From: an uncultured Pseudomonadota bacterium
GTDB lineage: Bacteria; Oederibacteriota; Muellerivitia; Muellerivitales; Muellerivitaceae
Length of the DNA: 64,000 bases
Reading direction: 5' to 3'
Assembly (NCBI GenBank): GCA_963843375.1
Contig: CAWJKT010000011.1
Location: 160,001-224,000, forward strand
Shown here: positions 1-64,000 of the stretch, piece after piece
Position numbering within the stretch: position 1 is the first letter of the stretch
Layout: each line of letters begins with the position of its first letter
The notes under the pieces: generated by a model
What the model was told of the DNA's origin: nothing
What the model saw: the letters and a program-made list of their open reading frames with translations, nothing else
Database searches by the model: none
Position numbers and translations under genes: made by a program

Positions 1-1
1 G

Positions 2-595
2 TCTTACCGTAGTTTCATCTTCTCAGGCATCATCGCCCAAACCGTTCTCTTCCAGGGTTTCTATGAGGGATCCTTCGGCGCCTTCGTGCGCATGTACTAC
101 CAGAAAATCTTCCAAGCCATCGCTATCACCCCCGTTACTCTCTCGGAAGTGCTTTGGGGAGAATTGTTGTGGGACGCCACCAAAGCCACAGTGGCGGCGG
201 AAGTGGTGGCTCTGATCGGGGTCACCACGGGGAGTTTTCATCCCTGGTGTCTTTTGACGCTTCTCCCGATTAGTTTCGCGGGAGCCTTTCTTTTTTCGGC
301 AATGGGGTTGGCATCAGCAGGCTTTTCCAGGACCATCGATGAACTCTCTTATCCGCAATATTTGCTCATCTTTCCCATGTTCCTTTTTTGCGGGGTTTTT
401 TACCCCATCGAAAATCTTCCTCCAGTATTGCAAACGGTCGCGTGGTTTTTCCCCCTGACTTCCGTGAACGCCATTGTCCGATTTTTGACTTTGGGCTTAC
501 CACCGGCTCCCCAGGCGGTTCCGCTGTTGTTGATTTGGCTTTTTCTCATGGTTTGGATATCCCGCCGCGCCATGTTTAAAAGATTGGTGAAATAA
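2..595 (+). CDS. ABC-2 type transporter permease (NodJ-like), 5'-truncated by window edge
   Basis: Frame is open from position 2 (SYRSFIFSGIIAQTVLFQGFYEGSFGAFVRM...). Hydrophobic helices and the PMFLFCGVFYPIENLP motif of ABC-2 permeases. Confidence 0.85.
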   Translation, partial: SYRSFIFSGIIAQTVLFQGFYEGSFGAFVRMYYQKIFQAIAITPVTLSEVLWGELLWDATKATVAAEVVALIGVTTGSFHPWCLLTLLPISFAGAFLFSAMGLASAGFSRTIDELSYPQYLLIFPMFLFCGVFYPIENLPPVLQTVAWFFPLTSVNAIVRFLTLGLPPAPQAVPLLLIWLFLMVWISRRAMFKRLVK

Positions 596-731
596 GGTTT
601 CCAGGAGATAGACACCGACCTTTTTTGGTGCTTCCGCTAACCCGATAAAACTATGGTACTATTTGCCGCAGGATCTATCCTTTACCCCTAGTTAAACGAT
701 TTGGAATTTATGAAACGCAATTTCGGTATCA

Positions 732-3549
732 ATGGCCTTTATTTTGATCGCGCTCTGTTTTATTTGGTTTTCAGGCTTTGGAGCAAGCCCCAGCAAGATA
801 TCCACTCCTTTCTCTCATAACAATTCATTCCATCCCGCACCCTATCGGCCGATCCATTTGGCTCAAAATTACGGCCAACTTCCAATGGCCTTTGAACCCA
901 ACCAAGGGCAGACCGATTCTCAAGTCCAGTACTTGGCGAGAGGCAGGGGGTACAATCTTTTTATTACCAATCAGGAAGCCGTCTTAGTCCTGAAAAAACC
1001 AACGGCAAATCCCCCCATTAGCCCTCCCCGAAAGAGGGCCAAAGGGTTTTCCCGGACATCCGTATTTTCGAAAGCTAAGGGAAATACTCCCCCTACCGTC
1101 ATCCATATGGAACTGGATGGCGCTAAATCGGGAGGTGTTTTTGAAAGTCTGGAGAAACTTCCCGGGATCAGCAATTATTTCATTGGAAAGGACCGTTCCA
1201 AGTGGCATCGGAACATTCCGCAATATGGCAAGGTCCAAACTTCCGACATTTATCCCGGCGTGGACCTGGTTTATTTCGGCAACCAGGGAAAGTTGGAGTA
1301 CGATTTTGTCGTTAAGCCGGGGGCCGACCCCAATGCCATCCACTTAAAATATGAAGGCGCCAAAGCCTCCCACGTCAATGCCCAGGGGGATTTGGAACTC
1401 GACACTGACCAGGGAACGCTTCTTTTCCGGGCTCCGTCCCTATACCAGGAATCCGAGGGACTAAAAAATTCCGTGGAAGGCCGTTATCGTTTGGATGAAG
1501 TTGGAAAGGTGGGTTTTGAGGTGAAGGACTACGACCGAACAAAACCCCTTGTTATTGACCCGGTGCTGGACTTTTCCACCTTTTGGGGCGGCAGCGGCCA
1601 GGATGAGAGTTTTGGCATCGCCTTGGATTCCTCCGGAAATGCTTACATTACAGGCAATACTCAATCCGCTGATTTTCCAACCGTAAATCCTTATCAAGGC
1701 GGTTTAGGTGTGGGATCGGGAGGGACGGCTTATCAGAACGCATTTGTAGCGGAAATCAATTCGGCCGGTACCGCCATGCTTTATTCCACTTACCTTGGCG
1801 GCAGTTATTATGACCAAGGCAATGCCATTGCCGTTGATTCCAACGGTGATGCCTATGTGTCGGGGTTTACCTATTCTCCCGATTTTCCAATTACTCCCGG
1901 AGCTATTCAATCCACCTTCGGAGCGTCAGGGACCTATACGCTCTATGATACGTACAACACCTTTGTGACCGAGCTCAATCCATCCGGTTCAGGACTCATT
2001 TATTCAACCTATTGGGGGGGATCGGTCGATGACATGGCCCTTGGCATTGCCTTGGATTCCAGTGGAGATGCCTACGTGACGGGGTTCACCTCATTCTCCG
2101 GATTTCCCCAAATATAATCCCATTCAGTCGAGTTTAGCCGGGACAGAAAATGCCTTTGTGTATGAGATCGGGCCTTCAGGTGGTTCGATTGTTTATTCCA
2201 CCTATTTGGGTGGGAATGGAACGGATGAAGGTGAAGGAATAGCGGTAGATGGAAGTGGAAATGCTTATGTCACTGGAAACACAACGTCCACCAATTTTCC
2301 CACCCAAAGTCCTTACCAGGGGGGGTTGCTGGGCGTACAAAACGGTTTTGTAACCAAGGTGAACGCCGGGGGAACGACGTGGATATATTCCACCTATCTG
2401 GGTGGAAGTGGCTCCGGTGGAGATGGAGGCGATGCTATCGCCGTGGATAATTCAGGGGACGCTTATGTGGTGGGTTATACCAGTTCCAACGATTTTCCCA
2501 CCCAGAGTCCCTTCCAGGGCACTTACGGAGGCGGGAACTATAACGCTTTCGTGACGGAATTAAATCCAAGCGCCTCGTCGCTTATCTATTCCACTTTCCT
2601 GGGTGGGAGTGGGGAAGATTACGCCGAGGGTGTGGCCTTGGACGGGTTAGGAGACGCCTATGTCACCGGATTGGCCTCCTCGCCAAACTTTCCTACACAA
2701 AATCCTATTCAAGCCAACCTTTCGGCTTCCGGAGTTAATGTTTTCATTTCAGAATTTGTTTACGGTGGTTCAGGACTTATTTTTTCAACTTATCTTGGTG
2801 GTTCAGGGGGAGGGGAGATTGGAAAGAGTCTTGCCACTGACGGTCAAGGAGATGTCTATGTGACCGGATATACTTTTTCTTCTGATTTTCCCACTCTCAA
2901 TCCGGTTCAAGGCCTATTTGGGGGAGATAATGATGCTTTTATCCTCGAAATCACTCAGCCTCTTCCGCCTACGCCTACGTTTACCCCTACAACCACTCCA
3001 ACATTCACCCCGACATCCACCTTTACGGCAACCCCCACCTTTACAGCGACTTTCACTTCCACTTTTACTCCTACGACTACTTTCACCTTCACCCCTACCG
3101 CAACCGCCACTCCGACCGCCACTTCTACTTGCACCAGCACCCCCACCGTGACGGCTTCATCCACTTCTACTAGCACATCAACCTTCACCCCTACCAACAG
3201 TCCAACGCCCACCATTACCACCACAGCCACACCAACCCTCACTTCTACACCCGTCATCATTTCGGTTACGGTCAGCTATCCCTATCCCAACCCGGTTAGC
3301 GGCACGGGGCCCCTTTCAATTCCAGTTCAGGCTCCCACGGGTTCGATGGCCCATTGGACGGTCTATACCACCGCTTTCCGAAAAGTTTATGACCACACCC
3401 AATCCATCCCTGGAAACAATGGCATCCTATCTTGGGATCTGCGGGATACCTGGGGAAGCCCGGTGGCAAACGGCGTTTATTACATCCGGGTCGCGGTGAC
3501 GGGCCTGACTTCAGGAACACAAATCCTAAAAGTATTGGTGATTCGTTAA
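732..3549 (+). CDS. Secreted SBBP beta-propeller repeat protein with Thr/Pro linker and C-terminal FlgD-Ig-like domain; one frameshift near 2110
   Basis: Signal peptide; N-terminal LPMAFEPNQGQ...LEYDFVVKPGADP domain; repeated YSTYLGG...IAVD..G.AYVTG.T.S..FP units; tail YPYPNP...WDLRDTWGSPVANGVYYIRV. ORFs 732-2117 and 2158-3549 join through an alternate frame reading KYNPIQSSLAGTENAFV. Confidence 0.85.
2960..3255 (+). repeat. Low-complexity Thr/Pro-rich coding repeat (TPTFTPT-like linker)
   Basis: Degenerate ACN-CCN codon repeats translating PTPTFTPTTTPTFTPTSTFTATPT... Confidence 0.9.
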
Positions 3550-3650
3550 AAGTATAGCGAAAAGTCACAAGTGCTATTCTTTCTTTGCCCATTGGGATTC
3601 TGGCTTTGGTAAACTAACCGCGCTAATCAAACTATATATATTTGGACCTT

Positions 3651-5177
3651 ATGAAATCTTTACAGCTTTTCATTCTCCTAACATTAAGCATGGTTAGTTG
3701 CTTCCTTTTTTCCTCCAATGCAGGGGCTTACACCTCTTCTGACTATTACAACGCGGGGCTCCAGCTTTATAACGCCAAGAATTATCAGCAGGCCATTCAG
3801 TATTTCGGCGCGGCGATAAGCCTGGATCCCAATAACGCGGCCGCCCTGCAAGGCCAAGCCAACAGCTATTACGTCCTTGGACAATTCCAGCAGGCTCTGA
3901 ACGATTATCAAAAAGTACAGGCGCTTCAACCCAACCCCCAACTGGCTTCGATGATCCAGGCCTTGCAGGCCAAGGTGGGTGCCGGATCTCCCGCTGCCGC
4001 CCCTCCTGTCCCCGGTTCCACTGCGGCTCCCCCCGTTCCCGGCGCTCCAGCGGGCGATTCCTTCTCCCAGGGCGTAGCCCTTTTCCAACAACAGCAATAT
4101 GCCCAGGCGGTTCCCCTCTTTCAAAAGGCCGTGCAGGAAAACCCAAAGGATTCCAAGGCTTACTATTATTTAGGCGTGGCCCAAGTACAGTCCGCAGACC
4201 TGAAGGATGCAGCGGTAGCCTTGGGGATTTCCAACAAGCTCAATCCCAATCCCTCGGTGGCCGCTTATGTGGATCAGGTCAAGGCCCGTCTATCACCCGA
4301 GGACCAGCAATGGGTGGACAACCAAATCGCGTCGGGGAACGCGGGCGGTAGCCAGTCGGCGTCGGCCTCCCAACCCAAGACTTTCGGTATCCGTCTTGAA
4401 CCCGGTTTTATTTTTCTGAGCATGTCGGACTTCACCACGAATGCTCAATCCCAACAAAATGAAGCCCTGTTGCTTCAACAATCGGGTGATACTTCATTAT
4501 CCTATAACGGAGTGGTTCCCACGGCCGCGCCCCGCATCGGAGCCGAACCCGTTCTCCGGCTCGGCCCCAATTTTGAAATCGGGCTTCCCTGGGCCATTAT
4601 TCCGGCGGGGACCGCAAGTGATACTCTCCAGGATAACGATGGCGACACCATTTCCGATTCCTACAACATCAACGCCTTTGCGATAGGTTTGAACCTGAGA
4701 TACCTTTTTGGATCAGGAAGTTTCCAGCCTTATATTGCGGCGGGACCGATGATTGTTCCGATCAATATCGGCTATTCTGCTGGGGCTACATTGGGGGGGT
4801 TATCCTATTACACGTCTTCGGGAAACTTTACCGGGGTAGACGTTGGAGGGCAGGCTTCTTTGGGGCTGGATTGGCACTTGGGCGATACGTTCGTTATTAC
4901 GCCCTATGCGGGTTACCAAATCGCCAGCGGAAATTCATTCCAATCTACGGTCAACACCACCGGGGGGACAAGCACAGGTCAAACGGCTCAATTAGAGGTG
5001 GTTCCAACTACATCTGGAAATGTCATTACTCCCGTTTCTAACGGTAAATTAATTTTACCCCTTCTCAATGGGACTACCTTTTTACCGGCAGGTTCGCAAG
5101 CTCCTTCTGGGTCCAGGCCGTTGGAATTGGACATGAGCGGTCCCTTCGGCGGCATTCAAATTTCGGCCTTCTTTTAA
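3651..5177 (+). CDS. Exported TPR-repeat protein with probable C-terminal outer-membrane beta-barrel
   Basis: Signal peptide, two TPR clusters separated by a Pro/Ala linker, alternating beta-strand pattern and terminal Phe (GIQISAFF). Confidence 0.75.
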   Translation: MKSLQLFILLTLSMVSCFLFSSNAGAYTSSDYYNAGLQLYNAKNYQQAIQYFGAAISLDPNNAAALQGQANSYYVLGQFQQALNDYQKVQALQPNPQLASMIQALQAKVGAGSPAAAPPVPGSTAAPPVPGAPAGDSFSQGVALFQQQQYAQAVPLFQKAVQENPKDSKAYYYLGVAQVQSADLKDAAVALGISNKLNPNPSVAAYVDQVKARLSPEDQQWVDNQIASGNAGGSQSASASQPKTFGIRLEPGFIFLSMSDFTTNAQSQQNEALLLQQSGDTSLSYNGVVPTAAPRIGAEPVLRLGPNFEIGLPWAIIPAGTASDTLQDNDGDTISDSYNINAFAIGLNLRYLFGSGSFQPYIAAGPMIVPINIGYSAGATLGGLSYYTSSGNFTGVDVGGQASLGLDWHLGDTFVITPYAGYQIASGNSFQSTVNTTGGTSTGQTAQLEVVPTTSGNVITPVSNGKLILPLLNGTTFLPAGSQAPSGSRPLELDMSGPFGGIQISAFF

Positions 5178-5488
5178 ACCACCCGCAGTCTCGCCTTTTT
5201 AAAGTTCAATGTCCTGTTGAGTTCCACTCCAAGAAATTCGCAATCGGATGAAGTCACTGACACCATCGCAACAATAAGCTTAAATCAAGGGGAGGTTGAA
5301 AGCAAAAAAGCCGACAGTGACGCTTTTTTGAACAACGGAAATCACCTTGTTTTTCAATCATATCCGCAAGGAGTGGTGAAAAATTAGACAGGAGTTTTGA
5401 TTTAACGGGCAACTTAAAATTGCACAAATAGATTCCTGCTTAACATTAAACCGAAAACAATCCGGGCCAAAAATGAAAGCCCTTTTAT

Positions 5489-5505
5489 TGGGCACAGTTC
5501 ATGCT
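5489..5505 (+). promoter_or_regulatory. Putative sigma-54 (-24/-12) promoter
   Basis: TGGGCACAGTTCATGCT: GG(5491-92)-N10-GC(5503-04), close to TGGCAC-N5-TTGC, in a ~480 bp intergenic region upstream of 5661. Confidence 0.4.
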
Positions 5506-5660
5506 CTTCAAATAGCCTGTAAGTCGCAGCGAGAATCAGTTTCAACGATGGGTTTCTGAAAAGACCCGTCTTCCATCCAAAACTTTCCTTTGTTTAAAGG
5601 CCTTCTGCCAAAGCCCGTTTTTCAGTCGCATTACTTCCACATTTTGTTGAGGGGGCACTT

Positions 5661-6032
5661 ATGCGGTTTATTGTTAGAATTCCGGAATTAGATTGTTCAA
5701 TCTATGAAGGTGAAGGCGGGAAAACTAACCTGGAACTTTTTCGTTTGATCCAAGAGCTGGAGAAGTCAGGGAAATTGGTGGAAGGAGGATTATTGGCCGA
5801 CGAAAGGGGCGGATTCCTTCTGATGGAATCAGGTTCTTTTTCCGAGCAGGAAACCCTGCTGGATTCCATTTTTGATCCCTCGCGCTATAAAGTGGAAAGT
5901 CATCCCATACTTCCTTTCAATGAATTATCCACTTTAATGAACAAAATGGAAAAGCTGGAAAAACCCGCCGTGAAGACGGTGATACACCGCAAGCACAAAT
6001 CCCGAAAAGCCCCTCAACCCGTGGGGGCTTAA
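5661..6032 (+). CDS. Hypothetical protein (possible dimeric alpha/beta-barrel, YCII/muconolactone-isomerase-like)
   Basis: SD GAGGGGG upstream; SGKLVEGGLLADERGGFLLME...VESHPI pattern. Confidence 0.55.
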   Translation: MRFIVRIPELDCSIYEGEGGKTNLELFRLIQELEKSGKLVEGGLLADERGGFLLMESGSFSEQETLLDSIFDPSRYKVESHPILPFNELSTLMNKMEKLEKPAVKTVIHRKHKSRKAPQPVGA

Positions 6033-6077
6033 GGGAACCTCAGGGTTTCTTTTACCCCAGGCTAAACGATCCGGGAA

Positions 6078-6479
6078 TTATTCTTCTTCGGGTTTTATTT
6101 CCAACCAGGCAAGTGCCTCGTTTTTTTCTGTGAAAACTTTGACGTTGAGCCCACGGTTGACGGCGACCGTTTCCCCGAATCTCTTGGGGTCAACCAGTGG
6201 ATGGTTTCCGACAAAAGCGAAGCGGCAACTGGGGATTTTTCCGGCTAATTTTTCATTGAGATACTTCTTCGCGGCAACCAGGGACAAGTTATAACGGTCC
6301 ATCGTGGACATTTCACCTTCCGCTTTGCAATAGTCGATTAAAAAGTTGGAAGGTTTATGTTTTTTACAAGCGTCGATGACTTGATCCGTGAATTGGTCGA
6401 TTAATGAAGATTCGAAAACACCCTCACAGGTCAACAAAAGGTACCCGGGTTTGATCTCAATTTTATAGTCGATGCTCAT
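6078..6479 (-). CDS. Hypothetical STAS/SEC14 (SpoIIAA-like) domain protein
   Basis: FGETVAVNRGLNVKVFTEKNEALAWL C-terminal motif typical of this small family. Confidence 0.7.
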   Translation of the reverse strand: MSIDYKIEIKPGYLLLTCEGVFESSLIDQFTDQVIDACKKHKPSNFLIDYCKAEGEMSTMDRYNLSLVAAKKYLNEKLAGKIPSCRFAFVGNHPLVDPKRFGETVAVNRGLNVKVFTEKNEALAWLEIKPEEE

Positions 6480-6738
6480 CTTGCCGCTTTGGGAGGTGCT
6501 ATTTTAGTGCCATCATTAGGACAATCTTTGTCCTCATAGCCCGAAGAAGTCAAGCTGTTCTATTCCTTGGGAAAATGGCTGTTTTCTATTGCTTGAATCA
6601 ACCTTAATCTTCAATTGTGGGGAAGAAACAAACGGCCAGGGAATAAAACCAGGGGGTCGATAAAATTGGCGATTTGTGTTCTTGATTTGAATGGAGAAGA
6701 GGAAGAATCGTAGACGCCTAAGAGGGCCTAACACCAGC

Positions 6739-6963
6739 TTATGACTGTACGGCGGCAATAACTTCTTTAAAGTCTTGGAACAATGCCGGTTGAACGATGG
6801 GGGTTTCTTCCGACGCCACATAGGGTTCCGCAGTCGTAAAGTCTTTTAACCGATATTCGACCGAGCCTTCAATATTGGAATACTCAGTTACTTGATCATC
6901 CGGTTTTGGGAATTCGGTGAACTGGTAAGGGGATGCTTCCTCGGGTTTGGCGAATGCGTTCAT
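6739..6963 (-). CDS. Small acidic hypothetical protein
   Basis: 74-aa ATG ORF in an otherwise empty region; no recognisable motif. Confidence 0.3.
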   Translation of the reverse strand: MNAFAKPEEASPYQFTEFPKPDDQVTEYSNIEGSVEYRLKDFTTAEPYVASEETPIVQPALFQDFKEVIAAVQS

Positions 6964-7135
6964 GTGTGTATTTTAACCCTCAAAATTAAAATTGGGAACC
7001 TTTTATTCTTTACATAGAAGGGTCTAAAATAGTTCGGTCAATAAGATTTGGGTCATATTTGAACGTCCAATCGGCATTTAAAGTAAGATTGTCAAAGCTG
7101 GTTTGCAGGGCCAATTCGCTTTTAAGGGGCATCCC

Positions 7136-9028
7136 ATGAGCGTCTCCGATACCGCAAAACACCTCACCGAGAAGGAAAAAGATTCCCTGGACGTGGCCGA
7201 GGGGGCCCGGGAAACGGAATGGACCCAGCCTAGTTTCGTGGCCGAGTTATTCATGGGCCGGTTCCGGACGGACCTTATTTCCCCCTATCCCCTCCAATCC
7301 CCCGATGACAAGACCATCGGCGACGAATTTATGGTCCGTTTGGAGAATTTTCTTAAAGATAATTTGGATCCGGATGAAGTGGACCGCACCGGTGACCTTC
7401 CTAAAAAAGTAATCGAAGGACTTGCCAAGTTAGGCTGTTGGGGCATGAAAATCCCCAAAGATTACGGAGGTTTGGGACTTTCGCAGATCAACTACAATCG
7501 GGCGGTGGCTCTGGTGGCTTCTTATTGCGGTTCGACGGCCGTATGGCTTTCCGCCCACCAATCCATCGGCGTTCCCCAGCCCTTGAAGCTTTTCGGCAGT
7601 GACGCCCAAAAGAAAAAATACTTCCCAATGTTTGCCAAAGGAGCCATTTCCGCCTTCGCCCTGACCGAGCCCGGCGTCGGGTCCGACCCCGCCCAAATGA
7701 CGACGGTGGCCGAACCTTCCCCCGACGGAAAAACATGGACCATCAACGGCAATAAACTTTGGTGCACCAATGGTCTGGTAGCTGATGTCATGGCGGTCAT
7801 GGCTCGAACCCCCTCTAAGATAGTGAACGGGAAAGAAAAAAAGCAGATCACGGCTTTTATCGTCGAAAAAGGGACGCCGGGAATCGAATACGTGAGCCGT
7901 TGCGACTTTATGGGTATCCGAGCTATTCAGAATGGCGTGATTAAATTCAACAACGTGAAAGTCCCAACCGAGAATATCCTTTGGGGCGAGGGTCTGGGGT
8001 TGAAACTGGCCTTGATCACTTTGAATACCGGAAGGCTCACCCTCCCCGCCGCCTCCGCCGGCATGAGCAAGCAAGCTTTGCAGATTGCCCGCAACTGGGG
8101 CAAGGAACGTGTGCAATGGGGTCAGCCCATCGGCAAGCATGAACCCGGCGCGGTGAAAATCGCCTATATGGCGGCTTCCACCTTCGCGCAAGAGGCAATG
8201 ACCTACTATACCTCGGCGCTGGTCGACCGGGGCGGGGCGGATATCCGTCTGGAAGCGGCGATGGCCAAGCTTTTCTGCAGCGAGGCTTCTTGGAAAATCG
8301 TGGACGACCTGATGCAACTCCGTGGCGGGCGGGGATACGAAACCGCCCAATCCTTGAGAACTCGGGGGGAAAAGGGTTACGCGGTGGAACGAATGATGCG
8401 CGATTCCCGCATCAATCGCATCATTGAGGGTACCAGCGAAATCCAACATCTCTTTATCGCCAGGGAGGCCTTGGACAAACACATGAGTCTTGCGGGGGAT
8501 CTCTTGAATCCCAAAGCTCCGATGGGCCGGAAGATGAACGCCCTCCTGAAATGCGCCGCCTTTTATCCTTTCTGGTACCTCCGGCTTTGGCTTCCCACGG
8601 GCCTTTGGCCTCGCTTTGCCGGACATGGATCGCTGGGAAAACATATGCGGTTCGTGGAATGCCGGTCTCGCAAACTAGCCCGCACCCTTTTCCATCAGAT
8701 GATCAAGTTCGGCCCTAAGCTGGAAAGGCGCCAGATGATCCTGGGTCGGCTGGTGGAGGTCGGGACTGAGCTTTTCGCCATGGCCGCTTCTTGCGCCAAG
8801 GTTATGGAACTGGAAAAACAAAATCCGAGCGAAAACGGCCCCCGCGAGTTAGCCGATCTCTTCTGCCGCCAGGCACGCTTGCGCATCGGGCAATATTTCC
8901 GGGGCGTCTGCTGCAACACTGACGTGAAGGATTCCAAGGCTGCGGTGAAGGCCATGGAAGGCGGCTATGAGTGGATGGAAAAAGGAATCATCGTGGATGA
9001 TGGGGAAGGTTTCAAAGCCAAGAAGTAA
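7136..9028 (+). CDS. Acyl-CoA dehydrogenase (ACADVL-like, with C-terminal extension)
   Basis: AFALTEPGVGSD, INGNKLWCTNG, LNTGRL, QLRGGRGY and RIIEGTSEI motifs. Confidence 0.95.
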   Translation: MSVSDTAKHLTEKEKDSLDVAEGARETEWTQPSFVAELFMGRFRTDLISPYPLQSPDDKTIGDEFMVRLENFLKDNLDPDEVDRTGDLPKKVIEGLAKLGCWGMKIPKDYGGLGLSQINYNRAVALVASYCGSTAVWLSAHQSIGVPQPLKLFGSDAQKKKYFPMFAKGAISAFALTEPGVGSDPAQMTTVAEPSPDGKTWTINGNKLWCTNGLVADVMAVMARTPSKIVNGKEKKQITAFIVEKGTPGIEYVSRCDFMGIRAIQNGVIKFNNVKVPTENILWGEGLGLKLALITLNTGRLTLPAASAGMSKQALQIARNWGKERVQWGQPIGKHEPGAVKIAYMAASTFAQEAMTYYTSALVDRGGADIRLEAAMAKLFCSEASWKIVDDLMQLRGGRGYETAQSLRTRGEKGYAVERMMRDSRINRIIEGTSEIQHLFIAREALDKHMSLAGDLLNPKAPMGRKMNALLKCAAFYPFWYLRLWLPTGLWPRFAGHGSLGKHMRFVECRSRKLARTLFHQMIKFGPKLERRQMILGRLVEVGTELFAMAASCAKVMELEKQNPSENGPRELADLFCRQARLRIGQYFRGVCCNTDVKDSKAAVKAMEGGYEWMEKGIIVDDGEGFKAKK

Positions 9029-9052
9029 AAAAAATCCAAGTCTTGAGGTTTT

Positions 9053-9572
9053 ATGCGGATTAGGCCGGGAACCCAAGCCGACATTGAGGAAGTCTCCCAT
9101 GCCTATGCCGAGGCCTGGCGGACGACCTACCAGGGCATTACCCCCGATGCTTTTGTCAAAGGCATGACGGCTGGGGCGGCAGCTCAAATCTTCAGGGACA
9201 GCCTCCAACCCAACGAGTTTTCCTATTTCTTTTACGTGGCCCAGGCCCCCGGTGGCCGCCTGGTGGGATTCGCGGACGGAGGTAAGGAACGGAGTAACCC
9301 CCAAAGCGGGCTGGGTGAACTTTACGCCATTTATCTTCTGAAGGAATTCCAGCAGCAGGGCGCGGGTCGGAAACTTTTTGAGGCCTCGGTTGAAAGCCTG
9401 CTTAGGTCAGGCATGACATTCCATGGTCGTATGGGTCCTGGAGCCCAGTCCTTACCGAAAATTTTACGAATCACTGAATGGGAAGTTGGAAACCGGGCGG
9501 AAAAATTTGGTGGTTGCCGGAACCCGATTGACTTTGGTGTCTTACAGGTGGGACGATCTCAGTTCTATTTGA
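9053..9572 (+). CDS. GNAT family N-acetyltransferase; frameshift near 9420
   Basis: ELYAIYLLKEFQQQGAGRKL acetyl-CoA motif. Shifted frame gives the canonical end SMVVWVLEPSPYRKFYESLNG...SYRWDDLSSI* (TGA 9570-9572). Confidence 0.85.
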
Positions 9573-9584
9573 AAGGAAAAAACC

Positions 9585-10697
9585 TTGTCCGAATTTTCCG
9601 CTACCCCCGAAGGAACAAAAGAGTACGCCACCCGCTTTCCTGATTTTGTCAAAACCGGGCATTACCGGGATTTCATGGGGTTGGTCGTTTCCTCCCTGGG
9701 ACTGGGCACCTACCTGGGAAACCAGAATGAAACGGACGACCAATTGTATATAGAAGCGATCAAGGTTGCCCTCGCTTCGGGAATCAACCTGATTGATTCG
9801 GCTATCAATTACCGCTGTATGCGAAGCGAGCGCAACATCGGGAAGGCTCTGAGGGATTTAATCAAAGAAGGGAAAATCAAAAGGGAAGAGATCGTGCTCT
9901 GTACCAAGGGCGGTTTCATTCCCTTTGACGGGGAACCACCCGTCAGCATGCCCCACTATTTTCAGGATACTTACGTCAAAACCAAAATCTGCAAGCCGGA
10001 AGACTTGGTGGCGGGTTGCCATTGCATGACCCCGGCTTATCTGCGCAACCAAGTCGGAAAGTCCCTCCAAAACCTCGGTGTGGATTGCATTGACCTTTAT
10101 TACCTCCATAATCCCGAAACGCAGTTGGACGAAACCTCCAAAGAGGATTTCTATTACCGCTTGGGATTGGCTTTTGAGGAGTTGGAAAAATTGGCACATG
10201 AAGGAAAGATCAAGGCTTACGGCACCGCCACTTGGAACGGCTATCGGGTTTCCTCCGACAGCCCGGAGTATCTTTCGCTTCAGGATGTTTTGAAAACGGC
10301 GGAAAAGGCGGGAAAGGGTTCCCACCATTTCAAAGCCCTCCAACTTCCTTATAACCTGGGAATGGCCGAGGCCATCGGGGTGGACAACCAGGTTTTGGGG
10401 TCGCAAACGGTTTCGCTGCTTCAAGCCGCCCATGCCAACGACGTCGCGGTTTTCACCAGCGCATCGATCCTCCAAGCCCGTTTGTCCCGCAACCTTCCTC
10501 CAGTGGTCGCCAAGACTTTTACGGGTTTGGAGACCGACGCCCAGAGAGCTATCCAGTTTGTTCGCTCCTCGCCAGGGGTAACATCAGCTTTGGTAGGCAT
10601 GAAAAAGAAAAACCATGTGGAAGAGAACCTGAAAGTGGCCCGAGTCCCGCCCGTATCACCCGATAAATTAAAGCTTTTGTTTTCCGAGGGAGCTTGA
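9585..10697 (+). CDS. Aldo/keto reductase
   Basis: SSLGLGTY, GINLIDSAINY, CTKGG, IDLYYLHNPE, LVGMKKKNHVEEN. Confidence 0.92.
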   Translation: MSEFSATPEGTKEYATRFPDFVKTGHYRDFMGLVVSSLGLGTYLGNQNETDDQLYIEAIKVALASGINLIDSAINYRCMRSERNIGKALRDLIKEGKIKREEIVLCTKGGFIPFDGEPPVSMPHYFQDTYVKTKICKPEDLVAGCHCMTPAYLRNQVGKSLQNLGVDCIDLYYLHNPETQLDETSKEDFYYRLGLAFEELEKLAHEGKIKAYGTATWNGYRVSSDSPEYLSLQDVLKTAEKAGKGSHHFKALQLPYNLGMAEAIGVDNQVLGSQTVSLLQAAHANDVAVFTSASILQARLSRNLPPVVAKTFTGLETDAQRAIQFVRSSPGVTSALVGMKKKNHVEENLKVARVPPVSPDKLKLLFSEGA

Positions 10698-10743
10698 GTC
10701 TAACTAAATACGTTTGAACCGCCTGGTTCAACCTGTTTGATTT

Positions 10744-11388
10744 TTAGGCGGTCTTGCTATTTCCGGGGTCCATGAAAGCGAAGAGGACAATCCCCGTCAG
10801 GAAACCGCCCACATGGGCCCAAAAGGCCACGCCCCCCATCATGGGATTGGAATTAATGGCCATAAAGTATTGCTCGAGAAACCAGATACCCACCACGAGA
10901 AAGGCCCGGGCAGGGATCGCAAAGATCGGAAAGACGATGAAGAAAAATTGCAGCCTCATTTTTTGCCAGGGGAACATCACCATATAGAGGGCACAAATGC
11001 CGGAGATGGCCCCGGAAGCGCCGACAAGCGGCAAAGACGAATGGGGGTTCACCGTGTATTGCAGGAAGCATGCGCCAAACCCTGAGAGCAGGTATGCGAT
11101 GAGGTAGTTCATCCTGCCCAGCCGCTCCTCCACGTTATCCCCGAAGACGTAAAGAAAGTACATGTTGCCTAGGAGATGGGCGATACCCGCGTGTAGGAAC
11201 ATGGATGAAATCACGTTTTGGATATGTGGATGGGCGGGGGTGAAGCCGTAATGCCAGACAATGCGATCGAAGGACTGGCGGAAAAAGGTCTTGAAAAAAA
11301 TGTAAAAATTAAGGGTGATCAAGGCCACGTTCGCCAAGGGAAACTTGCGAGGAGGGTTACCCTCTTGTACCGGAAGGAACCAGAACAT
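10744..11388 (-). CDS. Rhomboid family intramembrane serine protease
   Basis: SMFLHAGIAHLLGNM, GASGA catalytic Ser motif, AFWAHVGGF. Confidence 0.95.
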   Translation of the reverse strand: MFWFLPVQEGNPPRKFPLANVALITLNFYIFFKTFFRQSFDRIVWHYGFTPAHPHIQNVISSMFLHAGIAHLLGNMYFLYVFGDNVEERLGRMNYLIAYLLSGFGACFLQYTVNPHSSLPLVGASGAISGICALYMVMFPWQKMRLQFFFIVFPIFAIPARAFLVVGIWFLEQYFMAINSNPMMGGVAFWAHVGGFLTGIVLFAFMDPGNSKTA

Positions 11389-11664
11389 GGTTTTTCCTCA
11401 TTTCGTAAGATAGGGGGGTCGCCAGGAGGCACATTATGCCCCCTAACAAAAATCAAAAAAAGGTTGTTGCGCGATCCAGTTCAGCATGAACGGCGATAGA
11501 CGGAATTCAAAAAAATTTGAAATGGGCTTTATTTTGCCTTACTTACGCTGATTTTCCATTAAAAGAAGAAATCTAGAAACCTCTTTTCCGGCTTTGGAAA
11601 AGGCTGTGGATCCACACGGGGTTATTTTTATTCGATATTTTTAACCGATCCAAGTTAAACTTGG

Positions 11665-13923
11665 ATGCGGAAGGAATTATTTTTGAAAAAGAGACCCCTG
11701 CCAAAAAAAGGCAGAAAAAACCCCAGGCCGTCCCCCAAGGCTATTTCCCGGGACTCCGTTCCAACCGACGTCCCGCTTAAAAAGACAGGGCTGGACGCAG
11801 GCTATGGGCGCATTTTTGAAATAAATTCCATTTATGCTTGCGGATTGTTCGCGCTATTCACCGCCCTTTTCCTTTGGCCCTTTTTAACCCACCGCGACTG
11901 GATACCCGGCAATGGGGATATGGAATTCATTTGGCCTTACCGGTATGTCTGGATTGAAAGTCTCAAAAGGGGTTATCCGATGTTATGGAACCCCTATAGC
12001 AGCCTGGGCCAGCCTTTTTTGGCCAATTGCAATCCCCAGGTTTTCGCCCCTTTTAATTTTTTGTTTTTCTTTTTGCCCACGAGTTACGGTTTCACTTGGA
12101 GCTATTTCTTCCATTTTCTAATTGCGGCCTTTGGTACCTACCTTTTTATCCGTGGCCTTGGAACCGGCTGGACGGCGGCCTGCCTGGGAGGGTTGGCATT
12201 CGCCTTTTCTGGATTTTTCATGGGCCATTTTTTGTTCGGTGGGCATAACTCGGTGAATGGGGCGGCTTGGCTTCCATTAGTCCTCTATGGACTCAAGCGA
12301 TTTTTGGACTTGCGCCAGTTTTCCGCCCTCCTGCTTTCCTCCGCGGCTTTCGGCTGCTTGAGTCTGGACGCGATGCCCCAATATGTATTTTATACCCTGA
12401 TGATAACGGGTTTTTTTCTGGTTTGGACCTGGATTTCGGGAGGGATTAACTGGAAGGGGCTTTTGAAGACGGAAGTCCTATTCATCGCGATGAGTTTTTC
12501 ACTGGGACTCTGCCAATTGGCGCCGACTTTCCAAATGGCTCAATTAAGCAACCGCTGGTCCTGGAATATGAAAGAAATCATGCGCGATTGTTTTGTTCCC
12601 GAGAACTTTCGTTTCCTGATCAGTCCTTTTTCAATGGGAATCCCGGAACATGATTATCATGGAACGGGCGGATACGCGGAGGTCATCATTTATATCGGGG
12701 TCATCCCGATAATCCTGGCCTTCTTCGGGTTTTGGGGATTGTTGAAAAGGCCCATGGTTCGGTGGTTTGGCCTAGTGGCCGTTTTAAGCATGCTCTTGGC
12801 CATGGCCGACAGCACCCCCTTCACCCATTATGTTTATATGTTCTTTTCAAAAATCCTTCCCGGATTATCTCACAACCGGGAAGTGAGCCGCATCATGGTA
12901 TTGACGGCTTTTGCCTTGGCTTGTTTGGCCGGTTTGGCTTTGGACGCTTGGACCCGGTACTGGCGGCAGAAGCCGGGCCTGCCCGGTCTTTCCCGGGCCT
13001 TCCTGGTGTTTTGGGTCCCGGCCTTCCTGCTCTTGGGTACGGCCGTCGACCTTTACCGGTTCGATGCGCCACATGCCGCCGGTTACGGCGGCTCCTCCGC
13101 TTTTTTTACCGATTTATTTCCGGCGGATCTCCTTCAAAAGATAAAGGAGGACCCCACCTATCCGAGGGTCCAGCCTGGAAGCACCTACTGCGAATATCAG
13201 CTCCTTCAAAACATCAGTTCGGTTTACACCGGCTGCACCTCCTTTTTCATTCAGACTACCCAAGATTACATTGACGAGGAATATGGCCACCCGGATTCGC
13301 CGTTGGTGGATTTGATCAACCTCAAATACTCTTATCGACCGGATGGTTCCCAACCCACTCCCCGTTGGCAAAGGGTTCCAGGAATCGTCCCTGGCTCGGT
13401 TTGGGAGAATACCCAGGTTTATCCCCGCGCTTTCATGGTGGGCGGTTACAGCGTTGATCCGGATTATAGCCAAGCCATTTCCGAAATCCGGGATGGGAAG
13501 GTGGATCCCCGCCAGGAAGTGGTTTTGACCCAGGATCCATCTGAAAAACCCGAGGGGCCGAAGGGTTGGGTGGGGGAAGCCAAAATTACCCGTTACGATT
13601 ATAACGACCTGGAAATCGAATGCACGAACAACCGGCCTTGTTTTCTTTTTCTTTCCGATGCCTATTATCCTGGCTGGAAGTCGTGGGTGGACGGGAAGGA
13701 GGGACCCATTTATCTGGCGGATGGAACGTTCCGGGCGGTCCCCCTTTTAAACGCCGGCAGTCATCGGGTTAAAATGTCCTACTATCCCCCGATCATCATT
13801 TACAGCTTCTTTTATTCGTTGTTCGCCTGGATAGCTCTGGCGGTCGGCTGGGCCTTTCATAGCCGGTTAGATCAATGGTTCTCGACCCGATTTGGAGAAA
13901 TTTTTTCTTTGCCCAGCCGTTGA
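11665..13923 (+). CDS. YfhO-like polytopic membrane protein (GT-C-like)
   Basis: PMLWNPYSSLGQPFLAN, many TM helices, C-terminal LSDAYYPGWKSWVDG...FRAVPL..G.H.V.M.Y. Confidence 0.85.
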   Translation: MRKELFLKKRPLPKKGRKNPRPSPKAISRDSVPTDVPLKKTGLDAGYGRIFEINSIYACGLFALFTALFLWPFLTHRDWIPGNGDMEFIWPYRYVWIESLKRGYPMLWNPYSSLGQPFLANCNPQVFAPFNFLFFFLPTSYGFTWSYFFHFLIAAFGTYLFIRGLGTGWTAACLGGLAFAFSGFFMGHFLFGGHNSVNGAAWLPLVLYGLKRFLDLRQFSALLLSSAAFGCLSLDAMPQYVFYTLMITGFFLVWTWISGGINWKGLLKTEVLFIAMSFSLGLCQLAPTFQMAQLSNRWSWNMKEIMRDCFVPENFRFLISPFSMGIPEHDYHGTGGYAEVIIYIGVIPIILAFFGFWGLLKRPMVRWFGLVAVLSMLLAMADSTPFTHYVYMFFSKILPGLSHNREVSRIMVLTAFALACLAGLALDAWTRYWRQKPGLPGLSRAFLVFWVPAFLLLGTAVDLYRFDAPHAAGYGGSSAFFTDLFPADLLQKIKEDPTYPRVQPGSTYCEYQLLQNISSVYTGCTSFFIQTTQDYIDEEYGHPDSPLVDLINLKYSYRPDGSQPTPRWQRVPGIVPGSVWENTQVYPRAFMVGGYSVDPDYSQAISEIRDGKVDPRQEVVLTQDPSEKPEGPKGWVGEAKITRYDYNDLEIECTNNRPCFLFLSDAYYPGWKSWVDGKEGPIYLADGTFRAVPLLNAGSHRVKMSYYPPIIIYSFFYSLFAWIALAVGWAFHSRLDQWFSTRFGEIFSLPSR

Positions 13924-13952
13924 AAAGATAAAAAGGGACAAGGTCACCCGTT

Positions 13953-15099
13953 TCAACTCACCCGTGAAAGCCATTCGGGTTTGATAATGATCTCCGCGGG
14001 CTGGACAAGGTTGGGGTCTCGGTTTGGGATCTTCCACACGCCAGGGATAGGAGTGGAGCACTTGAGGCATATTCCTTCCGTCCCCAGCAGGTTTCGCAGG
14101 ACTTGAAAGCCGTAACGCTCGATTAAAAGTTCCCCGCAGGAAGGGCAGTAGGTGTTTTCGGTGGTGCCGACCTCTCCGGGGCGGTTGCCCGAGTAAACAT
14201 AATGCGAGCCCGGCGGCCTTGCCGATCTGGTAGCTCACGTTCAATTTATCCGGGTCGGTCCAATCCAGGTCTTCCATCTTATAGTCCGGATGGAACGCCG
14301 TGACATGCCAGGGGATATCCCTGGAGATGGAAGCCAGGAATTCCGCCATGGCCTGTAGTTCCTTTTCGCTGTCGTTCAACCCTGGAACCACCAGAGTCAC
14401 TACTTCCAGCCAGAAACCCATGGCTTTCAACCGCTCAATGGATTCCAAAACCGGTTTCAAGGTTCCCCCGATATTGCGGCGGTAGGTTTTGTCGTTGAAG
14501 CATTTTAAATCCACCTTATAGAGATCCACCCAGGGGCGTAAGAACTCCAACACTTCTTTCGTGGCGTTGCCGTTGGAAACATAGGAGGTTAAAAGCCCTA
14601 GGGTCCGGGCCTGCTTGAAAACCTCCACGGCCCACTCGCTGGTAATCAAAGGCTCGTTGTAAGTGGAGGTGATGGTTTGGCAATGGTGTTTCAGGGCGGC
14701 TGCCGCCAGTTCCTGGGCGGTCAGGTCTTGAGGCCGGGCTCCATTTTGTTCGGAAGCCGGGTCTCGTAAAGCTTGGCTGGTAATCCAGTTCTGGCAGTAA
14801 TCGCAATGATAATCGCAACCCAACATGCCGAAGGAAAAGGCCCGGGTGCCGGGAAGGGCGTGGAAAAAAGGCTTCTTCTCGATGGGATCCACCTGCAGGG
14901 CGCCCACGTAATTACGGGGAACCTTCAGACGTCCATTCTCATTATAACGGACTTTGCAGATGCCCTTTTTCCCTTCCGGAATGCGGCATCGATGGGAGCA
15001 GGCATAACATTGCACCCGGTTTTCGGAAAGCTTTTCATAAAGCAATCCTTCCGTGGTGCGATCCGCCAGCAATTGTTCCAGAGTCGGCGTTTTCGGCAT
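13953..15099 (-). CDS. amrS: AmmeMemoRadiSam system radical SAM enzyme; frameshift near 14200
   Basis: CYACSHRC, DPIEKKPFFH, GCDYHCDYCQNW (CxxxCxxC), WHVTAFHPDYKM. Shifted frame restores YVYSGN...ENTYCPSCG...C.KC and a stop at 13953. Confidence 0.88.
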
Positions 15100-15170
15100 G
15101 ATTTACCCTTCTATATAGTAGGCCTCGAGTAGAGGGAAAAAAAGATGCGCCTTGTTCAAAAAGGCGTAAA

Positions 15171-16598
15171 ATGGCCCTCCCATTGGAGAAAAAAATGGCG
15201 CCTAGCCCAAAGACAAAATCAGAAAAAGAAAAAAAGAACCTCAGCCTCAAACCTTCCCGGGCCGCCCGCAAGGCCCTGGAAGGACTGGATTCCCTGATAT
15301 TACTGGTGGATGTATTCATGGATGAAGCGGGCCTGGAATTCAGGAGGCTCCTGAAATGGCTGGCCAAAGAGGATCGGGAAAAACTAAAGGGTCCCCGTCG
15401 TTACGGCAAATTGTGGAAAGCCCTGGTGGAAAGGCAAGAGTTCATCCGTCATTCCCGGGTGGGGAATATCCTGCAGGACCATTTCTTGGAAAGGCTTTTG
15501 GAAAATGACAATTCCTTCCACCGCAAAGCCGAACTGACCCGTCTCTCGCAAATAGGCCCTTCCTTAAGCGACGCCTATTTGTTGGAACTGGAGGTGATCC
15601 AGAAGATTTTAAAAACCGATTGGGAGGCCGAGTTCCTGAACTTGTCCGGATTGCTGGGCAAGAAGGCCACTCCCTCATTAGAAAGCACCCGCGGATTAGC
15701 CGAAAACCAATCGTCGTCTCCCTCTCTGGAAGCCCAGGAAGCCATAAAGCGAAAAATTCTTTTCAGTTCCAAGGGAAACCCCCTCCTGGATGAAGTTGCG
15801 GGGCATTTTTTCCAAAACGGCTGGGGTCTATTCGGGCGTTATCGGGCCTTCCGCTGGGAGGATCGGGGCGAGAGAAAGAAGGGGCTGGTGGGCATTGAGG
15901 CCGTGGATCCTATCCGCTTGGAAGACCTCGTGGGGTATGACGAACAACGCGGGCCCCTTCTGGAGAATATCGAAGCCTTCGTAGCGGGCAAGCCCGCCAA
16001 TAATGTCCTCCTCTACGGCGAAAGGGGAACGGGAAAGTCCTCCACCGTCAAAGCTCTCCTAAACCAATATCATCAGAAGGGTTTACGGCTGGTGGAGGTG
16101 GCACCCCAGGAACTTAAGGAATTGCACGACATCTTTCCCCACTTGAGGGGCCGCCGGGAAAAGTTCATCCTTTTCGTAGACGATCTTTCCTTCGAGGATA
16201 ACGAGACTTCCTATAAAGGGTTGAAAGCCCTGTTGGAAGGAACCTTGGAAGCTACCCCCGGAAACGTCATCGTGATTGCAACATCCAACCGCCGACACCT
16301 GATCCGGGAGTTTTTCGACGACCGTTTGGGCGGGGTCCAGAAAGGGGGCGAAATCCACGGAGCGGATACCGTGGAGGAAAAACTTTCTCTAGCCGACCGT
16401 TTCGGCTTGGTCATCTCCTTTTACACCCCCGACCAGGAAACCTACTTTAAAATGGTTGATAGCTGGGCAAAAATGGAAGGCATCAAAATGAAATCCCAGG
16501 AACTCCATGCCCGGGCGATCCAATGGGAAAAGTCCAACAACGTCCGCTCCGGCCGCACCGCGAGACAATTTATTAATGACCTTAAAGGAAAAATCTGA
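15171..16598 (+). CDS. DUF815 family AAA+ ATP-binding protein
   Basis: PANNVLLYGERGTGKSS Walker A, FVDDLSFE, ATSNRRHL, EEKLSLADRFG, RSGRTARQF. Confidence 0.92.
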   Translation: MALPLEKKMAPSPKTKSEKEKKNLSLKPSRAARKALEGLDSLILLVDVFMDEAGLEFRRLLKWLAKEDREKLKGPRRYGKLWKALVERQEFIRHSRVGNILQDHFLERLLENDNSFHRKAELTRLSQIGPSLSDAYLLELEVIQKILKTDWEAEFLNLSGLLGKKATPSLESTRGLAENQSSSPSLEAQEAIKRKILFSSKGNPLLDEVAGHFFQNGWGLFGRYRAFRWEDRGERKKGLVGIEAVDPIRLEDLVGYDEQRGPLLENIEAFVAGKPANNVLLYGERGTGKSSTVKALLNQYHQKGLRLVEVAPQELKELHDIFPHLRGRREKFILFVDDLSFEDNETSYKGLKALLEGTLEATPGNVIVIATSNRRHLIREFFDDRLGGVQKGGEIHGADTVEEKLSLADRFGLVISFYTPDQETYFKMVDSWAKMEGIKMKSQELHARAIQWEKSNNVRSGRTARQFINDLKGKI

Positions 16599-17074
16599 TG
16601 GCCGTTGATCTTTCGGTTTTTAAGAATGCCGCCCCTTACCGGGGTTTCCGGGAGGAAGATTGGAATATCCTTGCCGACCGGCTCAAGGAAGTCCACTCGA
16701 GCGGGGGCGATGTGGTTTTCCGGGAAAAGGAACCGGGTGACGGTTTTTATTTCATCCGGGCGGGCAAGGTAAAAATCAGCAAGCAGGTCGTCCCGGAAGG
16801 GAAAAAGATGTCGCAGGAAATGCTCCTGGCGGTTTTGACCGCTGGAAACCTCTTCGGAGAAATGGCCTTGGTGGACGGGACGCCTCGTTCGGCGGATGCC
16901 ATCGTGGAAGAAAACGCCATCCTTTATTACATGTCCCAGGAAGAATACGAGAAACTGGAAAGGGAACATCCCCGTACCGCTCTGCGCATTCAGGATATCC
17001 TGGTTTCGACCCTCTGTTCCCGCATCCGGGAGGCCAACCGGAGCTTCGAGCTTATCCGTTTCTGGTGCACATGA
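16598..17074 (+). CDS. Stand-alone cyclic nucleotide-binding domain protein
   Basis: GNLFGEMALVDGTPRSADA phosphate-binding cassette; no HTH. Confidence 0.9.
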   Translation: MAVDLSVFKNAAPYRGFREEDWNILADRLKEVHSSGGDVVFREKEPGDGFYFIRAGKVKISKQVVPEGKKMSQEMLLAVLTAGNLFGEMALVDGTPRSADAIVEENAILYYMSQEEYEKLEREHPRTALRIQDILVSTLCSRIREANRSFELIRFWCT

Positions 17075-18027
17075 GAATCCGGATCCGGTTTTTAATCGGC
17101 TTTTTTTGGGTTTTGGTTTTTTTTCAACCCCTGGCGGCCCAGACCAAAGAGTCCGCCGTCAAAACCCTCATTCCCGACCTTATCCTCTGCGGTAAAAAGC
17201 ATAACAACCTGTTCCACATCCGCCGTGGCAAAATGAATTGGGATTGTCCATTTGATGGCCCCCTCAAAGACGTCCAGCCCCAACCGGAGGCCGGCACTTA
17301 CCTGGTGACGGGGGCTTCGCAGCAAGTCGCGCTGATCCAAAAGATTTGGAAAGGGTGCAAAACCCTTTGGGATTGGACCGGCTTGGAGGGCGTTATGGTG
17401 GAAAGCGCCGTCGTGGCCGATTGGGACGAAAAGGATAAACCCGCCCTGATCCTGGCGGCTGATTCCCTTAATCAGCGGCTTTTTTTGGCGGACGCCAAGT
17501 CAAATGATCCCAAAATACGCTGGGAATACAAACTACCAGCCCCGCCCCGGCGGGTGCACCTTTGCACCGACAGCGGGAATTTCCTGGTGACTCTTCATGA
17601 TTCGACCGTGGAGGAAATTTTTTTCCAGGAGGATAAGGTTGTCATGACCCTGGGTAAGACCGAGGGGTTGCTGGATGCACGGGACGCCGTGCGGGACCCC
17701 TGGGCGAATACTTACGTGGCGGACGCGGGGCAAGGGGACATACTTTCTTTCGGGCCGAAGAGGCAGCTCAATTGGAAAACGCACCTTCCCTTCGCGCCCG
17801 GGTCCTTTGAGGAAATGTCCTTGGCCCTCTTCCGTAAAAGCGGGAAGCGTCTTTTACTGGCGGCTGTGCATTTTTTGGGTGAGGGTTCGGCGGCTCTGAA
17901 TGTCGTTTATGTCTTGAATACGGAAACCGGAAAGGTTTTGGCCTGGAACGACCAGGATGAAAAAGGCGGTTACCCGGCCTTTTTCAAGGCCATTCCGGAC
18001 AAGGCCGAGTATTTCAAGAAACAGTAG
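17071..18027 (+). CDS. Exported hypothetical protein (possible beta-propeller)
   Basis: ATGA overlap with the previous gene; signal peptide; NHL/PQQ-like strands (NTYVADAGQG). Confidence 0.6.
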   Translation: MRIRIRFLIGFFWVLVFFQPLAAQTKESAVKTLIPDLILCGKKHNNLFHIRRGKMNWDCPFDGPLKDVQPQPEAGTYLVTGASQQVALIQKIWKGCKTLWDWTGLEGVMVESAVVADWDEKDKPALILAADSLNQRLFLADAKSNDPKIRWEYKLPAPPRRVHLCTDSGNFLVTLHDSTVEEIFFQEDKVVMTLGKTEGLLDARDAVRDPWANTYVADAGQGDILSFGPKRQLNWKTHLPFAPGSFEEMSLALFRKSGKRLLLAAVHFLGEGSAALNVVYVLNTETGKVLAWNDQDEKGGYPAFFKAIPDKAEYFKKQ

Positions 18028-18042
18028 GAGAAGGGGAAATCC

Positions 18043-19164
18043 ATGAAAGAAAAAATGACCAAAAGTTTTATGGCGGTCGTATTCCTGTCATTGACGGGGG
18101 CGCTTTGCGCCGGACCCGCTTTCCTCACGGACGAGGAAATCTTGCGCTTGCGAAACCTTGACAGGACTTCCCTTGAAGCCGCGCCTTGGGTTCAATCCAT
18201 TGAGAACCAAGCCCAAGAAGCACTGGGGCTCGCCCCCAACCCGATCGACCAAATTCAAACCGCCGGTCAGTTGAAGGGAAGCGATGAAAAGGAAAAGACC
18301 CAGGAAGCCTTGAAGGATATGCCCCGGATGCGGGCTCTGGGCCTTGCCTATACCTTAACCGGACGGGAGGATTTCCGCCTCAAAGCCGGAGCCTATGTCC
18401 TCTCCTGGACCAAGACCTGCCAACCCCCGGAAAACGCCATCGACGCCACCAACCTGGAAGCCCTATTGGAAACCTATGACCTAATTCGGGCGAAAATGGA
18501 ACCGGGCTACCGTAAAGAGGTTGATGATTGGGTCCGGTCCGTCGCCCAAACTCTCATCACCTCCGACAATCCTCGGAAAGGCACCTATTGGAACAACCAT
18601 AAAACCCACCGTCTCAAGATCATCGCCCTGGCAGCGTTCGTTTTGAATGACTCGGACCTGGAAAAACAAACCTTGGAAACCATTCAAAGCTTGATGGAGA
18701 AAAATTTGAATCCTGATGGAACCACCCTGGACTTCCTGGAACGGGACGCCCTTCATTACCAGGTTTACGATTTGGAACCCTTTATCCGAACGGCCATCCT
18801 CTACCAAAGGGCGATGAACATGGATCTATATGACTGGAAGACGAGCCGGGGAGCTTCGGTCAGCCAATGCGTGGCTTTCGTCATACCCTTTGCCAAGGGA
18901 GAGAAAACCCATGCCGAATATGTTCATACCACCGTGAAGTTTGACCTTCAGCGGGCCCAGAACAATGAAAAGGGGCACGAAATAGGAGCGAGTTTTCCGC
19001 CCCAGGGCGCTTTGAAATGCTTGGAACTGGCCCAGTTTTTCCAGCCGGATTTGAAATCTTTGGTGGGAACCTTGGCCAACAAGCCGGATGCGGCCTATCC
19101 GACCTTGCAGATTCTTTTGAACGAAGCCACCCGGCCTTCCCCTAACCCTTTATCTAAACCATGA
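18043..19164 (+). CDS. Exported alginate-lyase-family (alpha/alpha toroid) polysaccharide lyase
   Basis: Signal peptide; WNNH and ERDALHYQVYDLEP motifs. Confidence 0.75.
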   Translation: MKEKMTKSFMAVVFLSLTGALCAGPAFLTDEEILRLRNLDRTSLEAAPWVQSIENQAQEALGLAPNPIDQIQTAGQLKGSDEKEKTQEALKDMPRMRALGLAYTLTGREDFRLKAGAYVLSWTKTCQPPENAIDATNLEALLETYDLIRAKMEPGYRKEVDDWVRSVAQTLITSDNPRKGTYWNNHKTHRLKIIALAAFVLNDSDLEKQTLETIQSLMEKNLNPDGTTLDFLERDALHYQVYDLEPFIRTAILYQRAMNMDLYDWKTSRGASVSQCVAFVIPFAKGEKTHAEYVHTTVKFDLQRAQNNEKGHEIGASFPPQGALKCLELAQFFQPDLKSLVGTLANKPDAAYPTLQILLNEATRPSPNPLSKP

Positions 19165-19906
19165 ATCCCTGGCCTGAAGATTTACCTAAACGATTGAAAG
19201 ACTGCCGAAAGATTTGCGTTCTGACGGGCGCGGGCATTTCGACAGAATCGGGCATATCCACTTTTCGGGGCGTGGGCGGCCAATGGGAGAAAATTGATCC
19301 CATGAAGTTAGCTTCTGCGGAAGCTTTTTCCAAGGACCCCAAATACGTGTGGGAATGGTATGAGGTCCGGCGGCGCCAAGCGGCGGAGGCCGAACCCAAC
19401 CGGGGGCACGAGGTTTTGGCCTGGATGGAAGAATTTTTTCCTGAGGTGACGCTCATTACCCAAAACGTGGACCGGCTTCACCACAAGGCGGGGAGCCGGA
19501 GGCCCATTGAGCTTCATGGAAGTTTGTGGATGGTCCGATGCACGAGGGGATGCGGTGAATGGGAAGACCGGCATGAACTGGTGAATCTTCCTCCTAAGTG
19601 CCCTCAATGCGGAGCCCTGTTACGCCCCGGAGTGGTTTGGTTCGGGGAGGGATTCCCGTGGAGCCTTGGGCCCAGGCCGAGGAAGCCTCTAGGGAATGCG
19701 ACGCTTTTTTCGTCATTGGGACCTCGGCCCTGGTTTATCCCGCTGCCGCCCTGCCCGAAGAGCCGCTTCACCGAAAAAAGTTGGTGATCGAGATCAATCC
19801 CGAAGAAACACCTCTTTCCAGCCTCGTAACCCTTTCCGTTCGATCGGGAGCGGGCGAAGCGCTGGAATCCTTGCGCGAGAAACTTCTGGGAGAAGCTTCC
19901 TCTTGA
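19161..19906 (+). CDS. cobB: NAD-dependent protein deacylase (sirtuin); frameshift near 19650
   Basis: LTGAGISTESGISTFRG, ITQNVDRLH, ELHGS, CxxC/CxxC, RPGVVWFGE. Second frame continues VIGTSALVYPAA...IEINPEET. Confidence 0.9.
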
Positions 19907-21009
19907 ACAGAGTTTATAAATTATTGATTCTAGCGGGATTCCTTTACCCGGTTTTTCAACCCTTGAGGGCTTCGGAAACGGAAAATGAAGTCTTCTCGGG
20001 GAAGATTAGCGCCGAGGCGGGTGGTTTCCAGTCCCCCGGAAGCGATCTGGCAACCTACCAATACTCGAATCTATCCTTGGAAAGCGCTCAGGACCTTTTG
20101 CCTGAACTTTCCCTGGGCCTGGAGGGAGAAGCGAATTGGCAGTCGGCGGGATTGCCTATGGCCCCTACTTGGCCTATTTACCCGGCCAACAATGTCTTGA
20201 AACTGGAAACGAACAACTTCTCCTCCTTCGGTGGTGAAGACATTTATTCCCTCCGCATTAACCGGGCTTTCCTTCACCTAGCCACCGGGCGGTTAGATGT
20301 GACGGCGGGTCTCTTTAAACCCGATTGGGGCTACTCCTACTTTTACCGGCCTACGGATTACTTCAATCCCCTTTCGCCCCTGCAATGGCGGCCAGCGGAA
20401 TCCCTGGGGAGTGAGGGGATGGATGCTTCCTGTTTTATGTTCGACGACCTGAGCCTGGAGGGAGCGGTGCGGTTTCTTCAAGGTGGGACGGCCAATGGAG
20501 TTTTAAGGCTCGTGGACAAAGGCATTGGAATAACCGTAACCCCCAGCCTGGCCTGGATGACGGGCCGTGACGGTTTCGGTTTGGAAATGGTTGGAACATT
20601 TCCGACCTTCCAGGTCAGGTTGGAAGGCGAGCATTGGATTTATTCCGATGACCATGCGGCCACTAATTGGAATTTAGGGGTTTCCACCTCCCACGATGGC
20701 GTGAAGTATACGGCCGAGTTTTTAAGAGATGAGACGGGGGAAATCCTCGGGAACTATTCGAAACAAGTCATCCCCACGAGTTATGTTTTTATGACGGCGG
20801 AAGGCAAGTTTTTGGATCAATGGAAGGCCGCGCCGGCCTTCGTGGCCCCCTTGGAAGGAGGCCCGTTCATTTTCTGGCCGAAAGTGAATTGGGATTTTGA
20901 GTCTTCCTGGGAACTGGGTTTCCAGGCCCAATGGCTTATTGGAGCTTGGGAAGGCCCACTAGACCTGTACCCCGGCCGAACCGGGGTTTCCCTGGCTTAT
21001 ACGCTTTGA
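19903..21009 (+). CDS. Exported hypothetical protein, probable outer-membrane beta-barrel
   Basis: TTG start overlapping the cobB stop; signal peptide; DWGYSYFYRPTDYFNP motif seen in porin-like proteins. Confidence 0.6.
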   Translation: MNRVYKLLILAGFLYPVFQPLRASETENEVFSGKISAEAGGFQSPGSDLATYQYSNLSLESAQDLLPELSLGLEGEANWQSAGLPMAPTWPIYPANNVLKLETNNFSSFGGEDIYSLRINRAFLHLATGRLDVTAGLFKPDWGYSYFYRPTDYFNPLSPLQWRPAESLGSEGMDASCFMFDDLSLEGAVRFLQGGTANGVLRLVDKGIGITVTPSLAWMTGRDGFGLEMVGTFPTFQVRLEGEHWIYSDDHAATNWNLGVSTSHDGVKYTAEFLRDETGEILGNYSKQVIPTSYVFMTAEGKFLDQWKAAPAFVAPLEGGPFIFWPKVNWDFESSWELGFQAQWLIGAWEGPLDLYPGRTGVSLAYTL

Positions 21010-21079
21010 AAAAAAACCAGGTCTCGAATTTTTCCAAACCCACCGCTAGGGGAATCCAAAACCGGTCGCCAAACTTTTT

Positions 21080-22528
21080 CTACTCCAGTTCTTCCGGAAC
21101 GGCTTTATGGGCAGCGGTAGTTTTTCTCAAGGGCAGTTCTTTCATGTAAAAGGAAAGCACCAGTGTCAAAACCAGGATCAAAGGGATGAGTCCAAAAATA
21201 TCTGCCAGGGCTGAGGCAATCCCGGCGCTTTGGCTTCGGGCGGTCAGGATGCTGCCGAAAACCGCCATTCCAAGGGAAGACCCGATGGCCCTCATGAAAT
21301 TGACCATGGAGGTGGCCGATCCTAAAAGACCCATGTGGACGGCGTTCTGCGTGGCCAGATTGTAGACCGGCATGCAAAGGGCCAGCCCCGCACCGATGAA
21401 GACGATGGCCGCGATCAACGCCGGATGGGTGGTCGAGGGGCCCAGCCGGGCCAAAAGAATCCCTCCAATGAGCGCAATAGCGGGTCCCAGGATGGCGAAT
21501 CTACGGTACCGCCCGGTGCGGGTGATCAAATGGCCCGTGACCGCCACCATGGCCATAAAGGTTATTGTGAAAGGCAAAAGGATGGCGCCACTGGTTTTGG
21601 CATTGGCGCCCAAGACCTGCTGAACGAAAAGGGGAAGGAAAAAGGTGACGCCGAACATCGATGCCGAAACCATGGCTGCCGACAGCAGTGAAATCGAAAC
21701 GATGGAATTCTTAAACAATTCCAGGGGCAAAATGGGGTGGGTGGCTTTGTTCTCAATCCATAGGAAGACGAGCCCGAAAAACAGGCCCACGGCTCCCAGG
21801 CCTAGCACCTTGGGGGAAAACCAGGGATGGTCTTTATCAATTCCGTTGAGCGCCATCAATAGCGGCACCACCGACGCCACTAGGGCCGCTACCCCGGCGT
21901 AATCCAGGCGAAAATCTCCCGGCTTGGTGTGCCGAATGTGGGGGGCAAAACGGGCCAACAAAGCGCAGCCTAAAATGCCGATCGGCAGGTTGACGTAAAA
22001 AACATAGCGCCATCCCGGCCCATCGGTTAAAAAGCCTCCCAACAGGGGGCCCATCACGCTCGACACCGCGGAAATGGGAACCAGTATCCCGATCACCCGG
22101 CCTCGCTGGGCGGGCGGAAAAAGGTCCGCGATGGTCGTAGATGCCGCGCAGGTCATGGTGCCGGCCCCCAGACCCTGCAGGGCCCGGCAGGCGATCAGTT
22201 CCGGCATGGTTTGGGCCAGGCCGCAAAGTACGCTGGCCATGGTGAACCATAGGATTCCGCCGAGCAGGAAATATTTCCGGCCGTGGATATCGCTGAGTTT
22301 TCCCATGATGGGCATGACCGCCGTTGAGGCGATCATATAGGCCGTTACCACCCCGGAGTAGCTTTCAAACCCTCCCAGGTCCCGCACGATTCGGGGCATG
22401 GCGGTGGCCACAATGGTCTGGTCCAACGAGGCCATGAACAGTGCCAGCCCCACGCCCGACATGGTGATCCACACATCCCGCCGGGACGGTTCAGCGTGTA
22501 CCAGCCTCTCGAATTTTTCTTGGCTCAT
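21080..22528 (-). CDS. DHA2/EmrB-type MFS drug efflux transporter
   Basis: LDQTIVATAMPRI, GKLSDIHGRK, GPLLGGFLTD..GWRYVFYVNLPIG. Confidence 0.95.
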   Translation of the reverse strand: MSQEKFERLVHAEPSRRDVWITMSGVGLALFMASLDQTIVATAMPRIVRDLGGFESYSGVVTAYMIASTAVMPIMGKLSDIHGRKYFLLGGILWFTMASVLCGLAQTMPELIACRALQGLGAGTMTCAASTTIADLFPPAQRGRVIGILVPISAVSSVMGPLLGGFLTDGPGWRYVFYVNLPIGILGCALLARFAPHIRHTKPGDFRLDYAGVAALVASVVPLLMALNGIDKDHPWFSPKVLGLGAVGLFFGLVFLWIENKATHPILPLELFKNSIVSISLLSAAMVSASMFGVTFFLPLFVQQVLGANAKTSGAILLPFTITFMAMVAVTGHLITRTGRYRRFAILGPAIALIGGILLARLGPSTTHPALIAAIVFIGAGLALCMPVYNLATQNAVHMGLLGSATSMVNFMRAIGSSLGMAVFGSILTARSQSAGIASALADIFGLIPLILVLTLVLSFYMKELPLRKTTAAHKAVPEELE

Positions 22529-22832
22529 TCTTAACCCACCTCGACTTTGAATTGTAGGCGAAACGGTGGGCAATTTCATGAAAGGATTACGATTTTCGGA
22601 AGAGAGTAATCTGGAAAAGGTTTGTGGGGAAATTTGAAAACAGACTAATCTCTTAAATGTTTCCTTCTCCACTCTGCGGTGCGGGAAGCCTGGTCCCTTG
22701 ATTCAGAAGTGATACCGGGAGAAGAAATTCGGCAAGTATTGAATCGCCTATTTCCATCCACTAATAGTCTTCATTTGCTTGGCTATACCCTGATGTGAAC
22801 TTATATTACTCAAAACTCAAGGGAGTCCACCC

Positions 22833-24377
22833 ATGTCCTTTCGAAATCATCTTTCGGTTTTCCGGCTCGGTTTCACGGCGTTTTTAATCGCACTAGTTCC
22901 CATGAACCTTCCCGCCCAGACGGCCACCCTAACTCCAATTGCGGATGCCTCTGATTTGGAGAATATCAGCTCGCCGGAGGTGGTTCGTCGCATGGGGCTC
23001 GGATGGAACCTGGGCAACACGATGGATTGCGCCGGGGACTGGATCAAGGGGCCGGAGGTCCGTAGTTTCGAGACCGCCTGGGGCAATCCGGAGACCACTC
23101 GAGGGATGATTGACGCGATCCAGCAAGCCGGGTTCAAATCCGTCCGGATTCCTGTCGCCTGGTCGAACCTGATGGGGGACAATTACACCCTCGATCCCGA
23201 ATTATTGGCGCGGGTCAAAGAGATCGTCGATTGGGTACTAGCCGACGGTATGATCGCGGTGGTCAACATTCACTGGGACGGCGGCTGGTGGTCCAAATTC
23301 CCAACGCATTATGACGAATCCATGAAGCGCTATACCCGGATGTGGTCGCAGATCGCGGGCTATTTCAAGAATGAGCCCGGCTCGCTGATCTTCGAGTCCC
23401 TGAATGAGGAGGGCTGTTTCAACGACGTCTGGAACCACTATGGGCCCGCCAATCCGGTCCAGAAACAAAAAGCCTTTGGGATTCTGAACAACATTAACCA
23501 GGCCTTCGTCGACCTGGTGCGGAAATCCGGGGGCCTGAACGCCAAACGCCACCTCCTGATTGCCGGATATGCGACGGATATTGATCTCACCTGCGACTCG
23601 GATTTTCTCATGCCGAAGGATCCGCAGAACCATTTAATCCTTTCCGTCCACTATTACACCCCCTACACCTTCGCCGGGCTGGAACATGACGAGTCCTGGG
23701 GCAAGGCCCGGCCGACCTGGGGTACGAAAGAGGACTATGCCGAACTGGCCACGAAAATGGGGATGCTGAAGCCCCGTTTTCTCGACCAGGGCATTCCGAT
23801 TATCGTGGGCGAATACGGCGCGACCCTGAAGGCCAAGGAACCCGAGAGCGTTCGCCGTTACATTTTGTCGGTTGCGGAGAAGATCTACCAAATGGGGATG
23901 TGTCCGATGTTGTGGGACCCGGGTTCGCATTTTGACCGGAAGACCCTGCAATTCAACGATCCCGAACTTTTGGCGGGGTTTCAGAAGATCGGCAGGGGCA
24001 AAAGTATCCCGGAGGCGGAATTGGATATAGCCCCAGCAGGCCCCGCCCCCTGTTTCTATTCCATTCCGGAGGATGTCCTTCAAGAAGCGAAAAAAAACGC
24101 CTCTTCCCGGGACGGGGGCGATTATGAAACAGCTTTTTTCTCCTGGGCCAGGGGAGACCTGGATGGGTTCCGGCGGCTTTGCACCATTGATACCCCGCAA
24201 AAAGAGGATTTCTTGATCGTTTTGAAAATCGAGCGAACGGGGTGGGTTTCCGGGGTTTACACCAGTCTGAACGACCCCATCGCGGCTTGTCTGGCGAGAA
24301 AATTGGCGACGGATAAATGTCCCCCGCCGCCTTTCGCTCCTTACGACGAACTCATTGACATGAGAATGAACCGGTAA
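22833..24377 (+). CDS. Glycoside hydrolase family 5 (endoglucanase-like) with C-terminal extra domain
   Basis: Signal peptide; GWNLGN, VRIPVAW, NIHWD, FESLNEE (acid/base), SVHYY, IVGEYG (nucleophile). Confidence 0.92.
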   Translation: MSFRNHLSVFRLGFTAFLIALVPMNLPAQTATLTPIADASDLENISSPEVVRRMGLGWNLGNTMDCAGDWIKGPEVRSFETAWGNPETTRGMIDAIQQAGFKSVRIPVAWSNLMGDNYTLDPELLARVKEIVDWVLADGMIAVVNIHWDGGWWSKFPTHYDESMKRYTRMWSQIAGYFKNEPGSLIFESLNEEGCFNDVWNHYGPANPVQKQKAFGILNNINQAFVDLVRKSGGLNAKRHLLIAGYATDIDLTCDSDFLMPKDPQNHLILSVHYYTPYTFAGLEHDESWGKARPTWGTKEDYAELATKMGMLKPRFLDQGIPIIVGEYGATLKAKEPESVRRYILSVAEKIYQMGMCPMLWDPGSHFDRKTLQFNDPELLAGFQKIGRGKSIPEAELDIAPAGPAPCFYSIPEDVLQEAKKNASSRDGGDYETAFFSWARGDLDGFRRLCTIDTPQKEDFLIVLKIERTGWVSGVYTSLNDPIAACLARKLATDKCPPPPFAPYDELIDMRMNR

Positions 24378-24531
24378 GATTTGAAAAGAACGGACAAAAT
24401 CATTGGCTGGTAATAATTAAAGTTATTTTGACTTTTTTCAAATTTTTTCCCTCCGGTTAAAGGCTCCAATTCTACCCAAGCGATAATTCGAATGTATAAT
24501 GCTGACACTTTGGATATTTGAAAGGTTTGTT

Positions 24532-25116
24532 ATGAAAAACCCCGTTCAGCGTCCCGAAAAATTTCCCGAAAACCTGATTCTGATCGGCATGTTCGGAAGC
24601 GGGAAGAGTACCATTGGAAAAATTTTGGCGGCCAAGCTTCGCTACCATTTCGTGGACGTGGACCATTTGATCGAAGCTAAGTTTAAAAAGCCCCTTCAAA
24701 AGATTTTAGATGAATTGGGAATGAAAAAATTCATGAAGATGGAGGATGAAACCCTTCAAGCGCTTCGGAACTGGCATTGCGTAATCTCGCCCGGGGGGAG
24801 CGCGGTTTATTACCCCAAGGGTATGAAACACTTGAAAAGTTTGGGACCTCGGATTTACCTCGAAGTTTCGCTGCCCACATTGTTGAAGCGTATCCCAGAT
24901 TGGTCCAATCGGGGTGTGGTTTGCCGGGGTGGCAACAGTTTGCCGGCTCTTTATCAAGAAAGAACTCCGCTTTTCCATAAATACACCGACCTTACAATCA
25001 AAACCCAAGGGAAATCTCCCGACAAAGTCGCCCAGGAGATACTCGTGGGGCTGGGCCGACCTGGGAAATCGGTTGGGCTGAAGCGAAAGATAAAAAAAGC
25101 TTCCAAGCCCGGCTGA
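24532..25116 (+). CDS. aroK: Shikimate kinase
   Basis: LIGMFGSGKSTIG, FVDVD, ISPGGS, ERTPLF. Confidence 0.85.
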   Translation: MKNPVQRPEKFPENLILIGMFGSGKSTIGKILAAKLRYHFVDVDHLIEAKFKKPLQKILDELGMKKFMKMEDETLQALRNWHCVISPGGSAVYYPKGMKHLKSLGPRIYLEVSLPTLLKRIPDWSNRGVVCRGGNSLPALYQERTPLFHKYTDLTIKTQGKSPDKVAQEILVGLGRPGKSVGLKRKIKKASKPG

Positions 25117-25153
25117 TTTATAATGAACTCCACCATTTATTAGGGAGTAGTTC

Positions 25154-26140
25154 ATGAAAACCGCGGTCATTGGTTCGGGGAATATGGGAACGGCCTTAGC
25201 CTGCCTTCTCGCCGACAACGGACACACTGTGACCTGTTGGGACCATATGCCCGAGGTCGTGGAAGATATCCGTAAAAACCATCAAAACTCGCGATATCTT
25301 CCTGACATCCTCCTTCCTTCCGGCGTGACAGCGGACCATCTTTTAAACCATGTGGTTCGGGAAGCCCAGATGATCTTGATTGCCACCCCCTCGCTTTTTT
25401 TTCGGCAGGTGGTGAAGGAATTTTCCCCTTTTTCCATGCCCCAAGCGGTCGTGCTAGGAACCTCCAAGGGGCTCGAGATCTCTTCCCAAAAAAGAATGAG
25501 CCAAGTTTATGCCGAGGCCGCGATGCATACCCCCGATCATTACGTGGCTGTTTCGGGGCCATCCATTGCCAATGAGTTTGCCCGAAAAAGAGCCACGGCC
25601 GTGGTCATCGCCGGAACCAACCACTTCTGTCTGCAGAAAGCCGCGGGGGCCCTGGCCAATCCTTATTTCCGGGTGGAAACCTCCGGTGACTTGCCGGGAG
25701 TAGAGTTGGGAGGGGTTCTCAAGAATATTTACGCCCTGGGTTTTGGCCTTTTGGATGGCTTGAATCATGGAAGCCCGAATCTCAAGTCGGCTTTTCTCAT
25801 CATGGCCCTCAAAGAAATGAAGGAAATCGCCGTGACGATGGGCGCCCAGGAAAAGACATTGGACGGCCTAGCGGGTCTGGGGGACCTGGTAACGACGGGT
25901 TTTTCTTCGGATTCCCATAACCGTAAGCTGGGAGAATATCTGGCCTCCGGGATAGAATATGAAAAAGCCATCGAAAAATTGGGTGGTGTGGTTCCGGAAG
26001 GCGTGCGGACTTTGGAAATGCTTTTGGAAAAGACCGGATCGGCAGTGGAAACCCCGTTGGCGCATTTGATCCAAACTTGTTTAAACCAGCCGGCAGCCCG
26101 AAGCAAGTTCGTGGATGAGGTTTGGAAGATCGTATCTTGA
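25154..26140 (+). CDS. gpsA: NAD(P)H-dependent glycerol-3-phosphate dehydrogenase
   Basis: GSGNMGTA, SKGLE, SGPSIA.E, GVELGGVLKNIYA, GLAGLGDLVTT, SHNRKLG. Confidence 0.93.
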   Translation: MKTAVIGSGNMGTALACLLADNGHTVTCWDHMPEVVEDIRKNHQNSRYLPDILLPSGVTADHLLNHVVREAQMILIATPSLFFRQVVKEFSPFSMPQAVVLGTSKGLEISSQKRMSQVYAEAAMHTPDHYVAVSGPSIANEFARKRATAVVIAGTNHFCLQKAAGALANPYFRVETSGDLPGVELGGVLKNIYALGFGLLDGLNHGSPNLKSAFLIMALKEMKEIAVTMGAQEKTLDGLAGLGDLVTTGFSSDSHNRKLGEYLASGIEYEKAIEKLGGVVPEGVRTLEMLLEKTGSAVETPLAHLIQTCLNQPAARSKFVDEVWKIVS

Positions 26141-26254
26141 AGGCAATCTTTTTAACGTTGAATTTTGAAAATTAGAATTTTTTAACCGAAGACTAAAAGT
26201 TTTCATTCGGTCAAAACTAAGAATAAAAATATATAATTTCGAAGGGTTGAAGCC

Positions 26255-26695
26255 TTGACGCTTGAGTTTGTTTCCCATTATCCCGAATGGCACCATGTAC
26301 TCTTTAAAGTAAAAGACGCGGATCAATCCATCCGTTTCTATAATGAGTACTTGGGAATGGACGCTGTTTTGGACCAGAAAGATGGAGATGGAAAAAGATG
26401 GGTCTGGATGAGGTTTAGCGAAAATCCATACGCCCCACTATTTGTCTTCGTGGAAGATACCCAGCTTAAAACCACGGTGGGCGCGGCCAATAGTTTGCAA
26501 CATTTTTCATTCCGCTTAACCGACATGAAGCCCGTGGAAGAGATCAGCACGAAGGCCAAGGCCGGCAACTGCCTGAAGGAACCGGCCAATTATGGCGGGC
26601 ACTTGAAAGGTTACTTTTGCCTGGTTTCGGACCCCGACGGGAATCTTTTGGAGTTTTCTTACAAGATTTCCCCCGCGTCGGGGAACCCTAGTTAG
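26255..26695 (+). CDS. VOC (glyoxalase) family protein
   Basis: HHVLFKVKDADQSIRFY..YLG, QHFSF, DPDGNLLEF. Confidence 0.88.
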   Translation: MTLEFVSHYPEWHHVLFKVKDADQSIRFYNEYLGMDAVLDQKDGDGKRWVWMRFSENPYAPLFVFVEDTQLKTTVGAANSLQHFSFRLTDMKPVEEISTKAKAGNCLKEPANYGGHLKGYFCLVSDPDGNLLEFSYKISPASGNPS

Positions 26696-26714
26696 AATTA
26701 AGAGAGGAGTTTTT

Positions 26715-28301
26715 TTGAGGTTCTCTTTCCCCAACACCTTCCGAAAAAACGCTTGGGTGTTTTCCCCTTCCGAACTGATGACCTCATTGCTTATCCTCGT
26801 GTTTTTGTTTTTGGCAATGGGAGCCTGCTTCGTCGAAAGGCTCGGGTCTGAAGCTGCTTTTCAACAGGCCCTCTTTTCCACCATCCTTTGGGGTGGATGG
26901 ATGTATTTCGTGGCCATCCGAAGGCCTCCGCCTTTTGATCTTTGGGGACTAATCCGGGGGTTGGCCCCCTGGTTTGGTTTAGTTCTCTGTTACAGTCTCA
27001 TGAAACCCCTGGTGCCGGTACTCCATCCGCAACTTTTTGACGCCGATCTTCATGGAGTGGACTTAAGACTCATGGGGCGGGGCCCTTCCCTTTGGCAGCA
27101 GGTCCTCCTGGGGCGGCCCCACCTGACTGATTTTTTTTCCGTTTGCTATTTGGGTTTGTTCGCCTGGCTTCTAGGACTTTTGGTTTTTCACAGTTATTTG
27201 CGGCGGGCCCTTTATCAACGGTTCATGCTCGGACTCATCCTGGTTTATATCGGCGGTTTTATGGGGTACCTGATTTACCCCGCTGTCGGCCCCCGTTTCG
27301 CCTATCCCCAGGAATGGACATGGCTCCAAGGGGGGGCGATCTTCAAGGGAGCTGAATTTTTAATTGTCAGCCTCGGAGCCCGGTTTGATGTTTTTCCCAG
27401 TCTTCATGGGGCCATATCGGCTTACCTTCTTTTCTGGCAAATGGCCCATGACCGCAGGTCGCTCATTTGGGGGGTGCCTCTCACGGTGGGCATTTGGCTT
27501 TCCACCCTTTTTCTAGGATTCCATTATCTTCCGGACTTGGTTAGCGGGGGACTGTTGGCCGCCGTCAGTGCGTGGATGGCTCCCCAAGTGGAGATTTTGG
27601 TAGGAGCATTCCGTCGAACCTTACATCCGCCAAGGGTCTGGCTGTTAAACCTAACCGAGGGCCATGGCGACAGTTACGGCAAATTGGCGGGTCGTTTAAG
27701 CGACCTTTTACCCTTGGGAGGGCAGACTTCCCCGGGATTTATCACCGGGGGTGTTCCCCGTAACCGGGGTGAAGAAGGGGTCCGGCAAGCCTTGAAGGAC
27801 TTGGGTGAGGGGCCCTTTTGGCTGAGACCTTCGGACGCCTCGGGTTCCAAAAAAAACACCCTTCAGGCCTTAAAACCTCTTTCCACCGAACAGATTATCC
27901 GCGCGGTTTTTAATCCCGTGGTCAAACGCCATTTCATCGTTCAAAAAGCCCTGAAAGTCTCGGCGGTTGGTCTTTGCCGATCCTTTCCCCCAAAGGGATT
28001 TAAACTGACGGATGTTGAAATTCGTGTGACCTCTTTGCCTGCCGGAGACGTCTTAATTTTGAGGCTGACCCCGCAACGAAACCTGTTTAAGGGTTTCATC
28101 GACACGCCTTGGAATTACTTCCCGTCCTCATTTCCCTTAAGAGGATTCGAGCTTTTTGACATGGTCAAGCTGACCCGTAAACTAGCGGCCCGTTGGCAGC
28201 AGTTTACGGAGGTGGAATGGATTTTGTCCGAAGGAAAGGTTTATGTGTTGGATGGCCGCCCGGTGCGTAGAGAAAACCCGGGAGGGGATTCCCCTGGTTA
28301 A
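26715..28301 (+). CDS. PAP2/Aur1-like membrane phosphatase/phosphotransferase fused to a degenerate PEP-synthase-like ATP-grasp domain
   Basis: YPAVGPRF, FPSLH and GFHYLPD motifs; C-terminal EVEWILSEGKVYVLDGRPV resembles the PPDK_N end motif. Confidence 0.7.
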   Translation: MRFSFPNTFRKNAWVFSPSELMTSLLILVFLFLAMGACFVERLGSEAAFQQALFSTILWGGWMYFVAIRRPPPFDLWGLIRGLAPWFGLVLCYSLMKPLVPVLHPQLFDADLHGVDLRLMGRGPSLWQQVLLGRPHLTDFFSVCYLGLFAWLLGLLVFHSYLRRALYQRFMLGLILVYIGGFMGYLIYPAVGPRFAYPQEWTWLQGGAIFKGAEFLIVSLGARFDVFPSLHGAISAYLLFWQMAHDRRSLIWGVPLTVGIWLSTLFLGFHYLPDLVSGGLLAAVSAWMAPQVEILVGAFRRTLHPPRVWLLNLTEGHGDSYGKLAGRLSDLLPLGGQTSPGFITGGVPRNRGEEGVRQALKDLGEGPFWLRPSDASGSKKNTLQALKPLSTEQIIRAVFNPVVKRHFIVQKALKVSAVGLCRSFPPKGFKLTDVEIRVTSLPAGDVLILRLTPQRNLFKGFIDTPWNYFPSSFPLRGFELFDMVKLTRKLAARWQQFTEVEWILSEGKVYVLDGRPVRRENPGGDSPG

Positions 28302-28347
28302 AGACAAAAGAGGGGCCTTTGGAATGAATTTCAAGCAGGATTGGAAG

Positions 28348-29016
28348 ATGAAAGAAAAAAAGAAACTTATCAATCCCAGGTGGAAATCCATTCTTGTTTT
28401 TGGCTTGTTTCTGCTCGCGGTCTTGTGGCAGGCGGGCTGCGTGGACATCAGCGACACAAAGGTACAGGTGGAGCCGCCGGGTAAAGTGGATCAATATAAC
28501 CGCAGCATCGTCGACCAATGTACGCCCCATGTTATGCCGCATCACTTGATCCAGGCCTCCATCAGCGCCGCTGTTCCCAATCTTCAACCGGGTTCCGGAA
28601 CTGTCCTCACCGATCAAACCAATTTCGACATCCTTTGGACTGACCTCACGGTTCAGCTGGACCAAAACCAGGTCATGACCCAGAATTTAAAACCCGTCAT
28701 TGATTGGACCCAGCAAGCCGTCTATGTCTACTATGTTTTAGTGGATTCTTCCTGCGAGAAGGTCAAACCCTATGGGGATGGAATGATCACCGATTGTTAC
28801 AACGTGACCGCGCAAATTTACAAATGGACGGAAGGAGAGGATTGTGGAAGTACCATTACCAGCTACCCGGTTTTGGTCTATATTTTCCCCAATGTCGACC
28901 TGCCGGTAGGCGTCCAATGGTTTGGCCCCACGGCGACATTCACCCCGACTTCCACCCCCACCTCGACCCCTTCTTCCACTCAGACGCCAACTCCTACAAG
29001 CGAAAACGACGAGTGA
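28348..29016 (+). CDS. Hypothetical lipoprotein-like protein with Thr/Pro tail
   Basis: Hydrophobic stretch followed by QAGC; C-terminal TPTSTPT repeat. Confidence 0.6.
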   Translation: MKEKKKLINPRWKSILVFGLFLLAVLWQAGCVDISDTKVQVEPPGKVDQYNRSIVDQCTPHVMPHHLIQASISAAVPNLQPGSGTVLTDQTNFDILWTDLTVQLDQNQVMTQNLKPVIDWTQQAVYVYYVLVDSSCEKVKPYGDGMITDCYNVTAQIYKWTEGEDCGSTITSYPVLVYIFPNVDLPVGVQWFGPTATFTPTSTPTSTPSSTQTPTPTSENDE

Positions 29017-29051
29017 GAAGGCCGCCGGCTCTCGGCCGCCCCCGGGGCCAA

Positions 29052-29510
29052 ATGCTTTTCAAGGCTTGGGCCAGGGGCTTCCTATTCTTGTTTTTGATTT
29101 TGGGATTTGGATCCAGCCGGGCGGCTAATGAAGTGGTAACGGTTCCCCTGGTGCTGGGCGATTACTACGCATGGGCCTATACCGAGGCATTCGAGGATCA
29201 TGCCGAAATTTACGGGTGGTCCACTGCTGGAGTGGACGCTTTGGGATGGTCCCTTTTTTTCGCCGCCAAGGATTACGATGCCGGGCTCTTCTTGGTGAAC
29301 CTGGCCGGGTGCGCGAAGACTCTGTACCCGGTCGTGACACTTTTGGGAGCCTCGGATAATTCAGTGCGCGAAAGGGCTTGGATCGCGGTGGGAACCCACA
29401 CGGCCACGCTCTTGACACTGGAATTGCTCGGGCGCCCCGCTGTAAATATTCAAACGACCATGGGTCCCCGGAAGGATGGTTTAGGGGTTGCTTATGTCCT
29501 TGGGTTTTGA
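29052..29510 (+). CDS. Hypothetical exported/membrane protein
   Basis: ATG ORF with signal-like N-terminus and hydrophobic helices. Confidence 0.5.
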   Translation: MLFKAWARGFLFLFLILGFGSSRAANEVVTVPLVLGDYYAWAYTEAFEDHAEIYGWSTAGVDALGWSLFFAAKDYDAGLFLVNLAGCAKTLYPVVTLLGASDNSVRERAWIAVGTHTATLLTLELLGRPAVNIQTTMGPRKDGLGVAYVLGF

Positions 29511-29540
29511 AAAAGTGGTAAGAATGAAATTAACGTTCGA

Positions 29541-30263
29541 TTAAGGTTGCGCCGTCTTTTGAATTTTCTCGTCCCCCATGAAAGTATGAATTCCACATTC
29601 AATCTTGCCCGTACCCGCCCAACGCCCCGAACGGGGGTCTTCTCCCAACTTGACAGGACGGGTGCAGTTTTCCGGAGAACAGCCGATGGAAAAATAGCCC
29701 TTTTCCCAAAGCGGATGATAAGGCAGATCATATTTTTTGGCATAGTCTCCCAACATTTTGGCCGTCCAATTTAAAAGAGGGCTTACCTTGACCAATTGGT
29801 CTCGATGGTTCTCGACGAATTTCGAGGATCTTCGGGTATCGGCTTGGTTACGGCGGATGCCGGTGATCCAGGCCTTATAATCCTTCAGTCCCTCCTCAAA
29901 GGGGGCAATCTTGTTCATGGCGCAACAGGCGTCCGGGTCCCGTTCATAAAGCTTTCCATATTGCTCCAGGAATCGATCATGAGGATTTTGAGGTTTTAAT
30001 TCCCGTAGGTTTAACTTGAGCCTGTTGACCAGAAGGTCCCGGTGTTCCAAGGTTTCCTTGAAATGGAATCCGGTATTGGTGAAGAGAACTGGAATATCCG
30101 GCTTGATTTGGGTCGCCAAATGGAGCAATACGGCGCTCTCGGCGCCGAAAGAGGTGGACATCGCCAAGTCAGACCCAAACTCACCCGCCGACCAACGGAT
30201 AATTTCCTCGGCAGTTTTTCCCTCGAATTCTTGATTCAGTTTTTCAAAGTCGTAAGTTTTCAT
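29541..30263 (-). CDS. cysH: Phosphoadenylyl-sulfate / adenylylsulfate reductase
   Basis: STSFGAES, TGFHFKET, CCAMNK, WITGIRR.Q, GYFSIGC..CT, RSGRW...KIECGIH. The CC and CxxxxC cysteines suggest the Fe-S APS-reductase type. Confidence 0.92.
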   Translation of the reverse strand: MKTYDFEKLNQEFEGKTAEEIIRWSAGEFGSDLAMSTSFGAESAVLLHLATQIKPDIPVLFTNTGFHFKETLEHRDLLVNRLKLNLRELKPQNPHDRFLEQYGKLYERDPDACCAMNKIAPFEEGLKDYKAWITGIRRNQADTRRSSKFVENHRDQLVKVSPLLNWTAKMLGDYAKKYDLPYHPLWEKGYFSIGCSPENCTRPVKLGEDPRSGRWAGTGKIECGIHTFMGDEKIQKTAQP

Positions 30264-30476
30264 GTTCCGTCCATTAGGTTCCATCTTACTCGTATAAACA
30301 TCATACGATTAGGGTCCTCTTTGGCAAAGGGGGGGATTAAGAAAGGTCTTCAAGGAAAATAGCCTCCTATAACCCCCGTTCTTATGAGAAACCGGCTTGG
30401 AATTTTCATTGACGGTCGGTTTTGTCCGTGGCAATCTCGGTCGTCAACGACAACCCCCAACCCAAGGAGAGGCCGA

Positions 30477-31505
30477 ATGAAATTTCAAAAGCTTATCCCA
30501 TTATTTGCGGTGTTTTTTTCCGCTTCGGCGGCAATGGCGGCTGTTTCCTTAAAAGGGAGCGGGTCCAGCCTGGCTGCGCCCATATATTCCCAATGGATTG
30601 AAGATTTCACCCGGGATCACCCGGACGTGAAGATAAAGTATGAAGCGAAGGATTCAGGTGAAGGAGTAAAGAAGGCCTTGGGCCATGGTTCGGATTTTGC
30701 CTCAACCGACACGCCGTTAACGGACCTCGAGGGACAAAAAACGATGAAGCGCACCATCCTTCATTTACCTGCGGCCTTAGAGGCGGTGGCCATCACCTAT
30801 AACCTCCCGGGGGTGCCGACAGGATTAAAGCTGACTCCGGGGGTCCTTTCCGACATTTTCATTGGCACGATCAAAAAATGGAACAACATCGCCATCAGGG
30901 AACTCAACCCGGGGATCGCCCTGCCGGACATGGATATTCGAGTGCTTCACCGCGAAGAGGAAAGCTCACTTCACGACCTTTTCCCCGAATATCTGGCGGG
31001 CTTGGATCCCCAATGGATGGCTAAACGGGAAAAAGACAAGAATCTGCACTGGCCCGCGGGTGAAAAGGTAAAGGGGAATGAAAAGGTTTTGGAAAAAATG
31101 CGACTCTGGCCCGGAGTGATCGCGGCTATTGATCTATCCTTCGCAAGTCAAAAGAGCCTTCCGATGGTGGCTTTAAAAAACACGGCGGGTCGTTTCGTGG
31201 CCCCGTCGGTGGATTCCCTTGAGGCGACAGTGTCCGATTTCCCCAATCTGCCGGAGGATTTTCAAGTCAACCTCACCCATTCCCGGGCGAAGGGAGCTTA
31301 TCCTCTCTGCGCCTTTTCCTATCTCCTGGTTTACCAGGATTACCTGGGGGTTTACCACGACCATAAGAAAGGCCAGGCCTTGATGGATTTTCTCAATTGG
31401 ATTTTCACCGATGGCCAGAAAAAGGAAAGAGACCTTTCCTACGGGCCCCTGCCGGAGGCTTTTCTTTCCCAGGTGCAGGACAAGCTCCAGACGATAAAAT
31501 ATTAA
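30477..31505 (+). CDS. PstS-like periplasmic binding protein with degenerate phosphate-binding motifs
   Basis: Signal peptide; YNLPGV...LKLT, IKKWN..I.ELNPG..LP, AYPLCAFSYLLVY. No pstCAB nearby. Confidence 0.75.
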   Translation: MKFQKLIPLFAVFFSASAAMAAVSLKGSGSSLAAPIYSQWIEDFTRDHPDVKIKYEAKDSGEGVKKALGHGSDFASTDTPLTDLEGQKTMKRTILHLPAALEAVAITYNLPGVPTGLKLTPGVLSDIFIGTIKKWNNIAIRELNPGIALPDMDIRVLHREEESSLHDLFPEYLAGLDPQWMAKREKDKNLHWPAGEKVKGNEKVLEKMRLWPGVIAAIDLSFASQKSLPMVALKNTAGRFVAPSVDSLEATVSDFPNLPEDFQVNLTHSRAKGAYPLCAFSYLLVYQDYLGVYHDHKKGQALMDFLNWIFTDGQKKERDLSYGPLPEAFLSQVQDKLQTIKY

Positions 31506-31539
31506 TCGAATTAATGGCGGGGACTTTCTCGATACCGGG

Positions 31540-32426
31540 TTAAGGTTTCCAACTAGGCTCAAGCGAAGCTTTCATTCGATTCACCAAAGACTCCATTTCT
31601 AAATGCATTTCACTTCGGACGAGTTTAACCCTCTGACCGTGACCCGGCAGAACCCATTCAAAATTAAACCTCAATAATCTTTCCATGGATTCGGTTTGTT
31701 TGCGCCAGGAATACCAGGCTACGTTTTGAGAGGCGTCCAACTGTTTGCGTTTGCGCCGCCACCACAAATGGTCTCCCGTAAAAAGAAATTTATCCCGATA
31801 GAGCAGAACACAATGACCCGCTGTGTGACCGGGGGTGGGGATGAGTTTGAAACCAGGCACCGGCTCGGTGAGGCCAATTCCTTGGATAAGGATTTCCGCG
31901 TCCGGTTGAGCGCCCTTGTCTTCCTCATGAATGAACCGCTGGCTCCCAAATTTTTCAGCATATTTGGCCCATCGGCCACGTCATCCTGGTGGGTTAGGAA
32001 TATATATCGGATGCCTCCCATGTCCTTAAAGCTGACGAACCAAATGGGGCAGGAACTTGGGGGAGTCGATGAGCCAGTTGCCTTCCGAGTGCTGGATGAA
32101 GTAACTATTGCCGCCAAAGGATTTGGGGGAATTAAAGCCACAATAAAAGACTTCCTCTTCAACGGGCAAGGGAAAATCACTCATGACCTCAGAGGAATGG
32201 TTGGAATGAAAGTTCCGATGGAGCCAGTTGGGCAGGCGAGGAGGGCTTGGGTCGCGGCCCGGGTTTCTTCGGGCGTTTGGGGTTGGGATTGGACGAAGGA
32301 AGTATTTCCGGCATCCTCAAAAATATTGGGAGCCAATTGACGGCAGGTATCGCAATCGATACAGGTGGAATCGACAAAGAACTCGCCATCCACATTTTCG
32401 GAAATTCGTTTTTTGACGTCGGCCAT
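31540..32426 (-). CDS. Ferredoxin + metallo-beta-lactamase fold fusion protein; several frameshifts
   Basis: CIDCDTC...ACPTGSIG, IFLTHQDDVAD, TPGHTAGH, FTGDHL and WVLPGHG are spread over three frames. Confidence 0.8.
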
Positions 32427-32616
32427 GGACTTCCTCGGTCAAACTAAATTTTTCGACGAATATTAAAAGCCGATCATTTTCACCATAAAATCCGGCCTCT
32501 TTTAAGTTTGGGCTGGACTTGAAAGAAAAACAAGCCTCTGCTCAAATAAACAGCTAGAATAAATCCTCTTTCTAAAGCATAAAACAAAGCATCTAATTTT
32601 TCGGGAGAGGTTTCCC

Positions 32617-34153
32617 ATGGCGACACCCATCCTTTTGGAAAATCCCCTGCGTCAAGGCTTGTCCTCCGATCGTGTTCCGGCTCCCTGTAGCCTTGTCATT
32701 TACGGCGCCTCAGGAGACCTGACCCATCGTAAGCTGGTGCCGGCTCTTTTTGATCTTTACGAGAAACATCTTTTGCCCACTTCTTTCAGCCTGGTTGGCA
32801 TTTCCCGCTCCAAGATGAGCGATGAGGAATTTAAGCAAAAACTAAAGGATTCCCTGAAGCAAGCCGAACCACAGTTGTCCGATTCCCTTTGGGACAGCTT
32901 TTCCCAGAACTTCCATTACATTTCAGGCGGATATGATGACTTTAAGGCCTATCAAAGCCTTTCCGCCTTATTGGATGAGAAAGACAGGGATAATGGAACG
33001 TCCGGTAACCGCATTTTTTATCTTTCCACTCCGCCCAACGTTTTTGAGAACATCATTTCCAATCTGGGGGCGGCGGGTCTTGCTCGGGAGGATAAGGGAT
33101 ATTCGCGTATCGTCATTGAGAAACCCTTCGGCCACGACCTGGACTCGGCGAAGGAATTGAACCTTCGACGTGAAGGAAGTCTTCCGGGAACACCAGATTT
33201 ACCGAATCGACCATTACCTAGGCAAGGAAACAGTTCAAAATCTTTTGGTCATGCGATTCGCCAATTCCATTTTCGAGCCCATTTGGGATCGCCGACATGT
33301 TGACCATGTGCAAATCACCGCCTCAGAGGATTTGGGAGTCGGGAGCCGGGCCGGTTATTACGAAAGCTCCGGAATTTTGAGGGATATGTTCCAAAATCAC
33401 CTCTTCCAGGTCATGTGTCTGATTGCCATGGAGCCCCCAGTCAGTTATGAAGCCAATGCCATTCGGGACGAAAAATTGAAAATCCTAAAATCCATCCGTC
33501 CTTTCGATCAGCACACGCTGACCCAATGGACGGTGCGGGGGCAATATGGTCCCGGATACCTGGCGGGAGAAAGGGTCCCGGGTTACCGGCAGGAAGAGGG
33601 TGTTGACCCCAAGTCCATTACTCCTACCTATGCCGCCATCAAGATCTTCCTTGATACTTGGCGCTGGCACGGGGTGCCTTTCCTCCTTCGATCGGGCAAA
33701 CGCCTGCCGAAACGAACCACCGAAGTCGCTATCCAGTTCAAAGAGCCGCCGAACCTGTTATTTAAAAACAATGTGACCGACCTTTCCCCTAACGTATTAG
33801 TCGTTCGCATCCAGCCCGATGAAGGCATCACCCTGAAATTCGAGACCAAGGTGCCCGGCATGACCATGGAGGCCCGAACGGTCAATATGGATTTCCGCTA
33901 TGGGACGACTTTCGCTGAAGGCACTTCGGAAGCCTACGAAAGGTTGCTATTGGATTGCATGTTGGGGGACGCCACACTTTTTATCCGCGGCGACGAGACG
34001 GAAGCGGCTTGGGGCGCCCTGATGCCGGTTATCAAACACTGGGAAACCACCGAACCCGAGGAAGATTTTCCCAATTACGAGGCGGGAAGCTGGGGTCCGG
34101 CGGCGGCGGATCAAATGCTGGAAAAACCCTGGCGCAAGTGGCGGAGGTTGTAA
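32617..34153 (+). CDS. zwf: Glucose-6-phosphate 1-dehydrogenase; frameshift near 33169
   Basis: GASGDLTHRKLVPAL and IEKPFGHDL, then RIDHYLGKETVQN and LRSGKRL in the next frame. Confidence 0.95.
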
Positions 34154-34257
34154 CGTAGTTAACAGACCCTGGTCAAGATCGAATCGAGAGGTTTTAAAAA
34201 TCTCAATCTTTTTTGTCCACTGTCGGCCTTCAAGCCGGTTTTCATGAGGGGTCTCGA

Positions 34258-35370
34258 ATGACAATATCAGCCCAAACCATTGAAAAAGACGTGGCGGACC
34301 TTTGGAAAGACTCGTCCGAGGAAAAAGACAATGAATTAGGGCTCCAACGAGTTTATACCACTAACCTGGTGGCTTACGCTTCCGACCATCCCGAAGGATA
34401 TCGGGTGGAGCAGATTCTCAATGACCTGGCGGAAAAGCACCCGGGACGTTATATCCTGGTAAGACCTGCTGCCGACACCACCGAACCCCCCCTGCGTTAT
34501 TACGTTTCAGGCCATTGCCTATTCGGAGCAGGCCGTGAAAAGCGGGTCTGCTGCGATCTGATCAAGTTGGTGGCCCAGTCCGAGATCATCGAGAACTTAT
34601 ATGGCTTCACCTTCTCCCTGCTCATGCCCGATTTGCCGGTGGAATTCTGGTGGCCCGGTGATTTGCCCTATGAAAACCTCTATTTTGAAAAAATGGCTCA
34701 GGAATCCAACCGGGTATGGTTGGATTCCTCCAAGTTCAAGAAGCCCATACAGTCTTTCGCCCGACTTGCGGCCTTTTGGAACAGTCGGTATCCCCATACC
34801 CTTTTGGGGGACCTTAATTGGATTCGCATCCAAAGATGGCGGGCCCTGATCGCGGAAATGTTCGACGGGGAATGGTCCAGTTACCTCAAGGAAATCAGCC
34901 GGGTTACCATTGAGTACGGAGAGGGCACCCAGCCCACCCGGAGCTTTTTCCTGGCCTGTTGGTTGCCAGCCCGGTTGGGGTGGAAATACATAGGCCCCCG
35001 GCTTTCCGAGTTTACTCCCCAACTGGCTTTTGAAACGCCCCATGGAAAGGCGGAGGTGTTGCTGAAGGCCGTTCCTGTCCCGGATATCAAGCGGGACCGG
35101 ATTTTCGCCGTGGGCATCCAGACCGGAGAAGAAACCCCCGGTCTTTTTACCGTTGTCAGGGACGAAGATCCCCATTGCGTGATTGCCCGTTCGGAGGTCA
35201 ACCACAAAGTCGCATTTTCCCGCACTCTTTCCTTTGAGCACCTCCATTCCAATGAACTATTAAACCTGGGATTAAAGCATTTGGAAGAAGACTTGGTTTG
35301 GAAAAAGACCCTGCAATTCGCGGGGACGGTTTTGATGAAACCAAAATTAACACTCGAGGAAAAAGCATAG
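34258..35370 (+). CDS. opcA: Glucose-6-phosphate dehydrogenase assembly protein OpcA
   Basis: Lies between zwf and pgl; HPGRYI, LLMPDLPVEFWWPG, DLNWIRIQRWRALIAEMFD. Confidence 0.85.
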   Translation: MTISAQTIEKDVADLWKDSSEEKDNELGLQRVYTTNLVAYASDHPEGYRVEQILNDLAEKHPGRYILVRPAADTTEPPLRYYVSGHCLFGAGREKRVCCDLIKLVAQSEIIENLYGFTFSLLMPDLPVEFWWPGDLPYENLYFEKMAQESNRVWLDSSKFKKPIQSFARLAAFWNSRYPHTLLGDLNWIRIQRWRALIAEMFDGEWSSYLKEISRVTIEYGEGTQPTRSFFLACWLPARLGWKYIGPRLSEFTPQLAFETPHGKAEVLLKAVPVPDIKRDRIFAVGIQTGEETPGLFTVVRDEDPHCVIARSEVNHKVAFSRTLSFEHLHSNELLNLGLKHLEEDLVWKKTLQFAGTVLMKPKLTLEEKA

Positions 35371-35385
35371 GGGGTGGAGGAAGTC

Positions 35386-36247
35386 ATGGTCGTAAAGAAA
35401 AAGGCAGTTCATTCTGGATCCAAAGCAGCAAAAACCCCTCCGCGAAAGTTTCCACGAAAAAAGTTGTGCACTTAGTTTCAAAACCAGCAAAACTCCAAAC
35501 AATTAAAGTTCGAGCCCGAAATCCGCGTTTATTCCACTCCCGAGACTCTGGTCCAGGAGACGGCCCACCAGGTGATGCAACTCGCCCGGGAGGCGGTCAA
35601 CGAGCGTGGGCGTTTCGTAGCGGCTCTTTCCGGCGGCACGACCCCCAAGGGATTGTTCCAACAGTTGACTGAGGAACCCTACCAATCCCTGATTCCCTGG
35701 GACAAGACTTTTCTCTTCTTCGTAGATGAGCGTCATGTGCCGTTAACCGATGAGACAAGCAATTACCGCATGGCCCAGGAATACCTTCTTTCCAAAGCAC
35801 CCATACCCCCCGGCCAATATTTTTCCCATGACCGATGGTAGCCAATCGGTGGAAAGGGCGGCGTCTTCCTACGAAATCAAGATGGGAAAGTTTTTTGGGA
35901 CGAGTCTGCCACGCTTTGACCTGAGCCTCATGGGCATGGGTGATGATGGGCACACGGCCAGCCTCTTTCCCGGCATGCCCCAGGTGAACGAGCTGGAAAG
36001 ATGGGTGGTGGGCTATTTCGTGGATAAAGTCCGCAAAGAAAGGGTTTCCCTCACATTTCCTGTCCTTAACGCTTCGCGGTTCCTGTTGGTGCTATTGGAA
36101 GGGGAGAAAAAAGCCAAGATAGCCAAGGAAGTCCTGAAGGGCCCTTCGGATCCGCCCCGTTATCCGGTTCAATATTTGCGGCCTAAGGACGGGCGGTTGG
36201 TATTCGCATTGGACGAAGCGGCAGCCTCGTTACTTAAATCAAAATAG
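35386..36247 (+). CDS. pgl: 6-phosphogluconolactonase; frameshift near 35810, start region uncertain
   Basis: ALSGGTTP and FVDERHVP...SNY, then LMGMGDDGHTASLFPG and RVSLTFPVLN in the next frame. Confidence 0.88.
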
Positions 36248-36348
36248 TGGCTCTGCGGGTTGGATTCTAAGCCTAGTCTCCCTTTGCTTCTAAAAGGCGG
36301 TTTAGCATCCTCATAAATAATATGATTCGTCTTGGTTTCATAGGTTGG

Positions 36349-36927
36349 TTACCATCGAACACTGCCGAATTCAAATAGTACCCAGAATCCCTGAAAAATA
36401 CCTATAAAAAGTAAAAGAGCCTGGACCCAGGGAGAAATATTCCTGCGCCAGAGAATTCCAATACAAATCAAAACGATCAACCATTCCAAAGGCGCTACGA
36501 TTTCGGCGTGGTATCTGGGATCTACATAGGAGATGGGGCTGTAAAACTGCCAGTTGCTGAAGGGTAAAAAATGCCGGTGAGGGGAATCGGAATGAACAGG
36601 AAGGTCTTCCAAGTCATGCAGCCCCATGGCCGTGAAGAAATAAAGCCCCCCTTTGCTTTGCAAGAAAAGACAGACGAGCATTCCTGCCATAGCCAAGGGA
36701 ATGGAATGGCCCCAATCCACCCAAAGTTGGCGGAAATGATATTCGCTTATAAAAGCTGATTTTCCGGGAGCTTGAAAGCGGCCACCCGTAAAAATCGTTA
36801 AGAGGGCGAATAAAATCATCGGAATATCAGGAACAATCGAACCCAATACGATGGGCCAGTTCCGTTCCGGGTTTTTTTTACGGCCCAAAAGAGCTGTATT
36901 CAAAATAGCGTGGGTAGTAGTAATCAT
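36349..36927 (-). CDS. Hypothetical membrane protein (metal-dependent hydrolase-like)
   Basis: T.TH, GSIVPDIP, HS, H..EDLPVH, HRHFLPFSNW pattern with TM helices. Confidence 0.65.
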   Translation of the reverse strand: MITTTHAILNTALLGRKKNPERNWPIVLGSIVPDIPMILFALLTIFTGGRFQAPGKSAFISEYHFRQLWVDWGHSIPLAMAGMLVCLFLQSKGGLYFFTAMGLHDLEDLPVHSDSPHRHFLPFSNWQFYSPISYVDPRYHAEIVAPLEWLIVLICIGILWRRNISPWVQALLLFIGIFQGFWVLFEFGSVRW

Positions 36928-36990
36928 GACCTATCCCTCAAAAAATTTTCAGAAATCACACCCTTAATAGAAGAGGGGTGTGGGGGATAG

Positions 36991-39000
36991 TTACTTAAGT
37001 GAAGAGATGCTTTCTTTCGCAGCCTTCACCACGTTTTCGGTTGTAAAACCCAGGTTTTTCAAGGCTACATTGCCGGGGGCACTTGCGCCAAAGCGTTCCA
37101 GGGTGACGAACCGGCCATGAGAACCCGCCCAGCGGTGCCAGCCGAAGGAAGTTGCCGCTTCCACGATCACCCGAGCCTTCACCGAAGGCGGAAGAATCTC
37201 GTCCTGGTAAGAAGCGGGTTGAGCGGCGAAAAGTTCCAATGAGGGAGCACTAACCACACGGGCGGAGACACCTTCTTTTTCCAGAGCTTCCTGAGCCTTT
37301 ACGCAAAGTTGCAACTCGGAACCGGTGCCAATGAGAATCACCTGGGGCTTAGCGCTCTTAGCCTCCGAGAGGGTATAGGCACCCTTCAGGGTCCCGGAAG
37401 CCGGGGCGAACTTGGTTCGATCGAAAGTCGGCATGGTCTGGCGGGAGAAGACCAGGGCAGTTGGGGCATTTTTACGCTGCAGGGCCATCAGCCAGGAATA
37501 GGTCACCTCGTTGGAATCTCCGGGGCGGATCACGCAGGCGTTCGGGGTTGCCCGCATAGCCGCCAGGGTCTCCACCGGCTGATGGGTAGGGCCGTCCTCG
37601 CCCTGGCCGATGGAATCGTGCGTGTAAACAAAGATGGATTGCACGCCCATCAGGTGGGCTAGGCGGTAGGCGGGTTTCATATAGTCGTTGAACATCAGGA
37701 AGGTGGCACCGAATGGAATGACGCCGCCATGAAGGGCCATGCCGTTTAGGGAAGCAGCCATGCCGTGCTCGCGGATACCGAAGTGGAAGACCCGGTTGGC
37801 ATAATGGCCCGCCTCGTAATCGCCGCCGCCTTCGATCAAGGTATCGTTGGAACCGGCCAAGTCCGCCGAACCACCGTAGAAGAAAGGTACTTCCTTCGCG
37901 ATGACGTTGATGGTCTTGCCCGAAGCCTGGCGGGTGGCCAGGCCCTTTTCGTCCGCCGGAAATACCGGCAGTTTATTTTCCAAGTCCGCGGGAAGTTCTT
38001 TAGACAAGGACTGCTGGAACTGCTTGTACTTGTCGGGGTTGGACTTGGCATAGGCGTCGCGTTTAGCATTCCAGTCCGCCTCAACTTTTTTGCCTTTTTC
38101 CACCGACTCCAAACAGCGCTTCTTGGCTTCCTCAGGAATATAGAAGGTTGGCTCCTGGGGCCATTTGAAGAATTCCTTGGTCTTCACGATCATGTCGGCC
38201 GGGATGGCGCTTCCATGCACCTTGGCGCTGTCCTGCAGAGGGCTACCGTAGCCGATGTGGGAGCGTACGGCGATGATTGTTGGTTTTTGGGTCTCAGCCC
38301 TGGCTTCGGCCATGGCCTTGTCCAGGGCTTCCAGGTCATTGGCGTCGGTGACCCGAATGGTATGCCACCCGTAAGCCTCGTAGCGTTTCAAGACGTCCTC
38401 GGTGAAGGCCAGGTTGGTGTCGCCCTCAATGGAAATATGGTTGTCATCGTAAATAACTTTGAGGTTGGCCAACTTCAAGTGACCGGCCAGGGAAGAGGCT
38501 TCGTGGGAGACGCCTTCTTGCAGGTCGCCGTCGGAGGCGATGACCCAGGTTTTATGGTTCACCAGTTCGTCCCCGAAGCGGGCGGCCATGATCCTTTCGC
38601 CCATGGCGAAACCCACGGCGGTGGCAATGCCCTGGCCTAGGGGGCCGGTGGTGGTTTCGACGCCCTCCGTGTGGCCGTATTCGGGATGGCCGGGAGTTTT
38701 GCTGCCCCATTGACGGAAGTTCTTCAGTTCTTCCAGGGAAAGGTTGTAGCCGTGCAGGTGCAGGAGGGAGTAAATGAGCATGGAACCGTGGCCTGCGGAA
38801 AGCACGAAACGGTCCCGGTCCGTCCAGTGAGGGTTGGAAGGCGAATGTTTCAGGTGGCGGCTCCAGAGGACGTGGGCGACGGCCGCCATGCCCATGGGCA
38901 TGCCGGGATGCCCCGAATTGGCCTTGGCGGTAGCGTCTACGGCCAGCATCCGGATGGTGTTGACGGCTAGGGTATCGGCTTGGTCAAAGGGTTTGGACAT
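36991..39000 (-). CDS. tkt: Transketolase
   Basis: [57 protein letters not shown]. Confidence 0.98.
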
Positions 39001-39070
39001 GAAAGGCTCCTTTGTTCAGAAGATGGAAAGGCTCGCCAAAAGGACGAATAAGGTCCCTATCTTATGGGCA

Positions 39071-39421
39071 ATGGAGAATGAAAAAAAGTCCATTCCGGGG
39101 TGTTATTTTACGCTGGCGGAAGATATTTCCGGTATCTGCCAGGCTTTGGCGGAAGGTAAAGGCGATGTTGAAGAAATGGGAGCCGGGAAAGACCAACGAG
39201 CGGAAAACGGTGCCAATCTAATTGTTCGTATCGCACCCGACCGGCGATGGAAAAATTTCCATCAGGTATTGGAACTGGAATTGGAGCGAGTCCGAACCCT
39301 TAAACAGTCATTGGAGACTCTCCGAAGTTTTCCAGGCCTTTCATGGAACAAGGCAGGAAAAATGTCGTTCGAGAAACGCCTAGCGGAAAACATTAAACCC
39401 ACGGGTCACAAAAGACCTTGA
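39071..39421 (+). CDS. Hypothetical protein
   Basis: ATG ORF divergent from tkt that fills the gap; no motif. Confidence 0.45.
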   Translation: MENEKKSIPGCYFTLAEDISGICQALAEGKGDVEEMGAGKDQRAENGANLIVRIAPDRRWKNFHQVLELELERVRTLKQSLETLRSFPGLSWNKAGKMSFEKRLAENIKPTGHKRP

Positions 39422-39441
39422 CGGCTGGGGGCTTAAAATGA

Positions 39442-39864
39442 TTAGAGGGGTTTGCGGGTTTGGAAGCCGCCCTGTAGGGTATGCCAATGACTTATTTCGG
39501 CTTCACCTTCCTTCCAACAAAGATAAACAATCTCTCGACCCCTGCGGTAGTAAAAATCCACCAATCCAGTATCCAAGTCCTTCAAATGGGCGCCCGATTG
39601 AAATAGTTGTTCCAATTTTTCCTCAAATTGGCGGGTTTGGCGGTGAAAAGCCTCCATTTGCTTCGTAACGGCGGCTTTACCCCTGGGGGAAAGTTCTCCA
39701 TCGGAAACGGTATTCGTCATTTCCTCGATCTCAATTTGGGCCTGGGTGCGTAAAATCACCGATCGCATTTCCCGAAGCAATTTTAATGTCAGGCGGACTT
39801 GGGGAAGCAGGGCGTTGGCCTCTTCCAGGGTCAGCATTTTAATTTGGGTGTCATCGTTGGGCAT
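39442..39864 (-). CDS. DUF2203 family protein
   Basis: TLEEANALLP...KDLDTGLVDF...VYLCWKEGE.EI.HWH...GGF..R.PL. Confidence 0.9.
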   Translation of the reverse strand: MPNDDTQIKMLTLEEANALLPQVRLTLKLLREMRSVILRTQAQIEIEEMTNTVSDGELSPRGKAAVTKQMEAFHRQTRQFEEKLEQLFQSGAHLKDLDTGLVDFYYRRGREIVYLCWKEGEAEISHWHTLQGGFQTRKPL

Positions 39865-39962
39865 TGGATTCCTTGTTCGTCTTGGTTTATTGTAACAGTC
39901 GGGGGAAAAAGTCCCAACCCCGACTTTTGACAGCCTTTAAAATCGCTTTGAATGGGTATTTG

Positions 39963-40973
39963 ATGAGCTATGACAAAATCGAACGGCGGCTCTTGGAATA
40001 TGCCGTTCTGGCGCCTTCTATTTATAACAGCCAGCCCTGGAAGTTCGCTCTTGCCCCCTCGGAGGGCTCGATTGAGATTTATCCGGATGAAGCGAGGGCT
40101 AGGCCCTTGGAATTAGACCCCGCCCAGAGGGATTTGTACCTGGCATTGGGCTCCTGCATTGAGAACTTGGCCCTAGCTGGGCCCGCCTTGGGATACTCGG
40201 TCCATGAAACGCTTTTTCCCCGAGGCTTATCAGAGAGAAAACTTTTTCCCGCCGCTCGTTTGGAATTGCGCCCCCTTTCGGAGGTGATGCCCGAGCCCCT
40301 CTTTTCCACTTTGTTGATCCGCCATTCCCACCCGGGAGCCTATAAGCCGGCATCAGTGGGAGATATACATTTGGAAAGGCTGCGGGTTATTCCGGCCTTT
40401 TCTGAACAGGAAAAAATTCATTTCATGACAGAGGAATCCAAACGAAATGAATTATCCCTGCTTTTGCACGATCTCTCCCACGAGGGTGCCCAAAAAACGG
40501 CAATGGTCCAAGAAGGAGCTCGATGGATCACCCCAAAATCCAATGGACAGGAAGGAATGCCGATGGCCCATATCGGATTACCAATGTCAGTGAAAGTCCG
40601 TTTCGCTTTTTTGAGGTACTTGGCCCTTGGAAAGGAAATCAAGGAAGTCGCCCGCCAGGCGCTTTTGCGCCAGGGGCACGGAATCGACGCCCCTGCTTTT
40701 TTACTGATGACCACCCGGAATCCGGGTTCCCTGGGATATTTAAAGGCGGGACGATGGGCGCAGAGGATTCTGCTCACTTTAAATGAAATGGAATTGGGTT
40801 TCCAAATCCTCCATCTTCCGATTTCACTCTCTTTCTGCCACGCTGATTTGCGGCAAAGGTTTGGGGCGGCGGAAGGGGAAGAGCCGGTTTTACTCGTTCG
40901 TTTTGGCCAGCCGGAAAGTAAGCGGTGGCCCCCGACCCATCGGAGGCCGATCGAAGAAGTTCTTCAAAAATAA
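39963..40973 (+). CDS. Acg-family FMN-binding nitroreductase-like protein
   Basis: AVLAPSIYNSQPWKF, LGSCIENL.LA, AGRWAQRILL, LVRFG. Confidence 0.85.
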   Translation: MSYDKIERRLLEYAVLAPSIYNSQPWKFALAPSEGSIEIYPDEARARPLELDPAQRDLYLALGSCIENLALAGPALGYSVHETLFPRGLSERKLFPAARLELRPLSEVMPEPLFSTLLIRHSHPGAYKPASVGDIHLERLRVIPAFSEQEKIHFMTEESKRNELSLLLHDLSHEGAQKTAMVQEGARWITPKSNGQEGMPMAHIGLPMSVKVRFAFLRYLALGKEIKEVARQALLRQGHGIDAPAFLLMTTRNPGSLGYLKAGRWAQRILLTLNEMELGFQILHLPISLSFCHADLRQRFGAAEGEEPVLLVRFGQPESKRWPPTHRRPIEEVLQK

Positions 40974-40985
40974 GCGTCATCCTTC

Positions 40986-41014
40986 TTGACATTAATTACC
41001 AGATGCAATAAATT
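40986..41014 (+). promoter_or_regulatory. Sigma-70-type promoter of the Fur/PerR gene
   Basis: TTGACA (40986-91), 17-nt spacer, TAAATT (41009-14); ATG follows 7 nt later. Confidence 0.65.
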
Positions 41015-41021
41015 ACCATCT

Positions 41022-41516
41022 ATGAAAACTCTTCGGCTTAACTCGACTCACGAAAAAATGCAGACCTTCGAGAAACTCTGCCGGGAACAAGGATTGCCCC
41101 TGACGGTTCAGCGCCGGGTTATCCTGGAATCTCTGGTGGGAAGGCTGGACCATCCGACCGCCGACCAGGTTTTTGAAACCGCCGCCCACCGCCTGCCCGG
41201 CCTCTCCCGGACCACCGTTTATCGTGTTTTGGAAACACTCGTGGAATTGGGAATCATTCATAAGGCCAACCATCTGGGGTCGGCGGCGCGTTATGACCCC
41301 AATACCGACCGCCATCACCATTTGACCTGCTTTTCCTGCAACAAGGTTGTTGATATGGAAGAAGAGGCGGTGCGGGAATTAGCTATTCCTAAAGGAGCGA
41401 TGAAAGGGTTTGAAATCACCGATTATTCGGTTCACTTCAAGGGTTATTGCGGGGACTGCTCGAAAAGCATGAAAAGATCCCTTAATCCAGGCCGGAAGAT
41501 GGTGAAACCGAGGTAA
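41022..41516 (+). CDS. Fur-family transcriptional regulator (PerR-like)
   Basis: LTVQRRVI, HPTADQV, SRTTVYRVL, HHHLTCFSC, GYCGDC; lies upstream of a peroxiredoxin. Confidence 0.92.
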   Translation: MKTLRLNSTHEKMQTFEKLCREQGLPLTVQRRVILESLVGRLDHPTADQVFETAAHRLPGLSRTTVYRVLETLVELGIIHKANHLGSAARYDPNTDRHHHLTCFSCNKVVDMEEEAVRELAIPKGAMKGFEITDYSVHFKGYCGDCSKSMKRSLNPGRKMVKPR

Positions 41517-41631
41517 CCTGCGGTTCCAGGTTTAAATTTCACCCGAGGGCTTGAACCGGAGCCCTGGGGTTTGGATACTACCGCTCTCTTGATTGGGCGG
41601 TGGATTTTTTAAATGAAAAAGGAGGCGTGTG

Positions 41632-42153
41632 ATGCCAGTACAAGTGGGACAAAAAGCCCCTGACTTTCAGGGACAAGCGGTGATGCCGAATGGCGAGTTC
41701 AAGGAAGTGAAATTATCGGACTATAAGGGAAAGTGGGTAGTCTTGTTTTTTTACCCCCTGGACTTCACTTTCGTCTGCCCGACGGAAATCAAAGCCTTCA
41801 ATGAGAAGTATGAGGAGTTCAAAAAGATGGGAGCTGAAGTCATCACGGCCTCCACTGACAGTGTCTATAGCCATAAGGCTTGGCAGGAAGCCGGATTGGG
41901 CAAGTTGAAGTTCCCGCATTTGGCGGACACGGCCCACCACATTTCCCGCGCCTATGGCGTCTTGATCGAGGATAAGGGAATCGCCCTGCGCGGCACCTTC
42001 GTCATTGATCCCGAGGGAAATTTAAAACACGCCACCGTGAACGATACGGCGGTCGGCCGGAATGTGGAAGAAACCATCCGTACCTTAGCGGCTTTTGAAA
42101 CCGGTAAGTTGACAGGTTGCGGCTGGACACCGGGACAAAAGACGATTAATTAA
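41632..42153 (+). CDS. ahpC: 2-Cys peroxiredoxin (AhpC/Prx1)
   Basis: FFYPLDFTFVCPTE, ALRGTFVIDP, VGRNVEE, C-terminal CGW.PG. Confidence 0.92.
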   Translation: MPVQVGQKAPDFQGQAVMPNGEFKEVKLSDYKGKWVVLFFYPLDFTFVCPTEIKAFNEKYEEFKKMGAEVITASTDSVYSHKAWQEAGLGKLKFPHLADTAHHISRAYGVLIEDKGIALRGTFVIDPEGNLKHATVNDTAVGRNVEETIRTLAAFETGKLTGCGWTPGQKTIN

Positions 42154-42170
42154 GTTCTAGGATATGTTTT

Positions 42171-42203
42171 AAAGGGGAACCCCTGCCGGGTTCCCCTTTT
42201 TTA
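42171..42203. terminator. Bidirectional rho-independent terminator
   Basis: AAAGGGGAACCC-CTGCC-GGGTTCCCCTTTTTT between convergent genes. Confidence 0.88.
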
Positions 42204-42204
42204 T

Positions 42205-43377
42205 TTATAAAGCAGGACGATTAAGGGTAACGTCGCCCGAAGGCGGTGGCGGCTCCGGTTTTTCTTCGGCATGAGTGACGATGATAGTTTTGCCTTTTAA
42301 CATCGGAAAAAAGAAGCGGTTGGAAAGACGGGGAGTATAAAGATAGTTCGACATACCTTTGCCCTGGAGGGTTTTATTTCCGTCGCTCCATTGAATCTGG
42401 TCCTCAAATATCAGCGAAACCGGGCCGTCCCCCAGGATTTGATGATGGTTGATACCCAAAGTTTGGGCGTCGGTGAACCCCAGGCTTTTTTGATAAGGAA
42501 GCCAGAAAAAATTCCGGCGGTTTTTTGAGAGTTCGAAGGCCGCCTGCCAGGTTTGAATCCCGGAGGGGCCCGCGGTCAGGAAAAATCCTTCCGTATTCTC
42601 TTCCCCTTCGGTTGGAATTTGTACCGAATAAACCAGGGTTTCATCGCCCAAAAAAGCCCGGCCCCAATGCCAGGCCTTCACGAAGCGGTCCAAGGGAACA
42701 GATCCAAAATGGTGGTCGTGATACCCTTTTCCTACAAATGGCTGTTCTTTTTCCGATTCTCCCTGAGCATCCACCCATTGCAGAGTCCCCTCCACGTGAC
42801 AAATAGGCGCAGCCAAGACCCAGCTATGAGTGGAATGAATTTCATTCGCAGGAAGAGAGGGAAATTGGGTCAAAAGCGGGGTGAAAAAGAGCCGGGCACG
42901 CAGGAGTTTTTTGCCCCCTTTTACCGGGGCCTGTACAGTTACGGTATAGGATGGGGGATCACCCCTTTCGTCCCAGTTAAAACGGTTAGGCCCCAGTAAA
43001 ACGGCGCCTTGTTTATCCGAAGCTTTCAGAAATGTACCGGAGAACTCCTGGAGACTCTCGCCTACCAAGTTGCCTTTATGGAAAATACGAAAAGTGACCC
43101 CGCAATAGTCCAAAGGATTCGGCTGGCTCACCCCAGATGGATTCGGCGCTTTTTCAGGGGGGGCCGAGTAAGCGACCGTCAGGGGTGATTTTGTTTTTTC
43201 CCAATAGGTTTTCAGGCTATCTTGGTAATAGGCGGAAAAAAGGTTGCCCGCGAAAAATTGGATAGAGAAAGAGTAGCCCGTTTTTTCGTCCGTGGCGTCG
43301 AAGTGCCACCATTCGTAGGCTCCTGGCGCCTTTTGGGGGCGGTGGAAATCCTGGTTCACTCCCGTTAAGAGGTTCAT
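42205..43377 (-). CDS. CrtC-like carotenoid 1,2-hydratase / lipocalin-like protein
   Basis: PGAYEWWHFDA, HSWVLAAP, GKGYHDHHFG, WHWGRA. Confidence 0.7.
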   Translation of the reverse strand: MNLLTGVNQDFHRPQKAPGAYEWWHFDATDEKTGYSFSIQFFAGNLFSAYYQDSLKTYWEKTKSPLTVAYSAPPEKAPNPSGVSQPNPLDYCGVTFRIFHKGNLVGESLQEFSGTFLKASDKQGAVLLGPNRFNWDERGDPPSYTVTVQAPVKGGKKLLRARLFFTPLLTQFPSLPANEIHSTHSWVLAAPICHVEGTLQWVDAQGESEKEQPFVGKGYHDHHFGSVPLDRFVKAWHWGRAFLGDETLVYSVQIPTEGEENTEGFFLTAGPSGIQTWQAAFELSKNRRNFFWLPYQKSLGFTDAQTLGINHHQILGDGPVSLIFEDQIQWSDGNKTLQGKGMSNYLYTPRLSNRFFFPMLKGKTIIVTHAEEKPEPPPPSGDVTLNRPAL

Positions 43378-44520
43378 GTGATCGTTCTCGTAATCTTTCT
43401 CGCAAGCTATTGGTTTTTATTTGCGACTTACATGCTTTATTGTGCGTGGGACAACACCCGGCTATTCGTAAAGCCGCCGCTTTCCGATCCCGCCCGAAAA
43501 AAGTGGCCTACAGTTTCCATCCTCATTCCAGCCCGCAATGAGGAAAGCCGAATAGAGCCTTGCATCTTGGGAATGATTAAGCAGGACTATCCTTCCTGCG
43601 AAATCCTAGTGCTCGATGACCGTTCCTCGGACCGGACGTTCAATGTAGTGCAGGCTTATGCCAAGCGCAATCCTCGTTTGAAGGTTTTAAGAGGCAAGGA
43701 ATTGCCAAGCGGATGGTTGGGGAAGCCCTGGGCCTGCTATCAGCTTTCCCGAAAGGCCAAGGGTAAGTGGCTTTTTTTCACTGACGCGGATACCTGGCAT
43801 TTGCCCGATATGTTGAAGCGTACCGTCCAAATGGCCGAAGAAAGGGAGGCCGACGTATTAACCCTTTTCACACGGCAAGTCACGAAAACTTGGATGGAAA
43901 TACTGGTGATTCCCGTGATGGTATACAGCCTTTTGGCCTTTCTGCCCGCGGGATGGTCTCTAAGGAAAAATAGCCGATTCAACCGTTTCGCCGGCGTTAG
44001 CGGCCAATTCGTTTTTATCCAGCGAAAGGTTTATAAAGCCTTGGGTGGACACGAGATGGTCAAGAATGAGATCGTTGAGGACCTGAATTTCGGTAAGCAG
44101 GTCGTTCGAAAAGGCTATCGTTTGGTTTATGGTGACGGGTCGGATTTTTCCTTTTGCCGCATGTACACCAATGCGGGGGAAGTTTGGGAGGGATTTTCCA
44201 AAAATTTCTTCCCGGCTGTCGCTTTTTCGCCGGTTTATTTCATGAACGCATTTGTGGTTTTGATTTTGGACGGTGTACTGCCCTTCATCCTGGTCGCATT
44301 AGGGCCTTCCCTTCCATTGTTTTGGCCTGGGTTGGTAATGGCTTTGGTGTCTTTAGGTGTACGATGGCTCCAGGCCGTCAGGTATAACTACCATAAAGGC
44401 TCGGTTTTCTTTCATCCGTTGGGATGCTTGTTATTCGCTTTAATCGGATTGAATTCCATACGATGGTTTTGGTTTGGAGTTGGGCATTGGAAGGGAAGAG
44501 CCTTAAAACAAAAGATTTAA
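43378..44520 (+). CDS. GT2 glycosyltransferase (CrtQ/CruC-like carotenoid glycosyltransferase)
   Basis: SILIPARNEE, VLDDRSSD, GWLGKPWAC, FTDADT, GGHE..K.EIVED, CRMY...EVWEGFSKN. Confidence 0.85.
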   Translation: MIVLVIFLASYWFLFATYMLYCAWDNTRLFVKPPLSDPARKKWPTVSILIPARNEESRIEPCILGMIKQDYPSCEILVLDDRSSDRTFNVVQAYAKRNPRLKVLRGKELPSGWLGKPWACYQLSRKAKGKWLFFTDADTWHLPDMLKRTVQMAEEREADVLTLFTRQVTKTWMEILVIPVMVYSLLAFLPAGWSLRKNSRFNRFAGVSGQFVFIQRKVYKALGGHEMVKNEIVEDLNFGKQVVRKGYRLVYGDGSDFSFCRMYTNAGEVWEGFSKNFFPAVAFSPVYFMNAFVVLILDGVLPFILVALGPSLPLFWPGLVMALVSLGVRWLQAVRYNYHKGSVFFHPLGCLLFALIGLNSIRWFWFGVGHWKGRALKQKI

Positions 44521-44542
44521 CCGAGAATATGCCAATCCGAAG

Positions 44543-44980
44543 CTAAATCTTTGGGGGCGGGGTTTGCTTTTTTTTGGCGATTTCTTGTTGAACCAGTGAA
44601 ATCCATTCTTTTACGTCCTTCTTGGGTTGGGGCGGAGTGGGAATCAAGGGTCGAGGCGGGGTAGTCGGACCGGCGCCGGCCGTTCTCAACTTCTCCTTAG
44701 TTTTATCCACGTAGGTTTTTTGAAGATCTTCCAAAACTTCACGTAAAACTTTCTTTTCTTCGATGTTCAGGTTGCCTGACGTTTTTTTAATGAGTGAACC
44801 GATCATGTTGATCGTTATTCGGGCGCGGGGAAGGTTGAGATCCTTGTCCTTGTAATAGGGGTGCACCAATTCGCCTAAATCAATCTTGGCCGAAGAAGCC
44901 AGCGTGACGATCAGGTCGATAAAGTAATAATCGGTGGTTCCCCACTCGCGATTGTCTTTATATATTTGAGAATCTGCCAT
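44543..44980 (-). CDS. DUF1844 domain protein
   Basis: LGELVHP...NLPRARITI.MI..L..KT.GNL..EE...L...L..LQ..YV. Confidence 0.75.
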   Translation of the reverse strand: MADSQIYKDNREWGTTDYYFIDLIVTLASSAKIDLGELVHPYYKDKDLNLPRARITINMIGSLIKKTSGNLNIEEKKVLREVLEDLQKTYVDKTKEKLRTAGAGPTTPPRPLIPTPPQPKKDVKEWISLVQQEIAKKKQTPPPKI

Positions 44981-44988
44981 GGTTTTAC

Positions 44989-45624
44989 CTAATCCCGTTC
45001 CCCGCTAATCATCCGCACCACGCGAATCCAAGCGTCCCATTCTGGCCCCAAGGATTCTTGAGAACGATGATAGTCTTGTTTATTCAGGAATTCATTTAAA
45101 TCTTGCAATAGGCAATCCAAGGCTTTTTTGCCTATTTCATGAAGTCTTTTCCTTTGAGAGGAATTCATTTTTTGGACGAGCGTCTTTTCTAAATGGGGGA
45201 GACAAAGAATGCCGTTCTCTCCAAATGCGATTCTTAGCTTTTCCGAACTTGACCAGCAAAGGGCGAATTCTTGGACGCAGGATCGATCCCGGTTTCTTTC
45301 TGACTCGCAAATGGGGCAGGGTTTGGACTTGTTTGATTTCCAGAAACGGGACGGGGTGGAAATTTCCTTCAAACCTTTTTCCAATAAACTTCCATAGATG
45401 ACGGCCATCCCCAGGGCTTGACGCTGGTGAACTCCCCACCAAGCGTGGCGGCGACAGAAACCCTTCGACTCGAAAAGGCGCCCCCGGGTGGAAGGATCGG
45501 TTACACATTCATCCAATAATGATTTCAGGTGTTCGTAAGCATAAGAGTGAACTAGAAAGCAAAGCGGACAACGATCAGGTTGGAGGATTTCGAGGTAGCG
45601 GTCCGGATCGGCGAAGGAGGGCAT
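44989..45624 (-). CDS. DUF6062-like Zn-binding protein
   Basis: Two CPxC...(F/L)CxxH repeats. Confidence 0.75.
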   Translation of the reverse strand: MPSFADPDRYLEILQPDRCPLCFLVHSYAYEHLKSLLDECVTDPSTRGRLFESKGFCRRHAWWGVHQRQALGMAVIYGSLLEKGLKEISTPSRFWKSNKSKPCPICESERNRDRSCVQEFALCWSSSEKLRIAFGENGILCLPHLEKTLVQKMNSSQRKRLHEIGKKALDCLLQDLNEFLNKQDYHRSQESLGPEWDAWIRVVRMISGERD

Positions 45625-45648
45625 GAAATGGTTAGGAGCCCGGGAAAA

Positions 45649-46185
45649 TCAGAAGATTTTTTTCGACCAAAAAGAGGGTTTGAGATCAGGCTCATCCTGA
45701 ATATGTTCTTTCAGCGCCGTGAAACCACTAACAGGTGAAAGGCCTCCCGAGGGAGGCATGGGCTGAGTTGGAGTATTAATTCTTTCCTGATTTTTGGACC
45801 AGAAATACCAACCAATTGCTCCTATTGCAAGAAGGACCAACAGCCACAAGAACCAATGGAAATGGCCTCTCGTTTGAACCGGAGTAGTTGTATCCATCGA
45901 AACTTGTGGAGTTGTTTGGGCGGCCATAGGTGAGGAAGAAGGGGTACCTACAATGACGGGGGTTTGGATACCGGGAACGGATTTAGCAATCTTTGCGGCG
46001 TGATGCACTCTGGAGCTTTTAGGTTTTTCGCCAGAGACGGTAGCCAAAGGTGTTTCTTCAGGATTTAAAACTGTCTCCGGAGCTTTTTCGCTTTTGACGT
46101 TATTTTTGCTGCCACAGGCAGGAAGGAAAGCCACGGCCATTGCCAAGAGAATTAAAAAAACCGCGTTTCGTTTGTAGGTGTTCAA
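45649..46185 (-). CDS. Hypothetical lipoprotein with C-terminal TM helix
   Basis: LPAC lipobox-like site, low-complexity linker, TM helix. Confidence 0.6.
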   Translation of the reverse strand: MNTYKRNAVFLILLAMAVAFLPACGSKNNVKSEKAPETVLNPEETPLATVSGEKPKSSRVHHAAKIAKSVPGIQTPVIVGTPSSSPMAAQTTPQVSMDTTTPVQTRGHFHWFLWLLVLLAIGAIGWYFWSKNQERINTPTQPMPPSGGLSPVSGFTALKEHIQDEPDLKPSFWSKKIF

Positions 46186-46345
46186 AGGTGTCTCCGGGAT
46201 TTAGGTTGCTTCCTCACCACTTATTTTACCTGAGCTTAGACGGTCTTGAAAGGAAAAGAGAGGAACAGCCGTAAAATGAGTCAAGTTTAATGCACAGAAC
46301 TATAACTAGTGGTAGAGGTTAGTCTTGCGATCACCACAAAATACA

Positions 46346-46437
46346 TGGCGGAGAGGGAGGGATTCGAACCCTCGAAAGGATGTTACTCCTTTAACGGTTT
46401 AGCAAACCGTCGCCTTCAGCCGCTCGGCCACCTCTCC
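46346..46437 (-). tRNA. tRNA-Ser (GCT)
   Basis: GGAGAGGTGGCCGAGCGGCTGAAGGCG-ACGGT-TTGCTAA-ACCGT, long variable arm, GGTTCGAATCC, CTCTCCGCCA. Confidence 0.97.
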
Positions 46438-46548
46438 ACGTATTCAGCGTGATTTGAAAGTTAAAAATTTTGAGTTGAGGCTATGCTTGATTTTCGTTCA
46501 ATAAAACGAAAATGCCCGGATCTTAAAATTTTTATTTGTTTTAGTAAT

Positions 46549-46635
46549 TGGCGGAGGGTGCAGGACTCGAACCTGCAAGGGGTTTCCCCCGGTGGATTTC
46601 AAGTCCACTGCCTTACCAATTAGGACTAACCCTCC
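46549..46635 (-). tRNA. tRNA-Ser (TGA)
   Basis: GGAGGGTTAGTCCTAATTGGTAAGGCA-GTGGA-CTTGAAA-TCCAC, variable arm, GGTTCGAGTCC, CCCTCCGCCA. Confidence 0.97.
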
Positions 46636-46671
46636 ATCTCCATTAAAACCTACGAAAACCGCGCCTCCAAA

Positions 46672-47775
46672 CTACACACCGGCCATTTTGTTTTCCGGAA
46701 ATCGCTTCTTTGTCATAACCGTGTCATTGAACTGTCTGACACGCCTCAAGGCCTCTTTGCGGTCCTCCCGGTCGATCCTATCGTACCGGCGGAACACCGC
46801 GTGGGTCTTGTGGCCCGAAATGGACATAATGGTCGAGTCGCTTACTCCTGCCTTCCTGAAGTTCGTAACCGCGCAGTGCCGCAGATCATGGAAATGAAAG
46901 TCCGAGATATTAGCACGCTGGCACGCCCTGAGGAAAGCCGTTTTTGGATCTTTCAACCCGTGGCCCCGGAAGTTGAAGACGTAAGGACTGCCCAAAACCT
47001 TGGGCGTCCTCCTGAGAAGGTCGATTAAACCCTCGTCCAGGGGGATTTCCCGCGCTTCCTGGGTCTTCGTGTCCTCGGACTTCAAGGTGATGACGCCTTC
47101 CTTCAAGTCCACCTGGTCCCACTTGAGCCCCGTAATCTCGCCCCGCCTCATGCCGGTGAAATAAGCCAACTGCACGACGGGCCGGTAATGGGGAGAGCAG
47201 TTCTCCAAAAGCCTAAGGTATTCCTCCGGGGTCAGCGTCCGGTTCCGGCAATTTTCCCGGAACATCCTGACGCCATCCACAGGATTCCGGTCGATCTTCC
47301 TGTCCAGCACCGCCCTGCGGGCGATGGTTTTCAGGCAGGCAATCTCCCGGTTCAGGGAAGCGTTTTTCAAACTCTTTCCCTGTTCCTCGGCTTTCTTCCT
47401 CCGCTCCTTCAAAAAATCCTCGACCATGCTGGGGGTCAGGCTTGCCAGGGGCCGCCCTCCGAAATAGACCTTCAAGGCCTTCACGGAGAAAAAATCCCTT
47501 CGGTAGCTCTTCTTCCGGGACTCCGAAAAGGCCAGGAACGCGTCCGCCGCCTCGTCGAAAGTCACCTGTGGTTTCTCGCTGGGCAGGAACTCTCCCGCCA
47601 CGATTTCCTTGGTATGCTCGGCCAAAATCCTCTTGGCCTGGGCCGCCGGAATCTCGCCCAACCTCACCCTTTTGCGCTTCCTCAATCCTCCTTCCATAAT
47701 GAAGTAATCCAGGAAATACCCCTTCGCATCCTTGCGGAGATGTTGGGGCAACCCGTGAACATTAGGCTTGCTCAT
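46672..47775 (-). CDS. Tyrosine recombinase / phage-type integrase
   Basis: TGMRRGEI (R), TKT (K), FHDLRH (HxxR), SGHKT (H), RRY (Y). Confidence 0.96.
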   Translation of the reverse strand: MSKPNVHGLPQHLRKDAKGYFLDYFIMEGGLRKRKRVRLGEIPAAQAKRILAEHTKEIVAGEFLPSEKPQVTFDEAADAFLAFSESRKKSYRRDFFSVKALKVYFGGRPLASLTPSMVEDFLKERRKKAEEQGKSLKNASLNREIACLKTIARRAVLDRKIDRNPVDGVRMFRENCRNRTLTPEEYLRLLENCSPHYRPVVQLAYFTGMRRGEITGLKWDQVDLKEGVITLKSEDTKTQEAREIPLDEGLIDLLRRTPKVLGSPYVFNFRGHGLKDPKTAFLRACQRANISDFHFHDLRHCAVTNFRKAGVSDSTIMSISGHKTHAVFRRYDRIDREDRKEALRRVRQFNDTVMTKKRFPENKMAGV

Positions 47776-48029
47776 AACTGCCTCCTAATGTTGCTCTCAG
47801 CACTGGACATTGTATCAGCCGACAATGCCCCTTGGGAAAGGGGGTTTCTGAAAAGCCTCTCAAACTCCGAGTACCAAACCCTCGGATATTTGCCCATTCG
47901 TACGAAGGGCAAGACGCCGGTCTGTCGCCAATAACGGACGGTATTGACCGATACCTGGGCTTTCTCGGCCACCTCCTGGTCGGTCATTAAATGGTTCCGC
48001 CTTTCGCCGTTCTTCCTGCGCTCCGTCAT
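47772..48029 (-). CDS. Excisionase-like HTH protein
   Basis: LMTDQEVAEKAQVSVNTVRYWRQTGVLPFVRMGKYPR (MerR/HTH_17-like); overlaps the integrase start. Confidence 0.85.
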   Translation of the reverse strand: MTERRKNGERRNHLMTDQEVAEKAQVSVNTVRYWRQTGVLPFVRMGKYPRVWYSEFERLFRNPLSQGALSADTMSSAESNIRRQL

Positions 48030-48412
48030 GGTTTACCTCCGCTTATAAGGTTTAAAAAATAACAGGCCCCAAAGGGGCCACCTTCGGGGAAAGGTGTGGA
48101 AAACCCCGCGTCCAAAACCTGTTTCATTACCAACAGGTGATTCGGGGGGTTTTCCACGGTGTTGGTTTTGCCGTTGCCTTTGACTTTGCCTTTCACCTTA
48201 ATCCTTAAATCCTTTAATCCTTCTTCCTTCGCGCCCGCGCCCACGGGGGTTCGATGGGTCAAGAGGCCAGACCCCACTACCGGTTTCCTGGTCATCATTA
48301 CTGATCCAGGGGGAGTGGGGTCTGGCGTCGCAGGCCAAGCGAACCCCCGTCTTTTGCGGGCGTTTCCATGTTTTTCCGCCATAAGCTGTTTATGGTTCCG
48401 GTTACGGTTCAT
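48026..48412 (-). CDS. Basic hypothetical protein
   Basis: ATGA-type overlaps with both neighbours. Confidence 0.5.
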   Translation of the reverse strand: MNRNRNHKQLMAEKHGNARKRRGFAWPATPDPTPPGSVMMTRKPVVGSGLLTHRTPVGAGAKEEGLKDLRIKVKGKVKGNGKTNTVENPPNHLLVMKQVLDAGFSTPFPEGGPFGACYFLNLISGGKP

Positions 48413-49278
48413 GACGCCACCTCGCTTGGCTTTTCCCCGGCGGGGGCCGTCCTCAGGATGGGATCCTTCACGAAGGGAAGGTATTCCCATTCCAGGTTCA
48501 CCCAAGGCACCCGCCTAAAAGGCAGGCTTGCCGCCTTCTCGAAAAAGGTAAAAGCCCAAAGGGTCCGGTTCCGGGGGTCGTGTTTCAGGAAGGTCGAAAG
48601 CCCCTGCACCAGCCTTACGGCCTGGGCCTTGTTCTGGCTGACGATCAACCGGCAGGCCCCCGGGAAGTCCCGGTCCAGGTTCAGGACCAAGGCCGTCATT
48701 TGGTCCCGGTTGTAGGGGGAGTGTTCGTATTCCAGGACGAAGGCGTAACGTTGGCCTTCCAGAGCGGCCTGAAAGTACCCGTCCGGGGTCCGGCGGTTCA
48801 GCCTTTGAAGCTTGGTCCCGGCCAAGTCCCATCCCCGCCCTTCCTCCAAGGCCTTCTTCCACGACATCTTGAGGCCACACCGCATCTCGTAGTCGGAAAG
48901 CCAAACCAAGTCCTCCAAGGCCTTGTCCTCCTCCCAATGGATTCGCATTTGAAGCACCCGCTTGTCGTGCTCCCTCTCAAAGGGGTTGATATGGGGGGAG
49001 CGGATTTCCTTGGAGGTTAGGATTCGGGCAAGATCCGATAGGCTCTTCAAGGCGGGCCGGGACAGGTAATAGAAGGTGTCGTCGTTCGGGAGGTTTTGGG
49101 TTTTGAGGAGCCATCCCCGGCTGACCAAGCCCCGCAGGTGGACACAGGCGGTCGTATAGCATTGGGCAGGGTGGAACTTCCGGTGAAAGAGCCGGGTGGT
49201 GATGAACTTGTTGGAATGGGTGTAAGCCAGGATGTCCAGGTCCCTCGGTTCGAGGGCGGTCTCAGGCCGCATTTTCAT
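48409..49278 (-). CDS. Replication-relaxation (Replic_Relax / MOB_C-like) relaxase
   Basis: N-terminal wHTH (EPRDLDIL...LRGLVSRGWL), EHD, PDG...VLEYEHS PD-(D/E)xK-like core; directly downstream of a coupling protein. Confidence 0.72.
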   Translation of the reverse strand: MKMRPETALEPRDLDILAYTHSNKFITTRLFHRKFHPAQCYTTACVHLRGLVSRGWLLKTQNLPNDDTFYYLSRPALKSLSDLARILTSKEIRSPHINPFEREHDKRVLQMRIHWEEDKALEDLVWLSDYEMRCGLKMSWKKALEEGRGWDLAGTKLQRLNRRTPDGYFQAALEGQRYAFVLEYEHSPYNRDQMTALVLNLDRDFPGACRLIVSQNKAQAVRLVQGLSTFLKHDPRNRTLWAFTFFEKAASLPFRRVPWVNLEWEYLPFVKDPILRTAPAGEKPSEVAS

Positions 49279-51058
49279 CCCCCATGGGGCTTCCAGGGTT
49301 CTTGGGGCCCGGTTCCGGGCCGCCGCCGCTTTCTCCTACCAGCTCGGGGATTGAGCTTTCATTGGTTCCATTGCGCCGGGGCCGGTGGGCTACCCCGTTT
49401 TGGGTCGTAAAGTAGTCCCAAGGCGGGTCCGCCGGCCGCAGGGAGGTTTGGAAGACCTTGACGCCCGATTCGCCCACTACCTTGACGATGGCCTGGCCCA
49501 CCTTGAGTTCCTTGATGCGGTTGGGGTGGAAACGGAACTTCTCCACCGGAGGCTTGGAATAGCCGATCACATCCCCATTCGTCCCAAAGCTCTCCACCCG
49601 GTAATCCGGGTCCCGTTCGGTCCCGAATTGCCGGGCGAAGCCCTCCGCCGTGTCCGGGTCGTTCACCCGCAGGATGATCTTGTTGCTGGCCGTGTTCATC
49701 ACCTGTTCCAGGAATTCCTGGGAGACGCCCCTCAGGTCGCCCATGGACTGGTGGGCCAAGAAGAGGTTCACCTGGGCTTCCCGGCACTTGTTGATGAAGT
49801 CGATGAACTTGGGATAAGCCAGGTTGTAGAACTCGTCCAGGAAGACCCTAAAGGGCTTCTCCGGGACGGCCCGGTAGCGGTCGGCCAACTGCTCGGCCAG
49901 GTCCATCATGGCGAGGATGCAAAGGGGCTTGGCGTCCTCCGGGTAACGGGCGTAGTCCGGGGAGAAGAGGAAGATTTGCCCGTACCGGACGACCTCCGAC
50001 ATCTTGATATCGGGCTCCCGGACATTGAGCAGGTGGGACCACTCGCTGTTGCAGAACCTTTGGAGTTTGTTGATGAGCCCCGAAAGCTCCATGCGGCGGT
50101 CCTTGGGGGATTTGGAAAGCCACTGGTCGCGGAAATACCGGGCGTAATGGGTGTTGGGGTATTTCGCGCAAAACCAGGCGATGGTCCTAAAGGTTTCCAC
50201 TTCCTGGGTGGCCGTCAATAGGTCTTGGAAGGTGATGGTCTTGATCGCCAGTTTCAAAAGGCCGATCAGGTTGTGGAGGAAAACCTCGGCCAAATCCCGG
50301 TAGTAAGGTTCGGCGTTGTGCGAATCGTAATAGAGCGCGGCGAAAGCCCGGTTGGCAATGGCGTCCGGGTTGTCCCCGTAAAGGGAGTTGTAGGTGTGGG
50401 ACTTGAGGATGTCCACCAAGTTGAAATGGCGGACGAACCGGCCTGGGGCCTTAAAGGCGTAATAGGCCACATCCCGGAGCATGTTGGATTTGACGTCCAG
50501 GATGAAGCAACCCAAATCCTGCCGGATGGTTTGTTCGATGAAAGGCTTGATGACGAAATGGGTTTTCCCGGTGCCGGTCCCGCCGACGATCTGGACATTT
50601 TCGTGCAATGAGGCAGTAGGAATACCGACTTCTCCATAAGGGTCCAACACCAACGGGAATTTCCCATAGCTGGTTTTGGTTTTCTTGGTCGGCTTCCAAT
50701 AGAGGCCCCACATAGCCCCTCCGGTCAACAGAACCACTAGGAGAAGCCAGGGAAGGTTATAGGCGGGGAAAAATGGATTTAAAAAGGAAACCGCCGCCGA
50801 ATTGCAAACCGCCAGCTTGGTAGGGAGGAAGAGGTTGTTATTGTTCCGGTAAAGAAAGAGAACGGCGTAGGGGACAAGGAACAGCCACATCCACCAACCC
50901 CAAAAGTGATGGTTGGTGAAATCCGCGTCCGGAGTTGAACTCCCGATAAAATCCAGTGTCCAAAAAGGCATGGTGATATTGGCGAGGACAAGGATGTGAG
51001 GCATGAAGCTGGGATAAAAAATACACTTGTTCTGGTTATCTTGCGCTGATTCCGACAC
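49262..51058 (-). CDS. Type IV coupling protein (VirD4/TraD-like ATPase)
   Basis: N-terminal TM helices; GGTGTGKT Walker A, VFLDEF Walker B, LAHQSMGDL, NTASNKIILRVNDPDTAE, IKELKVGQA. Confidence 0.9.
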   Translation of the reverse strand: MSESAQDNQNKCIFYPSFMPHILVLANITMPFWTLDFIGSSTPDADFTNHHFWGWWMWLFLVPYAVLFLYRNNNNLFLPTKLAVCNSAAVSFLNPFFPAYNLPWLLLVVLLTGGAMWGLYWKPTKKTKTSYGKFPLVLDPYGEVGIPTASLHENVQIVGGTGTGKTHFVIKPFIEQTIRQDLGCFILDVKSNMLRDVAYYAFKAPGRFVRHFNLVDILKSHTYNSLYGDNPDAIANRAFAALYYDSHNAEPYYRDLAEVFLHNLIGLLKLAIKTITFQDLLTATQEVETFRTIAWFCAKYPNTHYARYFRDQWLSKSPKDRRMELSGLINKLQRFCNSEWSHLLNVREPDIKMSEVVRYGQIFLFSPDYARYPEDAKPLCILAMMDLAEQLADRYRAVPEKPFRVFLDEFYNLAYPKFIDFINKCREAQVNLFLAHQSMGDLRGVSQEFLEQVMNTASNKIILRVNDPDTAEGFARQFGTERDPDYRVESFGTNGDVIGYSKPPVEKFRFHPNRIKELKVGQAIVKVVGESGVKVFQTSLRPADPPWDYFTTQNGVAHRPRRNGTNESSIPELVGESGGGPEPGPKNPGSPMGDENAA

Positions 51059-51118
51059 ACCGCACCTGGCTTTCCGGAGACCGCCTCCGAGAATAAGCCT
51101 TGCGGTTTTGCGCCGGGC

Positions 51119-51361
51119 TTATTGCTTGGGCGGTTCTCTTTTTGGATCGGATACCCGTCTCTTCCCCGGAGGGAAAAAATAGGCTCTGAGGGCGGCTCTT
51201 AAAACGTCCGCCCTTTTAGTCTTTGGCTTTTTTACCTGTTCTGCTTTCGTCTTTTCGTTTATGGCTTCCAATAATTCAGAGGTAACGTGAAGCATGAGTC
51301 TTATCCCGCCTTCTCCTTCGAGTATTGGACGCCCACGGCCTTGTTTCTTTTTCATGGTCAT
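51119..51361 (-). CDS. Ribbon-helix-helix DNA-binding protein
   Basis: SD GAGGA; GRGRP then IRLMLHVTSELLEAINE...RADVLRAALRAY. Confidence 0.7.
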   Translation of the reverse strand: MTMKKKQGRGRPILEGEGGIRLMLHVTSELLEAINEKTKAEQVKKPKTKRADVLRAALRAYFFPPGKRRVSDPKREPPKQ

Positions 51362-51525
51362 ATCTATATTCCTCTTCGAAAAAATCGTCAATTTTAATCA
51401 ACAGATTAAAGTGTGACGTTTATTCTAAAAGACATTATTTGGAATTTGGAAATTAATTGGGTTTAAAAGGCGGGGTTAATTAAAAGGCATACTTTAAAAA
51501 AATAATTTTTTTAAATAAATAAAAA

Positions 51526-52257
51526 TTAAGGTTTATAACTTTTTTGGATAACATCCTTTAGTTGTTGAATGGTCAACCAAGGTTTTTTTCTGTGTATCAT
51601 TCGATGACAGTTAGCGCAAACGATAGAAAGGTCGTCGATTTTTGGTTTTTGTTCCGATTTCAATTCAGATAAGGGAATGACATGGTGGCACTCTGCGAAG
51701 TATTTTCCTAAGTCTCCATATTTGTCTTCAAATACAAATGTACATACTTCGCATTCCAGTTTTCCACGTTTTTTAATTACGAAGCTTTTTTTCTTTTCTA
51801 CGTTTTCAGGTTTCCGTTCACGATATGAATGTATCCTTGTTAAAATCCTGCCTTCTGGTGCAGTATCCAGTTCTTCTAAGTCTGAAGGTGTTTCAACCTC
51901 CGGATTATCGGGTTTAGCAATGGAGTTTTTTATTGCAACGGCGGTTTTGTTAAGTTCTTCTGGTTTGTCCGAAAATTCCTTCCAGACATCTTTTTCAAGT
52001 TTACTTCCAGCAGTTAGACCCTTGCCTTCGTAAGTTGGGTCATACTTTAAAAAATTACACAACTTCATATAAACACCATTTGGGTTACGGTATTTTTCAT
52101 CGCGAGTGTTAAATTCTTGAAATGGCATCCGATTTAATATTTGACTCAACTCGGTAATCTTGGGATTATTTTTAGAAAAACTTTTCCACTTTTTTTCGGT
52201 AAAATAAAAATCAAGGGCCAGAATTAATTCGTCTCGCGACCAATTAGGATTACTCAC
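51526..52257 (-). CDS. McrA-like HNH endonuclease (putative modification-dependent, type IV)
   Basis: NPNWSRDELILALDFY N-terminal domain; EG...H..RER, CEVC.F.F...YG, ECHH..PL, CANCHRMIH. Confidence 0.85.
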   Translation of the reverse strand: MSNPNWSRDELILALDFYFTEKKWKSFSKNNPKITELSQILNRMPFQEFNTRDEKYRNPNGVYMKLCNFLKYDPTYEGKGLTAGSKLEKDVWKEFSDKPEELNKTAVAIKNSIAKPDNPEVETPSDLEELDTAPEGRILTRIHSYRERKPENVEKKKSFVIKKRGKLECEVCTFVFEDKYGDLGKYFAECHHVIPLSELKSEQKPKIDDLSIVCANCHRMIHRKKPWLTIQQLKDVIQKSYKP

Positions 52258-52273
52258 AAAGTTCTTCTTTCAA

Positions 52274-52663
52274 TCAGAAGATTCCGATTTTCTTTTTAAC
52301 CGCTCCGGGGTTTTTTACAATTTGACATTCCCAAAGGGTAAGCACCCTCCAGCCTTTTTTACGGAGCAACCGTTTTGTTCTCATATCCCTTTTAACATTA
52401 TTTTCAAGTTTTGGTTTCCAGTAGCTAAGTTTTGTTTTTGGCATTCTTCCGTCTTTACAACCCTTATGTTGATGCCAAAAACAACCATGAACGAAAATAA
52501 TCATCTTCTGTGAATCAATGACAAAATCGGGTTTGCCAGGAAGTGCCTTAAGGTTCATTACAAATTTAACCCCTGCGTTTTTTAAAATTTTTTTAACGCT
52601 TCTTTCTGGAAACATACCCTTGGATTTTATGCGTCTCATATTTTCACTTCTGCTAATCAACAT
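52274..52663 (-). CDS. vsr: Very short patch repair endonuclease
   Basis: RSENMRRIKSK...PE, LPGKPDFV, FVHGCFWHQH, YWKPKLENNVKRD, GWRVLTLWEC. Confidence 0.95.
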   Translation of the reverse strand: MLISRSENMRRIKSKGMFPERSVKKILKNAGVKFVMNLKALPGKPDFVIDSQKMIIFVHGCFWHQHKGCKDGRMPKTKLSYWKPKLENNVKRDMRTKRLLRKKGWRVLTLWECQIVKNPGAVKKKIGIF

Positions 52664-53333
52664 AAACCTCCGATTTTAAACCACAATTAACAGCTTCCCA
52701 AAGGTATCTGCTGGCAAGTGTTCTATGAGGCTTCCATTTCAATCCGATTTTCATGACTTGATCTGGCGTGGGCTTCTTTTTTAAAGAGTAGGCAATTTGA
52801 ATACCGCGTTGTAAGCCAATATCAAAACAGGGTAAAACATCCGGTCTTTGCATGTGGAAAATTAAATACATCTCGGCCGTCCATCTTCCGATTCCATTTA
52901 TTCTTTGTAATTCTTCTAAAACAATATTATCAGGCTTGGAATTCAGTTCTTTAAGATTCAATTTTCTTTCTTTTACTGCTTTACATAGATCACGTAAAAA
53001 ACCAATTTTTTGTTTTGATATCCCAATTTTTCTTAGGACTCTAAATGGGGTCCTCAATACTTTGTTTGCTGTTGGATTTTTTCGGGAATATAAAGCGGCA
53101 AAACGTGAAAAGATAGTCCTTGCAGCAGCGCTACTTAATTGTTGCCCAATAATAGCTCTCAATAAAGCTTGCAATGCCGGACGAGGTACTGAACTGATTA
53201 ATGAAAGTTTATTATTTTGAATTGCCTTAACACGCTTAATTAATTTCCCAAGTTTGGGGTCTCTTTTTGATAAATGTTTTTCACCGATTCTTTTCAAAAT
53301 TATTTCCTGTCTAAGAATGTTCGGAATGGCCAT
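52653..53333 (-). CDS. AlkA/Mag-family HhH-GPD DNA glycosylase
   Basis: RAIIGQQLSSAAARTI, INGIGRWTAEMYLIF...RPDVLP..DIG, WKPHRTLASRYLW. Confidence 0.92.
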   Translation of the reverse strand: MAIPNILRQEIILKRIGEKHLSKRDPKLGKLIKRVKAIQNNKLSLISSVPRPALQALLRAIIGQQLSSAAARTIFSRFAALYSRKNPTANKVLRTPFRVLRKIGISKQKIGFLRDLCKAVKERKLNLKELNSKPDNIVLEELQRINGIGRWTAEMYLIFHMQRPDVLPCFDIGLQRGIQIAYSLKKKPTPDQVMKIGLKWKPHRTLASRYLWEAVNCGLKSEVYVD

Positions 53334-53435
53334 CAATTATCAAAACACCTGTTACAAAACAGGGCAACATATACACCCTAACAATACCATGTTAAACTTT
53401 CGCAATCACAGATTCCGTTCTAAAGGCATTTTTTA

Positions 53436-54095
53436 ATGACATTTAACGAATACAAAAAAATGCTTCCGAAAAACTTAAGCATCGTTAAAGAGAAAATTCT
53501 TAAACGTCTTTGGGAAGAGGGAGATAAATTTCCTAAAGGATGGGTTAAAAGTTCCGAATTGCTTTCGATTACAAAGCAAAAGTACTTTGACAGAAGAACT
53601 CGCGAATTGCGGGATGAAATGGGTTGCGATATCGAAACAAAGATTATTGAGGCCGAACACAGCTATCGATTAAATTCCCCAAAAATAAACATATCTAATC
53701 CACGACATTATTTACCAAATAATCAAAAAGAAATCCTATTTGAAAAAAATAATTTCACCTGTTCAGTTTGTGGAAAAAAATACAAAAAAGAAGAAAAAGG
53801 ACTCCAATCTGATCATAAGATTCCATTAATGCGTGGCGGAACCAACGAAGAAAGCAACTGGCAACCACTCTGTGTGGAATGCAACGTAATTAAAAGAAGG
53901 GCTTGCGCTGGTTGTAAATTGGATTGTAAAACTTGTTCCTGGGCTTTTCCTGAAAAAATCTCTGCAAGGACACTTATACAGTTGCCCCCTAAACTTAATC
54001 AGTATTTATATGAACATTGTAAAAACGAAAACCAAACTTTAAGTGAATTTGTAGCTGAGGCTATTGAACAATATAAAACTAAGAACGAAGATTAA
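53436..54095 (+). CDS. HNH type II restriction endonuclease candidate (FseI-like), C-terminal RHH-like segment
   Basis: YFDRRTRELRDEMG N-terminal motif; CSVC...QSDHKIP..RGG.....N.Q.LC.ECN..KR.AC.GC...C..C.WAFPEK; convergent with a C5 methylase. Confidence 0.75.
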   Translation: MTFNEYKKMLPKNLSIVKEKILKRLWEEGDKFPKGWVKSSELLSITKQKYFDRRTRELRDEMGCDIETKIIEAEHSYRLNSPKINISNPRHYLPNNQKEILFEKNNFTCSVCGKKYKKEEKGLQSDHKIPLMRGGTNEESNWQPLCVECNVIKRRACAGCKLDCKTCSWAFPEKISARTLIQLPPKLNQYLYEHCKNENQTLSEFVAEAIEQYKTKNED

Positions 54096-54128
54096 AAATC
54101 CGAACAAATTCAATTCTCAAATTTGTTT

Positions 54129-55145
54129 TTAATAAGATGCTGCTCTTTCCATCATTTCCAATAATGGTTCTTTCAAACCCATATAAGCTGGAACAATCTT
54201 TCTATTACCACATAAGGCCCTATTAATTTCTTTTCCAACAGCCTTTGCAACTGGTGGAGGAAAGGCGTTACCAACTTGTCTATACGCAGCAGTTTTACCT
54301 CCAACAAATTTCCAGCTATCAGGAAACCCCTGTAAACGGGCAACCATTTGAACTGTCAATTTAGGACGTGCATTTTTGGGAAAATCTGAGGGAGGTGGGA
54401 AATTAGCAATTCCTAATCCATCAACACCAAGGTGTGACCATTGTTCTTTGGCTCTAGTAGGGCCAAGATCAGGTCCTCCATGTTTTTTTGATCCACCAAC
54501 TATTGTTGGAGCAATTCCATTTGCAACTTTTACCCATTTTTTAGCTCCGGCCCATCCATTCGAGGTCATCAAGTCTAGTAATTCATAGCCAACGGTTTTT
54601 TCACACTTTTTAGGCTTAGGCCATGTGAATTTATCGGCATCTTCTCTAAGTAACGCAACTAAAATGAATCGGGGTCTTAATTGTGGGACATTGTAATCTG
54701 ATGCATTAAGCATTCTCCAATCGGCTCGGTAACCCAGGTCATTTAGAGAATTTAAAATATTTTTTCGATAACTGACGAATTTTTGGCTGGCCAAACCTTT
54801 TACATTTTCCAACATGACCGCTCGGGGCCTAATCTCGGAAACTAAACGTAAAGCATCGGGAAATAAATCGCGTTCATCCTTAGCTCCAAGTTGTTTACCT
54901 GCGATTGAGAAGGGTGGGCAAGGGACTCCGCCGGCAAGGAGATCAATTCCTTTGTAAGGCTTCCCATTAAAATCATGCAAGTCACCTTCAATTACATTCC
55001 ATTCAGGTCTGTTTACCCGCAGAGTTTTACAAGCATGGGGATCAATTTCTACAACAGCGACATGGTTAAAACCCGATTGTTCCAACCCAAGTGCTTGGCC
55101 ACCGCCTCCGGCACATATTTCTAAAGAAGTTAACGAATGCTTCAA
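54129..55145 (-). CDS. DNA (cytosine-5) methyltransferase, NgoMIV/NaeI/FseI-like
   Basis: EICAGGGG, GGVPCPPFS, ENV, QLRPR, target-recognition region APTIVGGSKKHGGPDLGPTRA, RQVGNA. Confidence 0.93.
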   Translation of the reverse strand: MKHSLTSLEICAGGGGQALGLEQSGFNHVAVVEIDPHACKTLRVNRPEWNVIEGDLHDFNGKPYKGIDLLAGGVPCPPFSIAGKQLGAKDERDLFPDALRLVSEIRPRAVMLENVKGLASQKFVSYRKNILNSLNDLGYRADWRMLNASDYNVPQLRPRFILVALLREDADKFTWPKPKKCEKTVGYELLDLMTSNGWAGAKKWVKVANGIAPTIVGGSKKHGGPDLGPTRAKEQWSHLGVDGLGIANFPPPSDFPKNARPKLTVQMVARLQGFPDSWKFVGGKTAAYRQVGNAFPPPVAKAVGKEINRALCGNRKIVPAYMGLKEPLLEMMERAASY

Positions 55146-55215
55146 GTTAGTCCCTCTGAAAGGTATACACTTGTATTTATCCTACCAAAAATTTTATTTT
55201 TTTAAAACTTTTAAG

Positions 55216-56874
55216 TTATATAAAAGTTTTAAGCGCTAATTGCGCAAGATAAACACTCCTTTGATTAATCGACGTTTCATCCCAAGTTAAATATTTTCCA
55301 CCTATTTCCTTGGTTAATTCAATTTTCGAATCGTTGTAAATAACCACCTTTTCCTCAAAACTACTATTGGCCGCCTTTTGATTTTTTCTTGGGCCAAGCA
55401 AAGTGAGATTTCCTAAACGCCAAAGGAAAGGCTCCAAAACCGAACGATTTGACCAAGTTCCGCTTTTTGGATTTTGAGGAAAAATGTGCTCTAAATTTAC
55501 ATTGCCTTTTGCTGTTGTTTCAATTTTCTTCCCTTTTTCAATTCCGGATAAATATCGCAAGATCCATTTTGATGCGTTGGAATCAAAATCATTTTCTTGA
55601 ACACTAGAAAGAACTTGTTGATTGGTTGGCATCTTCTCTCTTAGCTTAGTACAAACAAATTGAGCTTTTTGTCCATCATTTATTGATTTTGCTTCCAAAT
55701 AAAAAGCATTCTCTAAATATTTTGTATCAATATTTCCGGCAAGCTTAAATCTTACCGAAAAAACAGCGACAGCTTTAACAATCTTTGAAAAATCAGAAAT
55801 ACCATATTTGTTAAGCGCACTCATAAGAAGCGGCATCGAATTAAAGTATTTAAAAGCGTTTAAAATCCCAGCCAAATAAATTTTTGTATTTTCATCAAAT
55901 TCCGCATCATGATCAAAATCCAATATTCTTGTGTATGCTTCGGCGCCCAATTCCAAATGTCGGGAATACTTAACACTATCTAATCCTTTTGTTTGAAGGC
56001 TTTTTTTGATTTTTCTATATAAACTCGATGCCTTTTCATCACCGTGCTGTGACACCCAAAAATGCCTTAAAAATCTTTGTACATCGATTGGACCAAGCGT
56101 GCGAAGCATATTATCCCATGTTCCTCGGACCCGATTGTGCTCACCTTTATTTGAACATTTTTGCATCAATAGATTTAGTAAAAGGTCCGGGGCAGATAAT
56201 CGCATTCCGCGATCATTCAATGATTCAAAAATCGCAAAAGAATCAGCGAAGTCACTTATTTTTATTCCAATTACTATTACACCATTCGCCAAACAATCCC
56301 GAATATCTTCTAATCGTTTTTCCCAACGACCACCCGTTTTCTTCGGCAATTCTTGTTTAATTCTTTCTAATATCTTTTCATAAGCATCTTTTAAAAGCTT
56401 ATGAGAACGGATTTTTGAAGTGCCAATAGTTGCTTCAAAATCTTGAATGTTATTTAAAAAAAAGATTTTATCGACTTCACCAAGAACTAATGAATATTGA
56501 GAATTTCTTTCGTTTTTTAAAATAAAATCTCTATGAATATCTCTCGCTAATTGATTTTCTTTGCTAAATTCCTTTGCCAAATTACGAAGAGCACAAAACA
56601 TTATGGTAGCGGTTGTAATACGTTGCTGACCATCCAAAAGGGAAATTTCATTGCTCTTTTCCTGAAGGACTAAGGGTCCAAGGAAATATTTGGATGCTAT
56701 AGATTTCTGTTTGTAAACTTTTTCAAATTCAAAAAAATCATTAAGAAATGCTTCGATTCTATCTTTATCCCAGCTAAAACCTCTTTGATAAACCGGTAAG
56801 AAGATAGAGCGAGTTTCATTTCTGCCTAAAAGTCTTCCAAATGAATAGTTTGCTGCCTCAAAGGTGCTTGGCAT
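55216..56874 (-). CDS. DUF262-DUF1524 protein (GmrSD/SspE-like)
   Basis: LPVYQRGFSW, LDGQQRITT, IFESLNDRG, NLEHIFPQ, LGNLTLL...N. Confidence 0.92.
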   Translation of the reverse strand: MPSTFEAANYSFGRLLGRNETRSIFLPVYQRGFSWDKDRIEAFLNDFFEFEKVYKQKSIASKYFLGPLVLQEKSNEISLLDGQQRITTATIMFCALRNLAKEFSKENQLARDIHRDFILKNERNSQYSLVLGEVDKIFFLNNIQDFEATIGTSKIRSHKLLKDAYEKILERIKQELPKKTGGRWEKRLEDIRDCLANGVIVIGIKISDFADSFAIFESLNDRGMRLSAPDLLLNLLMQKCSNKGEHNRVRGTWDNMLRTLGPIDVQRFLRHFWVSQHGDEKASSLYRKIKKSLQTKGLDSVKYSRHLELGAEAYTRILDFDHDAEFDENTKIYLAGILNAFKYFNSMPLLMSALNKYGISDFSKIVKAVAVFSVRFKLAGNIDTKYLENAFYLEAKSINDGQKAQFVCTKLREKMPTNQQVLSSVQENDFDSNASKWILRYLSGIEKGKKIETTAKGNVNLEHIFPQNPKSGTWSNRSVLEPFLWRLGNLTLLGPRKNQKAANSSFEEKVVIYNDSKIELTKEIGGKYLTWDETSINQRSVYLAQLALKTFI

Positions 56875-56983
56875 TTTTGGTCCTAGTTTTAATTTGCACA
56901 ATCAATTTAGAAGGTAAATTCTAATCTAGCATTATTCTAATTTTTTTTATAAGAAAAAGGTTTTCTATTGGATACAAATTTCA

Positions 56984-57017
56984 AAAACCCAAAAGCCCAT
57001 AAGGGCTTTTGGGTTTT
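56984..57017 (-). terminator. Rho-independent terminator downstream of radC
   Basis: AAAACCCAAAAGCCC-ATAA-GGGCTTTTGGGTTTT perfect 15-bp stem. Confidence 0.8.
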
Positions 57018-57027
57018 AATTTTGGTC

Positions 57028-57519
57028 TTAAATTAAGAGTCCGGCTTGGCGGAAGGAAAAATGCCCTTCGTGGGTAACTATCAAGTGGTCATGGACCGTG
57101 ATGCCCAAAGCCCTGGCGGCGGTCAAAATCTGGCGGGTTAAAGCCTTGTCTCCTTCGGAAGGTTCCAAGCTTCCGGCAGGGTGGTTATGGCTGAAAATAA
57201 TCCCCGTTGCGTCCAATTCCAGGGCCTTCTTGAGGACTTCACGGGGATAAACGGCGGTATGGTCTACAGTCCCTTCCTGGTTTAAAACCACATCTAAAAC
57301 GTGGTTCCGATGGTCAACGTACATGGTCATAAATGCCTCGTTCCGCTTCCCTCCGATGTACTGTTTGAAATACGCCACTACATCCTCCGGGCCTGAAACA
57401 ACCGGCCCTCTTTTGTAGTCCGCCCTGGCCTCTGCCCAAGAAATCGGTGGAACGGTCGGCGGTGGCACCGCCTTAACGTCGAACTTCATCTCCTCTTCCT
57501 GCACTTTGCTTGTTTTCAT
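57028..57519 (-). CDS. radC: RadC-like JAB domain protein (short mobile-element type)
   Basis: E.F, GTVDHTAVYPREV, SHNHPAG...PSEGD, VHDHLIV. Confidence 0.92.
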   Translation of the reverse strand: MKTSKVQEEEMKFDVKAVPPPTVPPISWAEARADYKRGPVVSGPEDVVAYFKQYIGGKRNEAFMTMYVDHRNHVLDVVLNQEGTVDHTAVYPREVLKKALELDATGIIFSHNHPAGSLEPSEGDKALTRQILTAARALGITVHDHLIVTHEGHFSFRQAGLLI

Positions 57520-57546
57520 CTCCGTGGCTCCTTCTGATGGAGCGCG

Positions 57547-57768
57547 CTCCGGGCCGCCCCTTCACCAACCGGATGAGGGGCGGCCCGGAGAATTTGGCCG
57601 ATAGATAGTGGAGATCACTCTCTATCGGCGCTTAATTGTTTTCGAGTTTTCCGAGGGAGTGCGATAGCGAAGCGACAGCATCCCAGGCCTGGTGACCCGG
57701 ACACGCTTTAGGTGTCCGAGGGCAGGCGACCGGTCGCCAAGGCTGGTCGGAATCAGGAGAAAACAGCC
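57547..57768. other. GC-rich cluster of inverted repeats
   Basis: 15-bp perfect IR 57547-61/57576-90; stem 57597-57629; palindromes 57683-92 and 57725-38; 7-bp stem 57698-57718. Confidence 0.8.
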
Positions 57769-57892
57769 AATCGTAGCCATTTCTCGCTCTTGTCCTGCAA
57801 AATATTTGTCTTATTGTTTGTAGCGTTACCTTTTGTGCCTTGGTCTCGCCTAATGAAGTGAGGGGAAACACGCCGGTCCAAAGAGGTTCATA

Positions 57893-58519
57893 GTGACGGG
57901 TGACGAAGAATCAAAATTATTGGCCGGGCTGAGGGAAAGCGACCCCAAGGCACAAAAACAATTTTGGTCAATTTATTACAACCAAATATTTGGACACGTT
58001 CAAACGTCCCTCGCCAAAGGGCATTCCAAGGAAGACTCCGAGGAAATAGTAAGCGAGGTATTTCGACGTATTTTTCGGGACATTAAATCGTTTCAGGGAA
58101 CCAGCACCCTGAAAACGTGGATATTTACGATTGTTAGACACGTCGCAGCAGAACATTACCGGCCCCAACGGAATGAATACACGGCCCACGCACCAGAAAA
58201 GTTCACTGAGTTTTCCGAAGAGACGGTTCCCAACAAGCTCGATGAAGGGAAGCCTATCGAGGCAGCCCTGGACGAATTGGAGAGGAAAGAGCAGTTTTCC
58301 AGTGTTCTTTCACTTTTGGACGAACTAGAAACGCAACAAATCCAAACAGTTTCTTATCGCATCCTCCAGGGAATGTCCGTCAAAGAGACCTCGGATGTCA
58401 TGGGCATTTCTGAGGGCGCGGTCAAAATGTCTTTTTATAGGGCGGTGCTCAAACTCAAGGATCTTGCAGCTTCGCGAAGAGACCTTGACGATTTCACCTC
58501 AACACAAGGAGGGAAATAA
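57893..58519 (+). CDS. ECF-type sigma-70 family factor
   Basis: Region 2 EDSEEIVSEVF...FQGTSTLKTWIFTIVRH; region 4 GMSVKETSDVMGISEGAVKMSFYRA. Confidence 0.9.
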   Translation: MTGDEESKLLAGLRESDPKAQKQFWSIYYNQIFGHVQTSLAKGHSKEDSEEIVSEVFRRIFRDIKSFQGTSTLKTWIFTIVRHVAAEHYRPQRNEYTAHAPEKFTEFSEETVPNKLDEGKPIEAALDELERKEQFSSVLSLLDELETQQIQTVSYRILQGMSVKETSDVMGISEGAVKMSFYRAVLKLKDLAASRRDLDDFTSTQGGK

Positions 58520-59313
58520 TGAACAAGAAATATAACGATGCTGAAAAAGCGGAAATTGTTTCCCAGTTCATCGACCAAATGAACTTGTCTGGCTCTGCTT
58601 CAATTGAGATTTTTCTAGAAGAGTACCCTGAGCTTTCAAATGAGCTCGAACCTCTTTTAGGACTTTCATTGGATTTGAAAAAAGACTTTCAAAAAACGTA
58701 TTTGGCAAATGAAGAGGTTGAGAAGAAATTTTTAAAATTTTATGAAAAGCCGACCGCGAACCGGAATCAGGTTGTTGCGGTTGCCTTAGATCAGCGTCCC
58801 GATTTTATGTTGCTCTTACTTAAGATGATGGATGGCGTAAAAGGTGTTACTAGGTTAACGAAATTGTTGTTTTTGATGGGGAAAGAAGCCCGTTTCGATC
58901 AATACGTTAACAATTACTACGCCCATGCCGCCGATAATTTTGGACCGTTTGATGATGTTATTTTCCAAGATATCGAAGCCCTCAAGAAAGTCGGTTTCAT
59001 AACAGAAGAGAATCTTGTTTTAAAAAGCGACGATGAGGATTCGAAATACGAAGGCCAACTTTATCCAAATAAAGTGCAAAAGAATTATGAACTGACTGAT
59101 AGCGGCAAAAAATTCACGGAAGAACTATTCAAAAAGGTTGAGCAGACAAGGCCAGAAGTCATCAACGATCTAAAAAAGATAATTAGTAAATATGGGAAGC
59201 TGTCTTTAAAGAGTCTTTTGACCCGTGTTTATACAGATTATCCGGAATACACAGTCAAATCGAAAATAAAAGACCAAATATTGGGGAATAAGAAAGATGA
59301 AAAAAAGAATTAA
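58519..59313 (+). CDS. Putative sigma-partner N-terminus fused to YwgA/Panacea(DUF4065)-like wHTH domain
   Basis: TAATG coupling to the sigma gene; IEIFLEEYPELSNELEPLL; GVTRLTKLLFL...NFGPFD..IFQDIEAL...GFI...YELT..G...LL..VY..YPEY..KS.I. Confidence 0.6.
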   Translation: MNKKYNDAEKAEIVSQFIDQMNLSGSASIEIFLEEYPELSNELEPLLGLSLDLKKDFQKTYLANEEVEKKFLKFYEKPTANRNQVVAVALDQRPDFMLLLLKMMDGVKGVTRLTKLLFLMGKEARFDQYVNNYYAHAADNFGPFDDVIFQDIEALKKVGFITEENLVLKSDDEDSKYEGQLYPNKVQKNYELTDSGKKFTEELFKKVEQTRPEVINDLKKIISKYGKLSLKSLLTRVYTDYPEYTVKSKIKDQILGNKKDEKKN

Positions 59314-59731
59314 GGAAAGACAACTTTTGAAACCGGTGTGTCGGTTGTTTCCGAAACTTGTTCCTGTCACTGAGTTCCCGTTCAAAGGGAAGCTTATTGA
59401 TGTCTTGTTTATTAAAAGGAAAACAGGAAAAGGAAATTTAATAGCTATCGAATTGAAAATAAAAAAGTGGAAAAAGGCAATGCGGCAGGCTGCGGTATAT
59501 CAGTTGTTCGCGCATAAGGTTTACATAGCGCTCCCCAACGATCGATTAAACGACAGGGTGTTGGAAACTGTTACGAACCAAGGGATAGGAGTTATATCGA
59601 TCGACTTAGAAAAGAAATTACTGAAAGCCAAAATTGTGAGAAGACCAAAGCCCACAAACTTCTTAAACAAAAAGTACACAGAAGAAGTCTTGGATTTAAT
59701 TAAGAAATCCAAATATGTGGGGGTCGGATGA
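59297..59731 (+). CDS. Small PD-(D/E)XK nuclease-fold protein
   Basis: E...ID...AIELK...WKKAMRQA..Y..FA..VY.A.P...GIG. Confidence 0.78.
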   Translation: MKKRIKERQLLKPVCRLFPKLVPVTEFPFKGKLIDVLFIKRKTGKGNLIAIELKIKKWKKAMRQAAVYQLFAHKVYIALPNDRLNDRVLETVTNQGIGVISIDLEKKLLKAKIVRRPKPTNFLNKKYTEEVLDLIKKSKYVGVG

Positions 59732-61029
59732 AATTTCCAGCCAAACAGCCCATCGTTTATATTCGGCCTCGTCAGACCGATAAACAATTATTGGAAGATC
59801 CAAGGATTATTGGGCATTACCAGGGAATCCACATGCCGGCAACAGCTCCAGATGGAGTCAGAGAAATGATCCGTAATCTTGGCAAGCCAACCTTTATTGA
59901 TCCTGATACGTATTTTTACTCCTTGCCGCTTAAACGTTTATTTGCGGAAGAGAAAAAAACATTCAAACCAAGTATCGGAAGGTTGTTTGGGGAATATCAA
60001 AGCATCGGGGACGTTAGTGTTACCTCATCCCGTACGATTCCCGGAAATCCGTCCGAGATTCAGTTCTTTGTAAGGCGAGTCTTGGAATTTCAAAATAGCC
60101 GTTTGAACGGCCAAACAACTTTGGTGAATGCAAATTATTCCAAATATGCCGATTGGCAAAAAAGCTATGGAGAAGTTGTTAATTACGAGACCTCGACATC
60201 TGAACCAGAATTCCTAATACCGCCTTATTTTTACTTTGATAAACATGACAATGAAAAATACAAGTTGTCATTGGCATGCGCAAAAGCTGCCCTTCGTTCG
60301 AGACCAACGGGAAGTTCCATTTACCCGGTTATCTTTTTCTCAAAAGTCTTGCTTAAGAAGGGAGATGTAATACAAAAAATTGTTGATGACTATCTTGGAT
60401 TATCCGCGGACGGATTCATCCTTTGGATTAATGATTTCAAAGAAGAAAAAGAGCCGTTAGAAACTCTACTTGGGCTTTCTGCTTTAGTTAAGAATATTTC
60501 AGGGTCCAGAAAGCCGGTCCTGAAGTTGTTTGGCGGATATTTTTCACTTTTGCTTTCTCTAAATGGATTGACTGGTTTTTCATGTGGGTTGGGCTATGGG
60601 CAATCGAAAAATGCTTTCGCTTATGGTGCGAAGATGCGCGGGAAGTTTGAACCGAAGTATTACATCCAAGCTTTACATCGGGGTGTGGAGTTACCTGATG
60701 CCGAAAGATTAATACGATCTATTCCAGAATTGAGATGCTCCTGTGTTGTTTGCCAAAAGACTTTCGGTAGGAATTTTGACAATTTTTCAAAGATGAGCGA
60801 AGCCGGTATGTGCGAATGCCATTTTCTAAATGCGCGGCGACAGGAAATTAAAGAAATCATGGAAAAAGGCAAAGACTATATCTCCAGCTCAATCAAATTG
60901 ACAGCGAACTCATTCCAAATGAATTCATTAGTTGATGTTCGTGCTTTGAAAAATTGGGCCATGGTTTTGGATGAAATGGATCAAGCGGCAGGATCAAAAG
61001 TAATTAATATAAAAAGGTCCGGGGGGTGA
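59728..61029 (+). CDS. TIM-barrel protein with TGT-like CxCxxC...H Zn site
   Basis: ATGA overlap; FIDP.TY, LIPPYF, DGFILW, GFSCGLG, KYY...LH, CSCVVC...HFLNAR. Confidence 0.6.
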   Translation: MKFPAKQPIVYIRPRQTDKQLLEDPRIIGHYQGIHMPATAPDGVREMIRNLGKPTFIDPDTYFYSLPLKRLFAEEKKTFKPSIGRLFGEYQSIGDVSVTSSRTIPGNPSEIQFFVRRVLEFQNSRLNGQTTLVNANYSKYADWQKSYGEVVNYETSTSEPEFLIPPYFYFDKHDNEKYKLSLACAKAALRSRPTGSSIYPVIFFSKVLLKKGDVIQKIVDDYLGLSADGFILWINDFKEEKEPLETLLGLSALVKNISGSRKPVLKLFGGYFSLLLSLNGLTGFSCGLGYGQSKNAFAYGAKMRGKFEPKYYIQALHRGVELPDAERLIRSIPELRCSCVVCQKTFGRNFDNFSKMSEAGMCECHFLNARRQEIKEIMEKGKDYISSSIKLTANSFQMNSLVDVRALKNWAMVLDEMDQAAGSKVINIKRSGG

Positions 61030-61034
61030 TATCA

Positions 61035-61166
61035 GTGGCAAATTTTTTAGCTTTCAGGCCAAAAACTAAAACTAAAAGACCTGTCGAGTTCAAAACATCG
61101 AACGGTCAAAAAGTCCAATTCAATGCGAAGAGAAAACCGTTGAGAAGGACTAGGGTGAAGTTTTAA
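61035..61166 (+). CDS. 43-aa highly basic peptide (not in ORF track)
   Basis: GGGGGTG SD-like sequence then GTG; MANFLAFRPKTKTKRPVEFKTSNGQKVQFNAKRKPLRRTRVKF*. Confidence 0.5.
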   Translation: MANFLAFRPKTKTKRPVEFKTSNGQKVQFNAKRKPLRRTRVKF

Positions 61167-61218
61167 GAGGCAGGTTATTAATAAAAACCCGCTCTCCAAA
61201 AGTTGAAAGGAGTAAGCC

Positions 61219-61428
61219 ATGGGAAGGTTTCATTACAATCCGAAAGGATATCCCGTCTGGAATGACAGTGGAAAATTGGTTCATAGAACTGTGGCCAAAC
61301 CCAAAGGGAATCAAGTCACCCATCATATCGATGGGAATCCCAAGAACTTCAGAAGAGACAATCTGGTCAATATGAGCCCAAGTGAACATGCGAAACTTCA
61401 TGCGAGAGAAAGAAGGCGGCCTATGTGA
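61219..61428 (+). CDS. Minimal HNH endonuclease
   Basis: SD AAAGGAG; KGY...VHR.VA...HHIDGNPKN...DNL......EH..LH. Confidence 0.8.
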   Translation: MGRFHYNPKGYPVWNDSGKLVHRTVAKPKGNQVTHHIDGNPKNFRRDNLVNMSPSEHAKLHARERRRPM

Positions 61429-61503
61429 AGGCCTAGAAAGGGTTTGGGGCAAGGCCCCAGGAGAAGGGGGTGTGCCGAGGATCGGCAAAGCCAGCCGAGG
61501 CCA

Positions 61504-61522
61504 GGGGGAAGGCTTTCCCCCC
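61504..61522. terminator. Possible terminator hairpin between convergent genes
   Basis: GGGGGAA-GGCT-TTCCCCC. Confidence 0.45.
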
Positions 61523-61529
61523 AAAGAAA

Positions 61530-63158
61530 TTATTTTTTAGGATAAAGATTTCTAATTATTTTTGGGATATTTACTTGAGCTAGATATGTTTCGCAAAACT
61601 CAGCCGCTCTCGGATTCTCTTTTAAAACGTCTCTGGTGAATAAAATCAGTGATTCTTCCTTCAAATTACGAACCAAATCCGCGAAAACTTCACCTACATG
61701 CCAACGATTATGGGATAAAGCAAGTATGGGCAGGCGTTTTAATATTAGAAAATGGATTTCATTATCTGTGGTCCAGTTGAATATTTTTTTGTAAAGGTTG
61801 GCGATTACATCACAGTAATCAAACCCGACCTCATCGATGTAAGAATCGTAAGATTTTAAAACCTGTTTAAATATCGTTGGTTGTTTTTCAATCATACATT
61901 TAAAAATTGGTTCTGGAATTTTTGGAAATATTTGAATCATTGCATCGGAGTTATCTGTAACGTCCAAAATTGACTTAGCAAAATCTTCGATTTCTTTGTT
62001 AGATATACGCTCTTTGTCTTTGAGTTCTCTCGCAGTTTTCAAAATACTCTCTGCGGATTTTTCAAACTCGAAACCGTCTCCGAGTAGTAAATTTAAATCT
62101 TTTAAAAACACTTGAACACTTTGGTATCTCTGCTTCGGGTCACTGTGAGTTGCTTTATTAATTAAATAGAAAAATTTTCTTGGGATTAAATCAAAATCCA
62201 AAGTGGGGTATGGACTTTTACCAGAAAGTATTTGATACAGAAGTTTTCCTAAGGAATAAATATCAGCAGGTTCTCTGGCGCTTTTGGCGTCTTCCCATTG
62301 TTCAGGGGCGACGTATCCTATTGTTCCAATAGGAAAATTAGAAAGTGTTACGGAGGGAGAATCTCGATCAATAAATTTCCCTAAACCGAAATCCGAAATA
62401 GTCGGGAAAAGACCTTTGCCTTCCTGATTTGGAAAAAGCAATACGTTTAATGGTTTCAAATCCCTGTGAATAACGCCTTTGGAATGGGCAAATGAAACGC
62501 CCTCAGCTATTTGTAAAAAAAGAGGAATTTGTTTTTCTCCGTGGTTCTTTTTTAAATATTCCTCTAAGTTAAAGTATGCTTTTGGCATTACAAACCAGGG
62601 AAGTGAAGCTTCAAGGTCCATATCTAAAATGGGAACAATATTTTTGTGCTTTAATTGGGATTGAATTCTTACCTCTCTTTTAAATCGCCTAACATCTTCC
62701 TCTTCGTGATCCTCTTTTAAAAACTTCATTGCGTAAATAGTTCCGTCTTTTCCAACAGCTTCATATACTTCACCAAAGCCACCATTGCCAATTAAGCTCT
62801 TCAAGGAATATAGATTTCTTTTTGGGCTTGAGGGTTTTTGGGATTCTTTTTCTTTGTCCGAGTAGTTCTTCTGAACAACAAATTCGACTGAAACAACTTC
62901 TGGTTCATGATCTTGAAGAGGATATATGCCACGCACCATTTCAAGAATTAGTTTTTGGTCCTCAACGCTAATTTTTTTTGTTTTAACGTAATCTTTTGGA
63001 GGAAGGTAAATGATGAAATCTGAGATTAAGGAAAATAACCGGCTTCCATATTGGTTTGATACCCGTAATTCGCTTGAGGCATCTTCAAAGATTTCCGATA
63101 AATCTTCACGGCCTTCCGCGTTCAAAAGATCAATAAGAGTTTTTATATCTTCATCCAT
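61530..63158 (-). CDS. Soluble Hanks-type Ser/Thr protein kinase with extra N- and C-terminal domains
   Basis: GNGGFGEV, YAMK, HRDLKPLN, DFGLGK, GTIGYVAPE, DIYSLG; no TM helix. Confidence 0.93.
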   Translation of the reverse strand: MDEDIKTLIDLLNAEGREDLSEIFEDASSELRVSNQYGSRLFSLISDFIIYLPPKDYVKTKKISVEDQKLILEMVRGIYPLQDHEPEVVSVEFVVQKNYSDKEKESQKPSSPKRNLYSLKSLIGNGGFGEVYEAVGKDGTIYAMKFLKEDHEEEDVRRFKREVRIQSQLKHKNIVPILDMDLEASLPWFVMPKAYFNLEEYLKKNHGEKQIPLFLQIAEGVSFAHSKGVIHRDLKPLNVLLFPNQEGKGLFPTISDFGLGKFIDRDSPSVTLSNFPIGTIGYVAPEQWEDAKSAREPADIYSLGKLLYQILSGKSPYPTLDFDLIPRKFFYLINKATHSDPKQRYQSVQVFLKDLNLLLGDGFEFEKSAESILKTARELKDKERISNKEIEDFAKSILDVTDNSDAMIQIFPKIPEPIFKCMIEKQPTIFKQVLKSYDSYIDEVGFDYCDVIANLYKKIFNWTTDNEIHFLILKRLPILALSHNRWHVGEVFADLVRNLKEESLILFTRDVLKENPRAAEFCETYLAQVNIPKIIRNLYPKK

Positions 63159-63185
63159 AATTTTCTCTTTTTTATGAAAGGAGTT

Positions 63186-64000
63186 TTACAGGTCTAATAC
63201 TTTCCTTAAACGGGTGGATTGTTCTTGTCGCTTCTTAGCGGTCATTCGGCGGATATTTTCAAGCTTCCACCGCAAACCCGGCAATCGCTCGATGTCAGGC
63301 AAGCCTAAGAGGTTCCAATCTGGTTCTCCATCCTTGAGAGACAGCAAAAACTTCTTTTCCGAAACGGTCAAGCTTTTATGGATAAGGCGAAGTAATTCAT
63401 CCCTGGTTTCCACCAAATGTTTTAGGTCAATGGGTTCAAGGGTCATCCCTTTGAATTCTTTTTCAAAGGTGGGCTTCATGTCCTTCAATTTAGGCTTAAG
63501 CAGTTCATTCATGGGTCTGTCGTGGCTTGCTAGGTAAATAACAAACGCCCGACGGATTTCATCAGTCAATCCCTCGTTCTCCAATAGAAGTTTAATATCA
63601 AAAAAATCTCTTGGGTGTTGGCGGTCCAGGGCCGCGCAAATTTTTCCGCCGTAAAGATCGGCCAAAGATAAGAGCCGCGCGGATACCGAAAGCTCAAACA
63701 TTTCCTCGGCCTTATGGCAAAGGGTGGCTTGGACAGGGGGATAAATGGTCCCTCTTAGAACTAAGTTAGGCTCAACCTTAATCGTGGCTTCTTGGTGCCG
63801 GACGGTTAGTTTTACCGTGTGGTCGGTGCCTTTTAGTCGTTGTTCTTCGACTTGTGCACCCAAGACCCGTCTGACCTGGGTGGCGACTTCCTTGAGCGAC
63901 TTTGAAATATCAGCCAGGGCTTCTTCCCTGGTATTCAGCGGAAGATAGGTAAGGTCGATATCAACCGAAAGCCTCGGCATATCCCGGACGAAAAGATTGA
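63186..64000 (-). CDS. AbiEii/AbiGii nucleotidyltransferase toxin (5' end outside window)
   Basis: INLFVRDMPRLSVDIDLTY, IKVEPN...RG, GGKICAALDRQHPRDFFD. Confidence 0.92.
   Translation of the reverse strand, partial: NLFVRDMPRLSVDIDLTYLPLNTREEALADISKSLKEVATQVRRVLGAQVEEQRLKGTDHTVKLTVRHQEATIKVEPNLVLRGTIYPPVQATLCHKAEEMFELSVSARLLSLADLYGGKICAALDRQHPRDFFDIKLLLENEGLTDEIRRAFVIYLASHDRPMNELLKPKLKDMKPTFEKEFKGMTLEPIDLKHLVETRDELLRLIHKSLTVSEKKFLLSLKDGEPDWNLLGLPDIERLPGLRWKLENIRRMTAKKRQEQSTRLRKVLDL

Follow-up and report, generated by a model that had tools for sequence, protein, structure and literature searches.

Genomic context of the cassette

The window, by which we mean the whole 64,000-nucleotide stretch of an uncultured bacterium that was analysed, carries an island of ~19 kb that is integrated at a tRNA-Ser gene, encodes an integrase and is bounded by a 41-bp direct repeat, found at 46596-46636 and again ~1.5 kb beyond the window end. 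GC content is 0.33-0.44 over most of 51-63 kb, compared with ~0.46-0.61 in most of the remaining window. The GC drop, tRNA-Ser, integrase and direct repeat bear out an earlier sequence-only reading, which had described the region as AT-rich integrated cargo. The flanks also agreed with its description, and hold a Dcm methylase, Vsr, HNH proteins, GmrSD, a Ser/Thr kinase and AbiEii. The island encodes RM, GmrSD, a PD-T4-6/Stk2-like kinase and AbiE alongside the cassette. All six ORFs that had been proposed to form a unit lie where that reading had placed them, and are listed here together with the predicted promoter:

57824..57853, + strand: predicted ECF-type promoter, with CGTTACC at 57824-57830, a 16-nt spacer and CGCCTAA at 57847-57853
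57893..58519, + strand: ORF1, 208-aa sigma factor of the ECF family, starting at a GTG that follows AAGAGG
58519..59313, + strand: ORF2, 264 aa, Panacea/SocA-like C-terminal domain (~93-260) and ~90-aa N-terminal domain
59297..59731, + strand: ORF3, predicted minimal PD-(D/E)XK nuclease, 144 aa
59728..61029, + strand: ORF4, 433 aa, divergent zinc TIM barrel of the TGT superfamily whose pocket is remodelled
61026-61166: ORF5, basic peptide, GTGA overlap with ORF4
61219-61428: ORF6, mini-HNH, AAGGAG just before

The sigma and ORF2 genes join at TAATG, ORF2 and ORF3 overlap by 17 bp and the junction between ORF3 and ORF4 is ATGA.

The sigma factor and its predicted promoter

ORF1 matched Sigma70_ECF (4.1e-11), Sigma70_r2 (9.7e-9) and Sigma70_r4_2 (3.8e-9) in Pfam, and the NCBIfam model TIGR02937 sigma70-ECF at 73.2 bits against a cut-off of 42.9, confirming its assignment as an ECF sigma. 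A bipartite motif, with the consensus CGTTACC-N15-16-CG[C/A]CNA[A/T], lies 66-161 nt upstream of sigma in 7/7 distinct sigma-bearing elements with upstream sequence, and no match to it was found in 10 sigma-less loci. In the window the motif sits 40-69 nt before the sigma start codon, where CGTTACC...CGCCTAA would serve as the operon promoter. This conserved predicted promoter backs the proposal that the sigma is dedicated and autoregulating. The window motif is the sole strict match in the 4.05-Mb host genome and precedes only its own operon, so that the sigma appears to control nothing else here. In two other elements a second copy of the motif occurs just after ORF4 (L016, position 9398; L017, position 3294), preceding a zinc-ribbon gene, a second sigma-like gene and phage-like replication-type genes, an arrangement that points to regulation, and not defence, as its role in those prophages.

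Predicted TGT-like fold and altered pocket of ORF4

ORF4 matched no Pfam, NCBIfam, PADLOC or PHROG family. Its AF2 model (pLDDT 84.5, pTM 0.85) was used in an unbiased fold search, which returned ArcTGT (Z 21.0), Tgt (19.3), QTRT2 (17.5), DpdA (16.5) and Cap10 (14.9), with generic TIM barrels reaching Z 12.6 at most. The top Foldseek matches were all TGT, and a PDB profile search matched ArcTGT at the zinc motif (E 0.061). On the predicted model, ORF4 is thus structurally a member of the TGT superfamily, as had been anticipated from its TIM barrel and CxCxxC...H motif; the latter is formed by C337, C339, C342 and H365. These ligands are kept almost throughout the family, the cysteines in 162-163/164 members and the histidine in 163/164.

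Conservation extends to D58 (157/164), P166 (164/164), Y167 (156/164), W233 (153/164), E239 (140/164, plus 9 Asp), Y312 (161/164) and E373 (158/164). In the model the conserved residues are placed at the C-terminal ends of the predicted strands, and the pocket lining, made up of D58, Q122, PPYF, W233, E239 and Y312, is specific to the family. We mapped the active site through hhalign alignments of low probability (1.7-3%, E 0.015-0.029), in which the canonical nucleophile Asp position is occupied by Ser in 104, Cys in 28, Ala in 14, Val in 12 and Thr in 4 of the 164 members, the base-reading Asp position is hydrophobic, and D58 is not paired with the Asp of the TGT TDSGG motif. At the low confidence of this mapping, ORF4 appears to have no acidic residue at the transglycosylase-nucleophile position, and could therefore be a non-catalytic scaffold like QTRT2, a TGT-fold protein of that kind. 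The 7-deazaguanine role suggested earlier finds no backing: in the same low-confidence alignments both Asp positions are non-acidic, and no preQ0 synthesis gene was found among the 77 ORFs flanking cassette copies. It is possible that ORF4 senses, edits or excises a base.

The nuclease and the Panacea-like partner

The assignment of ORF3 as a PD-(D/E)XK nuclease was upheld by both motif and fold. The ELK motif corresponds to E52-L-K54; E7, D35, E52, K54, W58, Q64 and Y76 are invariant in 11/11 aligned homologues, all of which have an intact D..ExK motif. The AF2 model (pLDDT 88.9) most closely resembles 3dnx (Z 12.8), the PaqCI nuclease domain (Z 11.0) and NucS (Z 9.3), and the nearest folds are DNA nucleases. 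The nuclease domains of MspJI and AspBHI were also among the matches (Z 5.3 and 6.0).

ORF2 was the only protein of the cassette to match any PADLOC v2 model (PDC-M19A, 2.3e-14, residues 93-260), and it also matched phrog_14939 (6.5e-10). Pfam PF13274 was matched by 4/17 ORF2 family members (E <= 4.4e-4; one above cut-off), all four of them sigma-less forms, and the window ORF2 gave no direct Pfam Panacea match. The earlier description of ORF2 as antitoxin-like therefore holds in that its C-terminal domain is, by transitive homology, a divergent Panacea/SocA-like domain, and fails where a direct Pfam match is concerned. By this likeness ORF2 would act as an antitoxin. The ORF2-type N-terminal domain is confined to sigma-linked copies in our alignment, which points to sigma binding as its probable function; L001 and L013 carry in its place an HxxxCxxC motif, the zinc anti-sigma signature. 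Weak PadR/winged-helix signals in the family mean that the Panacea-like domain may bind DNA.

The predicted complex of ORF4 with ORF2(90-264) scored 0.43 (runs 0.00, 0.48 and 0.43), compared with 0.02 for the best of 3 controls; at least 22% of contacts are shared between runs, and the partner pLDDT is at least 76. The mark used for such predictions was reached by 116/157 solved complexes and 2/215 mismatched pairs, and scores of 0.60 or below that reached it comprise only 18 of the 157 solved complexes and both passing mismatches. The prediction hints that the Panacea-like domain may bind ORF4.

Recurrence and composition of the unit

The sigma, ORF2, ORF3 and ORF4 genes occur together again in unrelated contigs at 25-45% identity, which argues that the grouping reflects more than chance and substantiates the earlier claim of a unit for the first four genes. 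The claim did not survive for the basic peptide and the mini-HNH: neither ORF5 nor ORF6 had a relative (phmmer, E <= 0.01) among ORFs of at least 40 aa in 26 related loci, and the small ORFs that come after ORF4 in other loci are different proteins.

Linkage was counted over 24 distinct elements, defined by clustering ORF4 at 90% identity. ORF2 precedes and adjoins ORF4 in 19/21 assessable elements, ORF3 is present in 15/23, and sigma homologues head the cassette in 9/24. The core of the cassette is ORF4 with ORF2, usually joined by ORF3, and ORF4 is its hub; the nuclease, missing from 8/23 elements, is not obligatory. The ORF3-ORF4 pair is kept in the distant loci L066 and L067, which lack ORF2 and have the two genes in the opposite order, and natural ORF3::ORF4 fusions make up 2/176 collected family proteins (P0105 and P0117), with the ORF3 part N-terminal in both (HMM 3.2e-31 and 5.8e-28). 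In five elements a 3-TM protein, not ORF4, comes directly after the Panacea gene and could be its true partner there.

The ORF4 family comprises 1005 clusters at 50% identity. The cassette itself is sporadic, being found in 1/99 genomes of the host phylum, and a cassette gene was present in 6/401 genomes of a Planctomycetota sample. Other copies adjoin integrases or serine recombinases, RM, E1/E2/JAB and HD-phosphohydrolase genes.

Comparison with known systems

Our literature search found no named system with this gene set, in agreement with PADLOC v2 and with the sequence-only reading, and the four-gene unit looks to be unnamed and undescribed. Panacea (PanA) antitoxin and PanT toxin pairs are reportedly the subject of the work known as NetFlax. 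The cassette resembles these pairs in that the gene for a Panacea/SocA-like protein comes first and is closely linked to a downstream gene whose product is unrelated, on mobile elements and sometimes with an accessory third gene. Such third genes, including nucleases, accompany Panacea pairs occasionally, according to the part of the Panacea paper available to us (Kurata et al. 2022, PMC8832971). In contrast to PanA/PanT, the cassette partner has a TGT fold, and neither a transglycosylase nor a sigma appears in that part of the paper's text (PMC8832971). The Panacea-like domain of the cassette is also very divergent, and the window ORF2 carries it behind a sigma-linked N-terminal domain, within an operon that has its own ECF sigma and predicted promoter.

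With the TGT superfamily (Tgt, ArcTGT, QTRT1/QTRT2, DpdA) ORF4 shares the TIM barrel and CxCxxC..H zinc subdomain, at Z 16.5-21 over 271-300 aligned residues. It differs in having no match to Pfam PF01702, non-acidic nucleophile and base-reading positions in the low-probability profile alignments, a family-specific pocket, and linkage to a nuclease and a Panacea-like protein instead of preQ0 genes. Cap10 of type IV CBASS (9ntn), the fifth-best structural match, is likewise a TGT fold remodelled for anti-phage defence, the role we would propose for ORF4. In the available portion of its preprint, Cap10 retains the catalytic Asp D248 and the guanine-type base-reading D73, S74, D122 and K154, and works with the QueC-like Cap9 on the CD-NTase N-terminus (bioRxiv 10.1101/2025.04.06.647259). 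No QueC-like or CD-NTase gene accompanies ORF4 in the window or in the flanks of the copies examined.

A dedicated ECF sigma/anti-sigma pair over defence genes has a parallel in DdvS/DdvA, which, in the part of the report available, controls a CBASS/CRISPR defence island in Myxococcus (PMC11506125). DdvA is transmembrane, whereas ORF2, the presumed anti-sigma here, is cytoplasmic, Panacea-fused and encoded inside the effector operon. The restriction enzymes MspJI (4f0p) and AspBHI (4oc8) couple or fuse a base-flipping reader to a PD-(D/E)XK nuclease, as in ORF3::ORF4, and the defence DNA glycosylases Dag1/Dag2 and Brig1 share the base-pocket logic; TGT-fold proteins go unmentioned in the available part of the Dag paper (bioRxiv 10.1101/2025.10.29.685425). 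Compared with all of these, the reader in ORF4 would be a TGT fold, not an SRA-like or glycosylase fold, and the cassette adds a Panacea/sigma control layer.

Alternative explanations

The constancy of the ORF2-ORF4 pair, which is the most constant feature of the cassette, while 8 elements lack ORF3, raises the question of whether this is a classical Panacea-type toxin-antitoxin pair. ORF4 would then be a new toxin damaging tRNA or DNA bases of its own cell, for example by base removal, ORF2 a type II antitoxin and ORF3 an accessory third gene, with sigma/anti-sigma replacing the usual DNA-binding autorepression and a role mainly in addiction or abortive infection and not in direct attack on foreign DNA. 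The gene order is that of such pairs, with the Panacea-like gene first and the genes overlapping or nearly abutting, and the predicted ORF4/ORF2 complex hints in the same direction. tRNA is moreover the substrate of TGT enzymes, and Panacea antitoxins pair with dozens of unrelated toxin domains, as the accessible part of the Panacea paper describes (PMC8832971). However, L066 and L067 retain ORF4 together with the nuclease but have no Panacea gene, ORF4 also occurs as nuclease fusions, ORF3 is structurally closest to DNA nucleases, and in five elements it is the membrane protein that adjoins the Panacea gene. We regard this explanation as unlikely, though one to be taken seriously. We find it improbable that sigma and ORF2 are instead the transcription switch of the mobile element, governing for example prophage induction or early genes, with ORF4, with or without ORF3, as a sensor of DNA damage or a nucleobase signal that prompts ORF2 to release sigma, and with defence secondary or absent. 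The cassette does lie directly beside an integrase or serine recombinase in L002, L015, L016 and L026, the last from a viral contig collection, and follows an integrase fragment in L024; phage-like PDDEXK_1, AAA_24 and helicase genes come after it, and L016 and L017 have the second promoter motif. Sigma-less copies carry the membrane protein instead, a swap consistent with a constant ORF2/ORF4 sensor whose output can be exchanged. Against such a switch, the window motif precedes its own operon only, a nuclease that is catalytically intact by motif would be odd in a pure sensor, and a search of 50,697 sequenced phage records returned no match. The window island, which is small and has a TraG-like gene, shows no phage replication or structural genes among its annotated ORFs.

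A Dpd-like modification-restriction system, in which ORF4 writes 7-deazaguanine or another base into host DNA and ORF3 cuts unmodified DNA, seems to us very improbable. DpdA (7ui4) is among the structural matches to ORF4, a nuclease is linked to it, and the host genome encodes Tgt and QueF. Against such a system, the positions aligned with the catalytic and the base-reading Asp are non-acidic and hydrophobic, respectively, in the low-confidence alignments of ORF4. Cap10, a remodelled defence enzyme of the TGT family among the structural matches, keeps both in the available part of its description. DpdA keeps both as well. QueC/D/E, FolE and other Dpd genes are beside no copy (0/77 flanking ORFs), and there is no convincing QueC in the 80%-complete host genome.

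Proposed mechanism

We tentatively favour, at a little under an even chance, a self-regulated conflict module, anti-phage or toxin-antitoxin-like, that is carried on mobile elements and has ORF4 and ORF2, usually with ORF3, as its core. The analysis establishes the domain identities, the conserved linkage of the genes, the fusions of ORF3 to ORF4, the conservation of the promoter motif, and a setting on mobile elements within a defence island. The substrate, any catalysis by ORF4, the contacts of ORF2 with sigma and with ORF4, and the toxic and anti-phage effects are putative. ORF4, which keeps the zinc subdomain and has a conserved pocket, rich in aromatic residues, on the catalytic face of its barrel, may bind and possibly excise a base flipped out of DNA or, less likely, another nucleic acid. 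As in restriction enzymes built from a base-reading domain and a nuclease, it would direct or activate ORF3. ORF2 would impose a double check, its Panacea-like domain binding ORF4 while its N-terminal domain sequesters the ECF sigma. Upon a trigger ORF2 would be displaced or degraded, freeing the effector and, simultaneously, the sigma, which would act at its own promoter to boost transcription of the entire operon. The cassette looks most like a self-regulated defence module, either base-directed and DNA-attacking or toxin-antitoxin-like.

Gene layout within an integrated element

The six open reading frames proposed by the sequence-only reading were all found, with their overlaps, at the following positions.

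57893-58519, + strand: ORF1, the ECF sigma factor gene, from the ORF reading
58519-59313, + strand: ORF2, the Panacea/SocA-like partner, joined to the sigma stop codon by a TAATG junction
59297-59731, + strand: ORF3, the PD-(D/E)XK protein, with a 17-bp overlap with ORF2
59728-61029, + strand: ORF4, the TGT-like zinc TIM barrel, joined to ORF3 by an ATGA junction
61026-61166, + strand: ORF5, a putative very basic 46-aa peptide, with a GTGA overlap with the ORF4 stop codon
61219-61428, + strand: ORF6, a stand-alone 69-aa mini-HNH protein with its own AAGGAG ribosome-binding site

The first four genes, here called the cassette, lie in DNA of low GC content: it is 0.33-0.44 for the greater part of 51-63 kb and about 0.46-0.61 through most of the remaining window. 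A scan of 57000-61700 for sigma-70 promoters and terminators gave counts no higher than in shuffled sequence. The surrounding island carries these features.

46346-46635: two tRNA-Ser genes, at the start of the island
46672-47775: tyrosine integrase beside the tRNA genes, followed by an excisionase-like HTH protein
49262-51058: TraG/TraD-like coupling protein
51526-55145: run of genes for an HNH protein, Vsr, an HhH-GPD glycosylase, a second HNH protein and a Dcm C5-methylase
55216-56901: GmrSD, followed by RadC and then the cassette
61530-63158, - strand: Ser/Thr kinase of 542 aa, convergent with the cassette and matching the PADLOC mad6 (1.1e-52), PD-T4-6 and Stk2 models
After the kinase: AbiEii, with AbiEi just beyond the window end

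The genes at 51526-55145 resemble those of an m5C restriction-modification unit accompanied by Vsr repair, and the HhH-GPD gene among them might encode a defence-type glycosylase. Part of tRNA-Ser(tga) lies within a 41-bp direct repeat (46596-46636), of which we observed a second copy after the AbiEi genes at 65514-65554 (window-equivalent), approximately 1.5 kb beyond the window end. The pair bounds an integrated element of approximately 19 kb, and the repeats are probably its att sites. In a distant related locus, L067, a kinase gene lies directly upstream of the ORF4-like gene and on the same strand; the presence of a kinase near the cassette in both places may be coincidence or may reflect a link.

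ORF4 has the fold of the TGT superfamily

ORF4 has no family in Pfam (E <= 0.1), NCBIfam, PADLOC or PHROGs, and ten further, distant members of its family gave no Pfam match at E <= 0.01. The 32 relatives returned by a word-indexed search all lacked Pfam domains and informative names, and the neighbours of ORF4 in the ESM Atlas were unnamed clusters only. Using a profile of 28 relatives against 1.84 billion representative proteins we obtained 1005 proteins at E <= 1e-3, of which 502 reached E <= 1e-30, giving a family of approximately 1000 clusters at 50% identity.

The AlphaFold2 model of ORF4 (pLDDT 84.5, pTM 0.85) was compared with 48,161 chains in a wide fold search independent of Foldseek. 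Five structures of the TGT superfamily were the best matches, with generic TIM barrels scoring 12.6 or less.

Best fold matches of the ORF4 model (structure, Z score, aligned residues)
ArcTGT 1iq8, 21.0, 300
Tgt 3unt, 19.3, 299
QTRT2, 17.5, 283
DpdA 7ui4, 16.5, 271
Cap10 9ntn, 14.9, 274

All of the top 50 Foldseek matches in the PDB were TGT or DpdA proteins (best E 3.9e-5, TM 0.44-0.50), and the viral structures of BFVD gave distant TGT-like matches only (TM 0.47 or below). The family profile also aligns with ArcTGT 1iq8 exactly at the zinc motif (E 0.061). Together with the CxCxxC...H that follows the barrel, the fold ranking and Foldseek results bear out the assignment of a TGT-like zinc TIM barrel, and the model places ORF4 in the TGT superfamily at the level of the fold.

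Conserved residues and the TGT active site

Conservation was counted in an hmmalign alignment of 164 family members of at least 380 aa, with residues numbered as in the window ORF. The zinc ligands are almost invariant, with Cys337 present in 162 members and Cys339, Cys342 and His365 each in 163. A second set of conserved residues comprises Asp58 (157/164), Pro166 (164/164), Tyr167 (156/164), Trp233 (153/164), Glu239 (140/164, with a further nine Asp), Tyr312 (161/164) and Glu373 (158/164). In the model these residues are found where the predicted strands end on their C-terminal side, and this would place them on the catalytic face of the TIM barrel.

No match to the Pfam TGT model PF01702 was found for ORF4 at E <= 0.1, while the host's own Tgt scores 529 bits. 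We compared the family with canonical Tgt in three hhalign runs, for which the host's own protein and 30 Tgt proteins drawn from its phylum were used. The local alignment is full-length with a low formal probability (1.7-3%), and the runs agree over the C-terminal half, where the Cys triad and His of ORF4 align with those of Tgt. At this same 1.7-3% probability the MFDC motif of Tgt, which carries the nucleophile Asp after strand 8, is paired with GFSC, placing the nucleophile at Ser285 of ORF4. This position is Ser in 104 of the 164 members, Cys in 28, Ala in 14, Val in 12 and Thr in 4. The (D)EC(I)PYP motif of Tgt is aligned with (F/V)LIPPYF, so that the base-reading Asp falls at position 162, a variable hydrophobic residue in the 28-row ORF4 family alignment. 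Glu239 aligns with the Glu of the Tgt GGLxVGE motif. Provisionally, therefore, ORF4 appears to lack acidic residues at the positions of the nucleophile and base-reading Asp, the mapping being provisional because of the low hhalign probability. The N-terminal half of the alignment is unreliable, and for this reason we do not equate Asp58 with the Asp of the TDSGG motif of TGT enzymes.

ORF3 is a predicted minimal nuclease

The residues Asp35, Glu52 and Lys54 are invariant in all 11 aligned ORF3 homologues, as are Glu7, Trp58, Gln64 and Tyr76. The closest folds to the ORF3 model (pLDDT 88.9) were 3dnx (Z 12.8), the nuclease domain of PaqCI (Z 11.0) and NucS (Z 9.3), followed by Can2, SdaI, FokI and many restriction enzymes. 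The restriction-endonuclease-like fold and the D...(D/E)xK motif agree with the proposed PD-(D/E)XK nuclease, and on motif and model we assign ORF3 as a predicted minimal member of that group. Two of the 176 collected proteins, P0105 and P0117, are natural fusions in which an ORF3-like domain is N-terminal to an ORF4-like domain; the HMM of the ORF3 alignment matches them at 3.2e-31 and 5.8e-28, respectively.

ORF2 joins a Panacea-like part to a putative anti-sigma part

Alignment of the ORF2 family divides the protein into an N-terminal part of approximately 90 residues and a C-terminal part from about 93 to 260. The C-terminal part matches PADLOC PDC-M19A (2.3e-14) and phrog_14939, and ORF2 also matches PADLOC PDLC04504 (1.8e-4). 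The window ORF2 gave no match to Pfam SocA_Panacea (PF13274) at E <= 0.1. This model is matched by 4 of 17 family members, L022 at 28.0 bits (cut-off 25.7) and L024, L023 and L068 at 21.6-23.4 bits, over profile positions 1-109 of 113, and the window protein is homologous to these members (phmmer 2e-22 to 1e-19). Most ESM Atlas neighbours of the C-terminal part belong to unnamed clusters, one cluster having PF13274 in 21% of its members; weak PadR/winged-helix signals were also seen.

Only ORF2 copies preceded by a sigma gene conserve the N-terminal part, and it is absent from the short forms found without one. Two loci, L001 and L013, have a different N-terminus with HxxxCxxC, which we take to be a zinc anti-sigma signature. 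Neither ORF2 nor its relatives matched a Pfam anti-sigma family, and the anti-sigma role is for that reason inferred; the overlap of the ORF2 start with the sigma stop codon, the co-occurrence with sigma and the HxxxCxxC of L001 and L013 are indirect indications that the N-terminal part may be an anti-sigma domain.

In complex prediction the pair of ORF4 and ORF2(90-264) scored 0.43 (runs 0.00, 0.48 and 0.43; best control 0.02). Of 157 solved complexes 116 attained the score mark, as did 2 of 215 mismatched pairs; only 18 of the 157 solved complexes, and both of the passing mismatches, attained it with a score of 0.60 or less. The ORF4/ORF2(90-264) runs share at least 22% of their contacts, with a partner pLDDT of at least 76. 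The predicted complex gives weak support for binding of ORF4 to this part of ORF2; besides this prediction, it is the gene order that bears on a putative antitoxin role of ORF2 towards its neighbour.

The cassette recurs in related loci

Scanning with the ORF4 profile identified two loci in species genomes, titled Planctomycetota and Desulfobacteraceae, 23 in metagenomes and one in viral contigs. Six of 401 genomes from the phylum of the Planctomycetota genome contain a match, and in the host phylum the family occurs in 1 of 99 genomes, the window's own. A tblastn search with ORF4 gave no match among 50,697 records of phages and 72,556 of plasmids. The distribution of the family is sporadic. 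Clustering at 90% ORF4 identity gave 24 distinct elements including the window.

Gene order in the 24 distinct elements (L numbers are related loci on other contigs)
sigma-ORF2-ORF3-ORF4: 6 elements (window, L002, L003 group, L007, L015, L009/L020)
sigma-ORF2-ORF4: 3 elements (L016, L017 group, L026)
long ORF2-ORF4, no sigma: 3 elements (L001 group, L013, L008 group)
ORF2-ORF4, cut upstream: 2 elements (L011, L014)
short ORF2, 3-TM protein, ORF3, ORF4: 5 elements (L022, L023, L024, L065, L068)
ORF3-ORF4, cut upstream: 2 elements (L019, L025)
ORF4-ORF3 reversed, no ORF2: 2 elements (L066, after a ResIII-type gene; L067, after a kinase)
uninformative architecture: 1 element (L021)

The first four genes occur together elsewhere, and the full order is seen in 6 of the 24 elements, the window among them. 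Of the 21 assessable elements, 19 have ORF2 together with ORF4, and ORF3 is present with ORF4 in 15 of 23. In sigma-less cassettes a gene for a 3-TM protein lies between the Panacea gene and ORF3 at L022:954-1586, L023:1212-1838, L024:1378-2004, L065:7236-8057(-) and L068:1300-2091(-). In 6/6 copies examined, including the L025 fragment, the protein has three hydrophobic segments, one of them N-terminal and the other two C-terminal. The proteins form two groups with a common topology and no BLAST similarity between them.

The basic peptide and mini-HNH protein had also been counted as members of the unit. Neither ORF5 nor ORF6 has a homologue in the related loci, where the small ORFs after ORF4 are unrelated, and we do not retain them as components; in L016 and L017 the small ORF is a zinc-ribbon protein shared by the two loci. 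ORF6 matches Pfam HNH_3 (28.7 bits, cut-off 24.8) and several PHROG HNH families, and may be a remnant or minimal homing-type endonuclease.

Integrases or serine recombinases adjoin the cassette in L002, L015, L016 and L026, and an integrase fragment precedes it in L024. Other neighbours include a BglII-type restriction-modification system and a UDG-family gene in L016, an SMC-like ATPase in L001, and an HD phosphohydrolase and WYL regulator in L026. Prokaryotic E2 and ThiF/E1 genes (L007:5035-6960) and a ThiF-JAB fusion (L008:1721-4150(-)) also adjoin the cassette; E1, E2 and JAB genes belong to ubiquitin-like conjugation, and genes of this type occur in defence islands.

The sigma operon has a predicted private promoter

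ORF1 exceeds the cut-offs of the Pfam models Sigma70_ECF, r2 and r4_2, containing sigma-70 regions 2 and 4 only, and scores 73.2 bits against TIGR02937 (cut-off 42.9), in keeping with its earlier description as an ECF sigma factor. All seven distinct sigma-bearing elements that have upstream sequence contain the pattern CGTTACC-N15-16-CG[C/A]CNA[A/T], at a distance of 66-161 nt upstream of the sigma start. The window copy consists of CGTTACC at 57824-57830 and CGCCTAA at 57847-57853. Since the pattern was derived from these same sequences, its weight rests on two controls: a looser form had zero matches among ten sigma-less loci, and the 4.05-Mb host genome contains a single match to the strict form, at the operon site, and two to the looser form. 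We suggest that this conserved bipartite motif is a private promoter through which the sigma operon would be autoregulated.

A second copy of the motif directly follows ORF4 in L016 (9398-9715) and L017 (3294-3612). There it precedes a conserved zinc-ribbon gene (CPxCHRPT...WCNKCRxWF), a second sigma-like gene and phage-type replication genes (PDDEXK_1, AAA_24 and helicase), and it is possible that the sigma factor in these two loci controls prophage genes. An extra match in L002 (L002:6471, +; CGTTACC-N16-CGCCAAA) lies 393 nt into the sigma ORF; it might serve the genes after it as an internal promoter, or have arisen by chance.

Discussion

Our tentative interpretation, which we put at a little under an even chance, is a self-regulated conflict module built on the constant pair of ORF2 and ORF4, with ORF4 reading bases, ORF3 cutting and ORF2 holding the system in check. 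In this scheme ORF4 would recognise or remove a flipped base, and the cutting would fall to ORF3. ORF2 would restrain both ORF4 and the sigma factor, so that its loss would free the effector and amplify the operon.

It is also possible, but unlikely, that the locus is a plain Panacea-type toxin-antitoxin pair with ORF4 as the toxin. Quite unlikely, in our estimation, is a regulatory switch of the mobile element in which ORF4 is the sensor, a view favoured by the second promoter motifs in L016 and L017 and by the position of the cassette close to integrases. TGT-fold enzymes are writers of 7-deazaguanines in tRNA, in DNA (DpdA) and recently in protein (Cap10), and a 7-deazaguanine role had been suggested for ORF4; beyond the fold itself we found no support for it. 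Among 77 flanking ORFs of 12 loci there was no match to the QueC/D/E, FolE or Dpd families, nor was there one in the island of the window. The host has Tgt and QueF, with only two weak partial QueC-like matches in its 80%-complete genome. In Dpd modification-restriction systems DpdA comes with preQ0 synthesis and other dpd genes, whereas the ORF4 copies of these loci are without such neighbours. The absence of preQ0 genes, and the non-acidic residues that align with the catalytic Asp positions, make a Dpd-like writer system very improbable. Cap10, the other remodelled TGT-family defence enzyme among the structural matches, is reported to retain the catalytic Asp and guanine-type reading residues (bioRxiv 10.1101/2025.04.06.647259); in ORF4, by contrast, the residue aligned with that Asp is non-acidic. 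Defence glycosylases against phages with 7-deazaguanines are known, with folds other than TGT (bioRxiv 10.1101/2025.10.29.685425).

With PADLOC v2 only ORF2 was matched among the cassette genes, through PDC-M19A of the candidate system PDC-M19, and ORF3 and ORF4 matched no PADLOC model at E <= 0.1. Our literature searches found nothing on PDC-M19 or its composition, and no description of this gene set, of a Panacea/anti-sigma fusion or of a TGT-like Panacea partner; the main text of the Panacea paper mentions neither sigma nor transglycosylase (PMC8832971). Being invisible to Pfam, NCBIfam and PADLOC v2, the ORF4 family is currently missed by annotation pipelines.

Taken jointly, these features may describe an unnoticed TGT branch of approximately 1000 clusters at 50% identity that gave up guanine exchange and came to recognise, perhaps even excise, bases on behalf of a restriction-like nuclease. 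The Panacea/anti-sigma fusion would then be a safety catch with two outputs, in which one trigger unleashes the effector and fires the dedicated sigma factor, with amplification of the operon as the result. The sigma would, in some prophages, activate phage genes as well, and relatives without sigma would connect this sensor pair to a membrane protein instead. As a whole we regard this account as doubtful.

If an antitoxin-type domain is indeed joined to an anti-sigma domain in a module that has its own sigma factor and promoter, such modules would gain a mode of regulation that is new; this is directly testable with a four-gene construct and the 30-bp promoter. A TGT branch that lacks the usual catalytic residues and is associated with a nuclease would give the fold a new activity or a new type of nucleic-acid sensor, and would add a new effector class to the biology of phage defence and toxin-antitoxin systems.

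Follow-up and report, generated by a model that had tools for sequence, protein, structure and literature searches.

The question posed by this locus is what a protein with a TGT-like fold is doing in the defence cargo of a bacterial mobile element, next to a small putative nuclease, when the neighbours that were scanned include no partner genes of the queuosine or Dpd kind. The locus lies towards the end of a 64,000-nt stretch of DNA (the window) from an uncultured Pseudomonadota bacterium (GCA_963843375.1, CAWJKT010000011.1:160001-224000). A preliminary description drew attention to two reading frames, encoding 144 and 433 amino acids, and both are real. They are the last two members of an operon that starts at position 57893, in which four overlapping or abutting genes on the + strand encode, in order, an ECF sigma factor, a Panacea-like protein, a PD-(D/E)xK protein and the TGT-fold protein. 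The genes of this operon, and the landmarks of the element that carries it, are as follows.

57893..58519, + strand: ECF-type sigma-70 factor, 208 aa, operon gene 1 (Pfam, NCBIfam)
58519..59313, + strand: two-domain protein with a Panacea-like C-terminal domain, 264 aa (PADLOC, orthologs)
59297..59731, + strand: PD-(D/E)xK (restriction-endonuclease-fold) protein, 144 aa (AF2 model, fold search)
59728..61029, + strand: TGT-fold (beta/alpha)8-barrel with a CxCxxC...H zinc subdomain, 433 aa (AF2 model, fold search)
46346-46437 and 46549-46635, - strand: two tRNA-Ser genes, left end of the carrying element (ARAGORN, Rfam tRNA)
46672-47775, - strand: tyrosine integrase, left end of the carrying element (Pfam Phage_integrase, 1.8e-26)
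49262-51058: TraG-D_C/TrwB gene (Pfam)

Consecutive genes of the operon overlap by 1, 17 and 4 nt, the last value being the overlap between the 144-aa and 433-aa frames. A scan of positions 57400-61600 for sigma-70 promoters and terminators returned sites no more numerous than in shuffled sequence. The sigma factor and Panacea-like genes upstream of the pair had been overlooked in the preliminary description.

A mobile cassette and its relatives

The four-gene operon is mobile and horizontally acquired, and is part of the defence cargo of a tRNA-Ser integrative element. The left end of the element (46346..47775) is made up of the tRNA-Ser genes and the integrase, and the low-GC cargo extends from about 51000 to beyond 64000: the GC fraction is 0.33-0.45 over 51-64 kb (0.52 at 57-58 kb) and 0.43-0.61, mostly about 0.5, before it. 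Around the cassette lie Vsr/Dcm, GmrSD, kinase and AbiE genes, and an Rfam search over 46-64 kb finds the two tRNAs with no other match. Of 99 genomes from the host phylum, one has the TGT-like gene, and a genome of the same genus lacks it. In related loci, an integrase or recombinase is encoded immediately upstream of the cassette in L002, L015, L016 and L024, phage-like PDDEXK_1 and AAA_24 genes follow it in L002, L015, L016 and L017, and one copy sits at the end of an 82.6-kb viral contig of IMG/VR.

Comparison of 26 related loci separates the constant parts of the cassette from the variable ones. A Panacea-like gene lies directly upstream of the TGT-like gene in all 22 informative loci; a nuclease homolog is present in 13 of 24 informative loci and absent from the other 11; a sigma homolog is found in 12 loci and visibly absent from 6, with 8 uninformative. 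In the branch represented by L022-L024, the order is Panacea, a three-helix (3-TM) membrane protein, nuclease and TGT-like gene. These counts overstate the independent support because many of the loci are near-duplicates (L003-L006, L008/L010, L017/L018, L001/L012). The Panacea-like and TGT-fold proteins are the invariant core of the cassette, and the sigma factor, the nuclease and, in another branch, the membrane protein are swappable accessories, a modularity typical of conflict systems. The coupling of the 433-aa and 144-aa proteins that had first been noted is real, since it recurs in 13 loci and as a fusion in two distant relatives. The further idea that the large protein acts as a reader licensing the nuclease does not hold as a core role, because the nuclease is missing from 11 loci and the Panacea-like gene from none of the informative ones.

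Fold, zinc site and pocket of the TGT-fold protein

The 433-aa protein matches no Pfam (E up to 0.1), NCBIfam or PADLOC family, and searches of PHROGs and, with phmmer, of PDB sequences give nothing meaningful for it or for the 144-aa protein. The Pfam TGT model (PF01702), which finds the canonical TGT of the host on another contig at 5.5e-159, does not match it, and none of 21 distant relatives rises above the Pfam cut-off. At a threshold of E 0.001, a search of 1.84 billion representatives assigns 681 representative clusters to the family. Longer fused forms of 759-2165 aa were not found, in a search that is weak evidence.

Structure prediction and fold search bear out the TGT-like fold. For the AF2 model (pLDDT 84.5), Foldseek ranks 1-38 are all TGT or QTRT1 structures (best E 3.9e-05, TM 0.42-0.57). 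The best VIA-align match is archaeosine TGT (1iq8, Z 21.0, 300 aligned, rmsd 3.5), followed by a bacterial TGT (3unt, Z 19.3) and QTRT2 (6fv5, Z 17.5) and, further on, by the DNA preQ0 insertase DpdA (7ui4, Z 16.5) and Cap10 (9ntn_B, Z 14.9); the best TIM barrel outside the TGTs reaches Z 12.6. The barrel and its zinc subdomain, inserted towards the C-terminus, can be superposed on solved TGTs, which places the model in the TGT/DpdA superfamily at the level of the fold. The zinc motif had been recognised correctly: it reads C337-S-C339-V-V-C342 followed by H365, the arrangement of CxCxxC with a histidine some 22-25 residues on. These four ligands are kept in 155, 158, 159 and 159 of 161 family members, respectively, and the family profile aligns them to the zinc motif of 1iq8 with a marginal E of 0.061.

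The active site of known TGTs is not conserved in the same way. According to passages of PMC10164549, three active-site aspartates are invariant in TGT and DpdA (Asp95, Asp130 and Asp256 in DpdA), serving as the general acid/base in the DSGG motif, the base-recognising residue and the nucleophile, and mutation of Asp95 or Asp256 abolishes DpdA activity. In the 433-aa family only D58 is conserved at a level of at least 75% among 161 members, a count that is independent of the hhalign alignments. DSGG itself is absent. The motif FIDP occupies residues 55-58, and had been thought to stand at about the DSGG position. Alignment of the family profile with 12 canonical TGTs by hhalign, colinear over 303 and 317 columns at probabilities of only 1.4% and 5.6%, gives a different register: both low-probability alignments set D58 and its FIDP one strand before DSGG, with FIDPDTY opposite the strand that reads ILLANTYH in TGT, and the better of the two leaves the DSGG loop opposite a gap. 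With the same low confidence, the DEC of TGT falls opposite P165-P166-Y167 and the nucleophile opposite position 285, which is Ser in 99, Cys in 30, Val in 12 and Ala in 10 of the 161 members. Because one near-invariant aspartate is kept against three invariant ones in TGT and DpdA, the protein is unlikely, on this comparison of residues, to be a canonical transglycosylase. The earlier proposal of a divergent transglycosylase is supported as to the fold.

The conserved pocket of the family consists of D58 (151 of 161), Q122, P166-Y167-F168 (P166 in all 161, Y167 in 152), W233 (145), E239 (136, with Asp in a further 9), K/R294 (155) and Y312 (157). A role as a glycosylase or base reader is possible. 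Since the known catalytic residues are missing, the protein may instead be a non-catalytic scaffold rather than an effector, in the manner of QTRT2, the non-catalytic eukaryotic TGT subunit, which retains the TGT fold without the catalytic residues, acts as a binding partner and is the third-best structural match. On tRNA, QTRT2 has a catalytic TGT paralog as its partner, whereas the partners in the cassette are a Panacea-like protein and a nuclease, and in the 433-aa family another pocket is strongly conserved. The other comparison of interest is Cap10 of type IV CBASS, a TGT-fold protein employed in anti-phage defence, with surfaces remodelled for protein binding. As described in parts of a preprint (bioRxiv 10.1101/2025.04.06.647259), Cap10 keeps D73, S74, D122 and the catalytic D248, and its partners are the QueC-like Cap9 and a CD-NTase; despite the structural match, these residues and partners are absent here.

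Another reading takes the likeness to DpdA further, to a modification and restriction pair: the TGT-fold protein would draw on precursors from other parts of the genome to exchange or insert a base in the DNA of the element or in tRNA, and the PD-(D/E)xK protein would restrict unmodified DNA. TGT, archaeosine TGT and DpdA share with the 433-aa protein the (beta/alpha)8 barrel and the inserted CxCxxC...H zinc subdomain, the nuclease partner is fused in some relatives, and the setting is mobile and defence-related. Precursors of the 7-deazaguanine type may be available, since a canonical TGT and QueF are encoded in other parts of the host genome; the QueC-like and QueF matches of the genome are on other contigs than the cassette (C1, C9, C6). 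Such a pair is nonetheless quite improbable, given a single conserved aspartate in place of the three that passages of PMC10164549 describe, a nucleophile position occupied mostly by Ser or Cys, the lack of a PF01702 match and the frequent loss of the nuclease. The neighbourhood also speaks against it: Dpd models match none of nine proteins around the cassette (PADLOC) and none of 54 neighbour proteins of related loci (Pfam), and among the neighbours scanned there is neither a DpdB-like ATPase nor a preQ0-synthesis gene.

The nuclease, the Panacea-like protein and the sigma factor

The 144-aa protein had been described as a nuclease, and modelling upholds that fold. Its AF2 model (pLDDT 89.2) matches 3dnx (Foldseek 3.1e-06; VIA-align Z 12.9), the PaqCI nuclease 8em1 (Z 11.2) and NucS 2vld (Z 9.4), with SfsA and NucS/EndoMS also among the Foldseek matches. 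A word-indexed search with the protein recovered only itself, and its relatives were taken from the neighbourhoods of related loci; D35, E52, K54 and Q64 are invariant in 11 orthologs, of which 4 give weak Pfam matches to MTES_1575 and 3 to YhcG_C, both PD-(D/E)xK models. The fold and the D...(D/E)xK motif together assign the protein to the PD-(D/E)xK superfamily, and its reading as a putative nuclease is supported by the predicted structure. In the distant relatives P0078 and P0089 a single fused protein carries both the nuclease and the TGT-like domain (hhalign probability 99.3%, E 1e-20).

A small nuclease-like domain with a D..ExK..Q pattern, encoded beside a barrel-sized protein and next to an integrase on a mobile element, also describes gop-beta-cII of phage P4, which, according to parts of PMC9122126, protects against lambda and P1. 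In P4, beta (355 aa, 'beta family protein') and cII (264 aa, 'sce7726 family protein') adjoin the integrase. The residues D43..E55-I-K57..Q69 in the cII N-terminus are colinear with D35..E52-L-K54..Q64 of the 144-aa protein, and PF26915, Phage_P4_cII, occurs in 48% of the members of one neighbour cluster in the ESM Atlas (rank 26, score 0.89). That the cassette is a homolog or distant variant of this anti-phage system is still barely credible, on comparisons made with the P4 proteins and four further Beta_protein loci from the host phylum. Pfam Beta_protein (PF14350) matches neither the 433-aa protein nor the genome, as it matches nothing in the control genomes, and the TGT-like family shows no detectable homology to beta, the hhalign probability being 1.3% against P4 beta alone and 0.2% against a five-sequence beta alignment. 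The similarity of the nuclease to cII/sce7726 is not significant (E 0.017-0.02, probability 2-3%), NCBIfam returns no sce7725 or sce7726 match, and as far as the alignments show the zinc motif is missing from the beta proteins. Membership of gop-beta-cII was rejected on these values, and the comparison with beta-protein/sce7725 and sce7726 pairs in the preliminary description is an architectural analogy only.

In the 264-aa protein, a helical N-terminal domain of some 60-85 aa is followed by a Panacea-like domain that extends to the C-terminus (about residues 88-264). The candidate defence model PDC-M19A of PADLOC matches residues 93-260 at 2.3e-14, and phrog_14939 matches at 6.5e-10. Pfam SocA_Panacea (PF13274) is found in 3 of 14 orthologs (best 4.6e-06) and not in the window copy (E up to 1), so that the Panacea assignment stands on the orthologs and the PADLOC candidate model, not on the window copy's own Pfam score. 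ESM Atlas neighbours scored 0.82 or less and were set aside. According to PMC8832971, Panacea has been established by experiment as an antitoxin domain, and the toxins with which it is paired are many and unrelated.

Does the Panacea domain hold the TGT-fold protein? Three runs of complex prediction for the two proteins give ipSAE values of 0.62, 0.67 and 0.65, whereas the best of three controls scores 0.00; the runs share at least 60% of contacts, and partner pLDDT is at least 79. The score is a model confidence, and the mark set for the tool, which 116 of 157 solved complexes reach, as do 2 of 215 mismatched pairs, holds only roughly here because the runs used their own unpaired alignments. 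The Panacea domain is thus predicted to bind the TGT-fold protein by clamping its helix 133-149, a segment whose pLDDT is below 50 in the monomer model.

The first gene of the operon encodes an ECF sigma factor: the 208-aa protein has regions 2 and 4 only and is above the Pfam cut-offs for Sigma70_ECF (4.1e-11), Sigma70_r2 (9.7e-09) and Sigma70_r4_2 (3.8e-09), and it matches the NCBIfam model sigma70-ECF (TIGR02937) at 1.8e-20, with 73.2 bits against a cut-off of 42.9. Its presence is mirrored in the N-domain of the Panacea-like protein. The motif [LIV]S.[FY][VI]D.[LM], written after seeing the alignment, occurs in 13 of 13 sigma-linked copies and in none of 8 others; a branch with no visible sigma gene has at the same position an H-x3-C-x2-C motif, which we take to be a zinc anti-sigma signature. 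Because the N-domain co-occurs with the sigma gene only, it can be read as a putative sigma-binding, anti-sigma-like domain. The arrangement resembles ECF sigma/anti-sigma pairs, in which a sigma gene precedes an overlapping gene whose N-domain co-varies with it, and differs from them in what the putative anti-sigma domain is joined to, a Panacea-like domain instead of a membrane or sensor domain. An HMM search of the host genome finds no second copy of the N-domain, and there is therefore no paralogous sigma-linked example.

The strict tie between N-domain and sigma factor would also suit a switch with a sensory or regulatory function for the mobile element, controlling for example lysogeny, induction or superinfection. 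Such a switch would act through the sigma factor, with the TGT-fold protein as a non-catalytic sensor of nucleobases or nucleic acids, the Panacea/anti-sigma protein as the part that relays the signal by letting go of the sigma factor, and the nuclease as an optional extra. In L002, L015, L016 and L017 the cassette has an integrase or recombinase on one side and, on the other, early phage-like genes that run in the same direction (PDDEXK_1, AAA_24), with a second sigma/HTH gene after the cassette in L016 and L017. The loss of the catalytic aspartates as in QTRT2, itself among the top structural matches, and the strong conservation of the pocket agree with a sensor. However, the sigma gene is visibly absent from six loci that retain the core pair, with a membrane protein in its place in L022-L024, and the window cassette is surrounded by defence genes with no phage genes nearby. 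Panacea domains are described as toxin neutralisers in parts of PMC8832971, and the fusions to a nuclease fold point to an effector more than to a protein that only senses. A switch of this kind is unlikely.

A conflict module as the proposed function

The reading preferred here, with a probability of roughly 0.45, is that the cassette may be a Panacea-controlled module of conflict, resembling toxin-antitoxin or abortive-infection systems and carried on integrative elements and prophages; it draws on the overlapping genes, the constant core pair, the analogy with known Panacea systems, the predicted complex, the couplings to sigma factor and nuclease, the modularity, the mobile and defence-rich setting and the conserved pocket. 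The module would operate in the following manner: (i) the Panacea protein would act as an antitoxin-like holder of the TGT-fold effector and, only where a sigma gene exists, would sequester the sigma factor through its N-domain; (ii) an invader that titrates, modifies or destroys the holder would free the TGT-fold protein, and the sigma factor, upon loss of the holder, would boost expression of the operon; (iii) the freed TGT-fold protein would bind a nucleobase or nucleic acid in its remodelled pocket, and either remove the base hydrolytically, by a chemistry involving Asp58 and Glu239, or merely recognise it; (iv) the PD-(D/E)xK partner, where present, would cut nucleic acid. The outcome would be arrest of the cell or of the invader.

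A more far-reaching version of the conflict module is doubtful as a whole. It holds that the TGT fold has been re-tooled into a new effector, a zinc-stabilised barrel whose pocket of Asp58, Glu239, Lys/Arg294, Tyr167, Tyr312 and Trp233 would either release a base by hydrolysis, from tRNA, rRNA or DNA, or capture a modified base of the invader. The Panacea holder would double as an anti-sigma factor, and its loss would both free the effector, together with a PD-(D/E)xK protein that cuts the damaged nucleic acid, and turn on the dedicated ECF sigma factor. On this view the cassette would represent an anti-phage or toxin-antitoxin system of a new kind, in which Panacea control is coupled to a sigma factor for the first time.

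Four of the related loci, those with the cassette between an integrase and early phage-like genes, fit a phage regulatory role as well as they fit a conflict module.

Among the closest described systems are the PanA-PanT toxin-antitoxin pairs, with a Panacea-domain antitoxin (PMC8832971). In the cassette, too, a Panacea-like protein is encoded on mobile elements immediately beside an unrelated protein, which it is predicted to bind. The cassette differs in that this partner has a TGT fold, a sigma-linked N-domain replaces the HTH, and the operon has up to four genes. A TGT-fold partner was not found in the searched passages of PMC8832971 and PMC10440598, whose supplements may list more partner families. 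Literature searches found no publication describing the cassette, with the same proviso as to the supplements of the Panacea papers, and no paper on PDC-M19. The cassette is probably an undescribed defence or toxin-antitoxin module.

The members of the TGT superfamily that were checked (TGT, archaeosine TGT, DpdA and Cap10) share one aspartate chemistry that swaps 7-deazaguanines. In the 433-aa family the fold and zinc site are kept, but the strongly conserved pocket is a different one, and the genes travel on mobile elements in the company of a nuclease, a sigma factor and a partner of the antitoxin type. If the protein is an effector, bacterial conflict systems would gain a new activity, whether enzymatic or sensing, and the Panacea domain a new class of partner, and the link to a sigma factor would be a new wiring of such modules to transcription. 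If it is a scaffold only, it would be a bacterial counterpart of QTRT2. The cassette itself is small and self-contained.

The operon and its mobile setting

The TGT-like gene and its nuclease neighbour close a four-gene operon, in which successive gene ends overlap by 1, 17 and 4 nt in a table-11 ORF listing.

Genes of the cassette, from the ORF listing
57893-58519, co-directional with genes 2-4: gene 1, ECF sigma factor, 208 aa
58519-59313, co-directional: gene 2, Panacea-like protein, 264 aa
59297-59731, co-directional: gene 3, PD-(D/E)xK-fold protein, 144 aa
59728-61029, co-directional: gene 4, TGT-like protein, 433 aa

A preliminary description had recognised a two-gene unit; both of its ORFs are real, but they are only the last two of the four genes, and the ECF sigma factor and the 264-aa Panacea-like protein upstream were missing from its account. 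The cassette is tentatively read as a mobile, Panacea-type conflict module (probability about 0.45), joining two kinds already known: modules under Panacea control and defence proteins with a TGT fold. No description of the TGT-like family or of the cassette was found in literature searches or in term look-ups in two Panacea papers.

The cassette is carried by an integrative element adjoining twin tRNA-Ser genes (window 46346-64000 and positions 1-900 of a further stretch, L040), which also encodes:
46672-47775, -: tyrosine integrase
49262-51058, -: TraG/TraD-like coupling protein

From ∼51 kb onward GC content is 0.33-0.45, apart from 0.52 at 57-58 kb; earlier in the window it spans 0.43-0.61 and is mostly ∼0.5. 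The low-GC cargo comprises HNH, Vsr, HhH-GPD glycosylase, HNH, Dcm methylase, GmrSD, RadC, the cassette, a 69-aa HNH_3 remnant, a Ser/Thr kinase and AbiEii/AbiEi. Four of these, Vsr, the glycosylase, an HNH protein and the Dcm-type C5 methylase, cluster at 52274-55145; this grouping of a methylase with repair and nuclease proteins may be a separate restriction-modification-like unit. A GC-rich, near-perfect hairpin (ccgggccgcccct...aggggcggcccgg) at about 57540-57590, in the intergenic gap that separates the RadC and sigma genes, has no match in Rfam. The 542-aa kinase (61530-63158, -) is convergent with the cassette and matches mad6 (1.1e-52), PD-T4-6 and Stk2 in PADLOC. ECF sigma factors of the Sigma70_ECF type can be kinase-regulated; among the related-locus neighbours scanned, no kinase was conserved beside the cassette.

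The ORFs of 26 related loci (2 genomes, 23 metagenomes, 1 IMG/VR) were searched with the four window proteins; near-duplicates (L003-L006, L008/L010, L017/L018, L001/L012) reduce these to roughly 15-20 independent lineages. A Panacea-like gene lies upstream of the TGT-like gene in all 22 loci whose upstream sequence is long enough (L009, L019, L021 and L025 being uninformative), either directly or separated solely by a nuclease and/or membrane-protein gene. Of the 24 loci informative for the nuclease gene, 13 have it and 11 lack it; the sigma gene is present in 12 of the 26, visibly absent from six (L001, L008, L010, L012, L023, L024) and unknown in eight. Loci L022-L024 have the order Panacea, a ∼210-aa protein with three hydrophobic helices, nuclease, TGT-like gene, and no sigma gene was seen in this branch.

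The ∼210-aa three-helix protein (weak DUF3902 matches)
L022: 954-1586
L023: 1212-1838
L024: 1378-2004

Signs of mobility recur. An integrase or serine recombinase sits immediately upstream of the cassette in L002, L015, L016 and L024, phage-like PDDEXK_1 and AAA_24 genes lie downstream in L002, L015, L016 and L017, and the IMG/VR locus, L041, comes from the end of an 82.6-kb viral contig. In one locus, L014, the TGT-like frame (457-1629) is broken into two ORFs, 457-1167 and 1204-1629, which may reflect a frameshift, pseudogene formation or misassembly.

By family profile search, the TGT-like gene occurs in one of 99 host-phylum genomes and in none of the 60 high-quality ones, and was not found in a same-genus genome; a search of the window's own genome and 12 relatives found canonical TGT (tRNA-guanine transglycosylase) in all 13. 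The gene is thus an acquired accessory, not a paralog serving host tRNA modification. The host genome, 80% complete, encodes QueF and TGT, but stand-alone QueC was not found in it: the only QueC-model matches, C1:217289-217483 and C9:227207-227392 (23.9 and 22.5 bits), are short N-terminal stretches within open frames of about 630 aa.

A TGT-type fold without the Asp triad

Pfam, NCBIfam and PADLOC have no family that matches the 433-aa protein, and its PHROGs and PDB-sequence matches are at chance level. A word-indexed search yielded 32 clusters of relatives at E ≤0.001, none with a precomputed Pfam domain, and phmmer, run exhaustively against 1.84 billion representatives, yielded 681 at E ≤0.001, 456 at 1e-10 and 50 at 1e-30; 21 distant representatives gave no Pfam match above cut-off. 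The AlphaFold2 model, built from a 28-sequence alignment (mean pLDDT 84.5, pTM 0.85), retrieved TGT/QTRT1 at ranks 1-38 in Foldseek against the PDB (best E 3.9e-05, TM 0.42-0.57) and DpdA, the DNA preQ0 insertase, at rank 39. Independent structural alignment against representatives gave Z 21.0 for archaeosine TGT (1iq8), 19.3 for bacterial TGT (3unt), 17.5 for QTRT2 (6fv5), 16.5 for DpdA (7ui4) and 14.9 for Cap10 (9ntn_B), against at most 12.6 for unrelated TIM barrels. With the TGT family leading both comparisons, the TGT-like nature first proposed from sequence is borne out. So is the TGT-type zinc motif: ligands C337, C339, C342 and H365 are retained in 155-159 of 161 family members, and the family profile matches them to the 1iq8 zinc motif, marginally (E 0.061).

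The catalytic residues are a different matter. Three active-site Asp are described as invariant in TGT and DpdA, with exchange abolished in DpdA by Asp95Ala or Asp256Ala (PMC10164549), and Cap10 is reported to retain D73, S74, D122 and D248 (bioRxiv 10.1101/2025.04.06.647259). In the TGT-like family this triad is lost, and D58 is the sole Asp at ≥75% conservation (151 of 161 members). Two profile-profile alignments with 12 canonical TGTs from the host's relatives are colinear over 303 and 317 columns and statistically weak (probability 1.4%, E 0.038; probability 5.6%, E 0.0069); both give the same pairing for five segments.

Segments on which both weak profile alignments agree (family; canonical TGT)
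GIHMPA; TPxYMPVGT
FIDPDTY; ILLANTYH (strand before DSGG)
IPPYF; AFDEC
KLFGG; YLMGVG
GFSCG; MFDCV

FIDP had been placed at roughly the position of the catalytic DSGG motif, a placement that is not upheld: FIDPDTY faces the preceding strand in both low-probability alignments, and the DSGG loop faces a gap in the better of the two. Position 285, which faces the nucleophile Asp, is Ser in 99, Cys in 30, Val in 12 and Ala in 10 of the 161 members. D58 may correspond to a ribose-pocket Asn of TGT. Whether E239 pairs with the Glu in the GGxxVGE loop of TGT differs between the two alignments, and that match is not relied on. Conserved positions include D58-P59, Q122, P166-Y167-F168, W233, E373 and W410, together with E239 (136 Glu and 9 Asp), K/R294 (155) and Y312 (157; n=161). 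In the model, D58, P166-F168 and W233 fall within or immediately beyond predicted strands 55-58, about 163-170 and 230-235; should these strands run parallel in the barrel, which the TGT alignments suggest, the residues would lie on the usual active-site face of a TIM barrel. The conclusion is that the protein probably has a functional pocket, but one without TGT chemistry. A DpdA-like modification-restriction pair, which the structural match to DpdA and the adjoining nuclease would suit, is improbable beside the lost triad.

The nuclease partner and the likeness to phage P4

Word-indexed searching with the 144-aa protein returned itself alone. Eleven orthologs taken from the neighbourhoods share invariant E7, D35, E52, K54, W58, Q64 and Y76 and weakly match six PD-(D/E)xK Pfam families: MTES_1575 in four of the 11 (best 2e-04), YhcG_C in three, and HSDR_N, SfsA, NERD and Hjc in one each. 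The model (pLDDT 89.2) matches SPO1766 (3dnx; Z 12.9, Foldseek 3.1e-06, TM 0.68), the PaqCI nuclease domain (Z 11.2) and NucS (Z 9.4), as well as XisH, Can2, SfsA and many restriction enzymes. Because of these ortholog and structural matches, the original call of a nuclease is sound at the level of fold. In two distant relatives, P0078 (560 aa) and P0089 (557 aa), the nuclease domain is fused N-terminal to the TGT-like domain (hhalign probability 99.3%, E 1e-20; BLASTP 41% identity, 6e-18), and such natural fusions speak for joint action of the two proteins.

The pair had been likened to beta/sce7725 plus sce7726 proteins. Phage P4 (L026) carries, beside its integrase, gop (133 aa), beta (355 aa, 'beta family protein') and cII (264 aa, 'sce7726 family protein'); gop-beta-cII is described as protecting against lambda and P1 (PMC9122126) and as triggered by a phage gene (bioRxiv 10.1101/2023.04.06.535777). 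The TGT-like family has no detectable similarity to beta proteins (no Pfam match; hhalign probability 1.3% and 0.2%), and the 144-aa nuclease is colinear with the D43..E55-I-K57..Q69 region of cII without significance (E 0.017-0.02). The likeness is therefore one of architecture, and for the nuclease alone a distant relationship is possible; true homology to gop-beta-cII is very improbable. That N-terminal region of cII (L026 1746-2540, -) has a pattern typical of PD-(D/E)xK nucleases. An Atlas neighbour cluster (rank 26, score 0.89) has Phage_P4_cII in 48% of its members.

Panacea-like protein, sigma factor and candidate mechanism

The 208-aa protein scores above the cut-offs of Pfam Sigma70_ECF, r2 and r4_2 and matches NCBIfam sigma70-ECF, which identifies it as an ECF sigma factor. 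The 264-aa protein matches the PADLOC candidate-defence model PDC-M19A (2.3e-14, residues 93-260) and phrog_14939; Pfam SocA_Panacea is matched by three of its 14 orthologs (best 4.6e-06) and not by the window's own copy. Panacea is described as an antitoxin domain that neutralises many unrelated toxins through direct binding (PMC8832971).

The complex of this invariant pair was predicted from the TGT-like protein and Panacea residues 88-264, each with its own alignment. Its ipSAE was 0.62, 0.67 and 0.65, while the best of three controls scored 0.00; the tool's threshold admits 116 of 157 solved complexes and 2 of 215 mismatched pairs, counts that are only rough with user alignments. The runs share at least 60% of contacts, with partner pLDDT at least 79, and dock TGT-like helix 133-149, a segment modelled at pLDDT <50 in the monomer, onto Panacea residues 88-94, 154-160 and 194-199. 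The prediction supports binding of the Panacea domain to the TGT-like protein.

An N-terminal motif, [LIV]S.[FY][VI]D.[LM], occurs in all 13 sigma-linked Panacea proteins (the window, 11 loci and L041) and in none of eight other copies, six of them visibly without sigma; drawn up after the alignment had been seen, it is a description and no blind test. At its position L001, L012 and L013, a branch without visible sigma, have H-x3-C-x2-C, which is taken to be a zinc anti-sigma signature. The sigma linkage would also suit a regulatory sensor-to-sigma switch of the mobile element, with the six loci that visibly lack sigma weighing against it; this reading is rather unlikely in its own right and compatible with a conflict module.

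As a Panacea-type conflict module, the cassette would operate as follows. The Panacea protein would hold the TGT-fold protein, the putative toxin, and would sequester the sigma factor through its N-domain. Disturbance by an invader, the candidate trigger, would free both. The freed TGT-fold protein would then act on its presumed substrate, nucleic acid, via the remodelled pocket, by hydrolytic base removal or recognition, and the PD-(D/E)xK partner, where present, would do the cutting.

In the metagenomic locus L007, Prok-E2_E and ThiF (E2/E1-like) genes lie directly 3' of the cassette (5035-6960) and may represent another defence system in the same island.
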